A stretch of 64,000 nt of DNA from positions 28,706,001-28,770,000 of the forward strand of contig NC_073398.1 of the NCBI RefSeq assembly GCF_028641065.1, given 5' to 3'. The position numbers and the translations under genes are program-made. Positions within the stretch are counted from its first letter, which is position 1; the number at the start of each line of letters is the position of its first letter. Source of the stretch: Leucoraja erinacea (taxonomy: Eukaryota). The notes under the pieces were generated by a model, which did no database searches, was not told where the DNA came from, and was given only the letters and a program-made list of their open reading frames with translations. Positions 1-64,000 of the stretch are shown one piece after another.

Positions 1-952
1 CTCACTAGGAGCTCATCCGCCCTTTGACGTCTTATTTTTGGTCCTGCTGGGGGTCCGCAGCCCCCTCCTCACCTGGCAAACCAGGTGGGGGGGGAGACGG
101 TTTAGTCGGCGACTATCCGATCATGGAGCAGGTAGCACGGGATTACATGGTACCCATGGTACACGGAACTCCCCCCAAACTGATTTGTGTTCAAACTAAA
201 GAGCAGTTTTTAAAACTCTCCTTGCATCCTTTATGACTCATTCCTGCAAACTATATTTACTTTGGTGAGCAAATCTATTGTGTAACTATTGCTTGTTATT
301 TTGTTTCTCTTATTTTACATTTGTCCATATGTCATTGTATTTGTAACTAGACCAACTAGATCCCTTTGGGTCCCTGTCATACGGGAGGTCTGGTCCACCA
401 ATACAACCCGTTCCCCAACGCAATATTGCACCATTAATCCTTAGCCCTCACGGGAGGCATGGTCCCCCAACTCAACCCATTGCCAAATGTAAGATTTCAG
501 CATTCCCCTGCCTCCCCCAGCAATGGACTTAAAAAAAAAAATCCAATTGCACTTCCCTAATTGCAATACCAATTCACCCTCTCCTTCCTGTCCTGCCAGG
601 AGCTGGAGTAAGTGTTGTATGATGCCAACATTGTTGCAAATGTCAAGTGGAGAACTGATATCCCATTCAGGTGAAAAGTTGGTGGAAGCACTGAGTGTTC
701 CTGAATTGCAACTTTGTATCGCAGTTTGTGGAAAGCTGGCAGGAAGGATTTTAACAGTAGAAATATTGTTAAAGTTGGCTTTTTTAAAAAACTTTAAATA
801 TCAATAACTTGTGAAATATAACATCAAATCTGAAGGAAAGTTGACAAGATCGACGACGGCAAAAAGCTGAGTAAGGTTCTTCAAAAATGTTAGCGCTACC
901 GTGTACCGTTTTGGCGTAGATACAATCTCAATCAGGCACACTCACATATCTA

Positions 953-2559
953 CAGTGGCTTGCAAAAGTATTCATACCCCTTGAACTTTTCCACATTTTG
1001 TCACGTTACAACCACAAACATAAATGTGTTTTATTGGGATTTTATGTGATAGACCAACACAAAGTGGCGCATAATTGTGAAGTGGAAGGAAAATGATACA
1101 TGGTTTTCAAATTTTTTTACAAATAAAAAACTGAAAAGTGTGGCATGCAAAAGTATTCAGCCCCCTTTACTCTGATACCCCTAAATAAAATCCAGTGCAA
1201 CCAATTGCCTTCAGAAGTCACCTAATTAGTAAATAGAATCCACTTGTGTGTAATCTAATCTCAGTATAAATACAGCTGTTCTGTGAAGGCCTCAGAGGTT
1301 TGTTAGAGAACATTAGTGAACAAACAGCATCATGAAGCCCAAGGAACACATCAGACAGGTCAGGGATAAAGTTGTGGAGAAGTTTAAAGCAAGGAGAGGT
1401 TATAAAAAAATATCCCAAACTTTGAACATCTCATGGAGCACTGTTCAATCCATCATCCGAAAATGGAAAGAGTATGGCACAACTGCAAACCTACCAAGAC
1501 ATGGCCGTCCACCTAAACTGACAGGCCGGGCAAGGAGAGCATTGAACAGAGAAGCAGCCATGGTAATTCTGGAGGAGCTGCAGAGATCCACAGCTCAGGT
1601 GGGAGAATCTGTCCACAGGACAACTATTAGTCGTGCACACCACAAATCGGGCCTTTATGGAAGAGTGGCAAGAAGAAAGCCATTGTTGGAAAAAAGCCAT
1701 AAGAAGTCCCGTTTGCAGTTTGCCACAAGCCATGTGGGGTACACAGAAAACATGTGGAGGAAGGTGCTCTGGTCAGATGAGACCAAAATTGAAGTTTTTG
1801 GCCTAAATGCAAAACGCTACATGTGGCAGAAAACTAACACTGCACATCACCCTGAACACACCATCCCCACTGTGAAACATGGTGGTGGCAGCATTATGCT
1901 GTGGGGATGCTTTTCTTCATCAGGGACAGGGAAGCTGGTCAGAAAAGATGGGAAGATGGATGGAGCCAAATACAGGGCAATCTTGGAAGAAAACCTGTTT
2001 GAGTCTGCAAAAGACTTGAGACTGGGGCAGAGGTTCACCTTCCAGCAGGACAACGACCCTAAACATACAGCCAGAGCTACAATGGAATAGTTTAGATCAA
2101 AGCATATTCATGTGTTAGAATGGCCCAGTCAAAGTCCAGACCTAAATACAATTGAGAATCTCTGGCAAGACTTGAAAATTGCTGTTCACAGACGCTCTCC
2201 ATCCAATCTGACTGAGCTTGAGCTATTTTGCAAAGAAGAATGGGCAAAAATTTCAGTCTCTAGATGTGCAAAGCTGGTAGAGACATACCCCCAAAAGACT
2301 TGCAGCTGTAATTGCAGCGATGGGTGGTTCTACAAAGTATTGACTCGGGGGCTGAATACATTTGCACGCCACACTTTTCAGTTTTTTATTTGTAAAAAAA
2401 TTTGAAAACCATGTATCATTCTCCTTCCACTTCACAATTATGCACCACTTTGTGTTGGTCTATCACATAAAATCCCAATAAAATACATTTATGTTTGTGG
2501 TTGTCATGTGACAAAATGTGGAAAAGTTCAAGGGGTATGAAAACTTTTGCAAGCCACTG
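953..2559 (+). mobile_element. Full-length Tc1-family DD34E transposon, Passport-like, IR/DR type
   Basis: TA flanks; ~210-bp TIRs (CAGTGGCTTGCAAAAGT...) with inner direct repeat; internal transposase. Confidence 0.95.
1332..2343 (+). pseudogene. Disabled Tc1 transposase
   Basis: GRPPK, WSDE, QQDND, SPDLNTIE with 34 residues between D2 and E; premature TAG at 2088-2090 and frameshift in C-run near 2290. Confidence 0.93.
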
Positions 2560-2595
2560 TATATATAGAAACAAGTCGAGACTTTTAATAGTATA

Positions 2596-3167
2596 CTTGA
2601 CCAAGTGCGACCTGTTAGGTCCCTGTCACACGGGAGGCCTGGTCCCCCAACACAACCCGTTCCCCCAACGCAATATTCCACCACTCACCCATAGCCCCCA
2701 CGGGAGGCCTGATCCCCCAACGCAACCTGTTCCCCAACGCAAGATTCCACCACTCCCCTGCCTCCCCCAGCACCCACTTCCCTTGCCCCCCCCCCCCCCT
2801 CATGTGCTGCAGAAGCAGGAGTAAGTGTTCCATGATGGCAACATTGTTGCAAATCTCAGAGGACTGAGATTCCATTCAGGTGACAACGTGGTGGAAGCAG
2901 AGTGTTCCTGGATTGCAACTTTGTATGGAAGTTTATTGTAAACTTGGACTGCAAGGATTTAACTGTAAAAATCTTTTTAAAGTTGGATTTTATAAACCTT
3001 TAACTATCAATAACGTGAAATATAACATCAAATCAGAAGGAAACTTGACAAGGGCGACAACGTGAACAAGCTGAGCATGGTTCTGCAAAAAATTGTTGCG
3101 CTACCGAGGACGGTTTTAGCATAGATACGAACACACACACACGACAAGACTTTTAATAGTATATAGA
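2596..3167 (-). mobile_element. Non-autonomous Helitron copy B
   Basis: Minus strand A|TCTATATACTATTAAAAGTC ... GACCT-aac-AGGTC hairpin ... CACTTGGTCAAG|T; between A and T, no TSD. Confidence 0.75.
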
Positions 3168-3586
3168 TACATAGTTATAAAACCTACTAAAACAGTAAAA
3201 ATTTAGGTCCATTCTACTGTGTCGATAGGTAGCAACATGCAAATGATTATTGATCTGGCACTACTCCAGCTCACATCTGGCATCTGGGAGGATTTAATTA
3301 TTACCTCACCAGAGCCCAACTTGTTCTGTTCTAGATGTTAGTTTGATACAGATCTCGGAGTGATCCAAGCAAGACTTCCCATACTTATGACCGCCACAGC
3401 TCTCCTCCGAATAAAGATCAACACATCAAGACCTGTCTGACGTCCTCCACAAACGTTTACCATATATTCCTTACAAAAATCAGCTAATGAAGACATTTTG
3501 AAAACCTACAAATTTATTTTCCCACCAATTCTTACACACAACCCCCCACTCTCCTCTCAGGACTGAGTGTTGTTGATATCCCCTAC

Positions 3587-3671
3587 CTTATCTAGTGGAT
3601 AGGTTGTCCATGATGTTCCCCCACCCAGTATATATATCCTCTGTCCATCGTGCGCAATTTCATGTCGGTAC
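3587..3671 (-). CDS. KLHDC10: KLHDC10 coding exon 6 (YRHEIAHDGQRIYILGGGTSWTTYPLDK); later exons lie outside the window
   Basis: Manual translation; CAG acceptor, GTAGGG donor; 85 nt. Confidence 0.95.
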
Positions 3672-5242
3672 CTGAAAACACAAATTGTCCCAAACATACT
3701 TATTTGAGTGTACTTCCAAGACCTTGGTACGTCCTAACTTAATGTTCTCCTCTTGTCCGCAAAAGACTTCTGCAACTTCCTCTGTTCATACACCCATGGT
3801 CAACCTTTAGGTTCCTGCCCATTCTCCCATTCCTAGGAGTGCTTTTTTAGGCTTTGAGCTCCCTCAACGAACTTGCATGTTCATTTGATTGGGAATTCTA
3901 CCTTGAGACAACAGGAAAAATGTTACATTTTTTAAATGTAACACATCCAATACCATGCTGTTGCACTGCTGGAAATGTACACTTTCAGATGAAGATACAA
4001 GAGAAAACAACTGTTGCTTCAACAGTCGCTCCAAATAACTGGTCCCTCATTCCTAGCACCAGTCTAGTAAATCACTGCTGCTCCCATCTCAATTTCTCAA
4101 CATCCTTCATGAAATCTGGTGCCTAGAACTGAACAAAATACCAAAGGCTTAACATGACTTCCTTGCTTTCCAACAATAAAAGGCCTTTATGCTATAGAAA
4201 CATTTTTTAGCCACAAAAATTGTGTTGTACATTTCTGGATCAATTTCTACACGCCTTTAAAATAGTCATTATTTATCCTTCCCACCAAAACTTCATACTT
4301 TACTGTGATAAATTTAATGTGCCGCGTGCCAGTCCATTTGTCCGTCAATGGCCTACTGAAATCTGTTACGTTTCCAAGTTTGCTGATATCCACAATTCAA
4401 GGATATCAATGTACAAAGTGCAAAATGGAAAATGGGGGGAAGGGGGGGGGTAGGTGGAGAGACCGTCTTAATCAGGCTCTTAATCTTGATCCCACCCTAG
4501 CATCATTTGATACATTAGCAGTTCCCAAAAGCACCCGTTTAACTAACAGCAAGAAGCAAACAAGAAATTCAATTTGGCAATAGAAGTTAAGAGAGTCAAA
4601 GCCAGCCACCTGGCAAAGAACAAAATCATTCTCAACTGTAGATAACCCAAGGCCTCTCCGATAACTAGCAAACCTCCAATGTATGGAGCATTTCACAAGC
4701 ATGGAGTAGAAAAAAGTGAGACAAAATTAAACCAAAATAGACAGCATCTAGTATATTTAACAGAAAGTAATGAAATGTCAAGTTAATTTTATTTTTTGTA
4801 TACAATTTGAGGTTCTCTTCTACTTCATAAAGCTGTAACCCCTTCCTCATGTGTACCCTATCTCACCTTTAATAACATTAGTCATGCTATCTTTGCAACT
4901 ATCAGGTGGATACTGTACTTCATTGTGGGTTGAAAACCCAATGCAAACACAAGTCGCCTTCAACATCCTGTTCTATGCAAACCAAAACTAGAACATCCAT
5001 TGCTATCTCCGTCCAAAAATCAGGGAGGAGGGTACCTTAAACTGCTTAATGGATCAGTGCAAAGACATGCTGGATTTATGTGGCCATCGTCCAATGATAA
5101 AAATGTTACTTCATCGCCTTTTCTTTAAATAGAGATTAACAATACCATTACAGTTGTATCCAATCCCAACAATATCAGAGGCTCGCATATGTTATTTGAT
5201 CTTGGGAGCTGCCAGAGCAGAAAGTGTTCTACTGTTGCTCAC

Positions 5243-5391
5243 CTTTCTTCTGGTAAGTCACTAGGAGGGTTATTTGGTTTCAGCTGTATCCATTCTCGAG
5301 CCGTAAGGTCTAGTCGGTGTAAGTCTGTGTTGTAAACATAACCTGTTGTCCCACCAAATATGTACAGGTAACCATTTATGATCACCATTGC
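5243..5391 (-). CDS. KLHDC10: KLHDC10 coding exon 5 (AMVIINGYLYIFGGTTGYVYNTDLHRLDL...LPEER)
   Basis: ORF 5239..5424 kelch peptide; CAG acceptor, GTGAG donor; 149 nt. Confidence 0.95.
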
Positions 5392-5839
5392 CTGGAAGTT
5401 AATAGCAAAGAGAGAGATGAACAACTAAGACAGTTCTCCAAATGGTAGCTGATTTACCATGGATGAAGGTTCCCGTTCCCAAGGTTATGTTATTTTGTAT
5501 TTCTCCCATTTGAATTGTACAAAATTGGAAGCTTAGAAAAGGCAAGCTTGGAAATGGAAAATTTTAACAATGTTGTTGGCATTGGTGGATAAATCCAGAA
5601 TCAAAATGCAAAGTGCTAGTGTAGCAAAACAGTTCCAGGTGCAAATTAATAGGAGAATGTACTTAAACTTCAGTTGCAGAAAAGACGACAAAGCTGCTCA
5701 ATATGTATTATGTAGGTGATATTGGACAGGTAATACTTGGTCTCGTTAGAAAGTAAAGGTTGCCACTTGATCAGACAGGTAGGTATCAGTTCTGTGCTAC
5801 CGATGGACACAATGCCACAATTTGTCTACATGTTTCCTT

Positions 5840-6340
5840 CGAATCTTCCATTTCCTGATTTTAAATTGTCTGATAATAATCTTAGTGTCTTTAATAAGGT
5901 AAAATATCTTGGACATTTTATTACAGAACAATTGACAGATGAGGATATTTATAAGCAACACCGCATGATGTGTGCACAAGCAAGCATTCTCTTACGCAAG
6001 TTTAGTGCATGTACAGATGGAGTGAAGCTGTCCAGAGCATATTGTGCACCACTCTATACTGCACACCTGCGGTCAAACTACAGAAAAGCAAGCTTACAGA
6101 GACTTAAAGTGGCTTATAATGATGACATGAGAATATTACTTAAGAGACCCAGATGGTGTAGTGCAAGTGAAATGTGTGGCTGCAGGAGTCAATACTTATC
6201 AAACATAAGGTTTAGCACTACATGCTACCAATCCCAGTTGTGGAGACATTGGTATAGTTGTCTCGTTGTACGACACTGATTTTTTTAAATTCTTGATCTT
6301 AAACCATGTATTGTGCTTTTGTATGTAATTTATGTGCTTT
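5840..6340 (+). mobile_element. 5'-truncated non-LTR retrotransposon, RTE-X-like RT C-terminus
   Basis: ORF 5737..6279: VKYLGH...LLRKFSAC...LKVAYND...RPRWCSASEM. Confidence 0.65.
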
Positions 6341-6356
6341 TGTATGTAATTTGTGT

Positions 6357-6555
6357 TTAATCCCTTCATCTAAATCATTAATGTATATTGTAAATAGCTG
6401 TGGTCCCAGCACCGAGTCTTGCGGTACCCCACCAATCACTGCCTGCCATTCTGAAAGGGACCAGTTAATCCCTACTCTGTTTCCTGTCTGCCAACCAATT
6501 TTCTATCCATGTCAGTACCCTATCCTCAATACCATGTGCTCTAATTTTGCCCACT
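6357..6555 (-). mobile_element. CR1-type LINE RT fragment
   Basis: Reverse complement encodes GVPQDSVLGPQLFTIYINDLDEG-like RT motif. Confidence 0.75.
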
Positions 6556-6559
6556 TATC

Positions 6560-6777
6560 GCCAATCTCCATATATTTAGTAACCATAATTTCTTTGTAGA
6601 TTTTGTAGAATTTCTACATGGTGAAAACAAAATGTATAAAAATGGCCTTAATTAAAATCTGACAATGTGCACTTTAACCACATGTGATTTTTTTTCTATT
6701 ACAAATCTCAAATTGTGGAGTACAGAGGCAAATAAATAAATGATGGGTCTGTGTCCCAAACATTATGGAGGGCACTG
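6560..6777 (+). mobile_element. Solitary right end of a second Tc1-like element
   Basis: Ends ...TATGGAGGGCACTG|TA. Confidence 0.55.
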
Positions 6778-7183
6778 TAAATAGTTGCAGGACAGCAAAC
6801 CAAGAACAGATTATGCTTCCAAACCCCTCTGTTATTTCTGGCCTTGTTTCACTGTGGGAAATTACTAGACTGGCCATCACAATCAGACAAACTCCAGCAA
6901 TTACATTCTGCATGTTAATTTGGAACAATTTAGAGGAAAGAGATAGCAATCTAATTTGTACAGTTGTAAAATGTACAACAAATAAGCAAATAATAAATCT
7001 TCATCAATTGAAGATTAAAACTATAAGATTACTATTGGCAAGATACATGCTGGGAGCCAGAGTAAGAGGATACGGGTACCCTTTTAACTGATGAGGGGGA
7101 GATACTTTGGAAAGGATAGGAGGAAAGAATGAATAGTATTGCTTGCTATTTCAATAATCATTCAATGACTGCGAGACACTGAC

Positions 7184-7338
7184 CTGCCCATAGATGCGGC
7201 TGGGTTTCTTCCCTCGACAATTAAGTAGTGCCCACCGTTTGTAGTTAACGTTGCACACGTGAACATCATTCCCACTGCTCTCGCCAAAAGGGACGCCGGT
7301 GCCTCCAAACACCAACAAGTTATTACCATGTAAAGCAA
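7184..7338 (-). CDS. KLHDC10: KLHDC10 coding exon 4 (VALHGNNLLVFGGTGVPFGESSGNDVHVCNV...KKPSRIYGQ)
   Basis: Manual translation; CAG acceptor, GTCAGT donor; 155 nt; frame continuous with exons 3 and 5. Confidence 0.95.
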
Positions 7339-8148
7339 CTGGAAGGTAAACAATATTAACATTGCTACATCTTAGTACTCATCATAAACAGGTCATAACT
7401 TCTCAAATTAATGGAATCCCTATTCTGTACCGAGTAACAGATTGCCTACTCCAGAGATCTGTACCTAACCTATCCTAAAAATGTACCAGAAAGCACACTG
7501 ATTAAATCGAGAGGAGTCATGCTTGGTGCTTTGATGGATTCATACCCAGGTATAACCAAGCGTACCAAATATCTCACTCTGCAAACACATTAATATTTAA
7601 ACTCTTAACCACCACCCCTCCACACCCATATACAACTAGACCCTAAACGTACAGAACCTGCACCCACATAGAACTATTGTTGCTCTTTCTCCTGCTCGTG
7701 AGATTTTTTTTTAAACTGAGGTACTGGTTTATCATATCCCCTGGCATTGTTTACACAATAATGAACAAGGTCAGAACATGTATACTCAGAGGACGAGAAG
7801 CTTACCGAATAACAAGCTGACTGCAAGGATGAAACACATCTATTCAAAACAGTAATAGAAAGTGGGTCCCACATGGATTAGTGGCAAGATCACATTAATG
7901 AATTGGATATAGACTGATCAAACACTAAAATGCAAGTCGACACAAAGGACTACAACCTATAAGAGATGACACTCTTGGAAAAAATAATGTCGGTCAGGGA
8001 AGCAAAGTAATGAGTATATTTAAAAAAAAAGTTGTGAATGCAGCAGAACAGCAAGAAAAAAAACACTAATGAAACAAGAATTAATTCTATAGAGAAAGTA
8101 GAAATATAGGCGGTAGAAAGTCTTACTAAACTAACACGATCATGTGCA

Positions 8149-8378
8149 GGTAGACAAAAATGCTGGAGAAACTCAGCGGGTGAGACAAGGAATATGGAGC
8201 GAAGGTATAGGTGACGTTTCGGGTTGAGACTCTTCTTCATACATCCCAGCATCTGCAGTTCTTTTTAAAACATATCGTACCTATTCCTTCGCTCCATAGA
8301 TGCAGCCTCACCCGCTGAGTTTCTCCAGCATTTTTGTCTACCTTTGATTTTTCCAGCATCTGCAGTTCTTTATTAAAT
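8149..8378. mobile_element. Inverted Penelope tail composite in KLHDC10 intron 3
   Basis: Minus-strand tail with decayed hammerhead core, then plus-strand tail pieces. Confidence 0.8.
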
Positions 8379-8778
8379 ATGATTATGTGCAGCCAGATAA
8401 GAGTTGGTCTTGGCATCATGTTCGGCACAGACATTGTGGGCCAAAGGGCCTGTTCTTGTGCTGTACTATGTCCTAATGATGCAGAACTGCCAATGTATAA
8501 GAATTAGCAAAGGATCAGCCTCCTGGGTTCATTTCCTCTAAAGGACAATATATTTGAAGTTTTTGAAATATTTCAGAATTTTAATTATGAGGACGCAGTT
8601 TCTAATTGTGGAAAGAGCAAAACTAATGTCAGTCAATGCAAGATAGTCACCAGAGAAAAAACAAATCAAAAATTAAGGACAATGGGGCAAGAATGAGGCA
8701 TACCACAGCGACAGGTCACGACAAATATCACAGGCACCATAGATATATAGGAGAAAACAATGAAAGGTTACAACAATA

Positions 8779-9677
8779 AGCGAGTTCGGTATTCCGACTG
8801 CGCATGCCCAGGTCATTGGTCACTCGCTATTAACATTCTCGGCAACGGTGGTGTTGCGTTGTGTGCAGGCCTGCGTTTTGTCCGTGGTCAAGGTCGGGCC
8901 CAGGTCTCCAGACGCTATTGAGTTGCTGCTGGGCCATACCCATCCCTTGTCTGGGGGAGGCCGGATGTACCTGTCCCTGTCCGGTGGCGGCCCCCCGACT
9001 TGCAGTCGGCGCGAGGGGGGAAAGCCTCTCTCCCATTCCCCAGCCCCTCTCTCCTGCCATCTATCCCTTTGACCACCTCTCCTTTGGGGGAATTACTGCT
9101 CAACGATTCCCGTCGCTGCACCAACTGAGGCCGGGTCTGGGGAAATTCGCACTTGGACTCCCCCACAGTAAATGGGACCCGAATCCCTCATCATCGTCAC
9201 AGGTCACAGAGAGACCGTCGGCTGCGCCTCTTGTTTTTTCCAGTGGCTGTCGGTTGCCCCCCTCGGTGCCGGAGCAGCGGCGGCCCACAGCCGGCGCGGA
9301 GAAGCGGCAACATCAGCTCAACTCTGCCTGTCCTGTCGGGCGGGGTCAGTGGCGGTTTGGCAGCGCTTGCGGCACCAGGGACCCGAGTTCGATCCTGGCT
9401 GCGGATGAGGCGCGGGTCTGTGTGTAGATAACAATGTCTCTCCGCCAGTACCGTCCTCTCCCCCCCCCCCCCCCCCCCCCCCTCCCACTGCATCCCCCTC
9501 TCTCCTGCTACCTGGCACCCCCATTCCTCAGATTAAATATATTTTTTACACATAAATCATGAATAAAGATAAGTTATACAGTTTCTTCAGCCAGCGTTTC
9601 GTTCTCTTTGTATTTATAGCGAGTGACCTTTGACAAATCCCATGATTCCTTGCATTTTTCAGAATACCAAACTCGTT
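8779..9677. mobile_element. Non-autonomous TIR element with GC-rich composite interior
   Basis: TA-flanked ~18-bp imperfect TIRs (AGCGAGTTCGGTATTCCG / CAGAATACCAAACTCGTT); right end homologous to 19565-19740. Confidence 0.7.
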
Positions 9678-10047
9678 TAAGGATGGGAGGTTGTTGGGAG
9701 TTCAACATAATCACTGCAGTGCACAAGTTAAGCCCAAACATAGTGACATTTTACACCAACTGCCCTTGCTCTTTGTTCCATCATTTTAACTGCCCAAAAG
9801 CTGTAACCTTCACCACTTTACAATCTTCTTAGGCCTTTTATAAACAACTCTCCCTCACTGCTGCCTAGTTTAATACTGTGCATTTTAATCTTCCTGGAGC
9901 ATGTCAAATAGATAAGACTCAAAAATTTCAGATGCCTAGCCATTATATTTTACAACAGATTTAATTATCATACTAGTGAATTAAAAAAAAAAAAAATAGT
10001 ACAGGTCTCATAGTGAAAAAGTATACAAGAAATGATGCAAGCTGTAC

Positions 10048-10269
10048 CCGACATTGATGCTAGCTCTCTGGGCATGAATCCCTCTGTACCAACTTGCTGC
10101 CAAGTACCAGAAGCAAAATGATATCGCCAGAGCTCTCGGAAAAGTGGGTAAGCTTCATTCCCTGGACCACCCGACTCCTCAAAGTCTGGATTGTAGCCAC
10201 CAAACACATAAAGGCTTGAATTATCTGCAACACAGCGGTGCCCACTTCGAGCGGGTGGAGCAATGTGAC
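10048..10269 (-). CDS. KLHDC10: KLHDC10 coding exon 3 (kelch repeat; PPARSGHRCVADNSSLYVFGGYNPDF...MPRELASMS)
   Basis: Strong recalled similarity to KLHDC10; CAG acceptor, GT donor; 222 nt. Confidence 0.95.
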
Positions 10270-11574
10270 CTGGAGAAGGAAAAGAGGTAAAAGGGGAAAA
10301 ATAAAATTATTGCCAACTCGGCCAGATCCATACAATTAAATCATAGAAATATTATATGTCACAAAATAGAAATGTTTTAAATAAGAAGTCTTTCGCATCA
10401 TTAAGATGCCTCAAATGAATACCGGTATTTAGCAAAGTTATCATCTGATCTACATTTGTCTGCCTCAGATTAGAGCAGTTTGCATTCTACATGAATGCTT
10501 AATCAAAAAGATATACAAGTAAATCACATTTCAGCTAGGAGCTTTTTTGGGGGCCATAGGCAGGGTAGGTTGAGGAGACAATGCATCTCCAACATCAGCA
10601 GGAAAGAGAGTCAAAGAAGGGAATGTTCTGCTAAGGGTTGTTGAGCAGAATGGACCAGAGCAGAGAAGGATGTTCGAACACAGAAAATCCAGCACAAAAC
10701 CTCACATTTAGCAAAACAATTATTACCAAGCAGTCTGTATTTAGTGATGCTGGTGAGGATATATACGAGCTGTAGCTTACTCGTCACATAATGCCATAGG
10801 ATCTTTTATATCCAAGCAAGGATTTAAGGATTGCAGACACCTGCAGTATAACAGTGGAGTGTCAGCCTAGATTTTGCACTCAACTCTCCAGAATGGGACT
10901 GGTATCCACTGCAAAATTCTGACCCAACAGCAGACCCTTGCTGGCTAACTGCAGATATTAGCTCTTGCCATCCTAAATTGCCACAAATGCATATTAAACA
11001 CAAATCCTATATCAGAAAGACAGTGTTCAAAACAAGCATATTTCTGTGTTCCCTTTACAGAACAAAGCAAGTCCAGCATTTCCTGAGACACTTTCAAAGT
11101 GACAACAGATACCTTCTGGTGACATTCAGGAAACACTGTTTCCAAAAATCATCATCAGGCCAAACTAAGTCACTTGAGGGGCCTGACTCAAGATTGTTAG
11201 CCACTAACTAATCAAGAAACACAGTAACATATAAGTGGTTCATTAAAGCATACACATAATTAATATTACCGCATTGCATATTCACTGTGCTGCCTCTCTG
11301 AAAGGCTGAAAGCCCCTACTTTCTGCGCGTAATGTCATGGGAAATTGGCTGGCGCTCAATGTACTTTTTTAAATGTCTCAATATTTTCAAAACTATCTAG
11401 TTATTGATTCGTCACTTCACAAGAGAATCGCTGCCATATCATTTACCGTAAACATGCTGAAACAGATAATGAATGGAAGTTATGAATGCAGAAACAAATG
11501 AGAAGTGGTCTAGACTGAAGTTACACCCAAAAGGATTTAGTAAACAAGTTATGCTTAAAAAAAAAAGGATTTTA

Positions 11575-12362
11575 AAATCGGGTGTCGCCGCGCACGGCAG
11601 CCTCACCAGCAGTCGGTCCGTCATTTCACCCTTTTGATATTTTTTAGTGTGTTAAAAGTATGTTTTATAAGGTTTCTTTTTTTTTTAATGTGGAGGGTGG
11701 GGGGGGGAAAGAGGGGAAACCATTTTCTCAGTCACTTCCTGGTTGGAGATGTGTCTTTTCCGAGTCACATCTTTACCACCCCCTTGCGGCCTACCAACTG
11801 GATTGGCGCGGCCTTTCCTGCCGGAGACCGACCAGCCAGAGCTTCAGTAGCAGTGCAGCACTGAATTCCATTGCGGAGCGGGACGATGCCTTACCGGGGA
11901 TCGTCAGGTGGAGCTCCGGAGTGTTTGGCCTGCTGTTTAACACCGTGGAGCTGTGGTTTGCGGAGCTGATTCTAACATCGCGGAGTCCTGGGATCATTTG
12001 CCGAGGGTCACCAGCATTGAATCTCCGTCCAGCTCGGCCTGTGGACTTCAGGAGCCACGGTCTCCGGTAAGAAGTTGCCGATTCAGAAACTCCAAGCCGC
12101 TGAGAGTGTTCTTCCGTTCTGATGCCGGGCCGCCATAGCGGCGTCTGTGGAGTGCTCAAAGGCCCCGACCACAGGTGACCAAAGAAGATGATGACTGAAC
12201 TTTATTGCCTTCCCTCATAGTGGGAAATGTTGATTCCGCTGTGGGGAATGTTTATGTTAAATCCTATTGTGTATTGTGTTCTTTTATTTGTATGGCTGTA
12301 TGGCAACTCAAATCTCACTGTACCAACTGGTGCATGTGACAATAAATGCAACTTGAACTGGA
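11575..12362 (+). mobile_element. GC-rich non-autonomous retroelement with Rex1-like tail; related sequence at 59950-60700 (minus)
   Basis: TGACAATAAA plus short-repeat tail; partial similarity of the 5' parts; boundaries approximate. Confidence 0.5.
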
Positions 12363-12855
12363 ATTTGCGTTTTAATATATTTTATTATAACAACAAACAC
12401 CGGAGAAGATGTTTGTAAAAAGTTTAAAGATTTTGAAAATATGATTATATCCCTTAGTAAAGGATGAACAATGTTCCATTCATTAAAACAGAAAATGTTA
12501 CTTGAAATTAAAATTTTTGATGTAATAGATAGAAAAATTGCTTCTACTCGTGGAAATCAATTAAACAAGGCAATTGACACAAGACAGTTATCAAGAACAA
12601 ACTTCCTCATCAGGAGTGGAGAGTGTATGGAATTTAGCATTGTGGTCAGCGAGGCAAATGATATACATTTTAGATACAACCTAAAAAGGACATGCAGTAA
12701 TGACAGCATGTAGAAAAGGACAGGAGGTGTAACAGTGGAACAGACATTTGCATAGATAGCTTCGGTAAGATGTTGTTACTGCACAAAATTTTATGCCATT
12801 TATTGTAATTCCTTACACTATTTTTTTCCAGTGATATTAATCTATTATCTATCTA

Positions 12856-13212
12856 TCTATATATATATATATAAAAACTCAAATCCGTCCGTCCGCCTGC
12901 AGTACGGATCCCTTCCTGCCTTTCGATTCGTGCCCGATACTCGCAGATGTCCAATCGGAATGGCCGATGCTCGCAGATGTCCAATCGGAATGGATTCATT
13001 TGCATGTACGGCTGCCGGCTGCATTTCTTCCTTTGATTCATTGCCACGCCCAATCCAGACTTGGAGACGTTGTTTATTTCCTTCGTTCCATAGATGCTGC
13101 TGCACCTGCGGCGTCCCCAATCCATTGGAGGAGACGGGTGCATGGTGGAATATTGGGTTGGGGGAATCACACCATTGGGGGAGCAGACCCAACGGGTCTG
13201 CACTTGGTCTAG
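12856..13212 (+). mobile_element. Non-autonomous Helitron copy C
   Basis: A|TCTATATAT start; perfect hairpin GCAGACCC-aac-GGGTCTGC (13183-13201); ACTTGGTCTAG|T end. Confidence 0.85.
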
Positions 13213-13869
13213 TTTCTTTTAAAGACGATGACAAAAAAAAAGCACACCCCTAAATGTTATGTAAATACAAAAATGTCCCTGGGCATTCTCTAGCTCAAAT
13301 ATTCAATCGTCCAAGTAAGATCCAAAAAAATGTAGTAACAGAGGAATTGAAGTAATCAATAGACGTAATTGCCACGTCAAGATTAAGACCAGCAGATATG
13401 CATCTGGTGACTGCAAAACAACTAGGGTAAAAGGCTACTATTCATGCTCGAACAGGGGTTAGTATTGGCAGGCTGCAGCTGTAATAAATTAACTTCACTC
13501 AGCATCAAACGTTTCACGGCTGAATAATCAGCTTTAGTTGTGCCTCATTTACCTGCACCCTCACAGACACAGGAACAAAAAGCAATTCAAGCAGGACCGA
13601 TGCCTCCAGAGATGCGGCTCAACCCACTGAGTCTTCCAGTGTTTCACTTCGGTTCTAGATTCCACCATTTACTCTCCTTTGCCTTTATTCCCTTAAAAAC
13701 ACCCCTGAAAACCCAACACTTTCATCATCTGCCCGATAATTTTCAAGAATTTATCATCAATTTTTGTTTGAAGACTCCTCTGAAATGCCTTGGGAGACAT
13801 TGCTATATCATAGGTACTTTGATTCTTGTACTTGGAAACCATTTAAATACTCCTGATGTAGTAATAAAG

Positions 13870-14390
13870 AGCTGCAGATGCTGGTCAATACACAAAAGGA
13901 CACAAATTTGCTGGAGAACATTGATAGGTGATGAACCATGATCAGACTGACCTCCTGTCCTGGGCTTCCTGCATTGCCAGAGTGAGGGCACATGCAAATT
14001 GGAGGAACAGCACCTAATTCCACTTGGGTAGCTTACAAGCCAACAGCACGAATGTCCAATTTTCCAATTTTAGGCAACCTCTCACTAATTCCCCCCTTTT
14101 TTTCTTCCCCCCCCCCTTCCTCCCACTTGGAGTCCCACTTGGAGTCCCCCCCTCCCCCCCCCCCCCCCCCCCCACCACACCCGTGGCTTCACAATCCCCA
14201 ACTCTTCAAATCAGAATCACACCTACTGTTCTTACGTCTGATATATGTTCCAACTATTTGTCTGTCTAATCCCCCCCTTGCCTGTGTCGACCTATTATCT
14301 GCTTTACCCCTTTTCCAGGTTTCTTCTCTCCTCACGGCAATCAGTCCAAAGACCCGAAAAGTCACCTATCCACATTCTCCAGGATTTTAA
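13870..14390 (+). mobile_element. Degenerate Penelope 3' fragment preceded by an inverted tail piece
   Basis: KLEEQHL..LGSLQ..NVQFSNF remnant of GIY-YIG C-terminus; decayed tail at ~14340-14385. Confidence 0.7.
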
Positions 14391-15317
14391 ACCCTGCTGG
14401 TGCCAAGGGTGGCCCAGTGGCACAGAGTGGCTGAACGTTGGGGTTTCCCACTGCACATCCACACAGTTTTGGACTAAGTAGTTTTGCTGTAGCAGCTCTC
14501 CTCTCTGGTTGAAACATTTGCAGGCAACTTACTTGTAGTAACATATTAAAACAGTAAATCCCGAGACAGCTCAAATGTAATAATCAAGGATATCAGGCTG
14601 ATCCAAACGAAAGTGTATAACACTGATACCCTCTGCCACACCGTAGTGCATTAATCAATCACAGGATCACACAGATGAGTTTCAAGAGATAAGGAATAGA
14701 GCAACAAATATGAGGGTTGTATGCAGATGTTGGGCTTAATTGTCTATTCTTTACCTTAAATAGGAATCTATATCTTTCAGACTTTCCATGTAAAAATTGT
14801 GAACTCTTTAGAGGTTGATTGCAGGTCACAGGTTAGGGACAAAGTGTGGCAGCTGCTTACATACACATTGTTTGCAAGAAAGTTATTTTCTCCAAATTGT
14901 AGACAGCTAAATATTCTCTAAAAAGGAATCGAGTGCCCGACCTGAAAAAAATGCTGATTTGAACGATGCCCATTGTAAACTAAATAATACAGTATTTGTA
15001 CAAGTTTTCTTATACTGCTGAATTATTTTACTCCATAAATTCATCAAAAATTATGGTCCAAACAAAAGAGAACAAATTTGAGAAATGTTACCCGGAAGAG
15101 AGGAAATCTTTTTTCAGTTGCAGAGTCACTTTTAACAAATTAACTAAATATAAAATGATAGATTTATTACTGACATATATACAAGTCACAAAATCTTCTT
15201 AAACAGCAAAGGAGAAGGGGAGAGGGAGGCATAAAGGAATAAAAAAGAGAAAGCATGTGGTTTGACAGAAACATATCTCACTAGCTACATACTACGATGT
15301 CTGCCATCTCCACCCAC

Positions 15318-15410
15318 CTGTCTTTAAAAATCTGTAAGGAATCCTGAGTCTGAGACAAGGTTGGGCGAAGAGTCTCCTAACGGGGAACCATCTGACTTTC
15401 TTCTGAGATC
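15318..15410 (-). CDS. KLHDC10: KLHDC10 coding exon 2 (GSQKKVRWFPVRRLFAQPCLRLRIPYRFLKT)
   Basis: Resembles KLHDC10 GKKKIRWDPVRRRFIQSCPIIRIPNRFLR; CAG acceptor, GTGGGT donor; 93 nt, phase 1-1. Confidence 0.88.
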
Positions 15411-18229
15411 CTGTCACCACAATTACCAGCAATGAGTCAGTCACACATGGCAACTCAAGCAAAATGGGATCAAGACACACAAAAACCAAAGAGAAACTAT
15501 GATGTATATTTGTCTACAGCCATATATCTGTACAGTAATAAAGGAGCTCTTTTTTTTTTAGCAATACTGTTTCTTTGTTATTCCGCATATAAATTTGGAG
15601 TAACCAAAGAAACGGTTTGTGATGGCAGAAGGGATACAAGTCTCAAGGGATACAAGTTTTTAGGTGCAAAAGAAGCATGATGCCTCACAAGGAGAAATTA
15701 CTCAGCAATGTACACTCTGAAAAAACTCATTTACTAATATATCTGCATCAAGAGGAAACCAGAAAAAAAATTTAAAGAGGATGAATTTATAAAAATGTAA
15801 AAAGCCAAGTGACACGACTAAATTGGATATCTTTTTCGGAGACCAAAAACAGATGCTCTTCAATCTATGTTAAAAAAAAAAAATCAGCATTTCTCTTAAT
15901 TTGTTTATGGATCTGTGCAATTAAAATGACATGCAAAATGGAAAATTGCATGCATATTTAATTGCTAATTGTACCTCGGTGAAGATTTGGATAGCCAAGA
16001 ATCCTAGAAAAAAAGGAATGTATTGGTCTGAAAATGTTATTATCATTTTCTTTCTTTACCACAAACCTCACCCAAACCTAGTCTAAAATAAGAATTGGTC
16101 TTTCAGCATCGACGATCAAATGTTAGGCCAGTGAACATTAGCTTTAATCAAATACAATCCATATTGAAGCCAAACATATACTAGTTTTCAGTGAAAAGGG
16201 GAATTCATTGAACAGGGACAGGGATCAAGAACTTTTGCTGCTTCTCAGGTAGAAACCCCAAACATGGCATTTGAAAGGGGATAAGCCAACACCACTGGAT
16301 TCAATCCTTGTTCTACAGTTTTTCCCCATTTTTACTTCAATTTGGAGGATATGCAGTGTTAATGCAGTGATTTTCTCTTGATAACGTGTTGAGGCTCCAT
16401 TTGAAGGACACAAGATCAAATGATGCTACTTTAAAGGTTTCTCATGTTTTTTAGTCAGTATTTTTTTCATTATCAACACGTTCAAAAGTAAAGTTTAATC
16501 ACATTCCTGTTTGTTGAATCAGGCCGTGTGCAATTTGGTTGGCTCATTTCTGACCGGAGTGATGAGAGCCACCCCCTCCCCCCTCCCTCTTTGTTTAATT
16601 TGGTCTCAGAGACAAGGCAACAGCCAGTGGTACACCAGGACAAAATAATAATAATTTTTAAATCATTGATGAAGTCAATGCACCAGCAGCGAGAAAAAAG
16701 TTGATGGTACTTTTTTAAATAATTGTGTTATGAACATACAGTTACTACAATACCATATATTATACTTTAATGGTGTCTAAATAACAGATGGCCAAGGCAT
16801 GTTACTTAAGATCTTTCACTGAAACTGATATGGATACAGGGACGTGGGATTTGAAGACTATAAGTTTGATCTTTATTTGACCGAATAAAATTGAGCTTTA
16901 GTCAGCATGTTAACAACTGTCAGGTCTGTTAATACAGCATGTGCTTCAATTCACATTCCCCCAAACAGCTGCCTACACTTTGATATTGTGACTTCATCCA
17001 CTGTCGTTTTTTGGCCGGCGATGCAGTCAAGTGACCCATGTTTCCTTGGGAAAATATTTTTGTTTTGGTACTAGAAGCAATAATCGTAGTTTACAATAAC
17101 ACATGAAACAGGATACAATTTTCACAGATTTTTCCAATGAAAAATCACCCCATCCCCAACCCTTTTCCAGTTAATCTCCACCCAATTGGCCTATTTTAAC
17201 AATGCGACAGTTCAATTCTGTATTCAGCAGTCAATGAGATGCGTCAGTAAATGAACATTAGTTCCGTTTTTCTGTGATAGTTCCTAACAATCAACAGCCT
17301 TATTTGATGAGTCTTCTGAGCTTGTTAACTTGAATTTTTTTTTAAATCACATGCCTTGTACAGAACAAATGTCGATGGAACTATTGGTGCAAAGGAAGCT
17401 ATTATAGTAAATATTTAGAAAAATATACCATCCTATGGATGATAATTCAATAATATATTCTGGCCCCAGATAAACCAAACTCCTGGTATCTCCCAAGTAA
17501 ATGTATTGGTAACACAAATGCAGAACATAAGCCACAATAATGTTCCTTCTCTTAAAAAGTATTTTCACAGTTCCTCTTTAAGCTGGTTTCTTGAACTACA
17601 TTTTCCAATGGTTTGAATATAAAGTAATATACAATCCCACCCCCTCAAGTCCTTTTCATGATGGATTGCCACCCAACATTTAACTTAACTGTGTAAATTT
17701 AATATAATAAAACATCCCAAAGTACTTCATCACAAAAACAAGCAAACACTGCAGGGCTAAAAACTTAGGAGTTACAGTTGAACAAGTGATTCAAAGGCAG
17801 GTTCAGAGCAGGCAGTAAAGAACATGGCCTAGAATGAAAGGGAGAACTTTAAGCATGGTGTAAAGTAAGTGAAGGAAGACAAGGGATTGGTGTTTCAAAG
17901 GTACCAGAGATGGATGAAGGTGACAGAGTGTAGTTACCTTGAAACAAGGTGGAACAAGGGCACAGAGCAATTTGCAGAGGTCAAATAGTTGGAAATTCTT
18001 GAAAAAGACAATGAATACCGAGTACAGGTAATTAATAAACATTGTAGCTGATGAATAATGGGGATAGGATTCCTCGGGGAGAGGGCAAAGATGGCTGTAC
18101 TTTGGATGAGCTCTAAATATATAGAAGGCAGGATGTGGAAGACCGATTGGCAAACTGTTGGAATTATTAAAGATAACCCTGCAATTCTATGGAACATTGA
18201 ACAAAAAAAAAAATTTAGGAGAGCAAAAC

Positions 18230-19740
18230 GTCAAGTATTGCCCCAGCTCCTGGGGGAGCCATCCGGAGACTGTCGGCCAGGCACGGAACTCGCTATCAAA
18301 ATATGGAGGGGACCGGGGGACACAATTTTTTGGCTGCCGCGCACGCATGCGCACACTCACACACACATGCGCGTGGCTTCGGAGGCTCAATCCAGCGCTA
18401 AATACAGCTCAACTCTGCCTGTCTCACCGGGTTAACCTACAAGCCCCGACAGGACTGACGGGATACCTGCGCTGCTTCTCCGCGCTGGCCATATTTCCCG
18501 CAAGCCCAGGCAGGTTAACCTAGTGGGACAGGCAGAGTTGAGCTGGGTTTAGCGCTGCTTCTCTGCGCTGGCTGTGGGCCTGGGGGTACAGCTCCCGTCT
18601 GACTCCCGACCTCTCTGGACACCCGTGGGGGGGGCACTCGGGTGGGGACGGGACAGCGCCGGAGACCCAGCCGGGATTGATCCTGGCTGCGGATGAGGCG
18701 CAGGTCTGTGACACGTCTCCCTCCTCCAATCACCGCACTCTATCCTCAGTCCTACCCCCCCCCCCCCACTCCTCCCTCCTCCAATCATCGCGCTGAATTG
18801 TATTGTATTCCTGGAGCCAGTTCATCATGTCCCACCCCCATTGCCTGCTGACCGACGTCTCTTTCGTCCAATCGGCGCCCTCGATCAGCAGTCCCACCTC
18901 CACTGTCTCGCGGAAAGTGGATATTTTAAAATCCGGATGACAAAAACTGCGGGTGGGGGGGGGGGGTGGTGGGGGATGTCCCCCACCTCTCAAAACATGG
19001 GGGGGAGAGACGTGTCCTCCCTAGCCCGCCCCCCCCCCCCCCGGGTTTTCCGCCTGTGCCGTCGGCTGCACCTCTCTCCATGTCCTGTAGCTGTCGGTTG
19101 GCCAACTCAGCCAAGCTCCGGTCATCGGCGAGGATGCACACGGGGTGCTGCGGTGGCTTGGCGGGTCAGGCAAAATCTCTGGAGAACGTCACCCATTCCT
19201 CTTCTCCAGGAATGCTGCCTAACCCGCTGAGTTGCTGCAGCATTTTGTGTGTATCCCCGTTGATTCCCCGCGCTGGTTGTGGGCTTGGGGCCGCCGCTGT
19301 CCCGTTGGTCCAGGGTTGTTCCAGACGTTTCCGGCCACCCCCCGGGTGGGGATGGGACATTCTGGGGGGGAGAAGGTCCAGCGGCGGGTCGGCAGCGCTT
19401 AAGGCGCCGGGGACCTGGGTTCGATCCTGGCTGTGGATGAGGCATGGGTCTGTGTGCGCAGAGCAGCACAGCAGCCGAGAATCTCTCCGGCGGTCCAGTC
19501 TCTCCCCTGTATCCCACTCACATCTGCCCCCTCTCTCTCGCTCTCCCACCCCACTCTCCCACTACCTGGCACCCCTGTTCCTCAGAATAAATATATTTTT
19601 ACACATATCTTATGAATAAAAATAAGAATTTATACACAGTTTATACTGCCAGCGCTTCATTCGCTTTTTTTTTTAAATCGCGAATGACCTTTGACAAATC
19701 CCATGATTTCTTGCGTTTTTCGGAATACCCAACTCATTTA
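18230..19740. mobile_element. Related composite TIR element (left boundary approximate)
   Basis: Shares right terminal ~170 bp and internal SINE-head-like blocks with 8779-9677. Confidence 0.55.
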
Positions 19741-20540
19741 TACTGGTGAGATTACAAACACGTTAACAAATAATCTGTACATTTTATCACCATTGAAATT
19801 GTCATATAGTTTTGGTTCTTTACATATGCCCCTTATAAATAGGACAAAACAGAATACCATTATCAGAGTACGATGAAAAGGAGAGCAATTTTACACATTA
19901 GAAATTCTTGTGGGCTTGTAATTAATTATAAATTTATAATAAAAAACAATTTTAAAATAAACTAGTGAAACATAGGAAGCCAGCGTGACATATTGCATGT
20001 TACAAGCTCATAACTTGTAACAGAGAACCCATATTTGTAAATTAATAATCATTAAGGATTGACTTTTTGTACCGTGTGCACAGGAACCATGCCTTATCTG
20101 GGCCGTACATTGTTGGTAAAACATACTATTATTTAATTAGCTGTTCCCATTATACAAGAACAATTCCCTCAATCCTCAGATGCCCAACTCTGTCTTCCAT
20201 CGTTACGAACACATTCACCATGTCAATATTCCACAAACTCACCTCCATGTAAAATGATTCAAATTATACAGGACATTGGCCAGATTAAAGAAGTGGAAAC
20301 TACTGCTATCAGGTCAATCCAAACCAAATACATAAAATTAAGATAATTAGAAGAGCCAAAGGAAATTCGATTTTTATTAAAAACAAAAGGACATTGTCAA
20401 ATTGGAAGTGAATGAATACTCATGGAAAAACAAACAGCCATCCTGAAAAAGCTCGAGTGAGTCAAATTTGATTGCTCTTTTAAAGAGCTAACATGTCACC
20501 GTGGTGCAGCACCAGAGACCCAGGTTTGATTCTTATCATG

Positions 20541-21580
20541 TAGGTATGTTACAAAACCTACCTGAATCGTGGCTGAGAATCTGTCCCAGCCCCGTGTGTG
20601 TGATTTTGGCGCTGTTTAGAGGGGGCGGGTTTAAAACTCGATTTTTACTAGGCTGTTGCAATTGAAAATGTTCAGCCTAGTAAATCATTAACGGAAAATC
20701 GCTGAAAGACCCCGTCGCAAAAGGTATTATTAGTTTTTATGGCCTTGTATAATAGTTATAGTAGTTTAAAAATCACTCTCTCAACCCGCAACCTCTCGCA
20801 GCCCCAGGGTTTTATAAAGCAAACAATTAAAGGTATGTACCTTATTTTTACATTAGAAGGGGCTTCTTAAGAACCCTGTCTATAAAGTTTTCTATAGCGA
20901 GTAGCTCATTTTGGGCTCTTTATATCCTGCAGTATTTTTCTGAGCATTTGAGGGCACAAATCCAGCGCAATGTGAACGTTCTAAACCAGCGCGTTCACAG
21001 GAACCCACTAGAAAGCCGATTTAAATTGACTTTAATTTACAGCAATTGAACACTAAATTCCTTCCATTTGGCCTATAAATTGATGTAAATGAGATTTAAA
21101 AATCATGTTTTATTGTGAATTATTTGTGACTATTATTTGGACACTTAGGCTATTTAAAAATGTTAATCATTTATTAAGAAATGGATAGATGTTTAAATCT
21201 AGTAATTGAAGTTTGAAATTAGCTACAATTGGGTAACTAACTAATTATATGCTTTAATTTCAGGTCCTCCAAGTAAGATTATTTTATATTTGTTTCAGAA
21301 TGGTTCAATCTATGATAACTGAAAATTTCATTCAGTTCTCTTAATTTTTAAGAAGGTTATGGGCTTTTGACAGCACACGATCACAGCTTTTTTGTCTTGT
21401 CCATAGAAAATCAATAGGGAACAAGATGCTAATTTCCGAGTATGAAAATGGCCATAACTTTTTTATTACTTGAGATACGAAAGTGAATTAGGTGTCAAAT
21501 TAAACGTATTGTTATGCTTTATCTGATGGGATAAATTGCAGACTTGATTTTTTAAATCTCAAAATTTTGTAACATTGCTA
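20541..21580. mobile_element. Non-autonomous DNA transposon with 7-bp TSD, inserted in a V-SINE
   Basis: TIRs TAGGTATGTTACAAAA / TTTTGTAACATTGCTA; TATCATG duplicated at 20534-20540 and 21581-21587; SINE halves on both sides. Confidence 0.8.
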
Positions 21581-22033
21581 TATCATGGGCACTGTTTGTA
21601 CGAAGTTCTCCTTGTGAGTGTATGGGTTTTCTCCAGGGGCTCTGGTTTCCTCTCACATTCCAAGAATGTGCAGGTTTGTATTCTAATTGTTTTCTGTAAA
21701 TTGTCCCTCGTGTGTAGGGCTAGTGTACAGATGATTGTTAGTCTGCATAGACTCAGTGTGAAGAAGGACCTATTTCCAGGCTGTATCGCTAAAGTAAATT
21801 TTAATTATCCCATTGGTCTCCTCCTACAGTGAAATTATTATTATTTTTTTTTTTTAAATCACAATATAATTATAGTGGTGGTTATCGCCCATGCATTGTT
21901 TTGTTTTGGCCAGCACTAAAGAAAATGCACCTTAACCACATTTTGACATTCACTATCATCCTATCATAAACAATTCATTTGTTCTCTCTGCTCCACCCCT
22001 TTCTCCGCAACCTAAACTATTTAAAGTTCTATC

Positions 22034-22202
22034 CTGTTTAAGAAAGAACTGCAGATGCTGGAAAAATCAAAGGTAGACAAAAATGCTGGAGAAACTCAGC
22101 GGGTGAGGAAGCATCTATGGAGCGAAGGAATAGGTGAGGTCTATTCCTTCGCTCCATAGATGCTGCCTCACCTGCTGAATTTCTCCAGCATTTTTGTCTA
22201 CC
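22034..22202. mobile_element. Fold-back Penelope tail insertion
   Basis: Inverted ~65-bp arms; TSD TTAAAGTTCTATC (22021-22033 / 22203-22215). Confidence 0.85.
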
Positions 22203-22838
22203 TTAAAGTTCTATCTTGACCTTTTCAGGTTGGATTTTCTCTGGACTATTAACTGTACTAACTTTGATAAATGCTACCTGCGTTCAACTTTCAAATCAAT
22301 ATCTATTCTATATGCTATTTGCACCCAACTTGATATAGGAGCAGATATAATAGCACACAAGCATCAATTTGAATAGTTAGACACAATCTATTATTAGATT
22401 CACATTCAGAATATGTGATGGCAAACAACACAAGAGTCAAATGATAGACACAAAATGCTGGATTAACTCAGCGGGACAGGCAGCATCTCTGGAGAGAATG
22501 GGTGAAGAAGGGTCTAACAAAAGGTCTCGACACAAAACATCACCCATTCCTTCTCTCCAGAGATGCTGCTCTGGAGAGAAGGAATACTGCTCTGCACTCA
22601 ATCTCATTCTCCCGCCTTCTCCCCATAACCCCTGACACCAGTACTAATCAATCTATCTCTGCCTTAGAATATCAATTGACTTGGCCTCCACAGCCGTCTG
22701 TGGCAACGAAGTCCACAGATTCACCAGGATGCTGCCTGACCCGCTGAGTTACTCCAGCACTGTTTTACTGTACATACAGACAGTTGATTGTGGGGACAAC
22801 TCTACAGATTATTTGTGAGTGGGCGGTCCAACACTGAC

Positions 22839-22905
22839 CTGGCGGCCCGGCCTGCGGCCTCTCGGTTACCTTCACGAACTGACTGAGAAGCGCCGGCTCC
22901 GACAT
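22839..22905 (-). CDS. KLHDC10: KLHDC10 coding exon 1 (MSEPALLSQFVKVTERPQAGPP/G)
   Basis: ATG at 22905 in a CpG-rich region; peptide resembles the vertebrate KLHDC10 N-terminus (..LNRFVQLSGRP..PG); GTCAGT donor; phase 1 fits exon 2. Confidence 0.8.
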
Positions 22906-23053
22906 CCCCGCAGAGCAGCCGCGGCCGAGCCACCCGACACACGGGGGACGTCGACCCCACGCCACAGTTTTGTTTTGTACCTCCAGCCACCTAATAATTA
23001 AAAATAAATTACACTGACATAAGTGACCGCGGCCGGGTCGCTGCCACTGGCGG

Positions 23054-23195
23054 CTGGGAAAGGCCGCGGCTTCACGGCCCCGACAGAGACTGGGAAAGGC
23101 CGCGGCTTCACGGCCCCCGACAGAGACTGGGAAAGGCCGCGGCTTCACGGCCCCCGACAGAGACTGGGAACAGGCCGCGGCTTCACGGCCCCGAC
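23054..23195. repeat. GC-rich minisatellite, ~36-37 bp unit, ~4 copies
   Basis: CTGGGAAAGGCCGCGGCTTCACGGCCCC(C)GACAGAGA repeated in tandem. Confidence 0.9.
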
Positions 23196-24942
23196 TCGGG
23201 CCCACGTCCCGCTCTCCCCTCACAACACAAACAGGCGCCGCAATCCACCAATCAACGTACCCCTCCTCAGCCCTGAGCCCAATCGCTGACCGCCTTATTT
23301 TGAGGTGGGCGCGTTCAGGAACGGCCAATCGAGCTACAAGCTGGATCGACTTCGCCCTTAAAGGGGCAGCGCCGGCAGGAGACGCAATCGACCGCCGATG
23401 GCATCGCCCTGCCCTTGCCAGTCGCCTTTTCGGCGACCTGCTGCAACTATGACAGTCGCCGGCAGTCGCCTAGTGGGACAGGCCCTTTAAGTTCGCCGGC
23501 GTCTGCGGGCGGGGACAACCCACGGAACCAAGCACTGGCCTGAAGAAGAGACCCGGCACGAAACATCACCTATCCATAAGATACTCAGTGGGACAGACAG
23601 CATCTCTGGAGCAAAATGAACAGGTGACGTTTCGGGTCCTGGCCCTTCTTTGGACTGAGAGTCAGGAGAGAGGGGAACGAGAGGGCAAGGTGCGAAAACG
23701 ACAAATCAAAGCAGTGGGTCTGGGTTAAAACGTGGGCACTGGCCTGAAGAAGAGTCGCCTGAAGAAGAGACCCGGCACTAAACATCACCCATCCATGTTC
23801 CTCAGAGATACTGCCCGGTCTGCTGAGTTACTCCAGCAATGTCTTTTCTGTAAGGCAGAATCTGCATTTCCTTGTTTCTACAAGCACAGGAGTTTGTCAT
23901 TGAAACTGATCTAAAGTGCACTTAAGTTACTCAGACTAATGTGCAGATGGAATAGCTATTTGGATAAATGGTATCTTCCACAGGTGCTGGCTGACCTGCT
24001 AAGTTACTCCAGGACATTGTGTTCTCCTTGAGTAAACTGGCCTTTATTGATAAGAGGGATAATGCAGGAAAATGTTGTGGGTGATCGGTCGTGATTTTAT
24101 TGAATAGGCACGAAGGTCCGAATGGTGTATTCATGCTCCTGTTTCTTGTGTTTACATTCGTTCTTATCCTTCAATTGTGAAGAGCGTCTCTTTATCATAT
24201 GAATGAAATGATTTTTGGTGCATCTTTACAAGCACTAGTATGAATTTAATTGGACTAGTTCATATGACAAATAAACACTTTTGACGCTTGAAGGGTAAAG
24301 TACAAAACTAAACATTAGTACATAAGAAATAGAAGCAAGAATGGGCATTTGAGACCCCAGTGTCTGCATGGCCATTGATTAAAATGACAGCTTATCACCC
24401 AAAATACAATTTTCCTACGTTATCTCCTTGTCTCCTGATATCCAATTTGTATGCGATTAATGATTGAGACTCTGCAGGGATCAGAAACAGAGAATTCAAA
24501 ATCAATATAGGAAGTCAAACCCTGGATCTATTGTTACTTCAACCAATTAAACCACACAGGTGGTAGAGTTATAGACTATATTGAGTCTTGGTGAAGGCAC
24601 ACCTGGAGGATTGTGTGCAAACTTGGTTCACTTGCCTAAAACGTTTCATCTAATATAATTTAACTATGACAAGAGTTCAGTAAGGTTACACCAGACTGGT
24701 TCTTAAGATGTCAAGCTGGTCACATATGTATTTTGTTAAAATAATATAAATTACATACAAATTATGACAGAAAAATAACATCACAAACCAACTGTTTTTG
24801 CAAATGTAATGTTTCTAACTTGCTGTTTTTTTAAAATATTCTTTCTTCATTTATTCTCCTAATATTATTAAATGGAAGGTACACAAAATTGCTGGAGAAA
24901 CTCAGCGGGTGCAGCAGCATCTATGGAGCGAAGGAAATAGGC

Positions 24943-24970
24943 GACGTTTCGGGCCGAAACCCTTCTTCAG
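24943..24970 (-). ncRNA. Minimal type I hammerhead ribozyme core in a Penelope tail (24877-24973)
   Basis: CUGAAGA-A-GGGU-UUCG-GCCC-GAAAC-GUC on the minus strand. Confidence 0.7.
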
Positions 24971-26020
24971 ACTGATGTTGATATGTTCTCTAGGTTTGCC
25001 ATGTTGCTCTTGCTCATGGTCCAAAATCTACATTTAATATCGTCTTGATGTGCTCTCATCTTAGGTACCTGAATAACTGTTAATTGTTTCCATTTATTTT
25101 GACCCATCCTTTCATAATAGTAAAAACTTTTAAAACATTTTGTTATCACAAAATAATACATTCTTTCTACAAAATCTCTTGCCACACTCCATAAAAAGCA
25201 ATCCATTATTCCACACTAAACTTCAACAGTTGCTTTATTAATATTGGTTTTACATTTTCATTTAAACAGTAACATCCTGATTTGGAAAGCAGAGCTTTTA
25301 TTGTATCAGAATTTAAATATAAAACAGGATAAGATTTAGGAAAACTGAAACCTTGCATAAAATCTTGTTCACATATCTTGCGGAGGAAGAATTAGAACTG
25401 AGGATGCTGAGCCAGTAGCATAAAATATCAGCTAGTTTATACAGAAAGTTGTTGGCATTAGCTAATTATTAAGAGTCACATTTGGTATCAGCAACAATTA
25501 GTTTAGTTGAAGGTCCCTGCATTATTCCTAAATGCACTCAGTTAAATAAACACTTGCAGGTAAATAATATCGTTATGAAGTTCTGAAATATTTACAGCAA
25601 CAACATGCTTTGAGTGAGGTTGGTATTTTAATACGAAAAACACAACAGGTAGTATACTCACAGCAAACTCACACAGCAGTAATGTGACAGATTTGTTTTT
25701 GTGAAGTTGATTTTCGGATAACTTGCTTGTCTTTCTTCTGTGTCGTTTCATGAGATCAAGTTTGACGGGGCCTTAGTCCGACGCTTCTTTCAAAATAAAG
25801 AACCTCTGACATACTATGCCAAACTAGATAATTATATGTTTACCAAATAACCTTCACTTGTTTAATCAATAAATGAAAACATTCAAATAAAAACAACTTA
25901 TTTTTCACCTAAGGTTGCTTACACGGCCCGATATTATTCTGCATATTCCAAAGAATCTCATTCTTTCCAGGAAGGAAAGTAAACTAATATAACAAGACCA
26001 GTGAGTTCCTTGGAACTATA

Positions 26021-26762
26021 GGGTGATTTCACGAAAGGTCACTGAAGCGTAGATCCGCACCCACGTGACCGAAAATCTCAAGTGGAGGACATGCTAGACA
26101 TCCGGTACATGTTAGTGGATGGGAAAACACGCACTTTCCCACCCGTTAAAAACATAGAAAACGGCCAGGTTTTGATCTGCAATTTATTGTGCCAGTCGGG
26201 GTGACCGTGAGGCACAGCTACCTAGATTTACAGTAAAAAAAAAAGATAGAAAATAAGGAAAATTAAAGAGGGAGCTGAAGGTGCCAATCCAGCGGAAGTG
26301 ACCAGCGGACATTTGCCGTGGAGATTTAAAGGTCCAAAATATCGGGAATTATCGCGTTTGCTCACTGAATTTCATCAAAAGTAATTATTGAATTATTGAC
26401 ACTTTTGATGAAATTCAGCGAGCAAACGCGATAATTCCCGATATTTTGAACCTTTAAATCTCCACGGCAAATGTCTGCTGGTCACTTCCGCTGGATTGGC
26501 ACCTTCTGCTCCCTCTTTAATTTACCTTAGTTTCTATCTTTTTTTTTTACTGTAAATCTAGGTAGCTGTGCCTCACGGTCACCCCGACTGGCACAATAAA
26601 TTGCAGATCAAAACCTGGCCGTTTTCTATGTTTTTAACGGGTGGGAAAGTGCGTGTTTTCCCGTCCACTAACATGTACCGGATGTCTAGCATGTCCTCCA
26701 CTTGAGATTTTCGGTCACGTGGGTGCGGATCTACGCTCCAGTGACCTTTCGTGAAATCACCC
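26021..26762. mobile_element. Palindromic MITE / foldback element
   Basis: 362-bp inverted arms (26021-26382, 26401-26762), about 8 mismatches by eye, 18-bp spacer, TA on both flanks. Confidence 0.9.
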
Positions 26763-27048
26763 TATTCGTTAGTCAACTACAAAGCAAATAAAGGTAGAAT
26801 ATACCAAAAATAGTTCTGTCCTGCATTGTTTTGGCGGATTAGTGAAAGACTCTGCTATCTACATGACGATCTAATGGTATTTTATTGATCTAGTTTAAAG
26901 TGGAATATTTATTTTTAAACTTTTTTCGATGGTAATCATTGCTCTCTAATGCGTTTCTATGTATCTCAAGTGTCCTGTGTTTGAGCTGCGGAACCTTTCT
27001 TCGGGACGTCTTGTTGCGGCCGGGACGCCAATAACTGTGGGATCGAAG

Positions 27049-27155
27049 ATGGCGGCATGCGAGAGCGATGGTGATGTTCTTTCAACAAGCAACAGAAATG
27101 CGTCCGAGACTCCGCAGAAAGTGCGGCAACTATTGTCCGACAGCATCGCAGAGAC
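27049..27155 (+). CDS. ZC3HC1: ZC3HC1 (NIPA) coding exon 1 (MAACESDGDV...ETPQKVRQLLSDSIAE)
   Basis: AAGATGGCGGC start context; TPQKVRQL motif of NIPA; GTAAAT donor, phase 2. Confidence 0.9.
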
Positions 27156-29933
27156 GTAAATTCAACACATTTCTGAGTTCTTTTTCTTCCCAGGGGTGTT
27201 AGTGCGCATATATGAGAATGAATGGGCCAGTCCCACGATTCTGTCCCATGGGATCGTTTCTCACTAAATTATTCAGGGAAATCAGTTTTGCGGCGTTTGC
27301 TGAAGAGAATTAACTGCAAAAGAGAAGAGTCAAGATACCCTCTCTCATCCGCTAACCTCTGGTGTATCTCCAAACAATTGTACCTGCTTCTTGGGTCAGA
27401 TGGTCGTGAGTTCATCCCAATCCAGAGATTTCACCATAAGATGCAGTTCTGTTTATTCAGAGTTAGTTCAATAACAGCGGGTTGATGTCTGATTTCTTTT
27501 CATTTGTTCTCTTGGACAGGACATTCTACTTCTGGCAGTCCATTGCAGTCCCTAAACCATGCTGAGTTTTATCTTCTCTCGTGACATTCTATATTCCCTG
27601 GTTCTTGTACACCTGTTGATGGAATATTTTTTCTATTCTGCCTATACCCCTTGATAACTTTAATTACCTTTATCGTATCCCTTTATATATGTTGTTCCAA
27701 GTAGAACAATCCTCGTGTATCCACATGCTCTGGAATCGTTTTGTCAAACTACTGCACCCTTAGTACAAACCTTTCGCCTTTCCTAAAGTGTGTTGTATAG
27801 ATCTATTTTCTAGATAGTAAATTAGTGGCTGAGTATTGCTCTATAAAGATTTATCAACATTTCATTTCTTATACTCTATGTCACATTATATTAAGCCATG
27901 ACTGCTGTGTACTTCAACTACTTTCTCAGCCTGTCCAGCCTCCTTCAACAAAAACGCACATCCAATCTCAAATTTGTCTGTTCTAAAATAATAATAATTA
28001 ATTTTGGGGCACTGGGCATTGCTGGCAAAGATCAGCATGAATTGCCTGTGAGAAAATGGAAATATTTCCACAGTGATGTTGCATTGAGGAGTTTCAGGAT
28101 TTAGGTAAAGCAATGATGAAAGATCAGGAATGCCTCCAGGTGGTGCCTGGCTAAAGGGAGAATCTGTAGCTCTTGTTCTGAATGAGGTAAAGGTCAAAGC
28201 TTTTGGAATGTTGTCAGATTAGCCTGGGTGAGTAACTGGGTTGTGTTGGAGATGAATAAAGGCAAATGGAACGTATTCAGCTATAACTCTGACATGCTTT
28301 GTAGAGAGTGGAAGGAATTTGGGCAGGAATTGTATTACTTGCTGCAGAAGATATAGCCTCTGACCTTGGTTTGTCATAACAATAGTTATGTGTCTAACCT
28401 TATTGAGTTTTTTGTCAATGGTGATCCATAGGCTGTTGATGATGGGGTTTCAGCAATGGTAACGGCATTGAAAATCAAGGGTAGGTGGATTGACCATTGT
28501 CAACAGGGCAGATGTATGTCTGAAACCTTTGGTGCAAATGTTACTTACAGCTTATCATCCTGTGACTAAAAGCTATTTTAAGTCTTGCTATGTGCAGGAA
28601 TGCACTGAATTAATTGTTGAGGACTTGCAACCAGATTTGTACATTATGCAATGGTCATCATTTATGACCTTGTGGTGGGAAGAAGGCCATGAAAGAGGCT
28701 GCTAACATTGGCTAGGCCTGGAATATACATTGACAACCTTGTATAGTGATATTTTGGACTGGGATAATTAACCTCCAACTATTTTCCTCTGTGCAAGTAT
28801 GACTTCACCCTCTAGGATATTTTTTCCTTGATACCCATTGACTTCAGTTTTATCAATCACCCTTGATGCTGTGTAATAACAAGAAACTGCAGATACTGGT
28901 TTGTACCAAAGAAAAACTCAAACTGCTGGAGTAACTCAATGAGTCGTGCTGCACCTTTGGAGAACATGGACAGATGGAGTTTCGGGTAGGGATCCTTCTT
29001 CAAACCTTGATGCCATACGTGGTCAAATGCTGCCTTATGTCAAAGAGAGCTATCTCGCCTCACTTCTGGAATTAAGTTCTTGGATTTAAATTTGAAACAA
29101 CTCTCTGAAGAGGTCTAGAGCCATGAATCCTGTGAAATGCAAAATGACATTGGTGAACTAGTTAGTGGTGAGTAAGCCCTGCTGGATAGCACTGTTAACA
29201 AAGCCTTCCATCACTTTGATGCTGATTAAGAATAGACAGAATCCGAAGTAATTGGCTGCATTGGGTTTGTTCTGCTTTTAATGAACAGGACCGATTTCCA
29301 GTGTCAGGTAGGTGGCAGCTTTGTAACTGTTTTGTAGCAGGGAGGTTGTGGGGTGTCAGTTTTCAATACCACTGCGAGGAAGTTGTCTGGACTGAGAGGT
29401 TTTTGCTGTAACCACTCTTATCATTTCTTGATGTCACATGGAAGTAATCTAGGCACCTGAAGACTGGCTTCTGTGATGAAGGGGAATCTCAGGAGGAGTC
29501 ATATATTCAGCACTTCTGGCCGAACAAGGTGCAAATGTCTTAGCCTTGACATTAGCAGTAATGTCAGGGTCTCGCTGTGGTTAGGATTGTGGTCTGTAGT
29601 TTATATTGCTTCTTCTCATTCTTCCTACCAAATGTAACACTTAGCATTGCTCAGGATTAAATTTTATATTTCATATTTATTTGGAATATGCCCATTCCAC
29701 CAGCCTGCAATCTACCTTGGAGCGTCAGCCTGGTTTATATGCTCAAGTCTATGAAGCAGAGCTTCAATCAGTTAACTTCTGATGAACATGTTTGCCCACT
29801 GAGCCACCATTGCTACTAACTATTCATATCTGATGTTGCCCAAAATTAAACCTAAGTTACTGCCATTACATTGATAGTAGAAGTTCTAACACTGTAGTAT
29901 TGGTATCTAATTGTTATTATCTTTGTTTCCTAG

Positions 29934-30048
29934 CGATCAGTCTATTTCCATCCTTGAATCACCTGATGACAGTGATTTGCCAGGATTGCCTGCTCCTTGT
30001 GATTCTGCAAATAAAGAAGCTTTCTTCTCGCGGGTTGAAAGTTTCACA
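29934..30048 (+). CDS. ZC3HC1: ZC3HC1 coding exon 2 (...ANKEAFFSRVESFT)
   Basis: TAG acceptor; KEAFFSRVE motif; followed by U12 donor ATATCCTT. Confidence 0.92.
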
Positions 30049-31464
30049 ATATCCTTCAATGTTGTTATTTAGTCATAGACATGTGCACCTAAGACATCAG
30101 TGTTAAGTATTACAAACCAGTACACTCAGTGGTACAATTGTGAATGAACAGAGTCTTTTACTTCGGGTAGGGTAATCAAGAATTAAAGGGCATAGCTTTC
30201 GGGAAAGAATTAATAGGGGCAACTTTTTCACTCGGAGAGTGATGGGGATATGGAATGAGCTGCCAGAGGAAATAGTTCAGCCAGGTACCACAACAGCATT
30301 TAAAAGACACTTAGACATGTACATTGATAGGAACATGAGCTAAATGTGGGCAAGTGGGACTAGCCTGGAAGAGGCAAATTGGTCAGCATGGATGAGTTGG
30401 GCTGAAACGCCTGTTTCTGTACTTTATGATACTAGTTATGGAGTGCAAACTATACTTGAGTGGAAAAAGCATTCAGGGCCACGTAATGCCTGAAGCAGTG
30501 GTTTCTTGGTCAACTTTGAGCTGTTGAATTTCTGGTTTGGTGGAGGAAGGCTTGTGTGACTTGTAAATACACTATTAATTGTTGGACCATTTAAAATGGA
30601 CAGGAGGAAGACAGCTCCAGATTATTGAAGGGTTTAGACCAATACAAGCATGAAGGGCAAAATAGTAGCCTCCTGGATGAAAGAAGGGCCTTGACCCGAA
30701 ATGTCACCTATTCCTTCGCTCCATAGATGCTGCCTCAGCCGCTGAGTTTCTCCAGCATTCCTTTCTGCCTCCCGGATGAATGTCTCTTGTAAAAGCAGGA
30801 AGTGATTAATAATTAAAAGGAATGTTAACGTAAATTTGAATATGAAATGCCAGCTGCAGGAAATTAGGTGGCATTGGTGTAGTCAGAGGGTGCCAAAGTT
30901 CAAGTAGTAATTTGTGGTGAATTAGCTGAACGACCGCACACATTGTGCTAAGTTGGGTGAAGGGCTGGAGGTGGCAGCAGCTTGCCAGAGTTCCTGTGTC
31001 AACGATTATCCAGTAACGTACTGGAAAACTACAACCCGATTCCTATCTGATGCTCCCCATCGGGATAGGTTGCCCGTAAAATATGTGTATAACGAACGAC
31101 CATTCATGCAGTTTTGAAGGGTGCGGTGAGTCGACACCTTCACAGAGTAGAAGTAAGAAAATCTTGGGGGGGAATTGAAGAAAAGCTTTGAGCAAACGAC
31201 ATAATTCCTGATATGTGGAAAGGATTGGAGCATGAACCTGAGCCTCTGGTGTTCAGCCAGATAGTGAGAGATAACGCTTGCACCCCCTCCTACATGCCTG
31301 ATATGAAAATTTTAAAATACAATCATGCTCCCAATCTGTATATATCAGAGACCATTAATTCTATAACAGATTGAGGGGAAAAAACCCATAGAGGGGATGT
31401 TGTGCACAAAGTTAAGAAAGCTTCTTAATAAATGGAGAAGGCACATTTTTCTTGACAAAGCTAC
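30049..31464 (+). other. ZC3HC1: U12-type AT-AC intron (ZC3HC1 intron 2)
   Basis: 5' ATATCCTT; branch TTTCTTGAC at ~31448-31456; 3' AC; splicing restores frame (ESFT|SFKWAG). Confidence 0.92.
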
Positions 31465-31615
31465 TCATTCAAGTGGGCTGGGATGTCCCTTGAGCTCTCC
31501 CCTTTCCACTGTGCTAAGTATGGCTGGACCAATATTGAATGCGATGTGTTGAAGTGTTTCAGCTGTCAAGCTTTCCTATGCGCGACTCTGCATCCTTTAC
31601 AGGACGTCAACAAGT
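31465..31615 (+). CDS. ZC3HC1: ZC3HC1 coding exon 3 (SFKWAGMSLELSPFHCAKYGW...CDVLKCFSCQAFLC; zf-C3HC)
   Basis: AC acceptor after TTCTTGAC branch site; GTAAG donor; 151 nt. Confidence 0.93.
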
Positions 31616-32578
31616 GTAAGATGTGTGTTTTATATTGACCAACAGTTTGTTCCTTTATAAATTGTTTTTATTTTCCTTTTCGCAACCCGTCAATCTTCTC
31701 TCTGTCACAAAACGGACAAGCTCGAATGTTGTTGAAGGCTTTGACCCTGTACAGACCAGTGAAGGTTTGGGACTCATTTTCCCCCACCACTACCTAATGC
31801 CTGCCACCACTCAATGGTGCATGAATAAAGCTCTCCAAAATCTTTTTTTTTTTCAAAAATAACATTAAAATTAGAGAGGAACAATGGCCAATTCAACCCA
31901 GCAGGTTCATGTTGGTTGTTATGTTCCACCCTATTTCATTGCACCCCATCAACAAGATTATTTTTATTCTTGTATACTTCCTCTTAAATACATCGACTTT
32001 GTGGTAGTAAGTTCATATCCTAGCGATTCTCCAAGGAAAAAATAGTAAAATATATTCCTTGATGAAATTAGTGGTGGATTTATCCATATGCACCCCCATT
32101 TTAGGAATTCTACACTATTGAAACATCATCTGCACGGCTGTCTTTTCAAATCTATTTAATTTTAACTTGGGTCATCTCTCACTTTTCTATTTTAAGGAGA
32201 AGGAAACATCATGCTGTTTGGCTTTAGAGTTCTGTTATACCCAATCCTGGTATCACCCTTTAATTTTGTATGCATCTACTCGAATTCCCTTATGTAATAT
32301 GAAGATGAGAACTGTGCAGAGTATATATTTCGCACCCTTCTCCCTCAATCCCTTGTGCCTCTAAAATACATTTTCTTGAACTCATTTACATTTTCCCTGC
32401 ATCAGTGTCTTACATTGTCAACTTATTGAATGACTCTCATGTTCTCTCGTAGTCTTCTTTGTTTTCTTTTTGTCGTGTCTTCTGTTTTTGAATCGTTCAG
32501 ATTTTTCCTCAACTGGTTTTATGTTGAGTGATTTACTTAAAACGTATATACATTTATGTGCATTTTTTTACCTTTAAG

Positions 32579-32662
32579 ATAAAGAAAGGCTCGCTGGGCT
32601 GCAGGATGATTTGAAAGCAGCACACAAGAAGTTTTGCTTCTGGCCTGACAGTCCCTGTCCAG
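32579..32662 (+). CDS. ZC3HC1: ZC3HC1 coding exon 4 (YKERLAGLQDDLKAAHKKFCFWPDSPCP)
   Basis: AG acceptor, GTGAG donor; H...C of C3HC finger; 84 nt. Confidence 0.93.
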
Positions 32663-32855
32663 GTGAGGTAGGAAGAGATATGTAGAATTTTTTTGTATTC
32701 TTCACTGTGCTCATATCTGCAAATACTTTCAACCCACAGTCGGTATCGGGCCCTTGTTTTTTTTATGTTGATTTTATTTAACTTTGATTGGAGCAGGTGA
32801 AGGGCTGAATAGCATCTATGTAGGTGTCTAAATCTTTCTTCCATGTTCCTTGCAG

Positions 32856-32983
32856 ATCGGTTCTGGACTTTACCTCTGAATGAACCAGCAGCTCTCCTTC
32901 ACGAGATGGCGGAGCGGTTCAAGTGTCTGTGCATCTTGGACACACAGTTACCTGTCCTCAAACAAGATGACCTCGGAGTGATG
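32856..32983 (+). CDS. ZC3HC1: ZC3HC1 coding exon 5 (DRFWTLPLNEPAALL...LDTQLPVLKQDDLGVM)
   Basis: CAG acceptor, GTGAGT donor; 128 nt; frame continuous. Confidence 0.93.
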
Positions 32984-33812
32984 GTGAGTTTGACAGGTTG
33001 ACTTTGCCCTCACACTCCACTCCTGTCTCTCTGCCGGGGTATAATTCTGTGGGCAGCATTAGGTTGCTTTCACCTTAGATTTCCTTCAGTCAGAGGTTTT
33101 GACAATACTTAATGGGATTTTTCTTATCCGCATTGAGGTAATTAAAATAGATGAAATTCTCTAGTAACAGGAAGCTGAAATTGACTCCATACATCGAATC
33201 AAAACAGCTTGGGAGAATTCTCCACACTTGGCAGTGGGTGAATAATAAGTTGGAGATAAAACCTGTACTAAAGCAAAACTTTCCTTTGAGCTGTGACAAG
33301 TTTTTTTTTTCATTGAGATTTTCCGAGTCAAGGATTTAAAGGGATTGAGAAAGGATATGAAAGAGCTGATCCGAGTTCCCACAGTTCTAAAGATGGCCAA
33401 CAAAGAACAGGTTAGTGCTGGAAAATATGCAGTGGGTTTTCATTTTCATGCAGAGAACAGAAAGATGACAATCTGTAGTGCAATGAAGGACAGCTTTCTC
33501 TTTTAGTGGTGGGGCAGTGTGCTGATGTCGTTCACGAAGGTCTGGTCACCAGATGGGTGAAGTTCCTGCTGAACCATAGCTTACTGACAGACTGGCTCCT
33601 TGCATTTCTTTGTAATAGATCACTGTCTACTGGTCTTTCATATTCCTATGTTACTAAGTTGATCAGTTGAAAACCGATTGGTGTGCTGGCCTTGAATCAA
33701 ACAATGGTTATGAATCCAATATTCCTGGGAATTATTATCAGATTTATTTCTTTGGAATTCAATGGTACAGTTCAGTACATGCATCACTAACCACCGCTCT
33801 GCTCTCAAACAG

Positions 33813-33970
33813 ACCATCAAGGAAGAAACCATCAGCCTCCTGTTGCAGTTGGTAGAAGACGAATTAAAGTCTGACACTAAAGATGACAGTCCTGTGCTCA
33901 AGAGCAGTGGTGATCTGCTCCCTGCCCATGTTTCGGCCTGTGTCCTTGCTCTGTCCGGCTGGACTGCTGG
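33813..33970 (+). CDS. ZC3HC1: ZC3HC1 coding exon 6 (TIKEETISLLLQLVEDEL...HVSACVLALSGWTA)
   Basis: ORF 33762..33974; CAG acceptor, GTAAG donor. Confidence 0.93.
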
Positions 33971-34629
33971 GTAAGAATCCAAAATAAATTAGTAGTTTCT
34001 AGTTGCTTTCATGGACCTGTGCCTGCTTGGAATCATTGGCTAAATCTTGAAACATTTCACCAGTGCCTCCTTTATCCCTCACCATTCCTATGGTTTAATC
34101 ACCCAAGTTATTCATGACAGTTCAATGCTACTCCTTCCCTATCTCCACAAAATGAAGGCTGATGGTACGATGCAATTCCACAGACAATGGCCAACTTTGT
34201 TTATTTAAAACATTTGGCCATTCCTTAGCAAGGGTAAAGAGTAACAGCTATTGTTTCAAGGAATGTAGAATGTGCAAAAGCCAAAATGCGCAGGGTAAAT
34301 TTCCACCAAAAGAAATATGCAAATGGGATAAAGGGATGAGTATTGTCCTGGGGTGCTTTCCAAAGTACAATTTGAAATAATGCCATGGGACCTTTACATC
34401 TACATATGAAGGAGAGATGGAATTAACCTCTACTTGGCATCTGAACTGATAGAAGGCATTATCAAGTAAGCATTATTGAGTCATGGAGCTATGCAATGCA
34501 GAAATGCTGGACTGTGTGCCCCACTGGATAGTGTAACTTCCAACTAAGTCACTGAGGAGGTTGAGGGGCTTGTGGTGTGGGAATTTGCATCAATATCTAA
34601 GTGGGATTTTCACCATCATATTTATCTGC

Positions 34630-34818
34630 GTAGGAAAGAACTGCAGATGCTGGTAGATTGAGGTAGACACAAAATGCTGGAGTAACTCAGCATGTAATCA
34701 TCCTGCGGGAAGACGTGGCAGAGGGAGAAAGGTCTGAAGAAGGGTCTCGACCCGTAACATCACCCATTCCTTCTCTCCGGAGATGCTGCCTGTCCCGCTG
34801 AGTTACTCCAGCATTTTG
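34630..34818. mobile_element. Fold-back Penelope tail insertion carrying a captured exon fragment
   Basis: Inverted tail halves; TSD CATCA(T/C)ATTTAT; central 37 nt is the reverse complement of part of ZC3HC1 exon 7. Confidence 0.85.
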
Positions 34819-34862
34819 CATCACATTTATATAACTCTCTACTTTATTTCCAACGTGACTAG

Positions 34863-35106
34863 AACTGCCTCGGATTTCCATCATCTGCCGGTCATCACCT
34901 GCTCGTATTGCATGAGGAAGGTGGGCCTGTGGAGCTTTCAGCAGATTGACACCGTTTGCTCAGCTAGTGATCCTGACGGTTCCGTGTATGGTACCTCGCC
35001 ACAGGAGAACAGATCAGAAACATCAATGCCAACTCCCTCTGCCATGTCTCCCCGTAGGATGATTACACGAAGCCAGGACGCTGCCCAGATACAGACTGGT
35101 GAACAG
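34863..35106 (+). CDS. ZC3HC1: ZC3HC1 coding exon 7 (VITCSYCMRKVGLWSFQQI...SPRRMITRSQD)
   Basis: ORF 34783..35142; TAG acceptor, GTAC donor; 244 nt. Confidence 0.93.
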
Positions 35107-35185
35107 GTACCACTAACTCTCTGGTCTATTCCTATCGTATAACATCCTCCCTTTCTAAAAACCGTGATTTTTTTTTGTTCATCAG

Positions 35186-35392
35186 CACGAAATCACCCCT
35201 ATGCCTATTGGGGCTCGGACACGGAGTCGAGATGCCCACAGTCCCACTCTGGTCGATCGCAGTGAACCAGAAAACATCAGTCCGCTCCAGCGGACCAAGC
35301 GGCCTGTGACTCGAAGCATGGGCCAGGGTGATGTCCCTTCCAGCCCACAGAGGAAGCCAAAGCGTCTGCGTCTGTCTTCATCTACCAGCTCC
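35186..35392 (+). CDS. ZC3HC1: ZC3HC1 coding exon 8 (RTRS...RPVTRSMG...VPSSPQRKPKRLRLSSSTSS; NLS/phospho-region)
   Basis: ORF 35201..35458; CAG acceptor after a 79-bp intron; GTAAGT donor. Confidence 0.93.
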
Positions 35393-36033
35393 GTAAGTAG
35401 CAGTGCATTTGGGTGGATCGCTAGGGAGAACTGTGCTACCAAACTGTTACACTGGTAGATCCATAGCACTGGAACTACATATCTGAGTTTGTTAGCTCAT
35501 TGTCACCTCCAGTTCTGAAGCTCTTCAATGCCTGTTCTCTCCACTCCACTGTTGATAGTCATGTCTTCAGTTACCTGGCTCTAAAATGTCATCCTTATTC
35601 TAGAATCTGAAACATGCCCTCCGACCTAACTTAACCATACCCCATCTACAGTGGTCCCACCTGCCCGCCTTTGCCCATATCTCTCTAAACCTTTCCTATC
35701 CTTTCTCTCTATCTTTCTCTTCTCCTTCAAGAAGATACTTAAAACTTATCTCTTCAGCCCATTTTTTTTGTTGTTGTCACCTGTCATTGCCAAACCTTGA
35801 GCAAAATACAAATTGCTGGAGGAACTCAGCAGGCCAGGCAGCATCTGTGGAGAAAATGGAAAGGCAATGTTTTAAATTGGGAACCTTCTTCAGTTTTTAG
35901 ATCCGCTGAGTTCTTCCAGCACGTGGTGTTGTGCTCAAGTTCCCAGCATCTGTAGTCCCTCGTGTCTCCATTGCCAAATCTTGTTTGATTCAATGCTGAA
36001 TTGGTTACAAGGTTTTGAATATTTGTGGAAAAG

Positions 36034-36511
36034 GATATGATATGCCATTTATTGTCACTATACATGTACAGTGAAACTGAAAGCTGCTCGTACTCGGTGG
36101 TGCATACATACAATTTAGCACAAAAAACAAGACAGAAAAACAAAAAACAGAAGGGAGAAGGGGGGGGGGGGGATGGGGGGGGATAGCTGCACAATTTCTG
36201 CGGCGCTACATACATATATACATATATACAGATGGAAGTCCGTGGTGTTGGGCAGTGAAGTCAGTGCATGTGTGAATTAGAATTAATAGTAGTTATAATT
36301 CTCGGAAAGCAACTATTTCTGAGTCTATTTGTCCTGGATTTGATGCACCTATAGCGCCTTCCAGAGGGCAGCAGGTCGAACAGTCCAAACGCAGGATGGG
36401 AGCTGTCTTTGATGATCTTCTTTTCCCTGCTAAGGCAGCGGGAGGTGTAGATGTCCATCAGGGAGGGGAGAGGGCAGCCAATGATCCTCTGCGCTGTCCT
36501 AGTTACCCTCT
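36034..36511 (-). mobile_element. Rex1/Babar 3' fragment
   Basis: ORF 36261..36563 LQRVTRTAQRIIG...LLPSGRRYR. Confidence 0.85.
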
Positions 36512-37743
36512 GAAGGATATGGATTGTTTCATGGTAAAAAATAGTCAATTTGAAAAGGACCAATTTAAATGGGATGAGAACAGATATGAATTGAGTAAAC
36601 CGGCTTGGCAGGCAAAACTATAACAGTGGGTGACCTTTAAAGTGGAGGTATTCCCTAGTCTAGGTACATTCCCATGAGGAAGAAGGATGTGGACAGTAAA
36701 GCCAGAGCTCCTTGAATTTTAAGAGGTGTAAAATGCAGTAGACAAAAGTGCCTATGACAAAGAATTAGGCTGATTTAGAAAGTCCACACAACAAGAAATG
36801 GAAATGAGAAACAAAGAGACAGCAAGAGAAAAGATTGAAATCAAACATTTAAGGAATACACAGACAGTCCTTGGTATTCCAATAGGGAAAGATTTGTGTA
36901 GGAGAGGTGGAGCCATTCAGAGTAAAATTAGGAAATCAACTTCTTGCTGTAAAGGGAGCAGCTGTGGAAACCAAACTTACATTTGAAATCATTCTTTACC
37001 ACGGAAGAAGGTGCTAGATTGCACACCAGTAAATTTAACCTCAATGGTGGGTAGGTTGTAGAAATAATATTCATGGACATAACTGGCAATGAGCTGATGA
37101 GAGGGATAAGTGTGGGGGAAATCTGGAACTCCCTTTCCCGAAAGGTCTATGTGTGAAGGATAGTTGGAGCTGTAAAGACAGTTTGAGAGAGAGATTTTTT
37201 GGAGAGTGGTACAAAATATATGTAGGTAAATAAACTTGGGTGCCGTTGAGCTGTGATCTGATTGAATGAGCTGAACACCTATCTTGTCCTGGGAAAATAA
37301 AACACAAAATGCTGGAGTAACTCAGTGTGTCAGGGAGTATCTCTGGAGGACACGGACCGGTGATGTTTCAGGTAGGGTCCCTTCATCAGAATCCAGCGGG
37401 TTTCTTTTTGTAAGCCAGCATCTGCGGGTCATTGTGTCTCTCTTTTGTCCAGTGGCCGGTTTCAGGATATAGAAGGGGTGGGCAGAAGGTCTATTTCAAT
37501 TATGTATATTTCCAGGACCCTATAATTGTATGAAACTGGGATAATAATGATCACTTGGTGGTGGTAGAAGAAAGTAATCACAATCGGTGGAATTATGCTG
37601 TGACGAGGAGAATCTAGGAGGTGATAGGTGGACGTGAAGGAAATTTGGAAGTCCAAAAGATATGCTGGTTGATTCTAAGCGAGCTGTTCAGGGAGGTTTA
37701 GTTTGATTTCATTTCTTCCATTTTTAATATGACTGTTTTACAG

Positions 37744-37968
37744 GATAGTGTCCGGGGATACTTCAACCCTGTTTCCCAGCACAGGGATTGGTGTCCTTGG
37801 ATTCGAAGAGAACTGAAACCAGAAGATCAGCTGCACAGCTCTGAGCCAGAGAAGCAGAACTTGACCCCTGGGTCACGTGAGAAGACAGAGCCCAGCTGGG
37901 TGACGGTACTTGAGGTTCTGTTGTCCCTGACAGGATCCAGCAGCCCAAATGAGGGCATGGATAGCTTT
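37744..37968 (+). CDS. ZC3HC1: ZC3HC1 coding exon 9 (YFNPVSQHRDWCPW...)
   Basis: ORF 37729..38022; CAG acceptor, GTAAGT donor; QHRDWCPW motif. Confidence 0.93.
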
Positions 37969-39151
37969 GTAAGTAGCACTTTTTCTCCGGTTAGCAGGCT
38001 GCTCGTAGTCCTCTTTCCTTAAAAGGATGAATTCCTTGCAGAACATGGTTCCAACTACTCTTTTCCAGTTCCCCTTTCTGCATTGTTGTCAATTGACCCA
38101 CAATGGAGTGTGCAGCGGGCTCTCAACCGATAGGAATCCTAGATAGTGAAAGGAGTTAGGACAAAAAACATTTTGATTTTATAAGCAGTTCCAATTAGTG
38201 CCGTTCGCATCTTGTGGCAGAAAATCAGTACAATGCCGGCTTTTGCTTTTACTCTATCGATGGCCTGTCTCATTTGTACATCTTTTGATCATTGTGACGT
38301 CTGGTCTGAGCATCCATTAGATTCCCAGACACTGGTAGCATGCCCTGGCCTGTTGCCCATCTCCCATATTAAAAAGCTGCTTAATTTGGATGCCAAAAGT
38401 AGAGTTCTCACCAGAAGGAGGGAGAGAGAAATATTTAACCTTTGTTTGTTTTAGCATTCGTCCACATGCTGGAAAGGTGCCGAGATCATGACCAAAGCCA
38501 TATTGGCCAGTGCTGCCTGTTGAATCAGACAGTTCATAAGCGATCAGGGCAGAATTAGGCCATTCGGCCCATCAAGTCTACTCTGCCATTCAATCATGGC
38601 TGATCTATCTCTCCCTCCTAACCCCATTCTCCTGCCTTCTCCCCATATCCCCTGATACCCGTACTAATCAAGAATCTGTCTGCCTCTGCCTTAAAAATAT
38701 CCATTGAGTTGGCCTCCATAGCCTTCTGTGGCAGGGTGGTTTATTTGTGTCCACAGTCATCCCTCCGGTACCATTCATATGATGCATTCAACCAGAATCT
38801 TTTTTATGTTTTGTACTGGAAATTTTGCAAGTACAGCGATCCTGCTAGAACAGAGAGTGAATTGAACCACTGAGGGGGATGAGGAGGAAATACATCGCCA
38901 TCCAAGATGGAGGTGGCATTGTACTCCCTTTAGGTTCCTCGTCAGGCAGACTGTTTTCTTCACAACTGATGAGCCGTGCAATTCTGTGCTGACATTTTCA
39001 TGCTTTTCAGTTTCGGACTAACTAGACGCAGCAAAATGCCAAGTAATCCATAGAATTGTAATAGTTCAGAAGGAGACCATTTGATCCCTCGACTCAATGC
39101 ACATAAGACCGAGTCAAGCAGGCCTTGTTCATATACTGTTTTTGTTGTTAG

Positions 39152-39220
39152 ACTCTTTCAGAGAAATCGAGAAAGGTGTTCCGAATATTCCGACAGTGGC
39201 AAGTCTCATGTTCCCTCTAG
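39152..39220 (+). CDS. ZC3HC1: ZC3HC1 coding exon 10 (TLSEKSRKVFRIFRQWQVSCSL*)
   Basis: TAG acceptor; conserved C-terminal LSEKSRKVFRIFRQW; TAG stop; the ten exons sum to 1488 nt (495 aa). Confidence 0.93.
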   Translation, partial: TLSEKSRKVFRIFRQWQVSCSL

Positions 39221-39606
39221 TGGGAGTGATCCTGTAAAGATGTTGGAGGTGCAGAATATTTAACAGAAAAGGAGAGAAAGAAATATCCAACCTCTGCCTG
39301 GCTTTGCTCTCCTTCTACATCCAATGGATTGGGTGATGGTAGTTTTCAATACTTACTGCCAGGATGGACATCATACCTCTTTGAACCAACTGACAGATTA
39401 AAATGAACTGGAAGTTTCTTACAGACCTGTAAATGTCTTTTTTTTAAATAAAACAAAACTTGCAGGAAAGAATGGAAGTATATTTGGTGTATATTGAATA
39501 TGTGCTTTACTGAGAAGAGGGGCCTGATTCATGTCAGCTTCAGTGGTAAACATTTTCTTCTGGTTTTGCATACATTAAACCATCATAACATTTTGTGCCA
39601 AGTATA

Positions 39607-39612
39607 AATAAA
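39607..39612 (+). terminator. Candidate ZC3HC1 polyadenylation signal
   Basis: AATAAA with GT/T-rich tract downstream; alternatives at ~39447 and ~39713. Confidence 0.5.
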
Positions 39613-40869
39613 GACTGCCTGCTTTAATCTTGTTTGACAGTTTTGTTTGGTTGTGGTTTCAATTATTTTGCTCTTGTGATAAATTAATGCTCCTTAATAC
39701 TGTCTGTAACCTAATAAAACCTTGTGAAGGAAATGATGTGGCATAAACATTAGATGCAGGTTAGATGGGGAGGGACTGAGCAAGGCAATATGGTCCGGGT
39801 GTGATGATAAATTTTAAGAATTCAGAAACACGAGAAAACATTCCTTCCCTGGAATACATTTTGCTGTCCAGTGCCTTCGTAACCAAGAAAACTGAGGATT
39901 ACAATGCTGCGAGGGAGGGAATCCCAGACTGATTAATACCACATGCTTTCCCACAATAGCACCACTCTGATGTGGACAAGACTGCTGAGTAAAGGGTGAG
40001 TAACTCCCAACGCCCCTCCTCATACCCTCACCATATGAGTGGCATCAAACACAGGCCGGCTAAATGCGGTTTTAATGATGGAGGAAAGACTAGTGGAGTC
40101 TAGGGGATCAAAACCACATTCCAATGAAAAGGTGTCAAGAGCAGGAAATATGAGGAGAAAGGAATTTGCTATGGCTGCCAATACCACAACTGTGTTATTG
40201 AAGATGGAACTTTGCAGTATAGGAGACCATTCAACCCCTTATGACTGCCAGGAAAGCTATCTGATTTATTTCACCAGTACCTAGTTTCTGACCATTCGAA
40301 ATGTTTTTTGTTACTCTAAACTATTGAATGTTTTTGAGAGATTCCTTCGCACCATTTTCTGCTGTAAGAACAATCACAGGTTGTTCAGTAATTCTCGTGC
40401 TTGATTGTTCCAATCTCTTTGCTGCTCTTCGCTGCCCTCCGATGGTGCAAATCTCACAGCAACAAGTTGAACATGGCGTCTCTGCAGTAAAAAGACTAAA
40501 GCAGTTTTAAACTAGAAGGAAAACTCTTGATTTGTAACTGAAACCTACAGAGACTATTGATAGCAAAAGTTGATCCAAAGAGTTCACCTCGAGTTCATAA
40601 GCTGTTTTTACAATGTCGTTTGAACCTCATGAATAGTTTCAATGTTGAGGATCAGTTACACAACCCAGTCATGAGAGAGCCCATGCTCGTGTAATAGGAA
40701 CCAGAACTCTTTGCTGCCCTCCTCACATGTCCTTAATTTATAGAAACATCCACTGCCTCCTTGTTGCTGTCAAACAGAGTGACACAGCAGTTAGTGCTGC
40801 TGCTTCACTGGGACCCTGGGTGTTGAATGTATGGAATTTGTCCCTTTGAATGCACAGGTTTTCCCAGTT

Positions 40870-41191
40870 TTCAGATTCAGATTCAATTTTAATTGTCATT
40901 GTCAGTGTACAGTACAGAGACAACGAAATGCATTTAGCATCTCCCTGGAAGAGCGACATAGCAAACGATTTGAATAAATAATAATAGGTGTCCGGGGGGG
41001 GGGTGGTGATTGGCAGTCACCGAGGTACGTTGTTGAGTAGAGTGACAGCCGCCGGAAAGAAGCTGTTCCTCGACCTGCTGGTTCGGCAATGGAGAGACCT
41101 GTAGCGCCTCCCGGATGGTAGGAGGGTAAACAGTCCATGGTTGGGGTGAGAGCAGTCCTTGGCGATGCTGAGCGCCCTCCGCAGACAGCGC
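40870..41191 (-). mobile_element. Rex1/Babar 3' end, near-identical to 56280-56610
   Basis: Reverse-complement match including tail. Confidence 0.88.
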
Positions 41192-44100
41192 TTTCACCCC
41201 CATCTCATAGATGTACTGGTAGATTAATTGGCTGTTGTAAACTACCTCTGATGTAGGTCAGTTGCAAAACAGCCAAAGATAAGCTGATAGGTACATAAGA
41301 GGCAATAGGTTGCAAGGAAATAAGAGGACTAATGGGACCGCTCTGTTGAGACCTAGCAGGAATCCAATGGGCTGAATAGCTGCCTTTCATGTTGTAATCA
41401 GTAAGTGTGAAAAGTAAAACAACTGAAGAGTCTGTGCCTGCTCATGGATCCCACAACTCACACGTGTCTGAATGACCACAGATTTTAGAACCAAGTAATA
41501 TACTATTCATTAGATCACTATAATAGCAGACAAATTATTGGTGAATAGGTAATGCAAACAAGTCTGTCCTTTTGACTACCTCTAATCTGACCCCCCACCC
41601 CCTCCCTCGGTTCATAACCGATTACACTTTTCCTGACATGTTCTGGTACAGGCAACTACTTTGGCTGTAAAATGACTCATTTAGGAAAATCTAGATGAGG
41701 AAACATAATGGAAGGTTATGCTGGTAGACTGGGGTGAATAAGGGTGAGCAGAAGCTTTTGTAGAACATAAATACTGGTATAAACCTAATGACACTTTGCT
41801 GTGTATTAACAGTGTTTAATGTGCAATATTGTTCATGTTATAGAGCAGCAGAATGTTAAGCTGTGTCCATGTGCTGTCTAAGATGGAACAATTAACTTCA
41901 ATTTTCCCCTGGCTTGACATAAGAAAATTCATTCTTTTCATTATACAGTTCTTGATCTTTAGCTTGGTCTGCAATGTAGTTCCCTCCCACAGTCAAATAA
42001 ATTGCTGCCAGTTTGCCTTACGAAGGATGGCTATTAGGAAAGATTACTGTTAGATATCCTGTAAGATCTGAGGCTCAATTGTCCTAACGTGGAAGATCAA
42101 CTATGGGCTAAATCAGGAAGAGGTGACCAGGTAGCATTAACTTGGATATGTTGGAGTGAAGTGAGAATATGAACATTTTTAAACATCCTTTATCCTTGAC
42201 TGCAGCGATGGTCTAAAAAAAAGTGCTGTTCTACAGTTGTTTAGAGGACTTCAGCCCAGGGTCGAACTAAATAACAGATCACAAATGTAATCAGGTTCAC
42301 TTCACTCTGCTCTCTTGTGATCGTGTGCACAGTTCTGTGAAGTTAGACTAAGTGCTTTTAAAGTACAATATAAGGACAGAAATATATGCATAAGATAATT
42401 GTTGTTGACGAATGCAAACTGTACGTAAGATCACAAACTGTTGCAGCAGATCAACAGTTTAACCCAAAGAATTGTCCACAACTCACCCATTTTAGTGCTG
42501 ATGCTGTCAGTAATTCGAGCAAGTGCTGCCACAGACTATATCAACAAGGATGGTGTTACATCCAAGCCTAACCTGCGTTACTGTGCATCGATGACCATCT
42601 TCAGCTAATTAAACAATGACACATGTATCAGACGGCTGGACGTTGGGATGTTCTCATGGCAATAATGAATTCCACTTGCAACACCTCAAATAATATAGCA
42701 CTATTTTCTTTTTCTGCCTTTTACTTACGCACACTAGCCTATTCTTCACTCTTTACTATCTCTTTTTTCTTTTTCTCTTCCTACTTTTCTCTTTAAAAAA
42801 AAAGGAAGTTGTACAGAGAATGTAATATGTTAACATAATTTTGGGAACCTGTAAAAAGGTACCACTGTATTATACTTACTTCTAATAAATAAAAAAAATA
42901 ATAATTAAATAATAACGTCCATTTTGCCCATGCAAATAAACTATTTCCAACAAAGTGAAGTCTAACCATTTCCCTCTCAATTCAGTGGAATTACAATTGT
43001 TGAATCATCACCATTAATATGCTGTGAGCCACCATTAAACAGAAATGTAAAAGGATAAACACAGAAATACTATGGCTTCTTGCACAAGGCAGATGCTCAG
43101 TTTGTGTGACTGCTCTCTCCAAAGCATTTCCATCATCCATAGGGATAAGTGCTAGACTGAGTGAGGGATAGAAAGGAAAACACTAGACAGAGGGGGTTGA
43201 AGATTGGTGGAAATTGAGAGTGTGAGGAAAAGATCAGCTCTTATGACTGTGGCCATGTGTGTGGTCTGAATGGGGCTGTGTACTTAGATTGTGTAACTGT
43301 ATATGTGTTGGTGCCAACTCTATGCAGCAGACCCTCTGGTCTCCCATCGCCCTACCTCTTTGTATTGGGCCAAGTCATCATTTTGCTGAGCCCATGTAAT
43401 AGCTGGTGTGCGACAGCCACCTCATGATGAAATAATTCCTGTACAGATATCTTCCAGTTCACCAAAGTCATGCTCAAGATTAGGCAAATCCTCGTGACTT
43501 GGCATGGAACTGGGCAACTCAATCCAAGCTGAATGTTCATTAAAATCTAGTTGCGTTCAGTCATCCTCAAATCAGGTTGCCAGGCACTGACCCACAGACT
43601 CCTATACACTGAACTGTACTGTTGTGATTTAAGTGAGCTCAGCACAGCAAAGGTCAACCTTGAATTAAATAAAAGCTAGTTTAGCAGTTTGTTGAGGATG
43701 CCATTTTGGAGCAACATTCCAGGAAAATCCAGCATTTGTCTTTAAATTTAAGTCAAATATTTAACACCAGATCAAAGAACAAATATACCACAAGAAACAG
43801 GTCTATTCTTAAAGGTACACAAAAAAGCTGGAGAAACTCAGCGGGTGCAGCAGCATCTATGGAGCATCTATGGAGGTCTATTATTAATGCTGGTGTTTCC
43901 TCTGAACTTCCTCTTTCCTCATCCAACTCCCTCAGCATAACTTGCTATTCCTCCCCCCCCCATGTAGCAGCTGGTGTATGACAGCCACCCCATGATAAAA
44001 TAAATCCTACACATCTTCCAATCCTCCAAAGCCATCCTCAAGACGAGTCAAATCATCATGACTTGGTATGTGATTATCTTGATACCCTGCACACACACCT

Positions 44101-44384
44101 GTGGCATTTGCCTTCCTTGCTCCCTATGTCAGCTAATTCCATCTCACTGCTCTTAATTCTCTACCTCTTTAAAGAAATTTATTCCCGAATTCCCTCGAGA
44201 AACAGAGAGTTAAATTTGGCAGCAATGTGTATCCCAAATTGATGCCTTCCCATTGCACTTTACAGCCAATTAATTGCTTTTGACAGTGTGGTCAATTTTT
44301 ATTGCAGGAAGTATAGCAACACATTTGCACACAAGGGTCCTCCAAGAAACAATGTGTTAATGGCCTGACAATCTGATTTAGCCA

Positions 44385-44452
44385 AAGGTACACAAAAATG
44401 CTGGAGAAACTCAGCGGGAGCAGATCTTCCAGCATCTGCAGTTCCTTCTTGA
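44385..44452. mobile_element. Minimal 68-bp inverted Penelope tail insertion
   Basis: 17-bp TSD ACAATCTGATTTAGCCA (44368-44384 / 44453-44469). Confidence 0.85.
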
Positions 44453-44776
44453 ACAATCTGATTTAGCCATGTTGGTTGAAGGGTAAATACTGGTGAAGGC
44501 TGGAAGGCATTTCCCTGATTTTCTTCAAACAGGACCCATAGGATCTTCAAGTGGGAGTTGGGAGCTTGGTGTTAGTACTCCATACGAAGGTAGTACCTTA
44601 AGCACTGAGGCATCGAAGTGCCAGCATAGATTATATCCTTGTCTCTGGAGTGGGAGAAGGGTTTGGGGTTTAGATGCTGTTTGGCACGCATTAAAAATAT
44701 CTGGAGATGTGGATAGACACAAAAATCTGGAGTAACTCAGCGGGACAGGTAGCATCTCTGAAGAGAAGAAATAGGT

Positions 44777-44804
44777 GATGTTTCGGGTCGAGACCCTTCT
44801 TCAG
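44777..44804 (-). ncRNA. Hammerhead core variant in a Penelope tail (44714-44806)
   Basis: CUGAAGA-A-GGGUC-UC-GACCC-GAAAC-AUC; G->A at helix III consistent with CpG decay. Confidence 0.55.
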
Positions 44805-45811
44805 ACGATGTGGAAATTGATTGACCTCATGAGGTATGGAAAATCAATTAGTAAATTTTATATTTAATATTACGAAGAGACATTTGTTAAACTTCTCCCC
44901 GAGGAAAGTAATTGTCATGTCTTGTGCTATAATTTTGCTGCTTAAATTGCACGACCTAATCAGCTCACCCTTGAAGCCTTGTTTATGTCCAGATTCATTG
45001 AAGCACAGATGGGATGTAATAATTTAGTGTTCACATTTAAATGTCTTTCATGAAGGGAATAGATTAAAATACATTTCTTTCAATAAGATTAGTCTGAAAA
45101 TGAAAATGTAGTACTGTACCAAAGGGAAACTAAAACAAATTGCAGATGCTGGTTTACAAAAAGAGACACAAAGTGCTAGAAATAAAATAAAGGTGCGTGC
45201 GTTTGTGTGCACCGAATAACATATAACGGTAATTATATTAATTTAGTATTAGGAAGAACAGGTCTTTTTTAAACTCTTGGGCCAACAATACAAGGCATAT
45301 GATGATTGCGAGGAGAAAGGCCGATAGTTAATTTACCTGGAGGATGTCTCGTGATGCCAAACTGAAGGAGAAATTCGTGGATCAAGAACCAGACAATATG
45401 CAGAGCTTATATTTGGGTTGTCTATTCCTTGCCCTCGCCTCTGACATCTGCTCCAGCCCTACAGTCCTCCATGATTGCTTTACTTCTCTAATTCTATTCT
45501 CTGGCCCACATCCATTTTCCATCACAGCACACTAAAGATTATGTTTTTCACTAGCAAGACCTATACCTAAGCTCTGAAATGTGATCCCAAACCCTCTGTC
45601 TCTCATGTCCGTATTAGCTCTCTGTTAGTTGCTTCTATTGTCAAATTTTTCATCATGTGTGCCTATATCTTGGACACATAACGGGCAACGATGAGTCAGA
45701 ATACAGGAAGGAAATTGATATTGTGATTAAATAATGCTAGAACAACAATCTTGCTCTTAATGTTAGCAAGACCAAGGAGCTAATTGTTGACTTCAGAAAG
45801 GGAAAATGGTA

Positions 45812-46031
45812 AATGGGAGTCTGGAACTCTCTGCCGCAGTCGAGGCCAGTTCATTGGCTATATTTAAGAGGGAGTTAGATGTGGCCCTTGTGGCTAAGGG
45901 GATCAGAGGGTATGGAGAGAAGGCAGGTACGGGATACTGAGTTGGATGATCAGCCATGATCATATTGAATGGCGGTGCAGGCTCGAAGGGCCGAATGGCC
46001 TACTCCTGCACCTAATTTCTATGTTTCTATG
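45812..46031 (+). mobile_element. CR1 (HER1-like) LINE 3' end
   Basis: ATATTTAAGAGGGAGTTAGAT...GGGCCGAATGGCCTACTCCTGCACC, (TTTCTATG)n tail; similar copies at 47008-47243 (+), 60705-60918 (-), 38535-38733 (-). Confidence 0.8.
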
Positions 46032-47007
46032 AAAAAGTAGGATCAGTGAACATTTCTTCATCAATGGGATGGCAATGGAGAGAGTCAACAGATTAAAGTT
46101 CCTGGACGTGCATATTTCTGAAGATCTGTTCTCAGCACCAATCTACTATGAACTACTAACGGTTTACAACAGTTTACTACGTGTTTTGGCTTGCACCATT
46201 ATGGTCTAATTGCTGGCTATCACTGATGATTCATTGTATTATTGATTATTGTATATTTATCTGTTTAAGTGTCTGTTAAAGCAAGTAAAAATGTCAGTGT
46301 TTTGTTGCTAATGCGTATGACAATTAAACATTCTTGATTCTTGATCTTCATGTGTCAGACTTTGTTAACTAAAGCTTTGATGAAACAACTTTTATTGCTG
46401 GTGATGTTATTGTGCTAAATATCAGCAAACACTAATAATGAACACAGACCCGCTTCATGATCCCTTTCCCTTGGAGATTAACTTGCCATCTGACCTTGGC
46501 TAAGAGGCTGTATGGTTGCGAAAGCCAGGCATGGACTGTCAGCAGTTTGATTCACCTATTTGACTTTTCCTTCTGTGGACAAACTTATGTAAAGCACCAG
46601 CTAAAGTATGAAAAACGGTGGAGATTTTTTCCCCCATATGATTAATTCACTGAAATATATCTTAGTTATAACTTCGGAATAGAAAGGTTCCCAGAAAAAT
46701 ATCTCAGCGCGTAGTTTTTAGTTTCTGATAAGAAAGATCTGTCCCCAGTAGGTGTCCTTATGTCCACATTGTGAACATTATGTCTGTTTCTCAGGAATAA
46801 TTTTGTTTCTGATCAAAAGTCAACATTCACTACAATTCCCGAATGTGACATAATAATGAGCATCTCTGTTCTAAATGGCTTACCCCTTATTCTTAAACTG
46901 TGGCTCCTGGTTCTGGATTCCTCCAACATCGGTTTCCTGCCTCTAGTGTGTCCAAAGCCTTAATAATCTTATTTGTTTCAATAAGATCCCCTCTCATCAG
47001 AGATCCC

Positions 47008-47243
47008 CTTACACAGAGAGTGGTGAATCTCTGGAATTTTCTGCCACAGAATGTAGTTGAGGCCAGTTCATTGGCTATATTTAAGAGGGAGTTAGATGTG
47101 GCTCTTGTGGCTAAAGGGATCAGGGGGTACGGAGAGAAGGCAGGGATGGGATACTGAGTTGGATGATCAGCCATGATCATATTGAATGGCGGTGTAGGCT
47201 CGAAGGGCCTACTCCTGCACCTATTTTCTATGTTTCTATGTTT
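47008..47243 (+). mobile_element. CR1 LINE 3' end nested in an opposite-strand CR1 fragment
   Basis: TQRVVNLWNFLPQ..IFKRELD peptide; (TTTCTATG)n tail. Confidence 0.8.
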
Positions 47244-47954
47244 CATCCTTCTAAATTCCAGAATATACAAGCCTCACTCTCCAGTTATTCTCCTCACTCT
47301 CAGCTCCTGCCCAAACGACCTGTCACGCCCATGTGTAACTAGGGGTTAAGCACTGGCTCCAAGTGACATTACAAATATTCAGAGGTCTTGCATAAAGTGG
47401 TTGTGCAGCATGAAGGAACAATTTCATAAAGCGTGCAGAATTCCACCTTCCCAACCTCCTAAAGTGATATCCTGTGCTCAGGTTCCCCTCACAGTGAGAT
47501 CTTCCTGAATTCACATTGCTTACACGCCCTCAGATCTCTCTGTCCTTAAAATGAATGACACTCTCCTCAGACACCATGCCTCACTGCCCCCTATGGTAGT
47601 GCAAGCCAATTAGCTCAATCCTCTTCCCTTTCTCCAGAACCCTGCACATTTTGTGATAGGTTTTAATTGGCCTAAATGGCCTTTTACTGATGACTTTTAC
47701 ATTGTAAAAATGTAAACATTAGGGTCATAGTCATGCAACACGCAAACTGGCACTTTGGCCAACTCGTCCATGTTAACCAAAATGCCCATCTAAGCTAAGC
47801 TTTTCACCCATATCCCTCTAAATCTTCCCTATCCATGTACCTGTCCAAATGTCTTTTAAGTGTTGTTACTGTACCTGCCTCGGCCACTTCACCAGTTCAT
47901 CTCATTTATTCACTGCGCCTTCTCAGATCCCCAGAGCCCCTGTTGGTATCACAG

Positions 47955-49337
47955 TCTCAGTCACCAAGGCCGACGTTAGAAGATCCTTCGGGAGAGTAAA
48001 CCCTCAGTAAGTGTCTGGACCTGATGGTGTACCTGGTTGTGTTCTCAAAACCCTTGTGGACCAACTGGGTTGGAGTGTTTGCAGACATCCGCAACCTCAC
48101 GTAACTGAGGTGTTTGGTTCCCACCTGCTTTAAAAGGGCATCAATATTACTGCTACCCAAGATGAGTAAGGCAACACGCCTCAATGACTACCTTAACGAG
48201 AACCTGGCCCCATTACAATTTGCCTACAGCTATAATAGATAATCGGGGGATGGGGGGATTGCGATCTTGTTGGCTCTCCATTCTGCACTGGACCATTGAG
48301 ACAGTAAAAGTGCAAACATCAGGCTGTACAGCTTGGCGTTGAACACCATCATCCCCTCCAAACTGGTTACCAAGCTCAGGGAACTGGGTCTCTGCGTATC
48401 TCTTTGCAACTGGATGCTCGACTTCCCCATCAAAGAACACAATCAGTACGAATTGGCAACAACAATTCCACCTCGATAACCATCAGCACAGGGGCACCTT
48501 AAGGCTGGGTAATCAGTCACCTGCTCTACTCACTCCATGACATTGTAGCTGGGCACAGCTCCAACTCCATCTTTAAATTTACCACACCACCGTTGTTGGA
48601 CGAATTACTGTAATGAAGAGCGAGAGTATAGGAGGGAGATCAATGGGCTGATTGAATGGTGCTAGAACCTAGGTCTCAACGTCATTAAGACCAAGGAGGC
48701 TGATTGTTGACGAGAAGGCACAGCAACGACTGTCCTTCCTGAGGACATTAAAAAAGACTGGTCTGCCCCAACAGCTGCTGACAACCTTCTACCGCTGCAC
48801 CACAGAGAGCATATTAACGTATGGCATCTCTGTGTGGTATCTCAGCTGCACGGAGGCGGAGAGGAGAGCTCTTCAGCGCGTCGTCCACAGAGCGCAGAGG
48901 ATTATTGGGACACAGGTACCAGCCTTGGAGGGCATCTACCACACACGGTGCCTCAGGAAGGCCGTCAGCATCCATAAAGACTCCTCACACCCTTATAATA
49001 GACTGTTCGAACTACCTCCCTCCGGCAGATGTTACAAGGCCTTCTACGCCTGAACCTCCAGACTCGGGAACAGCTTCATTCCCAGAGCTATAGCGGCTCT
49101 GAACCGGCCCTGCTGAGTGCCCCCCATCCCCCCTGGACTGTCTCCCTCGGATGGTCACGTCGCACAGACACATCTGCACTTTAGTCTGTTGAACTGTTTT
49201 GACTGTTTTACTGTTCTTTTTACAATCCATGTTCTCGGGATATCTAAATCCAAATGTTATTGGTTATTTATGTTATGGCATTGTATGGAAGCTGCATACC
49301 AAATCTCGTTGCGCTTATGTGCAATGACAATAAAATA
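47955..49337 (+). mobile_element. Rex1/Babar fragments: older degenerate RT (to ~48710) followed by a younger 3' end
   Basis: Degenerate RT motifs, then ALQRVVHRAQRIIG...PSGR and TGACAATAAA tail. Confidence 0.75.
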
Positions 49338-49357
49338 TATTATTATTATTATTATTA

Positions 49358-49401
<44 letters not shown>

Positions 49402-49405
49402 TATT
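49338..49405. repeat. (TTA)n microsatellite (LINE tail)
   Basis: Direct reading. Confidence 0.95.
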
Positions 49406-49491
49406 AGAAGAGGAAGGCCAATGATCCACAAACCTGTCTTTGTTGATGGGTTGATGGTAGAGAGTGTCAATAACTTCAAGTTCTTGGGCAT

Positions 49492-49685
49492 NNNNNNNNN
49501 NNNNNNNNNNNNNNNNNNNNNNNNNNNNNNNNNNNNNNNNNNNNNNNNNNNNNNNNNNNNNNNNNNNNNNNNNNNNNNNNNNNNNNNNNNNNNNNNNNNN
49601 NNNNNNNNNNNNNNNNNNNNNNNNNNNNNNNNNNNNNNNNNNNNNNNNNNNNNNNNNNNNNNNNNNNNNNNNNNNNNNNNNNNNN
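49492..49685. other. Assembly gap
   Basis: 194 N bases. Confidence 1.
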
Positions 49686-50233
49686 GGGAAATTTACAGAT
49701 AGGTCAATTAACCTACAAACCTGCACATCTTTGGGATGTGGGATGAAACCGGAGCACCCGGAGGAAACCCACACAGTCACAGGGAGAACTTCCAAACACT
49801 GCACAGACACCCGAGGTCAGGATCAAGCCCAGGTCTCTGGTGCTGTGTGAAATTAAATTGCCCCTAGTGTGTAGGGAGCGGATGAGAAAGTGGGATAACA
49901 TAGAACTGATGTGAATGTGTGATCGATGGTTGCATGGACTCGGTGGGACGAAGGGCCTGTTTCCAATGCTCTCTCTCTGAACTAAACTTTCATTTTGTTT
50001 GCTCCACATTATGTGCATTCCTACCAGCTCTTGCAATGTGGTCTGTTCAACCACATACATGACGTATTTCTTTCCTGGCCAACATTCAGATGGCATATGT
50101 TTCCCTCAATTGTGGAAACAGCCTTTGTTTAAAATCTTTGTAAAATACTTTTTAGTTTGTTTGGAGGTTGTGTTTTGTCACTTGTCCTTAGGCCTGCTGC
50201 CACGTGGAATAGTCAGTATCACTTGCAAGTCCA

Positions 50234-50445
50234 AATAGACACACAAAGCTGGAGTAACTCAGCGGGTCAGGGAGCATCTCTGGAGAAAAGTAATAGGTGA
50301 CGTTTCGGGTCGAGGCCCTTCTTCAGATGAAGGGTCTTGACCCGAAACGTCACCTATTCCCTTTCTCCATAGATGCTGTCTGAGTTATTCCAGCTTTTTG
50401 TGTTTATCTTTGGTTTAAACCAGCATCTGCAGTTCCTTCCTACAT
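50234..50445. mobile_element. Fold-back Penelope tail insertion with hammerhead core (50299-50326, minus)
   Basis: Inverted arms meeting at the core; TSD ACTTGCAAGTCCA (50221-50233 / 50446-50458). Confidence 0.85.
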
Positions 50446-52837
50446 ACTTGCAAGTCCAGAATGGTTTTGCCAATTCCACTGCTAAGTAATCTTCAGTGTC
50501 TTTCAAATGTTAGATTTACCCATGGTAATAACTGCCTCTAAATCAGTCACTGATTCATTAGGTTTTCTTAAATGCGAATGAAATTCAAACCTTTGCACAA
50601 TTTCACTTGGCTTTGGGTTCACATATTTTTTCGCAAGACCACAAATCCTTAATTTCTTTAATGGCCAGGTGTCTCCGATCTCAGCATGTTTTGCCTTAAA
50701 CTCTATGCTGGGACTCCAACCTCTTTAACTAAGGAAGCCCTCTATTAATCTTCATCACCAATCTTCTTTGCATTGAAGAAATATGACAGCACCTTGAATT
50801 ATTCCTCCCATTTCAATGGAGCCTATTTTTGTGCCTATTTTCCTTTCCACATTTTTTTTAAGCAGTGGGTTGTTAGGCTTTTCTGAAAAATATTTTTTTC
50901 ATCAATTCCAACTGACCTCTGGAACAAATGTCCTTGTCACCGATATGTTATGTTATAATATACCTAAAAAAATGTGGAGGCTAAATTTAATTATTCTCTT
51001 TAAGTCTGCAAAGTACACATTTGCAACTTTGGGCAGACAGAGATCCACCAAATGGTACCTGATCAAATCAAATATTGACATAAGATAAGCCTCAAAAAAG
51101 CTGGCTTTAAGAAGATTCATTTCCCATTTACTTATATAACTGCATACAATATATCCCCCCCAATAAATTGGGTAGAGAAATATATATATGATGTTTTCAT
51201 TCTGTAGCCATTCAGAAATACTGGATGAGTGCCCTTGATATGGGAGGGATTTGTATGTCAGCCAGAAGGTGAAAGGTCAGGATAATGGAACCACAGGAGT
51301 GATGGCCATTATGAAAACTGTTCCTCATGAGAATGCACCAGAATAAGTGAGAACATGTATGGAGAGAAATGCAGTTAAAACCACAGCTGAAAAGGGCCAG
51401 TGGGTACAGATTTACCAAGGTCATTTTTCAGTTCTTACATGTATTCTTGGAGAAGGTTGGATGGATTAATCCAGCAGCAATTCGTTACAAAATATCTAAC
51501 CAGGTCATTCGAGGAATTAGGTTCCAGGAAGGAAGTAAAGACAGGGGCATATTTATAAACTAGATAAAGGAGTGTTCGGAAAAGCAATGACCGTACTGTG
51601 ACTCGTCAAGTAGAGAGTCAAATTAGAGATGAAAACAAAACATCCAAAAAAAAAAGAAAATAACCTGCTTTCTGTGATCTTACAATGTCCTAATGTGGTT
51701 TACATAATGGAAGTACAGCTCCTAATGTAACATAGAAACATCTCATTAATGATAACTACAAACATTTGCATGACAACGACCAGGTAATATTTGGTTGAGG
51801 GATAAATAATGTATGCACAATATTTCCCTCATCTCTGAAAGATGAAACTTTAAATTGTGCTGCATTTCCTCTGTTTTTCTCTTGGACTGTCAGCCTTGGT
51901 ATTGTGCACGGGACTCTGAAGGGGACTATGAACCTTTATCATTTCAATGGTCCAATGGTGCTTTTTGATTTGGAGGTGTGAGTGCTGCACAGTTAATCAT
52001 GGCTTACCAGCAAACAATGGGGATCAAGAAGTGATGAGGCAGATCCATATGAGTACAGGAAATGGAATCAGGAAGAGGCCATTCAGCTCCTTGTGGCTTC
52101 CACGCCATTCATTTAGGTCACAGCTAGCCATTTACCTCAGCGCCACCTTCCCCATTACCATTGATTCCCTCTGCACATATAATTGCTGCGATTTTAAAGC
52201 ATTGTAAAACTTAATTGTCGAAGTAATTGTAATTCTTAGAAAATTGTAAAGGTAGGAAGTTCACCTCTCTTTCTGCATTTTACTTAAGAAAATGACTTTG
52301 ACCATTTACAGTCACCGTTTGCACAACTGCTGCGTGTCAGTAGGTTAGGGAATTTCTTCCAGGACCGCAAGAAATTACAGCGAATTATGGATCCAGCCAG
52401 GGCCCACACAAACCAACCTCCATTGTGTTGATTCCATTTATACATCATGCTGCCTCGGCAAGGCCAGCAGCATAATCAAGGATGAGTCGCACCCTCTCTT
52501 CTCCCCTCTCCCATCAAGCAAAACTTATAGAAGTGTGAAAACGCATACCTCCCGATTCAGGGACAGTTTATTCCCTGATGTTATCAGGCAACTGAATCAT
52601 CCTAACACAACCAGAGAGCAGTGCTGAACTACTATCTACCTCTTTGATGACCCTCGGACTATCCTTGCTCGGACTTTACTGGCTTTACCTTGCACTAAAG
52701 GTAATTTCCTTATCATGTATCTATACAATGTAAATGGATTAATTGTAATAATGTATTGTCTTTCTGCACGCAACAAAAAGCTTCTCACTGTACCTCGATA
52801 CACGTGACAATAAAAATAAAATAAACTGAATGTTCAG

Positions 52838-53550
52838 GGATACACAAAAAAGCTGGAAAAAACTCAGCGGGTGCAGCAGCATCTATGGAGCGAAGGAAAT
52901 AGGCAACGTTTCGGGCCAAAACCCTTCTTCAGACTGATCGGGGGCGGGGGTGGGTGGGGACAAGAAAGGGAAAAGGAGGAGTAGCCAGAAGGCTGGGGGA
53001 TGGGAGGAGACAGCAGGGGGGCTGAGGAAGGGGAGGAGACAGCAAGGACTAACAAAATTGGGAGAATTCGATGTTCATGCCCCCGGGGTGCAGACTCCCC
53101 AGACGGAATATGAGGTGCTGTTCCTCCAATTTCCGGTGCTGCTCGCTGTGGCCATGGAGGAGACCCAGGACAGAGAGGTCGGAGGCGGAGTGGGAGGGGG
53201 AGTTGAAGTGCTGAGCCACCGGGAGGTCAGCTTGGTTATTGCGGACCGAGCGGAGGTGTTCGGCGAAACGATCGCCCAACCTCCGCTTGGTCTCACCGAT
53301 ATAGATCTGCTGACATCTAGAGCAGCGGACGCAATAGATGAGGTTGGAAGAGATGCAGGTAAACCTCTGTCGCACCTGGAACGATTGCTTGGGTCCTTGA
53401 ACGGAGTCGAGGGGGGAGGTAAAGGGACAAGTGTTGCATCTCTTGCGGTTGCAAGGGAAAGTGCCCGGGGAGGGGGTGGACCGAGAGGGAAGGGAAGAAT
53501 TGACAAGGGAGTTATGGAGGGAGCGGTCTTTGCGGAAGGCAGATATGCCT
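52838..53550 (-). mobile_element. Penelope-like element (Neptune-type) 3' fragment: Cys linker, GIY-YIG endonuclease, 3' UTR with hammerhead motif
   Basis: ORF 53049..53375 NLIYCVRCSRCQQIYIGETKR...VAQHFN; upstream CNRKRCNTC after a frameshift; hammerhead core at 52905-52932. Confidence 0.92.
52905..52932 (-). ncRNA. Minimal hammerhead ribozyme core in the Penelope 3' UTR
   Basis: CUGAAGA-A-GGGU-UUUG-GCCC-GAAAC-GUU on the minus strand. Confidence 0.65.
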
Positions 53551-54584
53551 TGAACGGAGTCGAGGGAAGTGGATGTGGGTACAAATCAAACCTATTCCCT
53601 TGTCCTCGATGGTCATTGAAAGATGTTGGAAGTCATTGGAGCTGTGCTCATCTGGACAAGGGGAGAGTATCCTTTCATGCTCCTGACTCATGCCTTGAGG
53701 AGTGGCTAAGCTTTGGGGTGTTGGCAGGGGAGTCACTTCCTGCAGAATACCCAGTGTATGCTTTGTAACCATGGACTGTACATGCCTGATCCTTTTTAGT
53801 TTTCTGGTCAATGGTGACCTCTCGGATATTGGTCGTTGGGTCTCGGAGATAGTAATGCCATTGTAAAATCAGGGTTGGGAGGCTAGGCTCTCTTCTGTTG
53901 GTAATAATCACACTCTGGCACTTTGGCACTCAGAGATTTACGGTACTTGCAACATCACGAAGTGTCATCACTTATATGTTGAACAATACCAGGTCTTTAT
54001 GATATCATCTGCTTAACAATAATGAATGATGTGTAATATGATCAACCCCGAAACTCTCCTTTCTTTGGTACCCATCCAACTGTGTTTTGTTACAAGTTAC
54101 ATTGTCTATGTCAAGTCAACTTCCCTAACAATTGTCTGCTTTGGATGGGATTTTGTATACACAAGAACATCCTTCTTTCTTTCTAAAGGTCTCTGTTTCA
54201 AGTTCTATTACAATTAGGAGTTAACCAACTCTGGAGTAAAGTCGACAGGTTTTTATTCACAAGCTAGAACCTTCAAATATATTGTCAGCTAAAAAATAAT
54301 TATCTATTGTTCCAAGATGGCTGCCTATACTAATTCCATTAGCCTGCATTAGGCCGCTGTATTTTTCCTGCTTATGTACCTGTCTAAATGTCTTTTACCC
54401 ATTGTAATTGTATCTGCCTCCAACACCTCCTTTGCCAGCACATTACCTCTGAGTGAAAAACTTACCCCTCTGAACTACTTAAAATGTCTCCACTATTACC
54501 TTTGAACCCGTGCCAACTAATTCTAGCTCCACTGACCTTGGAAAAAGGACTCTGATTGTGTACTCTACCAATACCCCTCATAAA

Positions 54585-54900
54585 GTTTAGTTTAGTTTAG
54601 AGATACAACGTGAAACAGGCCCTTCGGCCCAGCGAGTCCGCGCCGACTAGCTATCTCCGCACATTAACACTACCTTACACACACCAGGGACATTTTACAC
54701 TTATACCAAGCCAATTAACCTACAAACCTGTACGTCTTTGGAGTGTGGGAGGAAACCGAAGACCTTAGAGAAAACCCATGCGGTCGCGGGGAGTACGTAC
54801 AAACTCCATACAGACAGCACCTGTAGTCGGGATCGAACCCAGGACTCTGGCACTGCAAACGCTGTAAGGCAGCAACTCTACTGCTGCGCCACCGTGCCAC
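54585..54900 (-). mobile_element. tRNA-derived V-SINE (HE1-like)
   Basis: B-box GTTCGATCC, V-core GGTTTCCTCCCACACTCCAAAGAC, CR1-type tail with (CTAAA)n. Confidence 0.85.
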
Positions 54901-55487
54901 CGTTTATAAAGTCATATTTTACCCTCCTACTTTCCAACGAGAATAAACTCAGCATATCAATCTCTCCTTATAACCCCAGCTCTCCATTCCAGGCAACATT
55001 CTGGTGAATCTCTTCCGTACTCTCTTTACCACATCCTCCCTGTAATGTGGAGACCAGGACTGTGCACAATACTCTACATTTAATCACATCAGATTAGATT
55101 TATTAGGCTGACAATTTATTCAGTGGTTGATGAATAAATATTGGTTGAAGAATACATATTGATCACGATTCAACACATATACACATTTCCAACTCTTCCT
55201 ATATTTTTATATTTCCATTTGAGAATCAATTGGCTCTTCAAATTTAATGTTGCAGCTCAGGAATGAGGCCTTCATTGTCAAAGCCTAATGTCAGAGTGCT
55301 CTCTCAGTACAGCACTGGAGTGTGATCCGAGGAGGTAGGGTAATTGTCTACGATAAACTGTCACTTTGTGTGAGTTAATGGCAGGAGGAGTCAAGGCTAA
55401 GGTCATGTCTCAGGGCTGGATGGGTTGTGAGGGTAGAGAGAGATCAAGAAGGATGGAATCCATGGAGCCAACATGGACCTGACAGGC

Positions 55488-56620
55488 CGAATGCTGTTCA
55501 TCGATTACAGCTCAGCATTCAACACCATTATACCATCAAAACTGATCACCAAACTCGGTAACCTGGGCATCGACCCCTCCCTCTGCAACTGGATACTGGA
55601 CTTTCTAACCAACAGACCCCAGTCTGTGAGGTTAGACAAGCACACCTCTTCAACCCTCACCCTGAACACCGGCGTTCCACAGGGCTGTGTGCTGAGCCCC
55701 CTCCTCTACTCCCTCTTCACCTATGACTGCACACCTGTACATGGTACTAACACCATCATCAAGTATGCAGATGATACAACGGTGATTGGCCTCATCAGCA
55801 ACAACGATGAGCTGGCCTACAGGGAGGGGGTCCAGCACTTAGCAGCATGGTGCACTGACAACAACCTGGCCCTTAACTCCAAGAAAACCAAGGAGCTCAT
55901 TGTAGACTTCAGGAAGTCCAGAGGCGGCACGCACACCCCCATCCACATTAACGGGACGGAGGTGGAACGTGTTTCTAGCTTCAGGTTCCTGGGAGTCAAC
56001 ATCTCCAATGACCTCTCTTGGACCCACAATACCTCTACTCTGATCAAGAAGGCTCATCAGCGTCTCTTCTTCCTGAGGAGACTGAAGAAGGTCCATCTGT
56101 CTCCTCAGATCCTGGTGAACTTCTACCGCTGCACCATCGAGAGCATCCTTACCAACTGCATCACAGTATGGTATGGCAACTGCTTTGTCTCCGACCGGAA
56201 GGCATTGCAGAGGGTGGTGAAAATTGCCCAACGCATCACCGGTTCCTCACTCCCCTCCATTGAGTCTGTCCAAAGCAAGCGCTGTCTGCGGAGGGCGCTC
56301 AGCATCGCCAAGGACTGCTCTCACCCCAACCATGGACTGTTTACCCTCCTACCATCCGTGAGGCGCTACAGGTCTCTCCGTTGCCGAACCAGCAGGTCGA
56401 GGAACAGCTTCTTTCCGGCGGCTGTCACTCTACTCAACAACGTACCTCGGTGACTGCCAATCACCACCCCCCCCCCCCCCGGACACTTATTATTATTTAT
56501 TCAAATCGTTTGCTATGTCGCTCTTCAAGGGAGATGCTAAATGCATTTCGTTGTCTCTGTACTGTACACTGACAATGACAATTAAAATTGAATCTGAATC
56601 TGAATCTGAAATCTGAATCT
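55488..56620 (+). mobile_element. 5'-truncated Rex1/Babar LINE with open RT C-terminal frame
   Basis: ORF 55473..56453 ([27 protein letters not shown]); (GAATCT)n tail. Confidence 0.9.
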
Positions 56621-56853
56621 TCAGATTGTTATAAGAACATCGTAAAATGGCACATTTTGTAGTGCCTTTCACTCCTCTTTCAGAATGTCCCAAAGTAATT
56701 TATGGTTTATGATACATTTTAAATGTGAACATTTGGCATAATTAAAAAAAAGGCACATAGCAATGTAACAAAGATCTGATTATCTGTATTTTATAATAAA
56801 GAACAAGGGAGTTATTCCTAGCGATACACATAGGCCAGACTACCAGAACTAAC

Positions 56854-57043
56854 TGTTTAAGAAGGAACTGCAGATGCTGGAAAATCGAAGGTACACAAAA
56901 ATGCTGGAGAAACTCAGCGGGTGCAGCAGCATCTATGGAGCGAAGGAAATAGGCAACGTTTCGGGACAAAACGTTGCCTATTTCCTTTGCTCCATAGATG
57001 CTGCTGCACCCGCTGAGTTTCTCCAGCATTTTTGTGTACCTAG
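56854..57043. mobile_element. Fold-back Penelope tail insertion
   Basis: ~70-bp near-perfect inverted arms; TSD CAGAACTAAC (56844-56853 / 57044-57053). Confidence 0.85.
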
Positions 57044-58208
57044 CAGAACTAACACCCTTGCTCTTCTTCAAAATAGTGTCAAGGGATATTTTGCATCAAC
57101 TGGAGGAAGCAGATACGGGTTTAGCATCCATCCAAAGGATCAGATCACCAACCATTCAGCAAACCATTGAGTTTGCATTAGAGTGTCAGCTGAGAGTTTT
57201 CTGCTAACATTTCAGGAGTGAAGTTTGAACTTTTGAATTGACTTTTAAATTTTGTTGTACCATGTGCAATGACAATAAAGAGATTCATTCATTCATTCAT
57301 TCACACAAGCTTCTGACTCAGAGATGAGAGTGCACTTCACTGATCCTTTGCTGGCACAATAAGGTCAAGCAGATAAGCACCAATATATAGTTAAATCATC
57401 CCATGTCTGTTCATTTCACACCATCAAAAAAATGATAGGCAAACGACCATCTTTGGACTAAGGAAAGAACACACCCTTATAATCTTTAGCGAAGTTCCTA
57501 CTTACATTTTCCTCTGTCTGGATAACAGTATATTTTTTACAACTCATTACATCTGTATTGAAACACCCCCCAAGCAGTTTAGTTTCCTTGTGCTCTAATA
57601 CCAAGTCTTTGTAGGGGGACTGACGAGTTCAGCAAGTGTGGTTACAGGCGATTGAAGCACATTCAGCATGTCAAGCTACTCCGTGGTGTATGGGGAGCTG
57701 GATTTCTGGCTTATCATCAGGTCACAATATTATCTCTCTAGGCAGTGCATGTGCTGAAGTCAAACTGCTGAGTTGGTGACTTCAATGTACTCACTGCTCT
57801 GGATTCCGAATCAATGGATAAAACCAATCAATTGGACAAAAAGGAACAAAAGGGGGAAAAAAAGTATGGAAATAAGGAGCGGGCAAGCAACTGTGGAGAA
57901 AAAAACTGTCAAAGCAACAGGTCAATTATCTTTATTGTGAACTTGGAAAACAAGTTTTCATATGCGGAGAAGTATTGAAGGGGGACAGAGACTAAAGGAA
58001 AGGTCTGCAATGGAGTGGAAATCAGGACGGCTAAAAGGATTCCAGTGGTAGTTCTGGCTAAAAGAGAATGGCGAATGGAAAAGATCTGTCAGGCATAGCT
58101 CGGAAAAGATGATGAAACCCAAAATGCCAAAAGAGAAGAAAGGGAAAAAAATTCAATGTTGGAAACACAAAACGACTGTTCGGCTGTATATGTTGAACTC
58201 AGTGCTCA

Positions 58209-58580
58209 ATGGCACAGCTAGTAGAGCTGCTGCATCTAAACTCCAACAACATGGGTTCATTCGTTACCTGCGGTGCTGGCTGTATGGAGATTGCACATTC
58301 TTACTGTGGTCTTGTGGGCATCCTTTGGATGCTCTGGTTTCTTCTTGTATTTCAAAGACATGTGGGTGTTAGTCTGAAGAAGGGTCTGGACTCAAAACAT
58401 TACCTATTCCTTTTCTCCAGAGTTGCTGTCTGACCCGCTGAGTTACTTCAGCTTTTTGTGTCTATCTTGGGTGTTAGGTTAAATGGCCACTGTAAATTGC
58501 CCCAAGAATGGAGCTGAGTGGTGGAATCTGGGTTGATTGATGGGAATATGAAAGGAATAACATGGGATTAGTGAAAGGTT
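58209..58580 (+). mobile_element. Degenerate V-SINE containing a Penelope tail insertion (~58373-58467)
   Basis: SINE head and core; TGGGTGTTAG duplicated around the insert. Confidence 0.7.
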
Positions 58581-59225
58581 AGTTTTTAAATTTCATCGAT
58601 GTGGTCTTTGATTGCTATTCTAGACTTTACAATCAATGTTTCCTAGATGTTTCCCCACAGATATTTATTTCTTTATTCCCCAAAACCAAGTCCAGTCATG
58701 TCACTTTCCTCATTATCTTAAGTACGTTTCTGTTTGTGGGATTTTGCTATGCACAAATAAGCCTTCCTCTTTACATTGCATAAAACACATAATGAAAGCA
58801 CTTTTAAAGTTATGATACTTGTGGGGACATTCTAGAGATGTGAAAGATGGTACATCAGTACCTTCTCCTTCCTTTGCATTCATGCACATTTTTTCATAAC
58901 AAAGATTGCTCGTTAAATAATGTTAATGCACCATTCCAAGGTACATTTCCATACCACTTTTCTTCAACGTTGCTGCCACCTGCTACGCTTCTCGCAATTA
59001 ATAACTAATGCAGGACACGAACTACAATTCTCTTCATGCTTTACACCCAGTAGTACCCTCTGTCGCCTCAATCAATTGGATACCTTGACATCATTTTTGC
59101 AATTATTGGTACTTGGAAGACCACCAACATGTGCCTGTTGAGTAATGGTCATTTTTGAAAAAAAGGAAAAAGTAGTTTTACAAAGATTGTTTTTTTGAAA
59201 AATATAAGGACATTAACTTAGTGGA

Positions 59226-59573
59226 GTTTAGTCTAGTTTAGTTTAGAGATACAGTGCGGAAACAGGCCTTTGGGCCCACCGGGTCTGCGCCGACCAGCAA
59301 TCCCCACACATTAACACTATGCTACACCCACTAGGGTGTAAATTTTTACATTTACCAAGCCAATTAACCTACAAACCTGTAAGTCTTGGAAGGAAACCGA
59401 ATTGTGGAAGGAAACCGAATTGTGGAAGGAAACCGAAGATCTCGGAGAAAACCCACACAGATCACGGGGAGAACGTACAAAGTCCGTACAGACAGTGCCC
59501 GTAGTCAGGATCGAACCCGGGTCTCAGACACTGCATTCTCTATAAGGCAGCAACTCTACCGCTGTGCCACTGT
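59226..59573 (-). mobile_element. tRNA-derived V-SINE (HE1-like) with internal 18-bp triplication
   Basis: Same structure as 54585-54900; GGAAGGAAACCGAATTGT repeated at ~59388-59438. Confidence 0.85.
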
Positions 59574-59599
59574 GACGGTTGAAAGGAGTTTGTGTCTGT

Positions 59600-60990
59600 C
59601 AGAGTGATGCACAATGCAAATTGGAGGAACAGCAACTCGTATTTCGCTGGGCAGCTTACAACCCAGTGGTATGAATATTGATTTATCTAACTTCAAGTAA
59701 CCTTTGCTTTCCCTCTCTTTCCATCCCTCCCGCACCCTAGTTCTCCAAGTAGTTTCACTGCCCTTGTGATTCATTTTACTGTTTGTATGCCTCGTTGTTA
59801 CCTTCCCCATAGGCAACAATGAACCATTCTACATTTCCTTGAACAGCATCTGCTTTGAACTGTCCTTTTCATACCTTACCCTTCCATATCCCTAGTTTCC
59901 CTCTCTTCTGACTCTCAATCTGATAGAAACATAGAAACATAGAAAATACACAATACACAATACAGTTTATTTGTCACTTGAACTTCATAGAGGCTCAAAT
60001 GAAATGTTGTTTCTGCAGTCATACACACAAGAAAAAAAGACCCAAGACACAACACAATTTACACAGACATCCATCACAGCGCATCTCCTCCTCGCTGTGA
60101 TGGAAGGCAAAAAAACTTATCTCTCCCCTGCACTCCCCATTCCCCTCCCGATGTCAGAGTCAAAGCCCCCGGCGGGCGATGGCAATTGTCCCGCGGCCAT
60201 TAACGCCGCGCCGGGTGATGCAAGGCCCTGCTCCGGGTCTTGTTGTTGGAGCCCCCGGCGGGCGCTAGCAAAGTCCCGCAGCCGTTGAAGCCGCGCCGGG
60301 CGGTGATGTAAGGCCCCGCTCCAGGTACTCCTCGACCCCGCGACTCGGGCGGGTGAAGTCGCCGTTGCGGAAGCCCCGAAAAGCGGTCTCCCAGCAGGGA
60401 CCCGCGGGCTCCCGGTGTCACTGTCCACCGGACCTGCGGTAAGCCTCCGAATCCCCGGGGTCGGGTCGCAGCAGCGCGCCACCACAGCTCCACCCGCTCC
60501 GAACTCGGCCAGCTCTACGATGGTGAGTAGGTCCGCAGCTCCGCAACTGGAGCCCTGGGTCGTTCCTGCTGGAGGCCGCTCCACGTTGCAGCCCCAATGA
60601 CAACAGAGACCCGACAGGGAAAAGGTCGGGTTCTCCATGCAGGGGAAAGATTTTAAACGTTTCCACCCACCCCCCACACACACACATACCCCATCAAAAA
60701 AAAAATAGGTGCAGGAGTAGGCCATTCGGCCCTTCGAGCCTGCACCGTCATTCAATATGATCATGGCTGATCATCCAACTCAGTATCCTGTACCTGCCTT
60801 CTCTCCATACCCCCTGATCCCTTTAACCACAAGGGCCACATCTAACTCCCTCTTAAATATAGCCAATGAGCTGGCCTCAACTACCTTCTGTGGCAGAGAA
60901 TTCCAGAGATTCACCACTCAAAACTTCACCCATTCCTTCTCTCCAGAGATGCTGCCTGTCATGCGGAGTTACTCCAGCATTTTGCGTCAA
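59600..60990 (+). mobile_element. Penelope 3' fragment split by nested insertions (59923-60918)
   Basis: KLEEQQL..GSLQPSGMNID remnant at 59600-59700; tail resumes at ~60920. Confidence 0.7.
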
Positions 60991-61039
60991 TTTTGACTTG
61001 AGTTTGTTTGGTGTTTTTTGTTTTTGTTTTAATAGAAAA

Positions 61040-61560
61040 GACTACAAGTCCCAGAGGGCTGTGGGAGGAAGGGGCGGTGAGGCCACGTACAGCGTCGTGG
61101 AGGACGACGCCGACAAACAACAACGTCAACGTCACGGGCGGGTATTGGAGAGAAGGTTCAGGATCAGAGAAGAGTCAGAGTGAGAGGAAGCTGGAGAGGA
61201 GGTGAAGAGAGGGAGGGAGAGGGAGAGAGAAAGAAAGAGATCGAGAGAGAGAGAGAGAAGGGAAAAAGTGTGAAGTGGAGGAGGACGAAGGAGCGAAGAG
61301 GAGGAGGAGGAGCAGGAGGAGGGTGGTCGTGGTCGTCGTGTGGTGGGGTAACCGTGTGAGGATAGGGGCCAAAACAAACAGCCGCCATCACAGAGCGCTC
61401 ATTAAAGTGAACCTCAGAGACTGGCAGAGAATCAGCCCGAACAGGACAAAGTGGCGTCGTCCGAGTGAAGAGCGCAGAGTGGGGGACGAACCCCTCAGAC
61501 GGACGCGTCGCTCCCCGCATCCCCCCACCCGGTCGCCTGTCTCGTTGGCTGAACGGACAT
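61040..61560 (+). promoter_or_regulatory. UBE2H CpG-island promoter / 5' UTR
   Basis: CpG-rich; ACTACAAGTCCCAGAG (ZNF143/THAP11-type motif) at 61041; GC box GGGGCGG; CRE-like ACGTCA half sites; GA-rich tract. Confidence 0.65.
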
Positions 61561-61753
61561 ATACACCGACAAATATATCTATCTATATATATACATATAT
61601 ATATTATTTTCGTTGCATCCCCTTCGAAAGAGGGATTTCGTGTCTCGATTACACCTGAGAGAGTTTGGTTTGTTTTCTGTGTGTTGTGTACTCGGGGGTT
61701 TGGAGGAAGACAGGCCCAGGGAAGGATCTAAAAGCCACCTCAACAGCGGCGAC

Positions 61754-61806
61754 ATGTCATCCCCGAGCCCTGGAAAGAGACGAATGGACACCGATGTGGT
61801 CAAACT
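61754..61806 (+). CDS. UBE2H: UBE2H coding exon 1 (MSSPSPGKRRMDTDVVKL)
   Basis: Peptide matches the recalled vertebrate UBE2H N-terminus; followed by GTATCCTT U12 donor; synteny with ZC3HC1. Confidence 0.95.
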
Positions 61807-61814
61807 GTATCCTT
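61807..61814 (+). other. UBE2H: U12-type 5' splice site of UBE2H intron 1
   Basis: GTATCCTT directly after exon 1. Confidence 0.9.
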
Positions 61815-64000
61815 CAGACAAGCAAACCTCCCCACGGAGGGGCTTCATTTTTCTCTCATTTCCCCCTCCTCTGTTTCTTTGTCTCGCCTGTTAATTATCC
61901 TGTCAACTGCGCCGTTTGTTTGTGTTGCAGGCTGGTTTTCTTTTATTTAGTGCCCTACCACAGATTTAGCCCATCATTTGGGTATTTTAATATCTAATTG
62001 TGCACTTCGTTATTTATGAAAAGGCAGCTGACATGTAGGTGATGGTTGAATTTTTTTGGAGGTTATGTTTGTCAGGTTTTCGGGCTGTTCAATGGTTTAT
62101 ATCGAAAACTGGTGTAAACGTTCAAATGGTGACGGATTTTAAGGCGTCCCCTTTTATTGTGAAGTTTTATTATTCTTCAAGTCAACCTTTTTTTTTTTTT
62201 AAGATGAAGATTAATTGGCATTTTAGGAATGTTTGTTTAAATTAGTGGCGTCTATAAATTTATGACAGTTTTACTGTTTCTGGCCGTAATGTCAAATTGT
62301 TCTGTTGCCTGTTGGGCCTGTATCTTCAGGAGAAAAATCTAGCCCTGTTATTTTGTTGTGTGTCGTTGGTTTGAAAGCAGATGCAATGTTTCACCAAACG
62401 GTTTATGATTATAAAACATCGTCACTTCTCATCAAACCTTGTTTATGTGTTTTCAGCTATAAAAGAGGTTGGGGATTGTCTGACGTCGTTTATTTGCAGG
62501 GTATTTTTGGCTTGTTGATCAGTTTAGGTTTAGTTGAGGGGGATGGGGGAAAAACAGAAAAACTAAAGGAATTTGGTCGTCGATGTCAACTCGTTTTAAT
62601 CAGATTACATTTTAATGCTCCAATTGTACATTTTACCGGGCAGTCACTTTGTTGTTGAATATTTGCTGCTTCATTGTTTTATTTTTCGTTGTTGTGAATA
62701 ATTAGACTTTTTTGTTTCTTGCTGTGTTTTGAAGTGCAGGCCTGTCATTTTCGTTTTATGGTTAGAATGTATGGCATGGATTTTATTTCCGTATGGAAAG
62801 ATGCATAAATGTTACGTTTTTAATATCTTGTTAGCCCCTCGCCCATTTTGGCCTTGTTTTTTTAATAGTGCTACCTGCTGGAACTCGTTGGACAGCAACT
62901 GTTGGTCCTAAAGTGAGCTGCAGAGAGCGATTGGTTGCACTGTTACCAGCCGGAATTGGGTTGGAGGAGGAGCTTACAACACTAACACACTAACCGATGT
63001 CTCAAAGGAAAGAATACTTGGACATCCAGCTCACCACTTATAGGTTCAAAATTAAATTACAGCAAATCGGTACCAATAACAATCTGGCTGCATCTCGCTA
63101 CTGTTCTTCAACACAAATTCCCAACCATTTTATATAAAAAATGGAATTCTGAAATGTTCTAAAGTTTACTTCTGTGTTAAGAAATAGGTCATTTAACTAA
63201 GAGGTTGATTAATTCCATCGTTTTGGATGACTTATTATGAGCTGTCCACTGTTAGAAAGGTCAGCAGTGCGTGTAATTGGAGGAAAAAAAAGAAGTCTTA
63301 GCCTTCATTTAAAAATACAAGCACTGGTTATGTGTAAAATTTGTCAAGCTCACTTTTCATAAAATGTTTATAGGTGTAAGTTATTTAATATGTCCTCTGT
63401 TTTAAGCATCAGTCAGGACTATTTCCTTTGTACCATGCTATCATATGCACATGTGCAAGCTCAACACACATGGTGTTTCCTAATTTACCTCACTATTGCA
63501 GCTCCGAGGACAATCATCCAGGCTATTACCAGACTTCCAGTGTCTATTGTCAGCAGCTGACTTTTGTATTTCTGCCTTTAAGTACCCTGTAACAAAGTCA
63601 CCCAGGTTAATATTCGATGTCATGACTACTTAACCATGTCTCATTTTCTGCAGTTGTCGGGAAGGTATTTTGGTCTGGCACGTTACTTTTTTCAACCAAG
63701 TATTGATCACAGATCTGCTTTACACTTAACTGACAGAATGATGCACGTTTCAATTGACTTGTATGATGAAATAAGTTCTCGTATCAGGATTCAATATTTG
63801 ATTTTCGTAATTGGATGAATTCCATTAAAACCACATTTCCACTAAGATGTACCAAACATGTTGCTGATCTAAGATCGATATTTTGTGAAAATGTTGAAGT
63901 TGACTGTTGATAAGAACGTGGGCGTGATGGGGAAATTTGTTATTTGAGGGCATCTGAGCAGAATGTTTTCGTAGGCCTCTTCCAACGCCTGTTGAACTAA

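Follow-up and report, generated by a model that had tools for sequence, protein, structure and literature searches.

The 64,000-nucleotide stretch of Leucoraja erinacea contig NC_073398.1 analysed here (the window) contains many copies of a short repeat, one of which, at 24876..24976 on the minus strand, opens with a hammerhead ribozyme motif. The locus raises the question of whether such a repeat is a mobile family of its own or a by-product of a larger element, and of which RNA, cut or uncut by the ribozyme, was copied into the genome. A sequence-only reading had proposed a very abundant SINE- or retrozyme-like derivative mobilised by a Neptune-type Penelope-like element; we followed up this proposal by counting the copies, locating their ends and comparing short copies with long ones.

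Copy number and parent element

Positions within the repeat are counted from hammerhead nucleotide C3 (position 0), with cleavage predicted after +27; A-type, the youngest helix II variant with a UUCG loop, and B-type, the CUCG variant, are labels coined here. A profile built from ten natural copies gave 30 matches in the 64-kb window and none in the reversed-sequence control. All 16 coordinates named in the sequence-only reading coincide with or adjoin a profile match; the repetition it described is real, and its count of about 20 copies per 64 kb was too low. Sampling of 1.40 Mb (140 stretches of 10 kb at round coordinates) yielded 567 profile matches, from which approximately 8.9 × 10^5 copies are estimated per 2.19-Gb genome (bootstrap 7.8–10.0 × 10^5), and the very high copy number that had been claimed is borne out. 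Exact 26-mers of the A-type hammerhead and of the young UTR junction occur 22,732 and 4,527 times genome-wide, respectively. Only 15 of the 30 window matches reach the 5′ end of the hammerhead, and three satisfy the strict hammerhead descriptor.

The copy at 24876..24976 (minus strand) is a short pseudo-LTR copy, or stub, of the youngest (A-type) family. It spans −6 to about +95, has no tail and is 95% identical to the corresponding unit of the full-length element L041 (see below); a target duplication was looked for around it and none was found. The minus strand of 24877-24976 presents a minimal type I hammerhead followed by some 70 nt of conserved sequence. Two B-type stubs are flanked by target duplications, one at 44699..44807 (minus; helix II closing CUCG; 8-bp duplication), in which CpG decay has destroyed the palindrome, and the other at 58371..58497 (plus; 10-bp duplication), with a 2-nt overlap at its 5′ junction. 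The remaining single copies include an old stub with a tail and a degraded core (28880..29005, minus), a stub with a degraded core (30680..30781, plus), an old stub (37295..37390, minus) and a young stub that runs from +41 onward and lacks the hammerhead (43798..43866, minus). The interval 23540..23874 holds degraded stubs at 23579-23656 (minus) and 23757-23874 (plus) with a short 5′ piece at 23540; a 3′ fragment without the hammerhead lies at 44378..44437 (minus), a weak 3′ fragment at 13603..13660 (plus), and further fragments, all on the plus strand, at 19185-19262, 22726-22769, 23977-24043 and 60914-61000.

The link to a Penelope-like element holds up, the copy at 52838-52938 (minus) beginning 117 nt past the last codon of a GIY-YIG frame. 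This frame end (53052-53546, minus), with a C-x4-C-x2-C linker and a GIY-YIG domain (E = 8e-4, under Pfam's cut-off), is followed by the 3′ UTR, hammerhead and core, and belongs to a 5′-truncated copy of the young autonomous element (52838..53547, minus; 99% identity to L041; hammerhead C3 at 52932). All 150 scored genome matches to the 53052-53546 protein are 99–100% identical. In the full-length element L041 the coding region lies between two pseudo-LTRs, the first of them direct and preceded by a partial one in inverted orientation; the repeat stands at both ends, with hammerheads 4143 bp apart flanking the reverse transcriptase (RT) and GIY-YIG frame, and therefore constitutes the last 95–135 nt of the element as well as the start of its 5′ UTR. 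In the L041 protein, P0001, the RT (RVT_1, E = 2e-6) is followed by a C-x4-C-x2-C linker and then by GIY-YIG with a CCHH motif (E = 0.005); both matches fall under Pfam's cut-offs, and the motifs are visible in the sequence. P0001 has 1821 relatives, the closest named ones coming from cartilaginous fishes (63–74% identity), and a sequence search of the PDB with it returned no matches.

Pseudo-LTRs, a partial tandem, an inverted 5′ copy and a 30–40 bp tail are all present in this family. Of 76 endonuclease C-terminal matches, 55 are followed by the core after 3′ UTRs of about 90–430 nt, and both variants of helix II occur among them. The repeat therefore represents one part of a pseudo-LTR, its hammerhead and tail, and this pseudo-LTR belongs to a young Penelope-like element that encodes RT and GIY-YIG. 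A CX2-5CxxC linker between RT and endonuclease is described as typical of Neptune and Nematis (PMC8557442), and the vertebrates sampled in bioRxiv 10.64898/2026.07.22.740005 hold only Neptune and Poseidon. Of the proposed Neptune-type parentage, the zinc-linker of Neptune/Nematis type stands, and the parent is probably, judging by this linker motif, Neptune itself.

Form, conservation and decay of the hammerhead motif

On the minus strand the 24877 copy reads CUGAAGA-A-GGGU-UUCG-GCCC-GAAAC-GUC, as first reported. The hammerhead occupies 24943..24972 (minus; C3 at 24970), with an extra A after A9, a 4-bp helix II with a UUCG loop (24951-24962), the loopless palindrome ACGU, a 2-bp helix I and predicted cleavage after 24943. 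An Rfam scan of the repeat gave no hammerhead family at E ≤ 5 and only chance miRNA-type matches to palindromes, and the identification as a minimal type I hammerhead accordingly rests on the motif and on the published descriptor (PMC4209133), which core, extra base, palindrome and helix II all match. The alternative helix drawn as GGGUC-UC-GACCC is impossible with its 2-nt loop, and 4 bp closing CUCG fit better. The pairing of helix II in the subfamilies had been read correctly, the unpaired base after A9, G10.1-C11.1 and a paired helix II recurring in the family majorities, as had the weakness of helix I, which comprises 2 bp (U-A or U-G, and G-C) and only 1 bp in one cluster.

Across nine family majorities the core (CUGANGA and GAAA, U16.1, H17) is invariant at 11 of 11 positions, compared with 37 of 65 in the 3′ part of the repeat (nine cluster majorities; Fisher p = 0.005, clusters not being independent lineages). 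The outcome that had been named as fatal to the ribozyme interpretation, a core no more conserved than the tail, is therefore not what these majorities present, despite two 3′ blocks (+41 to +55 and +60 to +78) that are almost as invariant as the hammerhead core. Changes within the motif fall at tolerated sites, namely two loop II bases, 11.4 (U-A to U-G), H17 and 1.1, and the palindrome 15.2-16.2 reads ACGU in all nine majorities, with no loop III. Core positions are intact in 117 of 341 individual copies and the whole motif (core, helix II, palindrome and 2-bp helix I) in 47 of the 341 scorable ones; the two intact motifs among 13 scorable window copies are those with C3 at 24970 and 52932.

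Helix II changes within this genome are one-sided only (U-A to U-G), and the covariation of helices I and II for which a check had been suggested did not emerge from 10 natural copies, the signal being not above that of shuffles (338/500). Double-sided changes in helices I, II and III occur in the distant relatives L285 and L283, the palindrome of the latter being G-C. Of 36 metagenome loci that hold the whole of a distant endonuclease frame and at least 250 nt beyond it, four have a minimal hammerhead in sense behind the frame, with none antisense and none inside the frame (two controls). The predicted fold of the 24877 copy pairs the core with +34 to +41, giving helix II a pair probability of about 0.001 and the helix I pairs one near 0, and folding z-scores of the repeat are near 0. 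The modelled double hammerheads of L353 and L368 lie 27–29 kcal/mol above the free fold, helix I being partly lost at the junction in the model. The stub ribozyme decays, and as a monomer it is predicted to be inert. Such motifs are described as lacking monomer activity and showing low activity as dimers (PMC4209133), with cleavage solely in the presence of protein reported in PMC11167929; a 2-bp helix I variant has been published for D. virilis (PMC4209133).

Ends, arrangement and origin of the short copies

On the 3′ side, copies terminate at one of two places, roughly +91 to +98 or +129 to +132. Among 50 A-like copies scored for their 5′ ends, five of them from the window, 13 extend to −100 or beyond, none begins from −99 to −7, 21 begin from −6 to +3 and 16 from +6 to +41. 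Many 5′ ends in the last range are joints of inverted pairs. In a run of 50 consecutive exact matches on one contig, the 5′ end lies at 0 to −6 in 36 copies, the other 14 being long (four of the 14 called by eye via older UTR, and two rows representing one duplicated locus). Similarity of 119 short copies to the upstream sequence wanes from −2 to −6 and is at background by −7. Target duplications of 8–15 bp surround 49 of these 119 copies, whereas ten controls with shuffled sequence gave 1–7. An overlap of 1–3 nt with the element is present in 20 of the 49, and extra bases in 26. The first five positions of the model are the start of 187 of 342 solo copies, and the cleavage region is the start of only three. 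The target duplications mark the stubs as direct insertions, and, since edge starts are common and cleavage-site starts almost absent, their template was likely an uncut RNA beginning at the hammerhead's front edge.

Of the origins considered for the edge, an RNA 5′ end is the best fit. All long families keep YCAGT before C3, a motif that resembles an initiator. A G without template precedes 8 of 12 junctions starting at −2 or −3 (p = 0.008; 9 of 13 before one row was left out, its G being from the target), a small, post hoc signal. In three raw RNA runs and one contig set from related organisms the core is found on both strands, and the raw reads of two related organisms, which come from fragmented libraries and so offer a weak test, show no pile-up of RNA ends. 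The D. virilis Penelope pseudo-LTR has an internal, TATA-less promoter (PMC2377424), but the transcript start in that species lies about 120 nt before, not at, the intron end mapped to helix I (PMC4209133), which counts against a start at the edge.

Stubs are frequently paired: 211 of 597 matches lie in 106 head-to-head pairs, alongside 8 tail-to-tail cases and 19 close direct neighbours, and exactly one arm carries the tail in 59 of 82 complete head-to-head pairs (49% expected; p = 2e-5). A single duplication encloses the whole pair in four window pairs. The pair at 50221..50447, inserted as one unit, has a 13-bp target duplication and a tail on a single arm, as does, with a 10-bp duplication, the pair at 56850..57045, whose joint lies within the quasi-palindromic helix II; the pair at 22036..22216 lacks the 5′ half of the hammerhead (13-bp target duplication), and that at 8146..8385 has an 8-bp shared flank word. 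Three further pairs consist of older stubs at 22443..22570 (profile matches) and 34636..34828, and of old stubs at 35794..35959, the last two from profile and pair analysis. Head-to-head pairs would fit priming of both target strands from two sites.

The tail-to-ORF junction occurs 123 times genome-wide. We fetched 20 of 100 listed junction places (the 9 close direct pairs, 1 inverted pair and the first 10 singles new to the analysis), and full-length elements are absent from this set. Of the singles, 8 of 10 are mini-elements with internal deletions; of the close direct pairs, 8 of 9 are arrays of 165–348 bp units in which a single deletion junction recurs two or three times. Five tandem arrays have an 11–13 bp duplication around the entire array, three repeated arrays have no intact hammerhead in the unit, and four tandem mini-elements hold two or more strict hammerheads. 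Tandem units that each contain a hammerhead are confined to the rare L351, L353, L354, L357 and L359. The tandem mini-elements likely arose when one RNA was copied round and round, either through template jumps or as a circle; later unequal crossover is a possible source of the arrays.

We hold with moderate confidence that the short copies are dead-end run-off products, made by the element's own RT on uncut RNA that starts before the hammerhead. The endonuclease would nick the target DNA, and the RT would begin inside the RNA at one of the two 3′ sites, by analogy with anole PAc in vitro, copy 95–135 nt through the uncleaved hammerhead and run off where the RNA begins, probably at a Pol II start on the initiator-like TCAGT. 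Templates extending upstream would account for long and full-length copies, whether supplied by RNA that reads through a tandem, by a circle made by the ribozyme or by a template jump, and selection would maintain the ribozyme in the autonomous lineage alone. Support for the run-off reading comes from the junctions of the mini-elements, 5 of 20 types lying at −4 to −1. Its simplest version, with a messenger from −3, is disfavoured by the starts of full-length copies: among 30 elements that include the beginning of the coding region, the upstream pseudo-LTR extends to at least +3 in 19, and just one of these near-full-length elements stops at the internal hammerhead, compared with 21 of 34 terminal copies at the edge (p = 4e-5; two rows share a flank and four extend beyond the fetched stretch). 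Full-length copies so seldom begin at the edge that a second, longer class of template must be assumed.

The same comparison bears on the idea that the edge marks a point where the RT stalls because helix I of the 3′ pseudo-LTR is structured or occupied by a protein, the stubs being 5′-truncated copies with a hot spot. The edge does coincide with the 5′ strand of helix I, and 5′ truncation is general in such elements (PMC8557442), but in 18 of 19 elements the enzyme, having already synthesised about 4 kb, went past the upstream hammerhead, helix I has just 2 bp that are predicted to be almost never paired, and PAc products in vitro lengthen with the template 5′ end (PMC11167929); we consider stalling decidedly improbable. 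Splicing fares worse. If the edge were a 3′ splice site, as the pyrimidine tract and YCAG kept in all long families and the intron of D. virilis, which ends at helix I (PMC4209133), might suggest, the stubs would derive from spliced RNA or lariat intermediates; yet two predicted spliced junctions have no genomic match while control motifs gave thousands, no such joint is present among the 15 RNA-read matches listed, and no exon lies between a stub and its abutting target duplication, leaving this explanation barely credible. Because target duplications abut the stubs, splicing to host exons was rejected. A stop at a lariat branch was likewise discarded, the young family having no A from −7 to −14 and copies including the A at −6.

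More weight attaches to the possibility that the stubs are a SINE-like non-autonomous family, whose members would carry an internal promoter and priming sites, give rise to their own transcripts and depend on the Penelope protein for copying in trans. The stubs do have a fixed 5′ edge and target duplications of their own, internal priming requires no defined 3′ end (PMC11167929), tail-to-ORF junctions are rare relative to the exact A-type hammerheads (123 vs 22,732), and the edge is so rarely the start of full-length elements that stubs may derive from other templates. Older haplotypes are also stub-rich (about 24 short vs 9 long, compared with 14 short vs 13 long in the two youngest), which makes some stub-to-stub copying possible. 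On the other hand, no main haplotype is short-only. In a small sample of 85 A-type copies, selected without regard to their endonuclease, the five most frequent haplotypes, among them the youngest, are all represented by short as well as long copies, and stubs follow every autonomous subfamily. Two variants found in 8 and 7 short copies are absent from filtered long copies, but unfiltered long copies carry both, and in this small A-type sample the stubs form no main lineage with derived changes that the autonomous partner lacks. Moreover, mini-elements that start or rejoin at −5 to −1 hold past-tail sequence, found only behind an upstream pseudo-LTR, and CpG loss decays stubs through the core. 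We judge the SINE-like explanation unlikely, and a SINE lineage of its own is not supported; spreading from stub to stub to some extent is possible. The distinct derivative that had been proposed gives way to the element's own pseudo-LTR core, present with both helix II types behind endonuclease frames, its main haplotypes common to short and long copies and its direct tandems scarce.

As to retrozymes proper, in which ribozyme-cut monomers would be circularised and copied, the tandem mini-elements of 165–348 bp that repeat one junction, four of them with at least two strict hammerheads, are what such a route could leave. Such arrays are, however, the 9 close pairs among 100 junction matches listed, and three repeated ones have no intact hammerhead in their unit; cut monomers are expected to start from +28, as only 3 of 342 copies do, and a stub holds no unit closing from cleavage site to cleavage site. 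True retrozymes are therefore a very improbable account of the stubs, and the retrozyme-like character once ascribed to the repeat applies to a rare minority of tandem units and not to its bulk.

Run-off from uncut RNA could be extended, tentatively, to a two-template Penelope cycle. Capped uncut RNA from the front edge would give rise to hundreds of thousands of strong-stop-like stubs, a dimeric enzyme priming both target strands from two sites would produce head-to-head pairs with one tail, and jumps from the RNA 5′ end back to the 3′ end would generate tandem mini-elements even without an intact ribozyme. If true, this cycle would provide a direct birth route for animal retrozymes and confine the job of the ribozyme to the long template.

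Comparison with known systems

Both the motif and its Penelope link are published, and the family itself is accordingly ordinary. Earlier publications cover the motif and where it lies, truncated single copies and inverted pairs, the tail, and the derivation of retrozymes from pseudo-LTRs (PMC4209133, PMC8557442, PMC3846280, PMC7229834, PMC6765202, bioRxiv 10.64898/2026.07.22.740005). Our search, which covered literature outside most subscription journals, found no account of solo pseudo-LTRs arising in a strong-stop-like manner and none of this family, which may already be named in Repbase or Dfam. The contribution made here lies in the numbers, which bear on what the hammerhead does in Penelope elements: young copies indicate that the RNA copied was uncut, with a front-edge start for stubs and an extension past the hammerhead for long copies. 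The mechanistic interest is modest, and the young, near-identical family offers, with the natural tandem mini-elements L351, L353, L354 and L357, substrates for tests of dimer cleavage, run-off and template jumping.

The skate motifs resemble the minimal type I hammerheads of Cervera and De la Pena (2014, PMC4209133) in their loopless palindromic helix III, unpaired base between 9 and 10.1 and G10.1-C11.1, and also in their pseudo-LTR location, the prevalence of single motifs of truncated elements and the opposite-strand pairs; that study places minimal hammerheads in Xena, Poseidon and Neptune of fishes. They differ in having a 4-bp helix II and a 2-bp helix I, compared with 7–8 and 4–5 bp in the Schistosoma families described there, and thus fall short of the 4–5 bp helix I of the minimal type. 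The approximately 9 × 10^5 copies, 22,732 of them exact for one variant, compare with 4,000–9,000 descriptor matches in coelacanth and Xenopus (PMC4209133), the counting methods being different.

Elements with an endonuclease of the Neptune and Nematis clades (Craig et al. 2021, PMC8557442; Arkhipova et al. 2013, PMC3846280) share with the parent element the RT, the CX2-5CxxC linker and a GIY-YIG domain with CCHH, as well as 5′ truncation, partial tandems, an inverted 5′ copy, a tail at one end, target duplications of 8–10 bp, 5′ microhomology, solo pseudo-LTRs and an Inr-like motif in the pseudo-LTR. Solo pseudo-LTRs are few in those accounts and partly ascribed to recombination or deletion, whereas here they are the majority, many with target duplications. 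The Poseidon element PAc of Anolis carolinensis (Frangieh et al. 2024, PMC11167929) likewise has two 3′ end sites 30–40 nt apart, the interval corresponding to the tail. Reverse transcription of PAc is reported to begin internally, at either of two sites, and to use mainly RNA that has not been cleaved; uncleaved RNA as template, with no RNA ends at the cleavage site, is a likeness to the present family. PAc belongs to the Poseidon clade and its frame starts in helix II, whereas the parent here is of the zinc-linker clade and its frame likely starts past the tail; the fixed 5′ edge of the short copies is a feature that the available text of PMC11167929 does not describe for PAc.

Derivation from a pseudo-LTR is shared with animal non-LTR retrozymes (Cervera and De la Pena 2020, PMC7229834; Li, Clavereau and Pollet 2026, bioRxiv 10.64898/2026.07.22.740005), which the latter study found in its one sampled cartilaginous fish. 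Unlike retrozymes, the bulk of the repeat is monomeric or head-to-head, carries a minimal and not a canonical hammerhead and forms no cleavage-to-cleavage unit; the tandem mini-elements fit the 2026 working definition of a retrozyme when two units contain the motif.

Predicted stems and intron-like marks near the 3' end

In the full-length parent element, locus L041, nested stems are predicted at 6835-6975 (-), where, counting from hammerhead C3 as position 0, +47 to +55 pairs with the tail, the stretch between the two 3' end sites, and +56 to +60 pairs with +85 to +89. Just 3' of these stems, both blocks of which are kept across families, come the two sites at which copies end on the 3' side; the z-score of the predicted fold is near 0. 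The stems may be the binding structure of the element's enzyme. The 3' UTR resembles an intron, both at window 53049-52939 (-) and in the long copies with endonuclease frames: it carries a GT at the stop codon (missing in one older lineage of long copies), a pyrimidine tract, a CTRAC-like motif and a YCAG preceding the hammerhead. No spliced copies of this 3' UTR were found.

5' junctions and head-to-head pairs

Two copies, one near-full-length element and one stub (L254 and L135), start exactly at +28, the base following the predicted cleavage site, a number no higher than expected by chance. At window 53548-53566, immediately 5' of the truncation point, lies a 19-nt piece from the element's own endonuclease region, which is a templated filler. 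A further stub (L119:6514, -) contains a reversed copy of its downstream flank inside the 5' junction. Across the window and the genome sample, 35% of the repeat matches belong to head-to-head stub pairs, represented in the window at 8146-8385, 22036-22216, 50221-50447 and 56850-57045. The tail is confined to one arm in 59 of the 82 complete pairs, and the quasi-palindromic helix II is the joining point of several of them.

Host exons and other repeats in the window

Domain matches identified host exons with Kelch repeats at 9971-10306 (-), which we take to be KLHDC10, and with a NuBaID_C domain at 37702-38019 (+), presumably ZC3HC1; one intron of the latter, if so identified, would hold the stub at 24876-24976 (-) in antisense orientation. 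A first exon near 61.8 kb, which we assume to be UBE2H-like, had no Pfam match. Older endonuclease-region fragments of the same element group lie at 13949-14018 and 59618-59687. Other repeats include a Tc1/mariner transposase with one stop (1320-2405, +) and a LINE reverse-transcriptase frame (55437-56453, +), which has relatives of lesser length elsewhere in the window (36261-36617, 40902-41257 and 48673-49053); positions 49492-49685 are 194 N.

Internally deleted mini-elements

Loci L351-L359 and L361-L370 (G000) are internally deleted mini-elements, composed of a pseudo-LTR piece and 60-180 nt beyond the tail. In eight arrays of these mini-elements, an identical junction is present two or three times per array, and three of the eight arrays lack an intact hammerhead. 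One contig from a related organism carries a comparable joint, running from approximately +223 back to +2.

What the first reader, a model, noticed from the sequence alone, without database searches (positions are those of the whole stretch)
34691..35069. Inverted 37-nt copy of ZC3HC1 exon 7 captured inside a retroelement in the upstream intron
Seen: 34691-34727 (CATGTAATCATCCTGCGGGAAGACGTGGCAGAGGGAG) is the reverse complement of exon 7 bases 35033-35069 (PSAMSPRRMIT) at 33/37 positions. It sits at the junction between two inverted Penelope tail halves bounded by a 12-bp TSD. In pre-mRNA the pairing would have two G-U wobbles and two A-C mismatches and would loop out the exon 7 acceptor. Inference: a template jump onto nearby target DNA or the nascent transcript during insertion. 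The result resembles an ADAR editing-complementary sequence or splicing-modulating stem over a Ser-Pro-containing coding region.
Basis: partly seen in the sequence, partly recalled or inferred. Interest (0 to 1): 0.72.

Follow-up and report, generated by a model that had tools for sequence, protein, structure and literature searches.

The report
Exon snippet patched into Penelope insertion
A dead jumping-gene insertion in an intron of a skate-like fish's ZC3HC1 gene carries a reversed 37-base copy of the next exon, most likely a repair patch copied from nearby DNA when the insertion was sealed; it is predicted to pair with the exon in RNA, but the thin RNA data show no editing or mis-splicing.

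Summary
Bases 34691-34727 are the reverse complement of exon 7 bases 35033-35069 at 33 of 37 positions, all four differences are transitions, and the motif occurs at only these two places in the 2.19-Gb genome. It lies where two head-to-head Penelope-like tail pieces meet, inside a 12-bp target duplication (11/12), with about 2-nt microhomologies. Best reading: a locally templated filler made while a two-ended insertion was being joined, as known for L1. It is sporadic: 1 of 60 spacers among 216 head-to-head pairs in 1.86 Mb, and that one is the index case. Landing in an exon is unremarkable (35% by chance within 500 nt). The stem is predicted stable (-66 kcal/mol). However, its A-C mismatches put the adenosines in the intron, it is decaying without compensation, and low-depth RNA shows normal exon 6-7-8 joins and no A>G. 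Brain-type or deep editing data were not available. The scan has noted such locally copied fillers before, in this genome and others. Mostly an ordinary scar; the editing idea stays open at low odds.

The parts
34614..34625 (+). Left target-site duplication (12 bp)
   Evidence: 11/12 identical to 34819-34830
34626..34691 (-). Left arm: inverted copy of the 3' end of the Penelope-like tail, cut short 66 nt in
   Evidence: BLAST to real copies; other copies continue GGG in 116 of 191 and AGG in 40 of 191
34691..34727 (-). Filler: inverted copy of exon 7 bases 35033-35069 (33/37, 4 transitions); first 1-2 nt shared with the left arm
34728..34818 (+). Right arm: 6-nt linker plus sense tail piece beginning at a minimal hammerhead-like core (34734-34761; the GAAA motif reads GTAA in this copy)
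   Evidence: nearest sampled copies 96-98% identical; no Rfam match at E<=10 to any hammerhead family
34819..34830 (+). Right target-site duplication, ending 32 nt before the exon 7 acceptor
34863..35106 (+). ZC3HC1 exon 7 (244 nt, not a multiple of 3)
   Evidence: tblastn with orthologues; RNA joins
35033..35069 (+). Donor segment in exon 7 (codons for P-S-A-M-S-P-R-R-M-I-T), 202 nt beyond the right TSD; A35056 in a UAG context would recode Arg to Gly if edited
33813..33970 (+). ZC3HC1 exon 6 (upstream exon)
   Evidence: its 3' end is the loose end before exon 7 in RNA contigs
35186..35392 (+). ZC3HC1 exon 8, after the 79-nt intron 7

Best explanation
The 37-mer is an inverted copy of exon 7 lying at the join of two head-to-head Penelope-like tail pieces inside one target duplication, most likely a filler copied from nearby DNA while the insertion was being sealed, and likely neutral today. 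Inferred steps: (1) The element's endonuclease makes a staggered 12-nt break and both 3' ends are extended on the tail RNA, giving the two arms. (2) The exon-side cDNA end lets go at the ribozyme and folds back on its own strand, exposed by about 240 nt of resection, primes on about 2 nt, and copies about 35 nt of exon 7 (snap-back synthesis by a repair polymerase or the RT). (3) It then anneals to the short left arm on a 2-nt CG and the gaps are filled without loss of flank. (4) Since then the copy and the exon have drifted apart by four transitions. A predicted intron-exon stem is a by-product.
For: Shown: unique two-place motif; position exactly at the arm junction within an 11/12 TSD; left junction C shared, and the next base is G in both the donor and most repeat copies (GGG 116 of 191), so a decayed CG overlap fits; right-junction AG overlap is possible because many best genome hits start at query 125-128. 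Head-to-head pairs are the norm for this repeat (140 against 21 tail-to-tail), and PLE protein nicks and extends both strands in vitro (PMC11167929). All 4 differences are transitions. Two alter codons conserved in orthologues (Pro in 18 of 19, Arg of TRS in 19 of 19), so they arose in the filler and are uncompensated, about 5%, near the right arm's 2-4% distance from its nearest copies. L1 templated insertions (22 cases, bioRxiv 10.1101/2024.08.27.596794) and hairpin-primed SD-MMEJ (PMC7407515) are precedents.
Against: One event cannot tell a DNA from an RNA template or co- from post-insertion repair. The L1 templates typically lie within 15 bp of the site, against about 200 bp here. The microhomologies are only about 2 nt, and one is inferred through a CpG change. 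No second local case was found among 59 other spacers. Two other unique spacers had no source anywhere in the genome. Neutrality is inferred: the filler's sequence in the other three organisms was not displayed, and RNA depth was low.
Confidence: 0.6

Rival explanations
1. RT jump onto ZC3HC1 RNA: the intron-side 3' end, after 66 nt of tail RNA, switched onto the nascent or mature ZC3HC1 transcript at 35069 and copied about 35 nt before joining the other arm.
For: The filler on the + strand is antisense to the exon, as a cDNA of the host transcript would be, and the donor lies wholly in an exon. L1 switches between RNAs (PMC11702581). Several other spacers are pieces of other repeats (copy counts).
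Against: The same orientation follows from DNA snap-back. A 37-nt donor falls wholly in an exon for 35% of positions within 500 nt. No splice junction is crossed.
Confidence: 0.2
2. Later repair: a perfect fold-back insertion formed first, broke at its centre, and end-joining replaced the inner 65 nt or so of the left arm with a locally copied patch.
For: Near-perfect fold-backs are common (136 of 216 pairs have gaps of 5 nt or less). The left arm stops where the 22-bp perfect inverted repeat ends. Templated insertions are a general end-joining scar.
Against: Asymmetric truncation of one arm is common without any filler. Filler and arm divergences are of similar order, which suggests similar age but is a coarse measure.
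Confidence: 0.12
3. Exapted RNA stem (independent of how it arose): the filler pairs with exon 7 in pre-mRNA and drives A-to-I recoding or tunes splicing of exon 7 or intron 7.
For: Predicted duplex -66.4 kcal/mol, mean pair probability 0.79-0.89 in three contexts; region z -3.0. A35056 is in a UAG context and would change Arg to Gly at +3 of S-P-R-R (ADAR neighbour preference and the CDK motif are recalled). The insertion is shared by several organisms. Intron 7 retention is seen in 2 of 4 RNA-type runs.
Against: No A>G row at depth about 5 (X22; a row needs 3 reads) or in contigs of depth 15.9 and 17.1; canonical exon 6-7 join in both contig sets; no skip end before exon 8. The A-C mismatch adenosines are intronic. 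Mismatches are uncompensated. The 22-bp arm hairpin (-38 kcal/mol) is complete 250 nt earlier in transcription and would enclose the filler (kinetics inferred). Retention of a 79-nt intron with a weak donor needs no special cause.
Confidence: 0.07
4. Assembly artefact or part of the repeat family.
For: The filler's own contig was not displayed; no long reads were available.
Against: Four transitions against the exon, the TSD, two places only in the genome, and no second copy in 1.86 Mb. An artefact would be an exact copy.
Confidence: 0.01

Closest known systems
Inverted-pLTR (head-to-head) insertions of endonuclease-positive Penelope-like elements (PMC8557442, PMC3846280; passages read)
   Same: Head-to-head 5'-truncated pieces, one TSD around the whole insert, hammerhead-like motif in the tail; capture of unrelated host DNA between pLTRs is reported in the rotifer Adineta vaga
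   Different: Only about 190 bp with no ORF; the captured piece is traced to a donor 202 nt away in inverted orientation, which the passages read do not describe
L1 templated insertions and twin priming with switching (bioRxiv 10.1101/2024.08.27.596794, passages; PMC11702581, passages; PMC2912911, passages)
   Same: Non-element genomic template under 250 bp copied into a retrotransposon during integration; microhomology at the inversion junction
   Different: L1 templates typically lie within 15 bp of the site; in L1 twin priming the second primer is internal, whereas here both arms come from the same 3' tail; this is a germline, fixed event in a PLE
SD-MMEJ / polymerase-theta templated insertions (PMC7407515, passages)
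   Same: Hairpin priming on 1-4 bp, short synthesis, release and joining by microhomology, leaving an inverted repeat
   Different: Donor is about 200 nt from the break and the primer end is probably retro-element cDNA; the enzyme is not identified
Intronic editing-complementary sequences such as those of AMPA receptor Q/R and R/G sites (recalled; PMC3553965 seen only as a search listing)
   Same: Intron-exon duplex over coding sequence, long enough in principle for ADAR
   Different: Lies in the upstream intron; no editing seen; no conservation or covariation shown; mismatched adenosines are on the intron side

Membership tests
Penelope-like element (EN+) insertion | Head-to-head inverted 5'-truncated copy within one TSD | tested here: met
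Penelope-like element (EN+) insertion | Minimal hammerhead motif in the pLTR | tested here: inconclusive
   CTGA-x-GA, stem, GAAA-type layout seen by eye across copies; this copy reads GTAA; Rfam gave no hammerhead match
Penelope-like element (EN+) insertion | Link of this tail to an RT plus GIY-YIG ORF | not tested
   No full-length copy was fetched; the assignment rests on anatomy, the papers read and earlier scan notes
Locally templated insertion at a retro-element junction | Unique nearby donor, above chance | tested here: met
   (score 55 against shuffle maximum 26)
Locally templated insertion at a retro-element junction | Short microhomology at both junctions | tested here: inconclusive
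   1 nt seen and 2 nt inferred on the left; 0-2 nt on the right depending on where the arm starts
Locally templated insertion at a retro-element junction | Made during integration rather than later | not testable with these tools
   Needs alleles or species with the insertion but no filler
ADAR editing-complementary sequence | Stable duplex with the exon | tested here: met
   Prediction only: -66.4 kcal/mol, P 0.79-0.89
ADAR editing-complementary sequence | A-to-G in RNA relative to DNA | tested here: inconclusive
   None seen, but depth about 5 in raw reads and 16-17 in contigs, tissues unknown
ADAR editing-complementary sequence | Conservation or compensatory change across species | tested here: inconclusive
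   Four uncompensated mismatches in this genome; filler alleles of relatives not displayed
Splicing-modulating intron-exon stem | Exon skipping or upstream intron retention | tested here: inconclusive
   Canonical joins, no skip end, no depth at 34824-34844; a skip would frameshift and may be degraded

The most novel reading that the evidence does not exclude
One retrotransposon integration event built an editing-complementary sequence from scratch by copying its own host exon. The 37-bp duplex lets ADAR edit A35056 (UAG), turning the conserved S-P-R-R of ZC3HC1 into S-P-R-G and removing the +3 basic residue of a CDK-type site in skates only. Penelope junction patching would then be a general source of new intron-exon duplexes in sharks and rays.
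Probability: 0.07. Interest if true: 0.75.

Novelty: new variant of a known kind. Interest (0 to 1): 0.3.

Why it matters
The later steps of Penelope integration are stated to be unvalidated (PMC11167929). A clean case with TSD, two arms, a traceable donor and microhomologies records that both ends are extended and that one end can copy DNA about 200 nt away before joining. I found no paper describing this for PLEs in three searches, though it is known for L1 and the scan has other examples. If editing or a splicing effect were shown, it would be a rare worked example of how an editing-complementary sequence is born; current evidence gives that low odds.

Tried and rejected
Part of the repeat consensus: rejected (2 places). 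A systematic capture pathway in this genome: not found. Of 60 spacers of 12 nt or more, four scored well above their controls; three of these were multi-copy repeats (61-106 hits in the sample) and were set aside, leaving only the index. 39 of the sampled 10-kb loci were picked by similarity to the index, so the sample is not fully random, and only 19 of the 60 have a TSD. Probing 45 nt beside arm 5' ends gave 8 of 396 inverted matches at score 40 or more, against 24 of 1469 random controls, with 2 of the 8 being the index. Solo arms: TSD found for only 19 of 155, and none of the 6 with fillers of 10 nt or more had a clear local source. The apparent direct local copy at 23714-23755 proved to be an internal repeat of the element's own head and was dropped. 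Two other unique spacers matched only themselves genome-wide. Rfam gave 4 weak unrelated matches. No listed holder was on record as RNA. X23 gave 3 reads only, and X22 did not cover the exon 7 acceptor. The DNA lay was swamped by repeat contigs, so filler alleles in relatives and any empty site were not visible (no joint across the element was among the rows shown). Mapping the skate S-P serine to human phosphosites S338/S344 (PMC6721280, passages) was not done. Searches for an ECS arising by inverted duplication and for editing in sharks or skates gave nothing on point (listings only). A targeted genome-wide search for copies of the same build was not obtained, so frequency rests on the sample.

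Full report
Observation. Bases 34691-34727 match the reverse complement of 35033-35069 at 33 of 37 positions. The four non-Watson-Crick pairs are two A-C (34692/35068, 34710/35050) and two G-U (34705/35055, 34715/35045), all transitions. The match scores 55 against a maximum of 26 in 500 shuffles. A pattern covering both versions finds 2 places in the 2.19-Gb genome and 0 for the reversed control, so it is not repeat sequence.

Host gene. The exon encodes part of ZC3HC1/NIPA. The best of 19 hits is Amblyraja radiata at 96%, so the genome is skate-like. Orthologue mapping gives ten core exons plus an alternative segment at 33318-33413. Exon 7 is 34863-35106, 244 nt, so skipping it would shift the frame.

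Anatomy. A 12-bp TSD (34614-34625, 34819-34830; 11/12) encloses a left arm (34626-34691, inverted 3' tail), the filler, a 6-nt linker and a right arm that starts at a minimal hammerhead-like core and ends at 34818. The core's GAAA reads GTAA here, and Rfam did not recognise it. Head-to-head pairs outnumber tail-to-tail ones 140 to 21 in 1.26 Mb, as described for PLEs (PMC8557442 and PMC3846280, passages). I did not fetch a full-length element, so the PLE assignment rests on anatomy, those papers and earlier scan notes. At the left junction C34691 is shared; the next base is G in the donor and in most repeat copies (GGG in 116 of 191), so a 2-nt CG overlap later changed to CA is inferred. On the right, an AG overlap is possible but depends on where the arm begins.

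Mechanism. Shown: position, uniqueness, orientation, TSD. Known: a PLE protein nicks and extends both target strands in vitro, and later steps are unvalidated (PMC11167929, parts 1-2 of 4 read). L1 insertions can include copied genomic templates under 250 bp, typically within 15 bp of the site (22 cases; bioRxiv 10.1101/2024.08.27.596794, passages). SD-MMEJ primes on 1-4 bp hairpins (PMC7407515, passages). Inferred: both ends were extended on tail RNA; the exon-side end folded back on its own resected strand, copied about 35 nt starting 202 nt beyond the TSD, and joined the short left arm. The orientation fits a jump of the other end onto ZC3HC1 RNA equally well; the exonic donor does not decide it, since 35% of positions within 500 nt would give a wholly exonic 37-mer. 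I give 0.6 to DNA snap-back at integration, 0.2 to an RNA jump and 0.12 to later repair.

How general. In 1.86 Mb (the window, eight contiguous blocks and 39 loci chosen by similarity) there were 1065 arms and 216 head-to-head pairs, 93 with a TSD. Sixty had spacers of 12 nt or more. Four scored well above controls: three multi-copy repeats and the index, which is the only one with a single-copy local donor. So 0 of 59 unselected spacers qualified. Arm 5' ends showed no excess of nearby inverted matches (8 of 396 against 24 of 1469). Two other unique spacers had no source in the genome. Earlier scan notes report local fillers in this genome (e1-9580626) and others (e1-9003955, e1-9194910, e1-9395072). 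I did not check them, but they suggest a recurrent minor outcome rather than a one-off.

Age and selection. DNA contigs of organisms A, B and D run from intron 6 into the left arm (to 34651-34653), C stops at 34617, and all four begin the right flank inside the right arm (34794-34796), so the insertion is shared. D differs from the window at 20 of 902 bases on the left flank. No difference in 35033-35069 was among the 40 rows shown (13 not shown), and the filler contig was not displayed. Two mismatches would alter residues kept in orthologues (Pro in 18 of 19, the Arg of TRS in 19 of 19) and so arose in the filler. The ACG in the filler matches Thr in 6 of 19 orthologues and may be the older state. 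None is compensated. This fits neutral decay but is not a formal test.

Function. The intron-exon duplex is predicted at -66.4 kcal/mol with mean pair probability 0.79-0.89, out-competing the 22-bp arm hairpin (-38.0) at equilibrium; the acceptor region stays about 70% unpaired in the 305-nt loop. The arm hairpin would form first during transcription (inference). The mismatched adenosines are intronic. Of six exonic adenosines, A35056 (UAG, Arg to Gly at +3 of S-P-R-R) is the best candidate by recalled ADAR preference. RNA over 34824-35450: X22 (organism D, polyA, 22 reads, depth about 5 over the donor segment) showed no A>G row. X23 gave 3 reads. Contig sets X12 and X18 (RNA by guess; depth 15.9 and 17.1) had 0 other letters in exon 7, joined exon 6 to the canonical acceptor and exon 7 to exon 8, and showed no skip end. 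This argues only against high-level editing or gross mis-splicing in unknown tissues. Intron 7 was retained in X12 (depth 8 against 22) and X22 (5 reads against 3 junction reads); it is 79 nt with a weak donor, and a link to the stem is untested. Human NIPA has phosphosites at S338 and S344 (PMC6721280, passages), which I did not map to the skate serine.

Novelty and verdict. Three searches showed no paper on traced local fillers in PLE fold-backs; host-DNA capture between pLTRs is reported without a local donor. Searches on ECS origin and on chondrichthyan editing gave nothing on point (listings only). bioRxiv 10.64898/2026.07.22.740005 (passages) did not bear on it. Verdict: a real, well-preserved templated junction patch, a variant of a known kind, probably neutral. 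Interest 0.3. The born-ECS reading has probability about 0.07 and would merit 0.75.

Noticed in passing
window 35107-35185: The 79-nt intron 7 is retained in 2 of 4 RNA-type runs (X12 depth 8 against 22 spliced; X22 5 reads against 3 junction reads); it has a weak donor and an in-frame stop.
   Followed up: partly
window 33318-33413: An alternative segment of about 31 aa between exons 5 and 6 matches the 526-aa Amblyraja NIPA isoform X1 but not three other orthologues mapped.
   Followed up: no
L001:5043-5060 (G000:C21, about 37385940): A TSD-flanked solo copy has two telomere-type repeat units at its 5' junction; 1 of 926 arm ends, and the only such 12-mer in 1.86 Mb.
   Followed up: partly
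L022:8366-8433 and L155:9443-9470: Unique 68-nt (CpG-rich) and 28-nt spacers between head-to-head arms have no source elsewhere in the assembly.
   Followed up: partly
window 23532-23550 and 23736-23754: An exact 19-nt repeat of the element's own ribozyme head inside a longer fold-back: self-copying rather than flank capture.
   Followed up: yes
P0004, P0014: Annotated NIPA isoforms of two sharks skip exon 8, so alternative splicing near this region exists outside this lineage.
   Followed up: no
window 34670-34691 / 34797-34818 and 35796-35939: The two arms form a perfect 22-bp inverted repeat, and a second fold-back copy lies in intron 8, 400 nt after exon 8; further intron-intron duplexes around exons 7-8 are possible (88 nt at 75%).
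   Followed up: no
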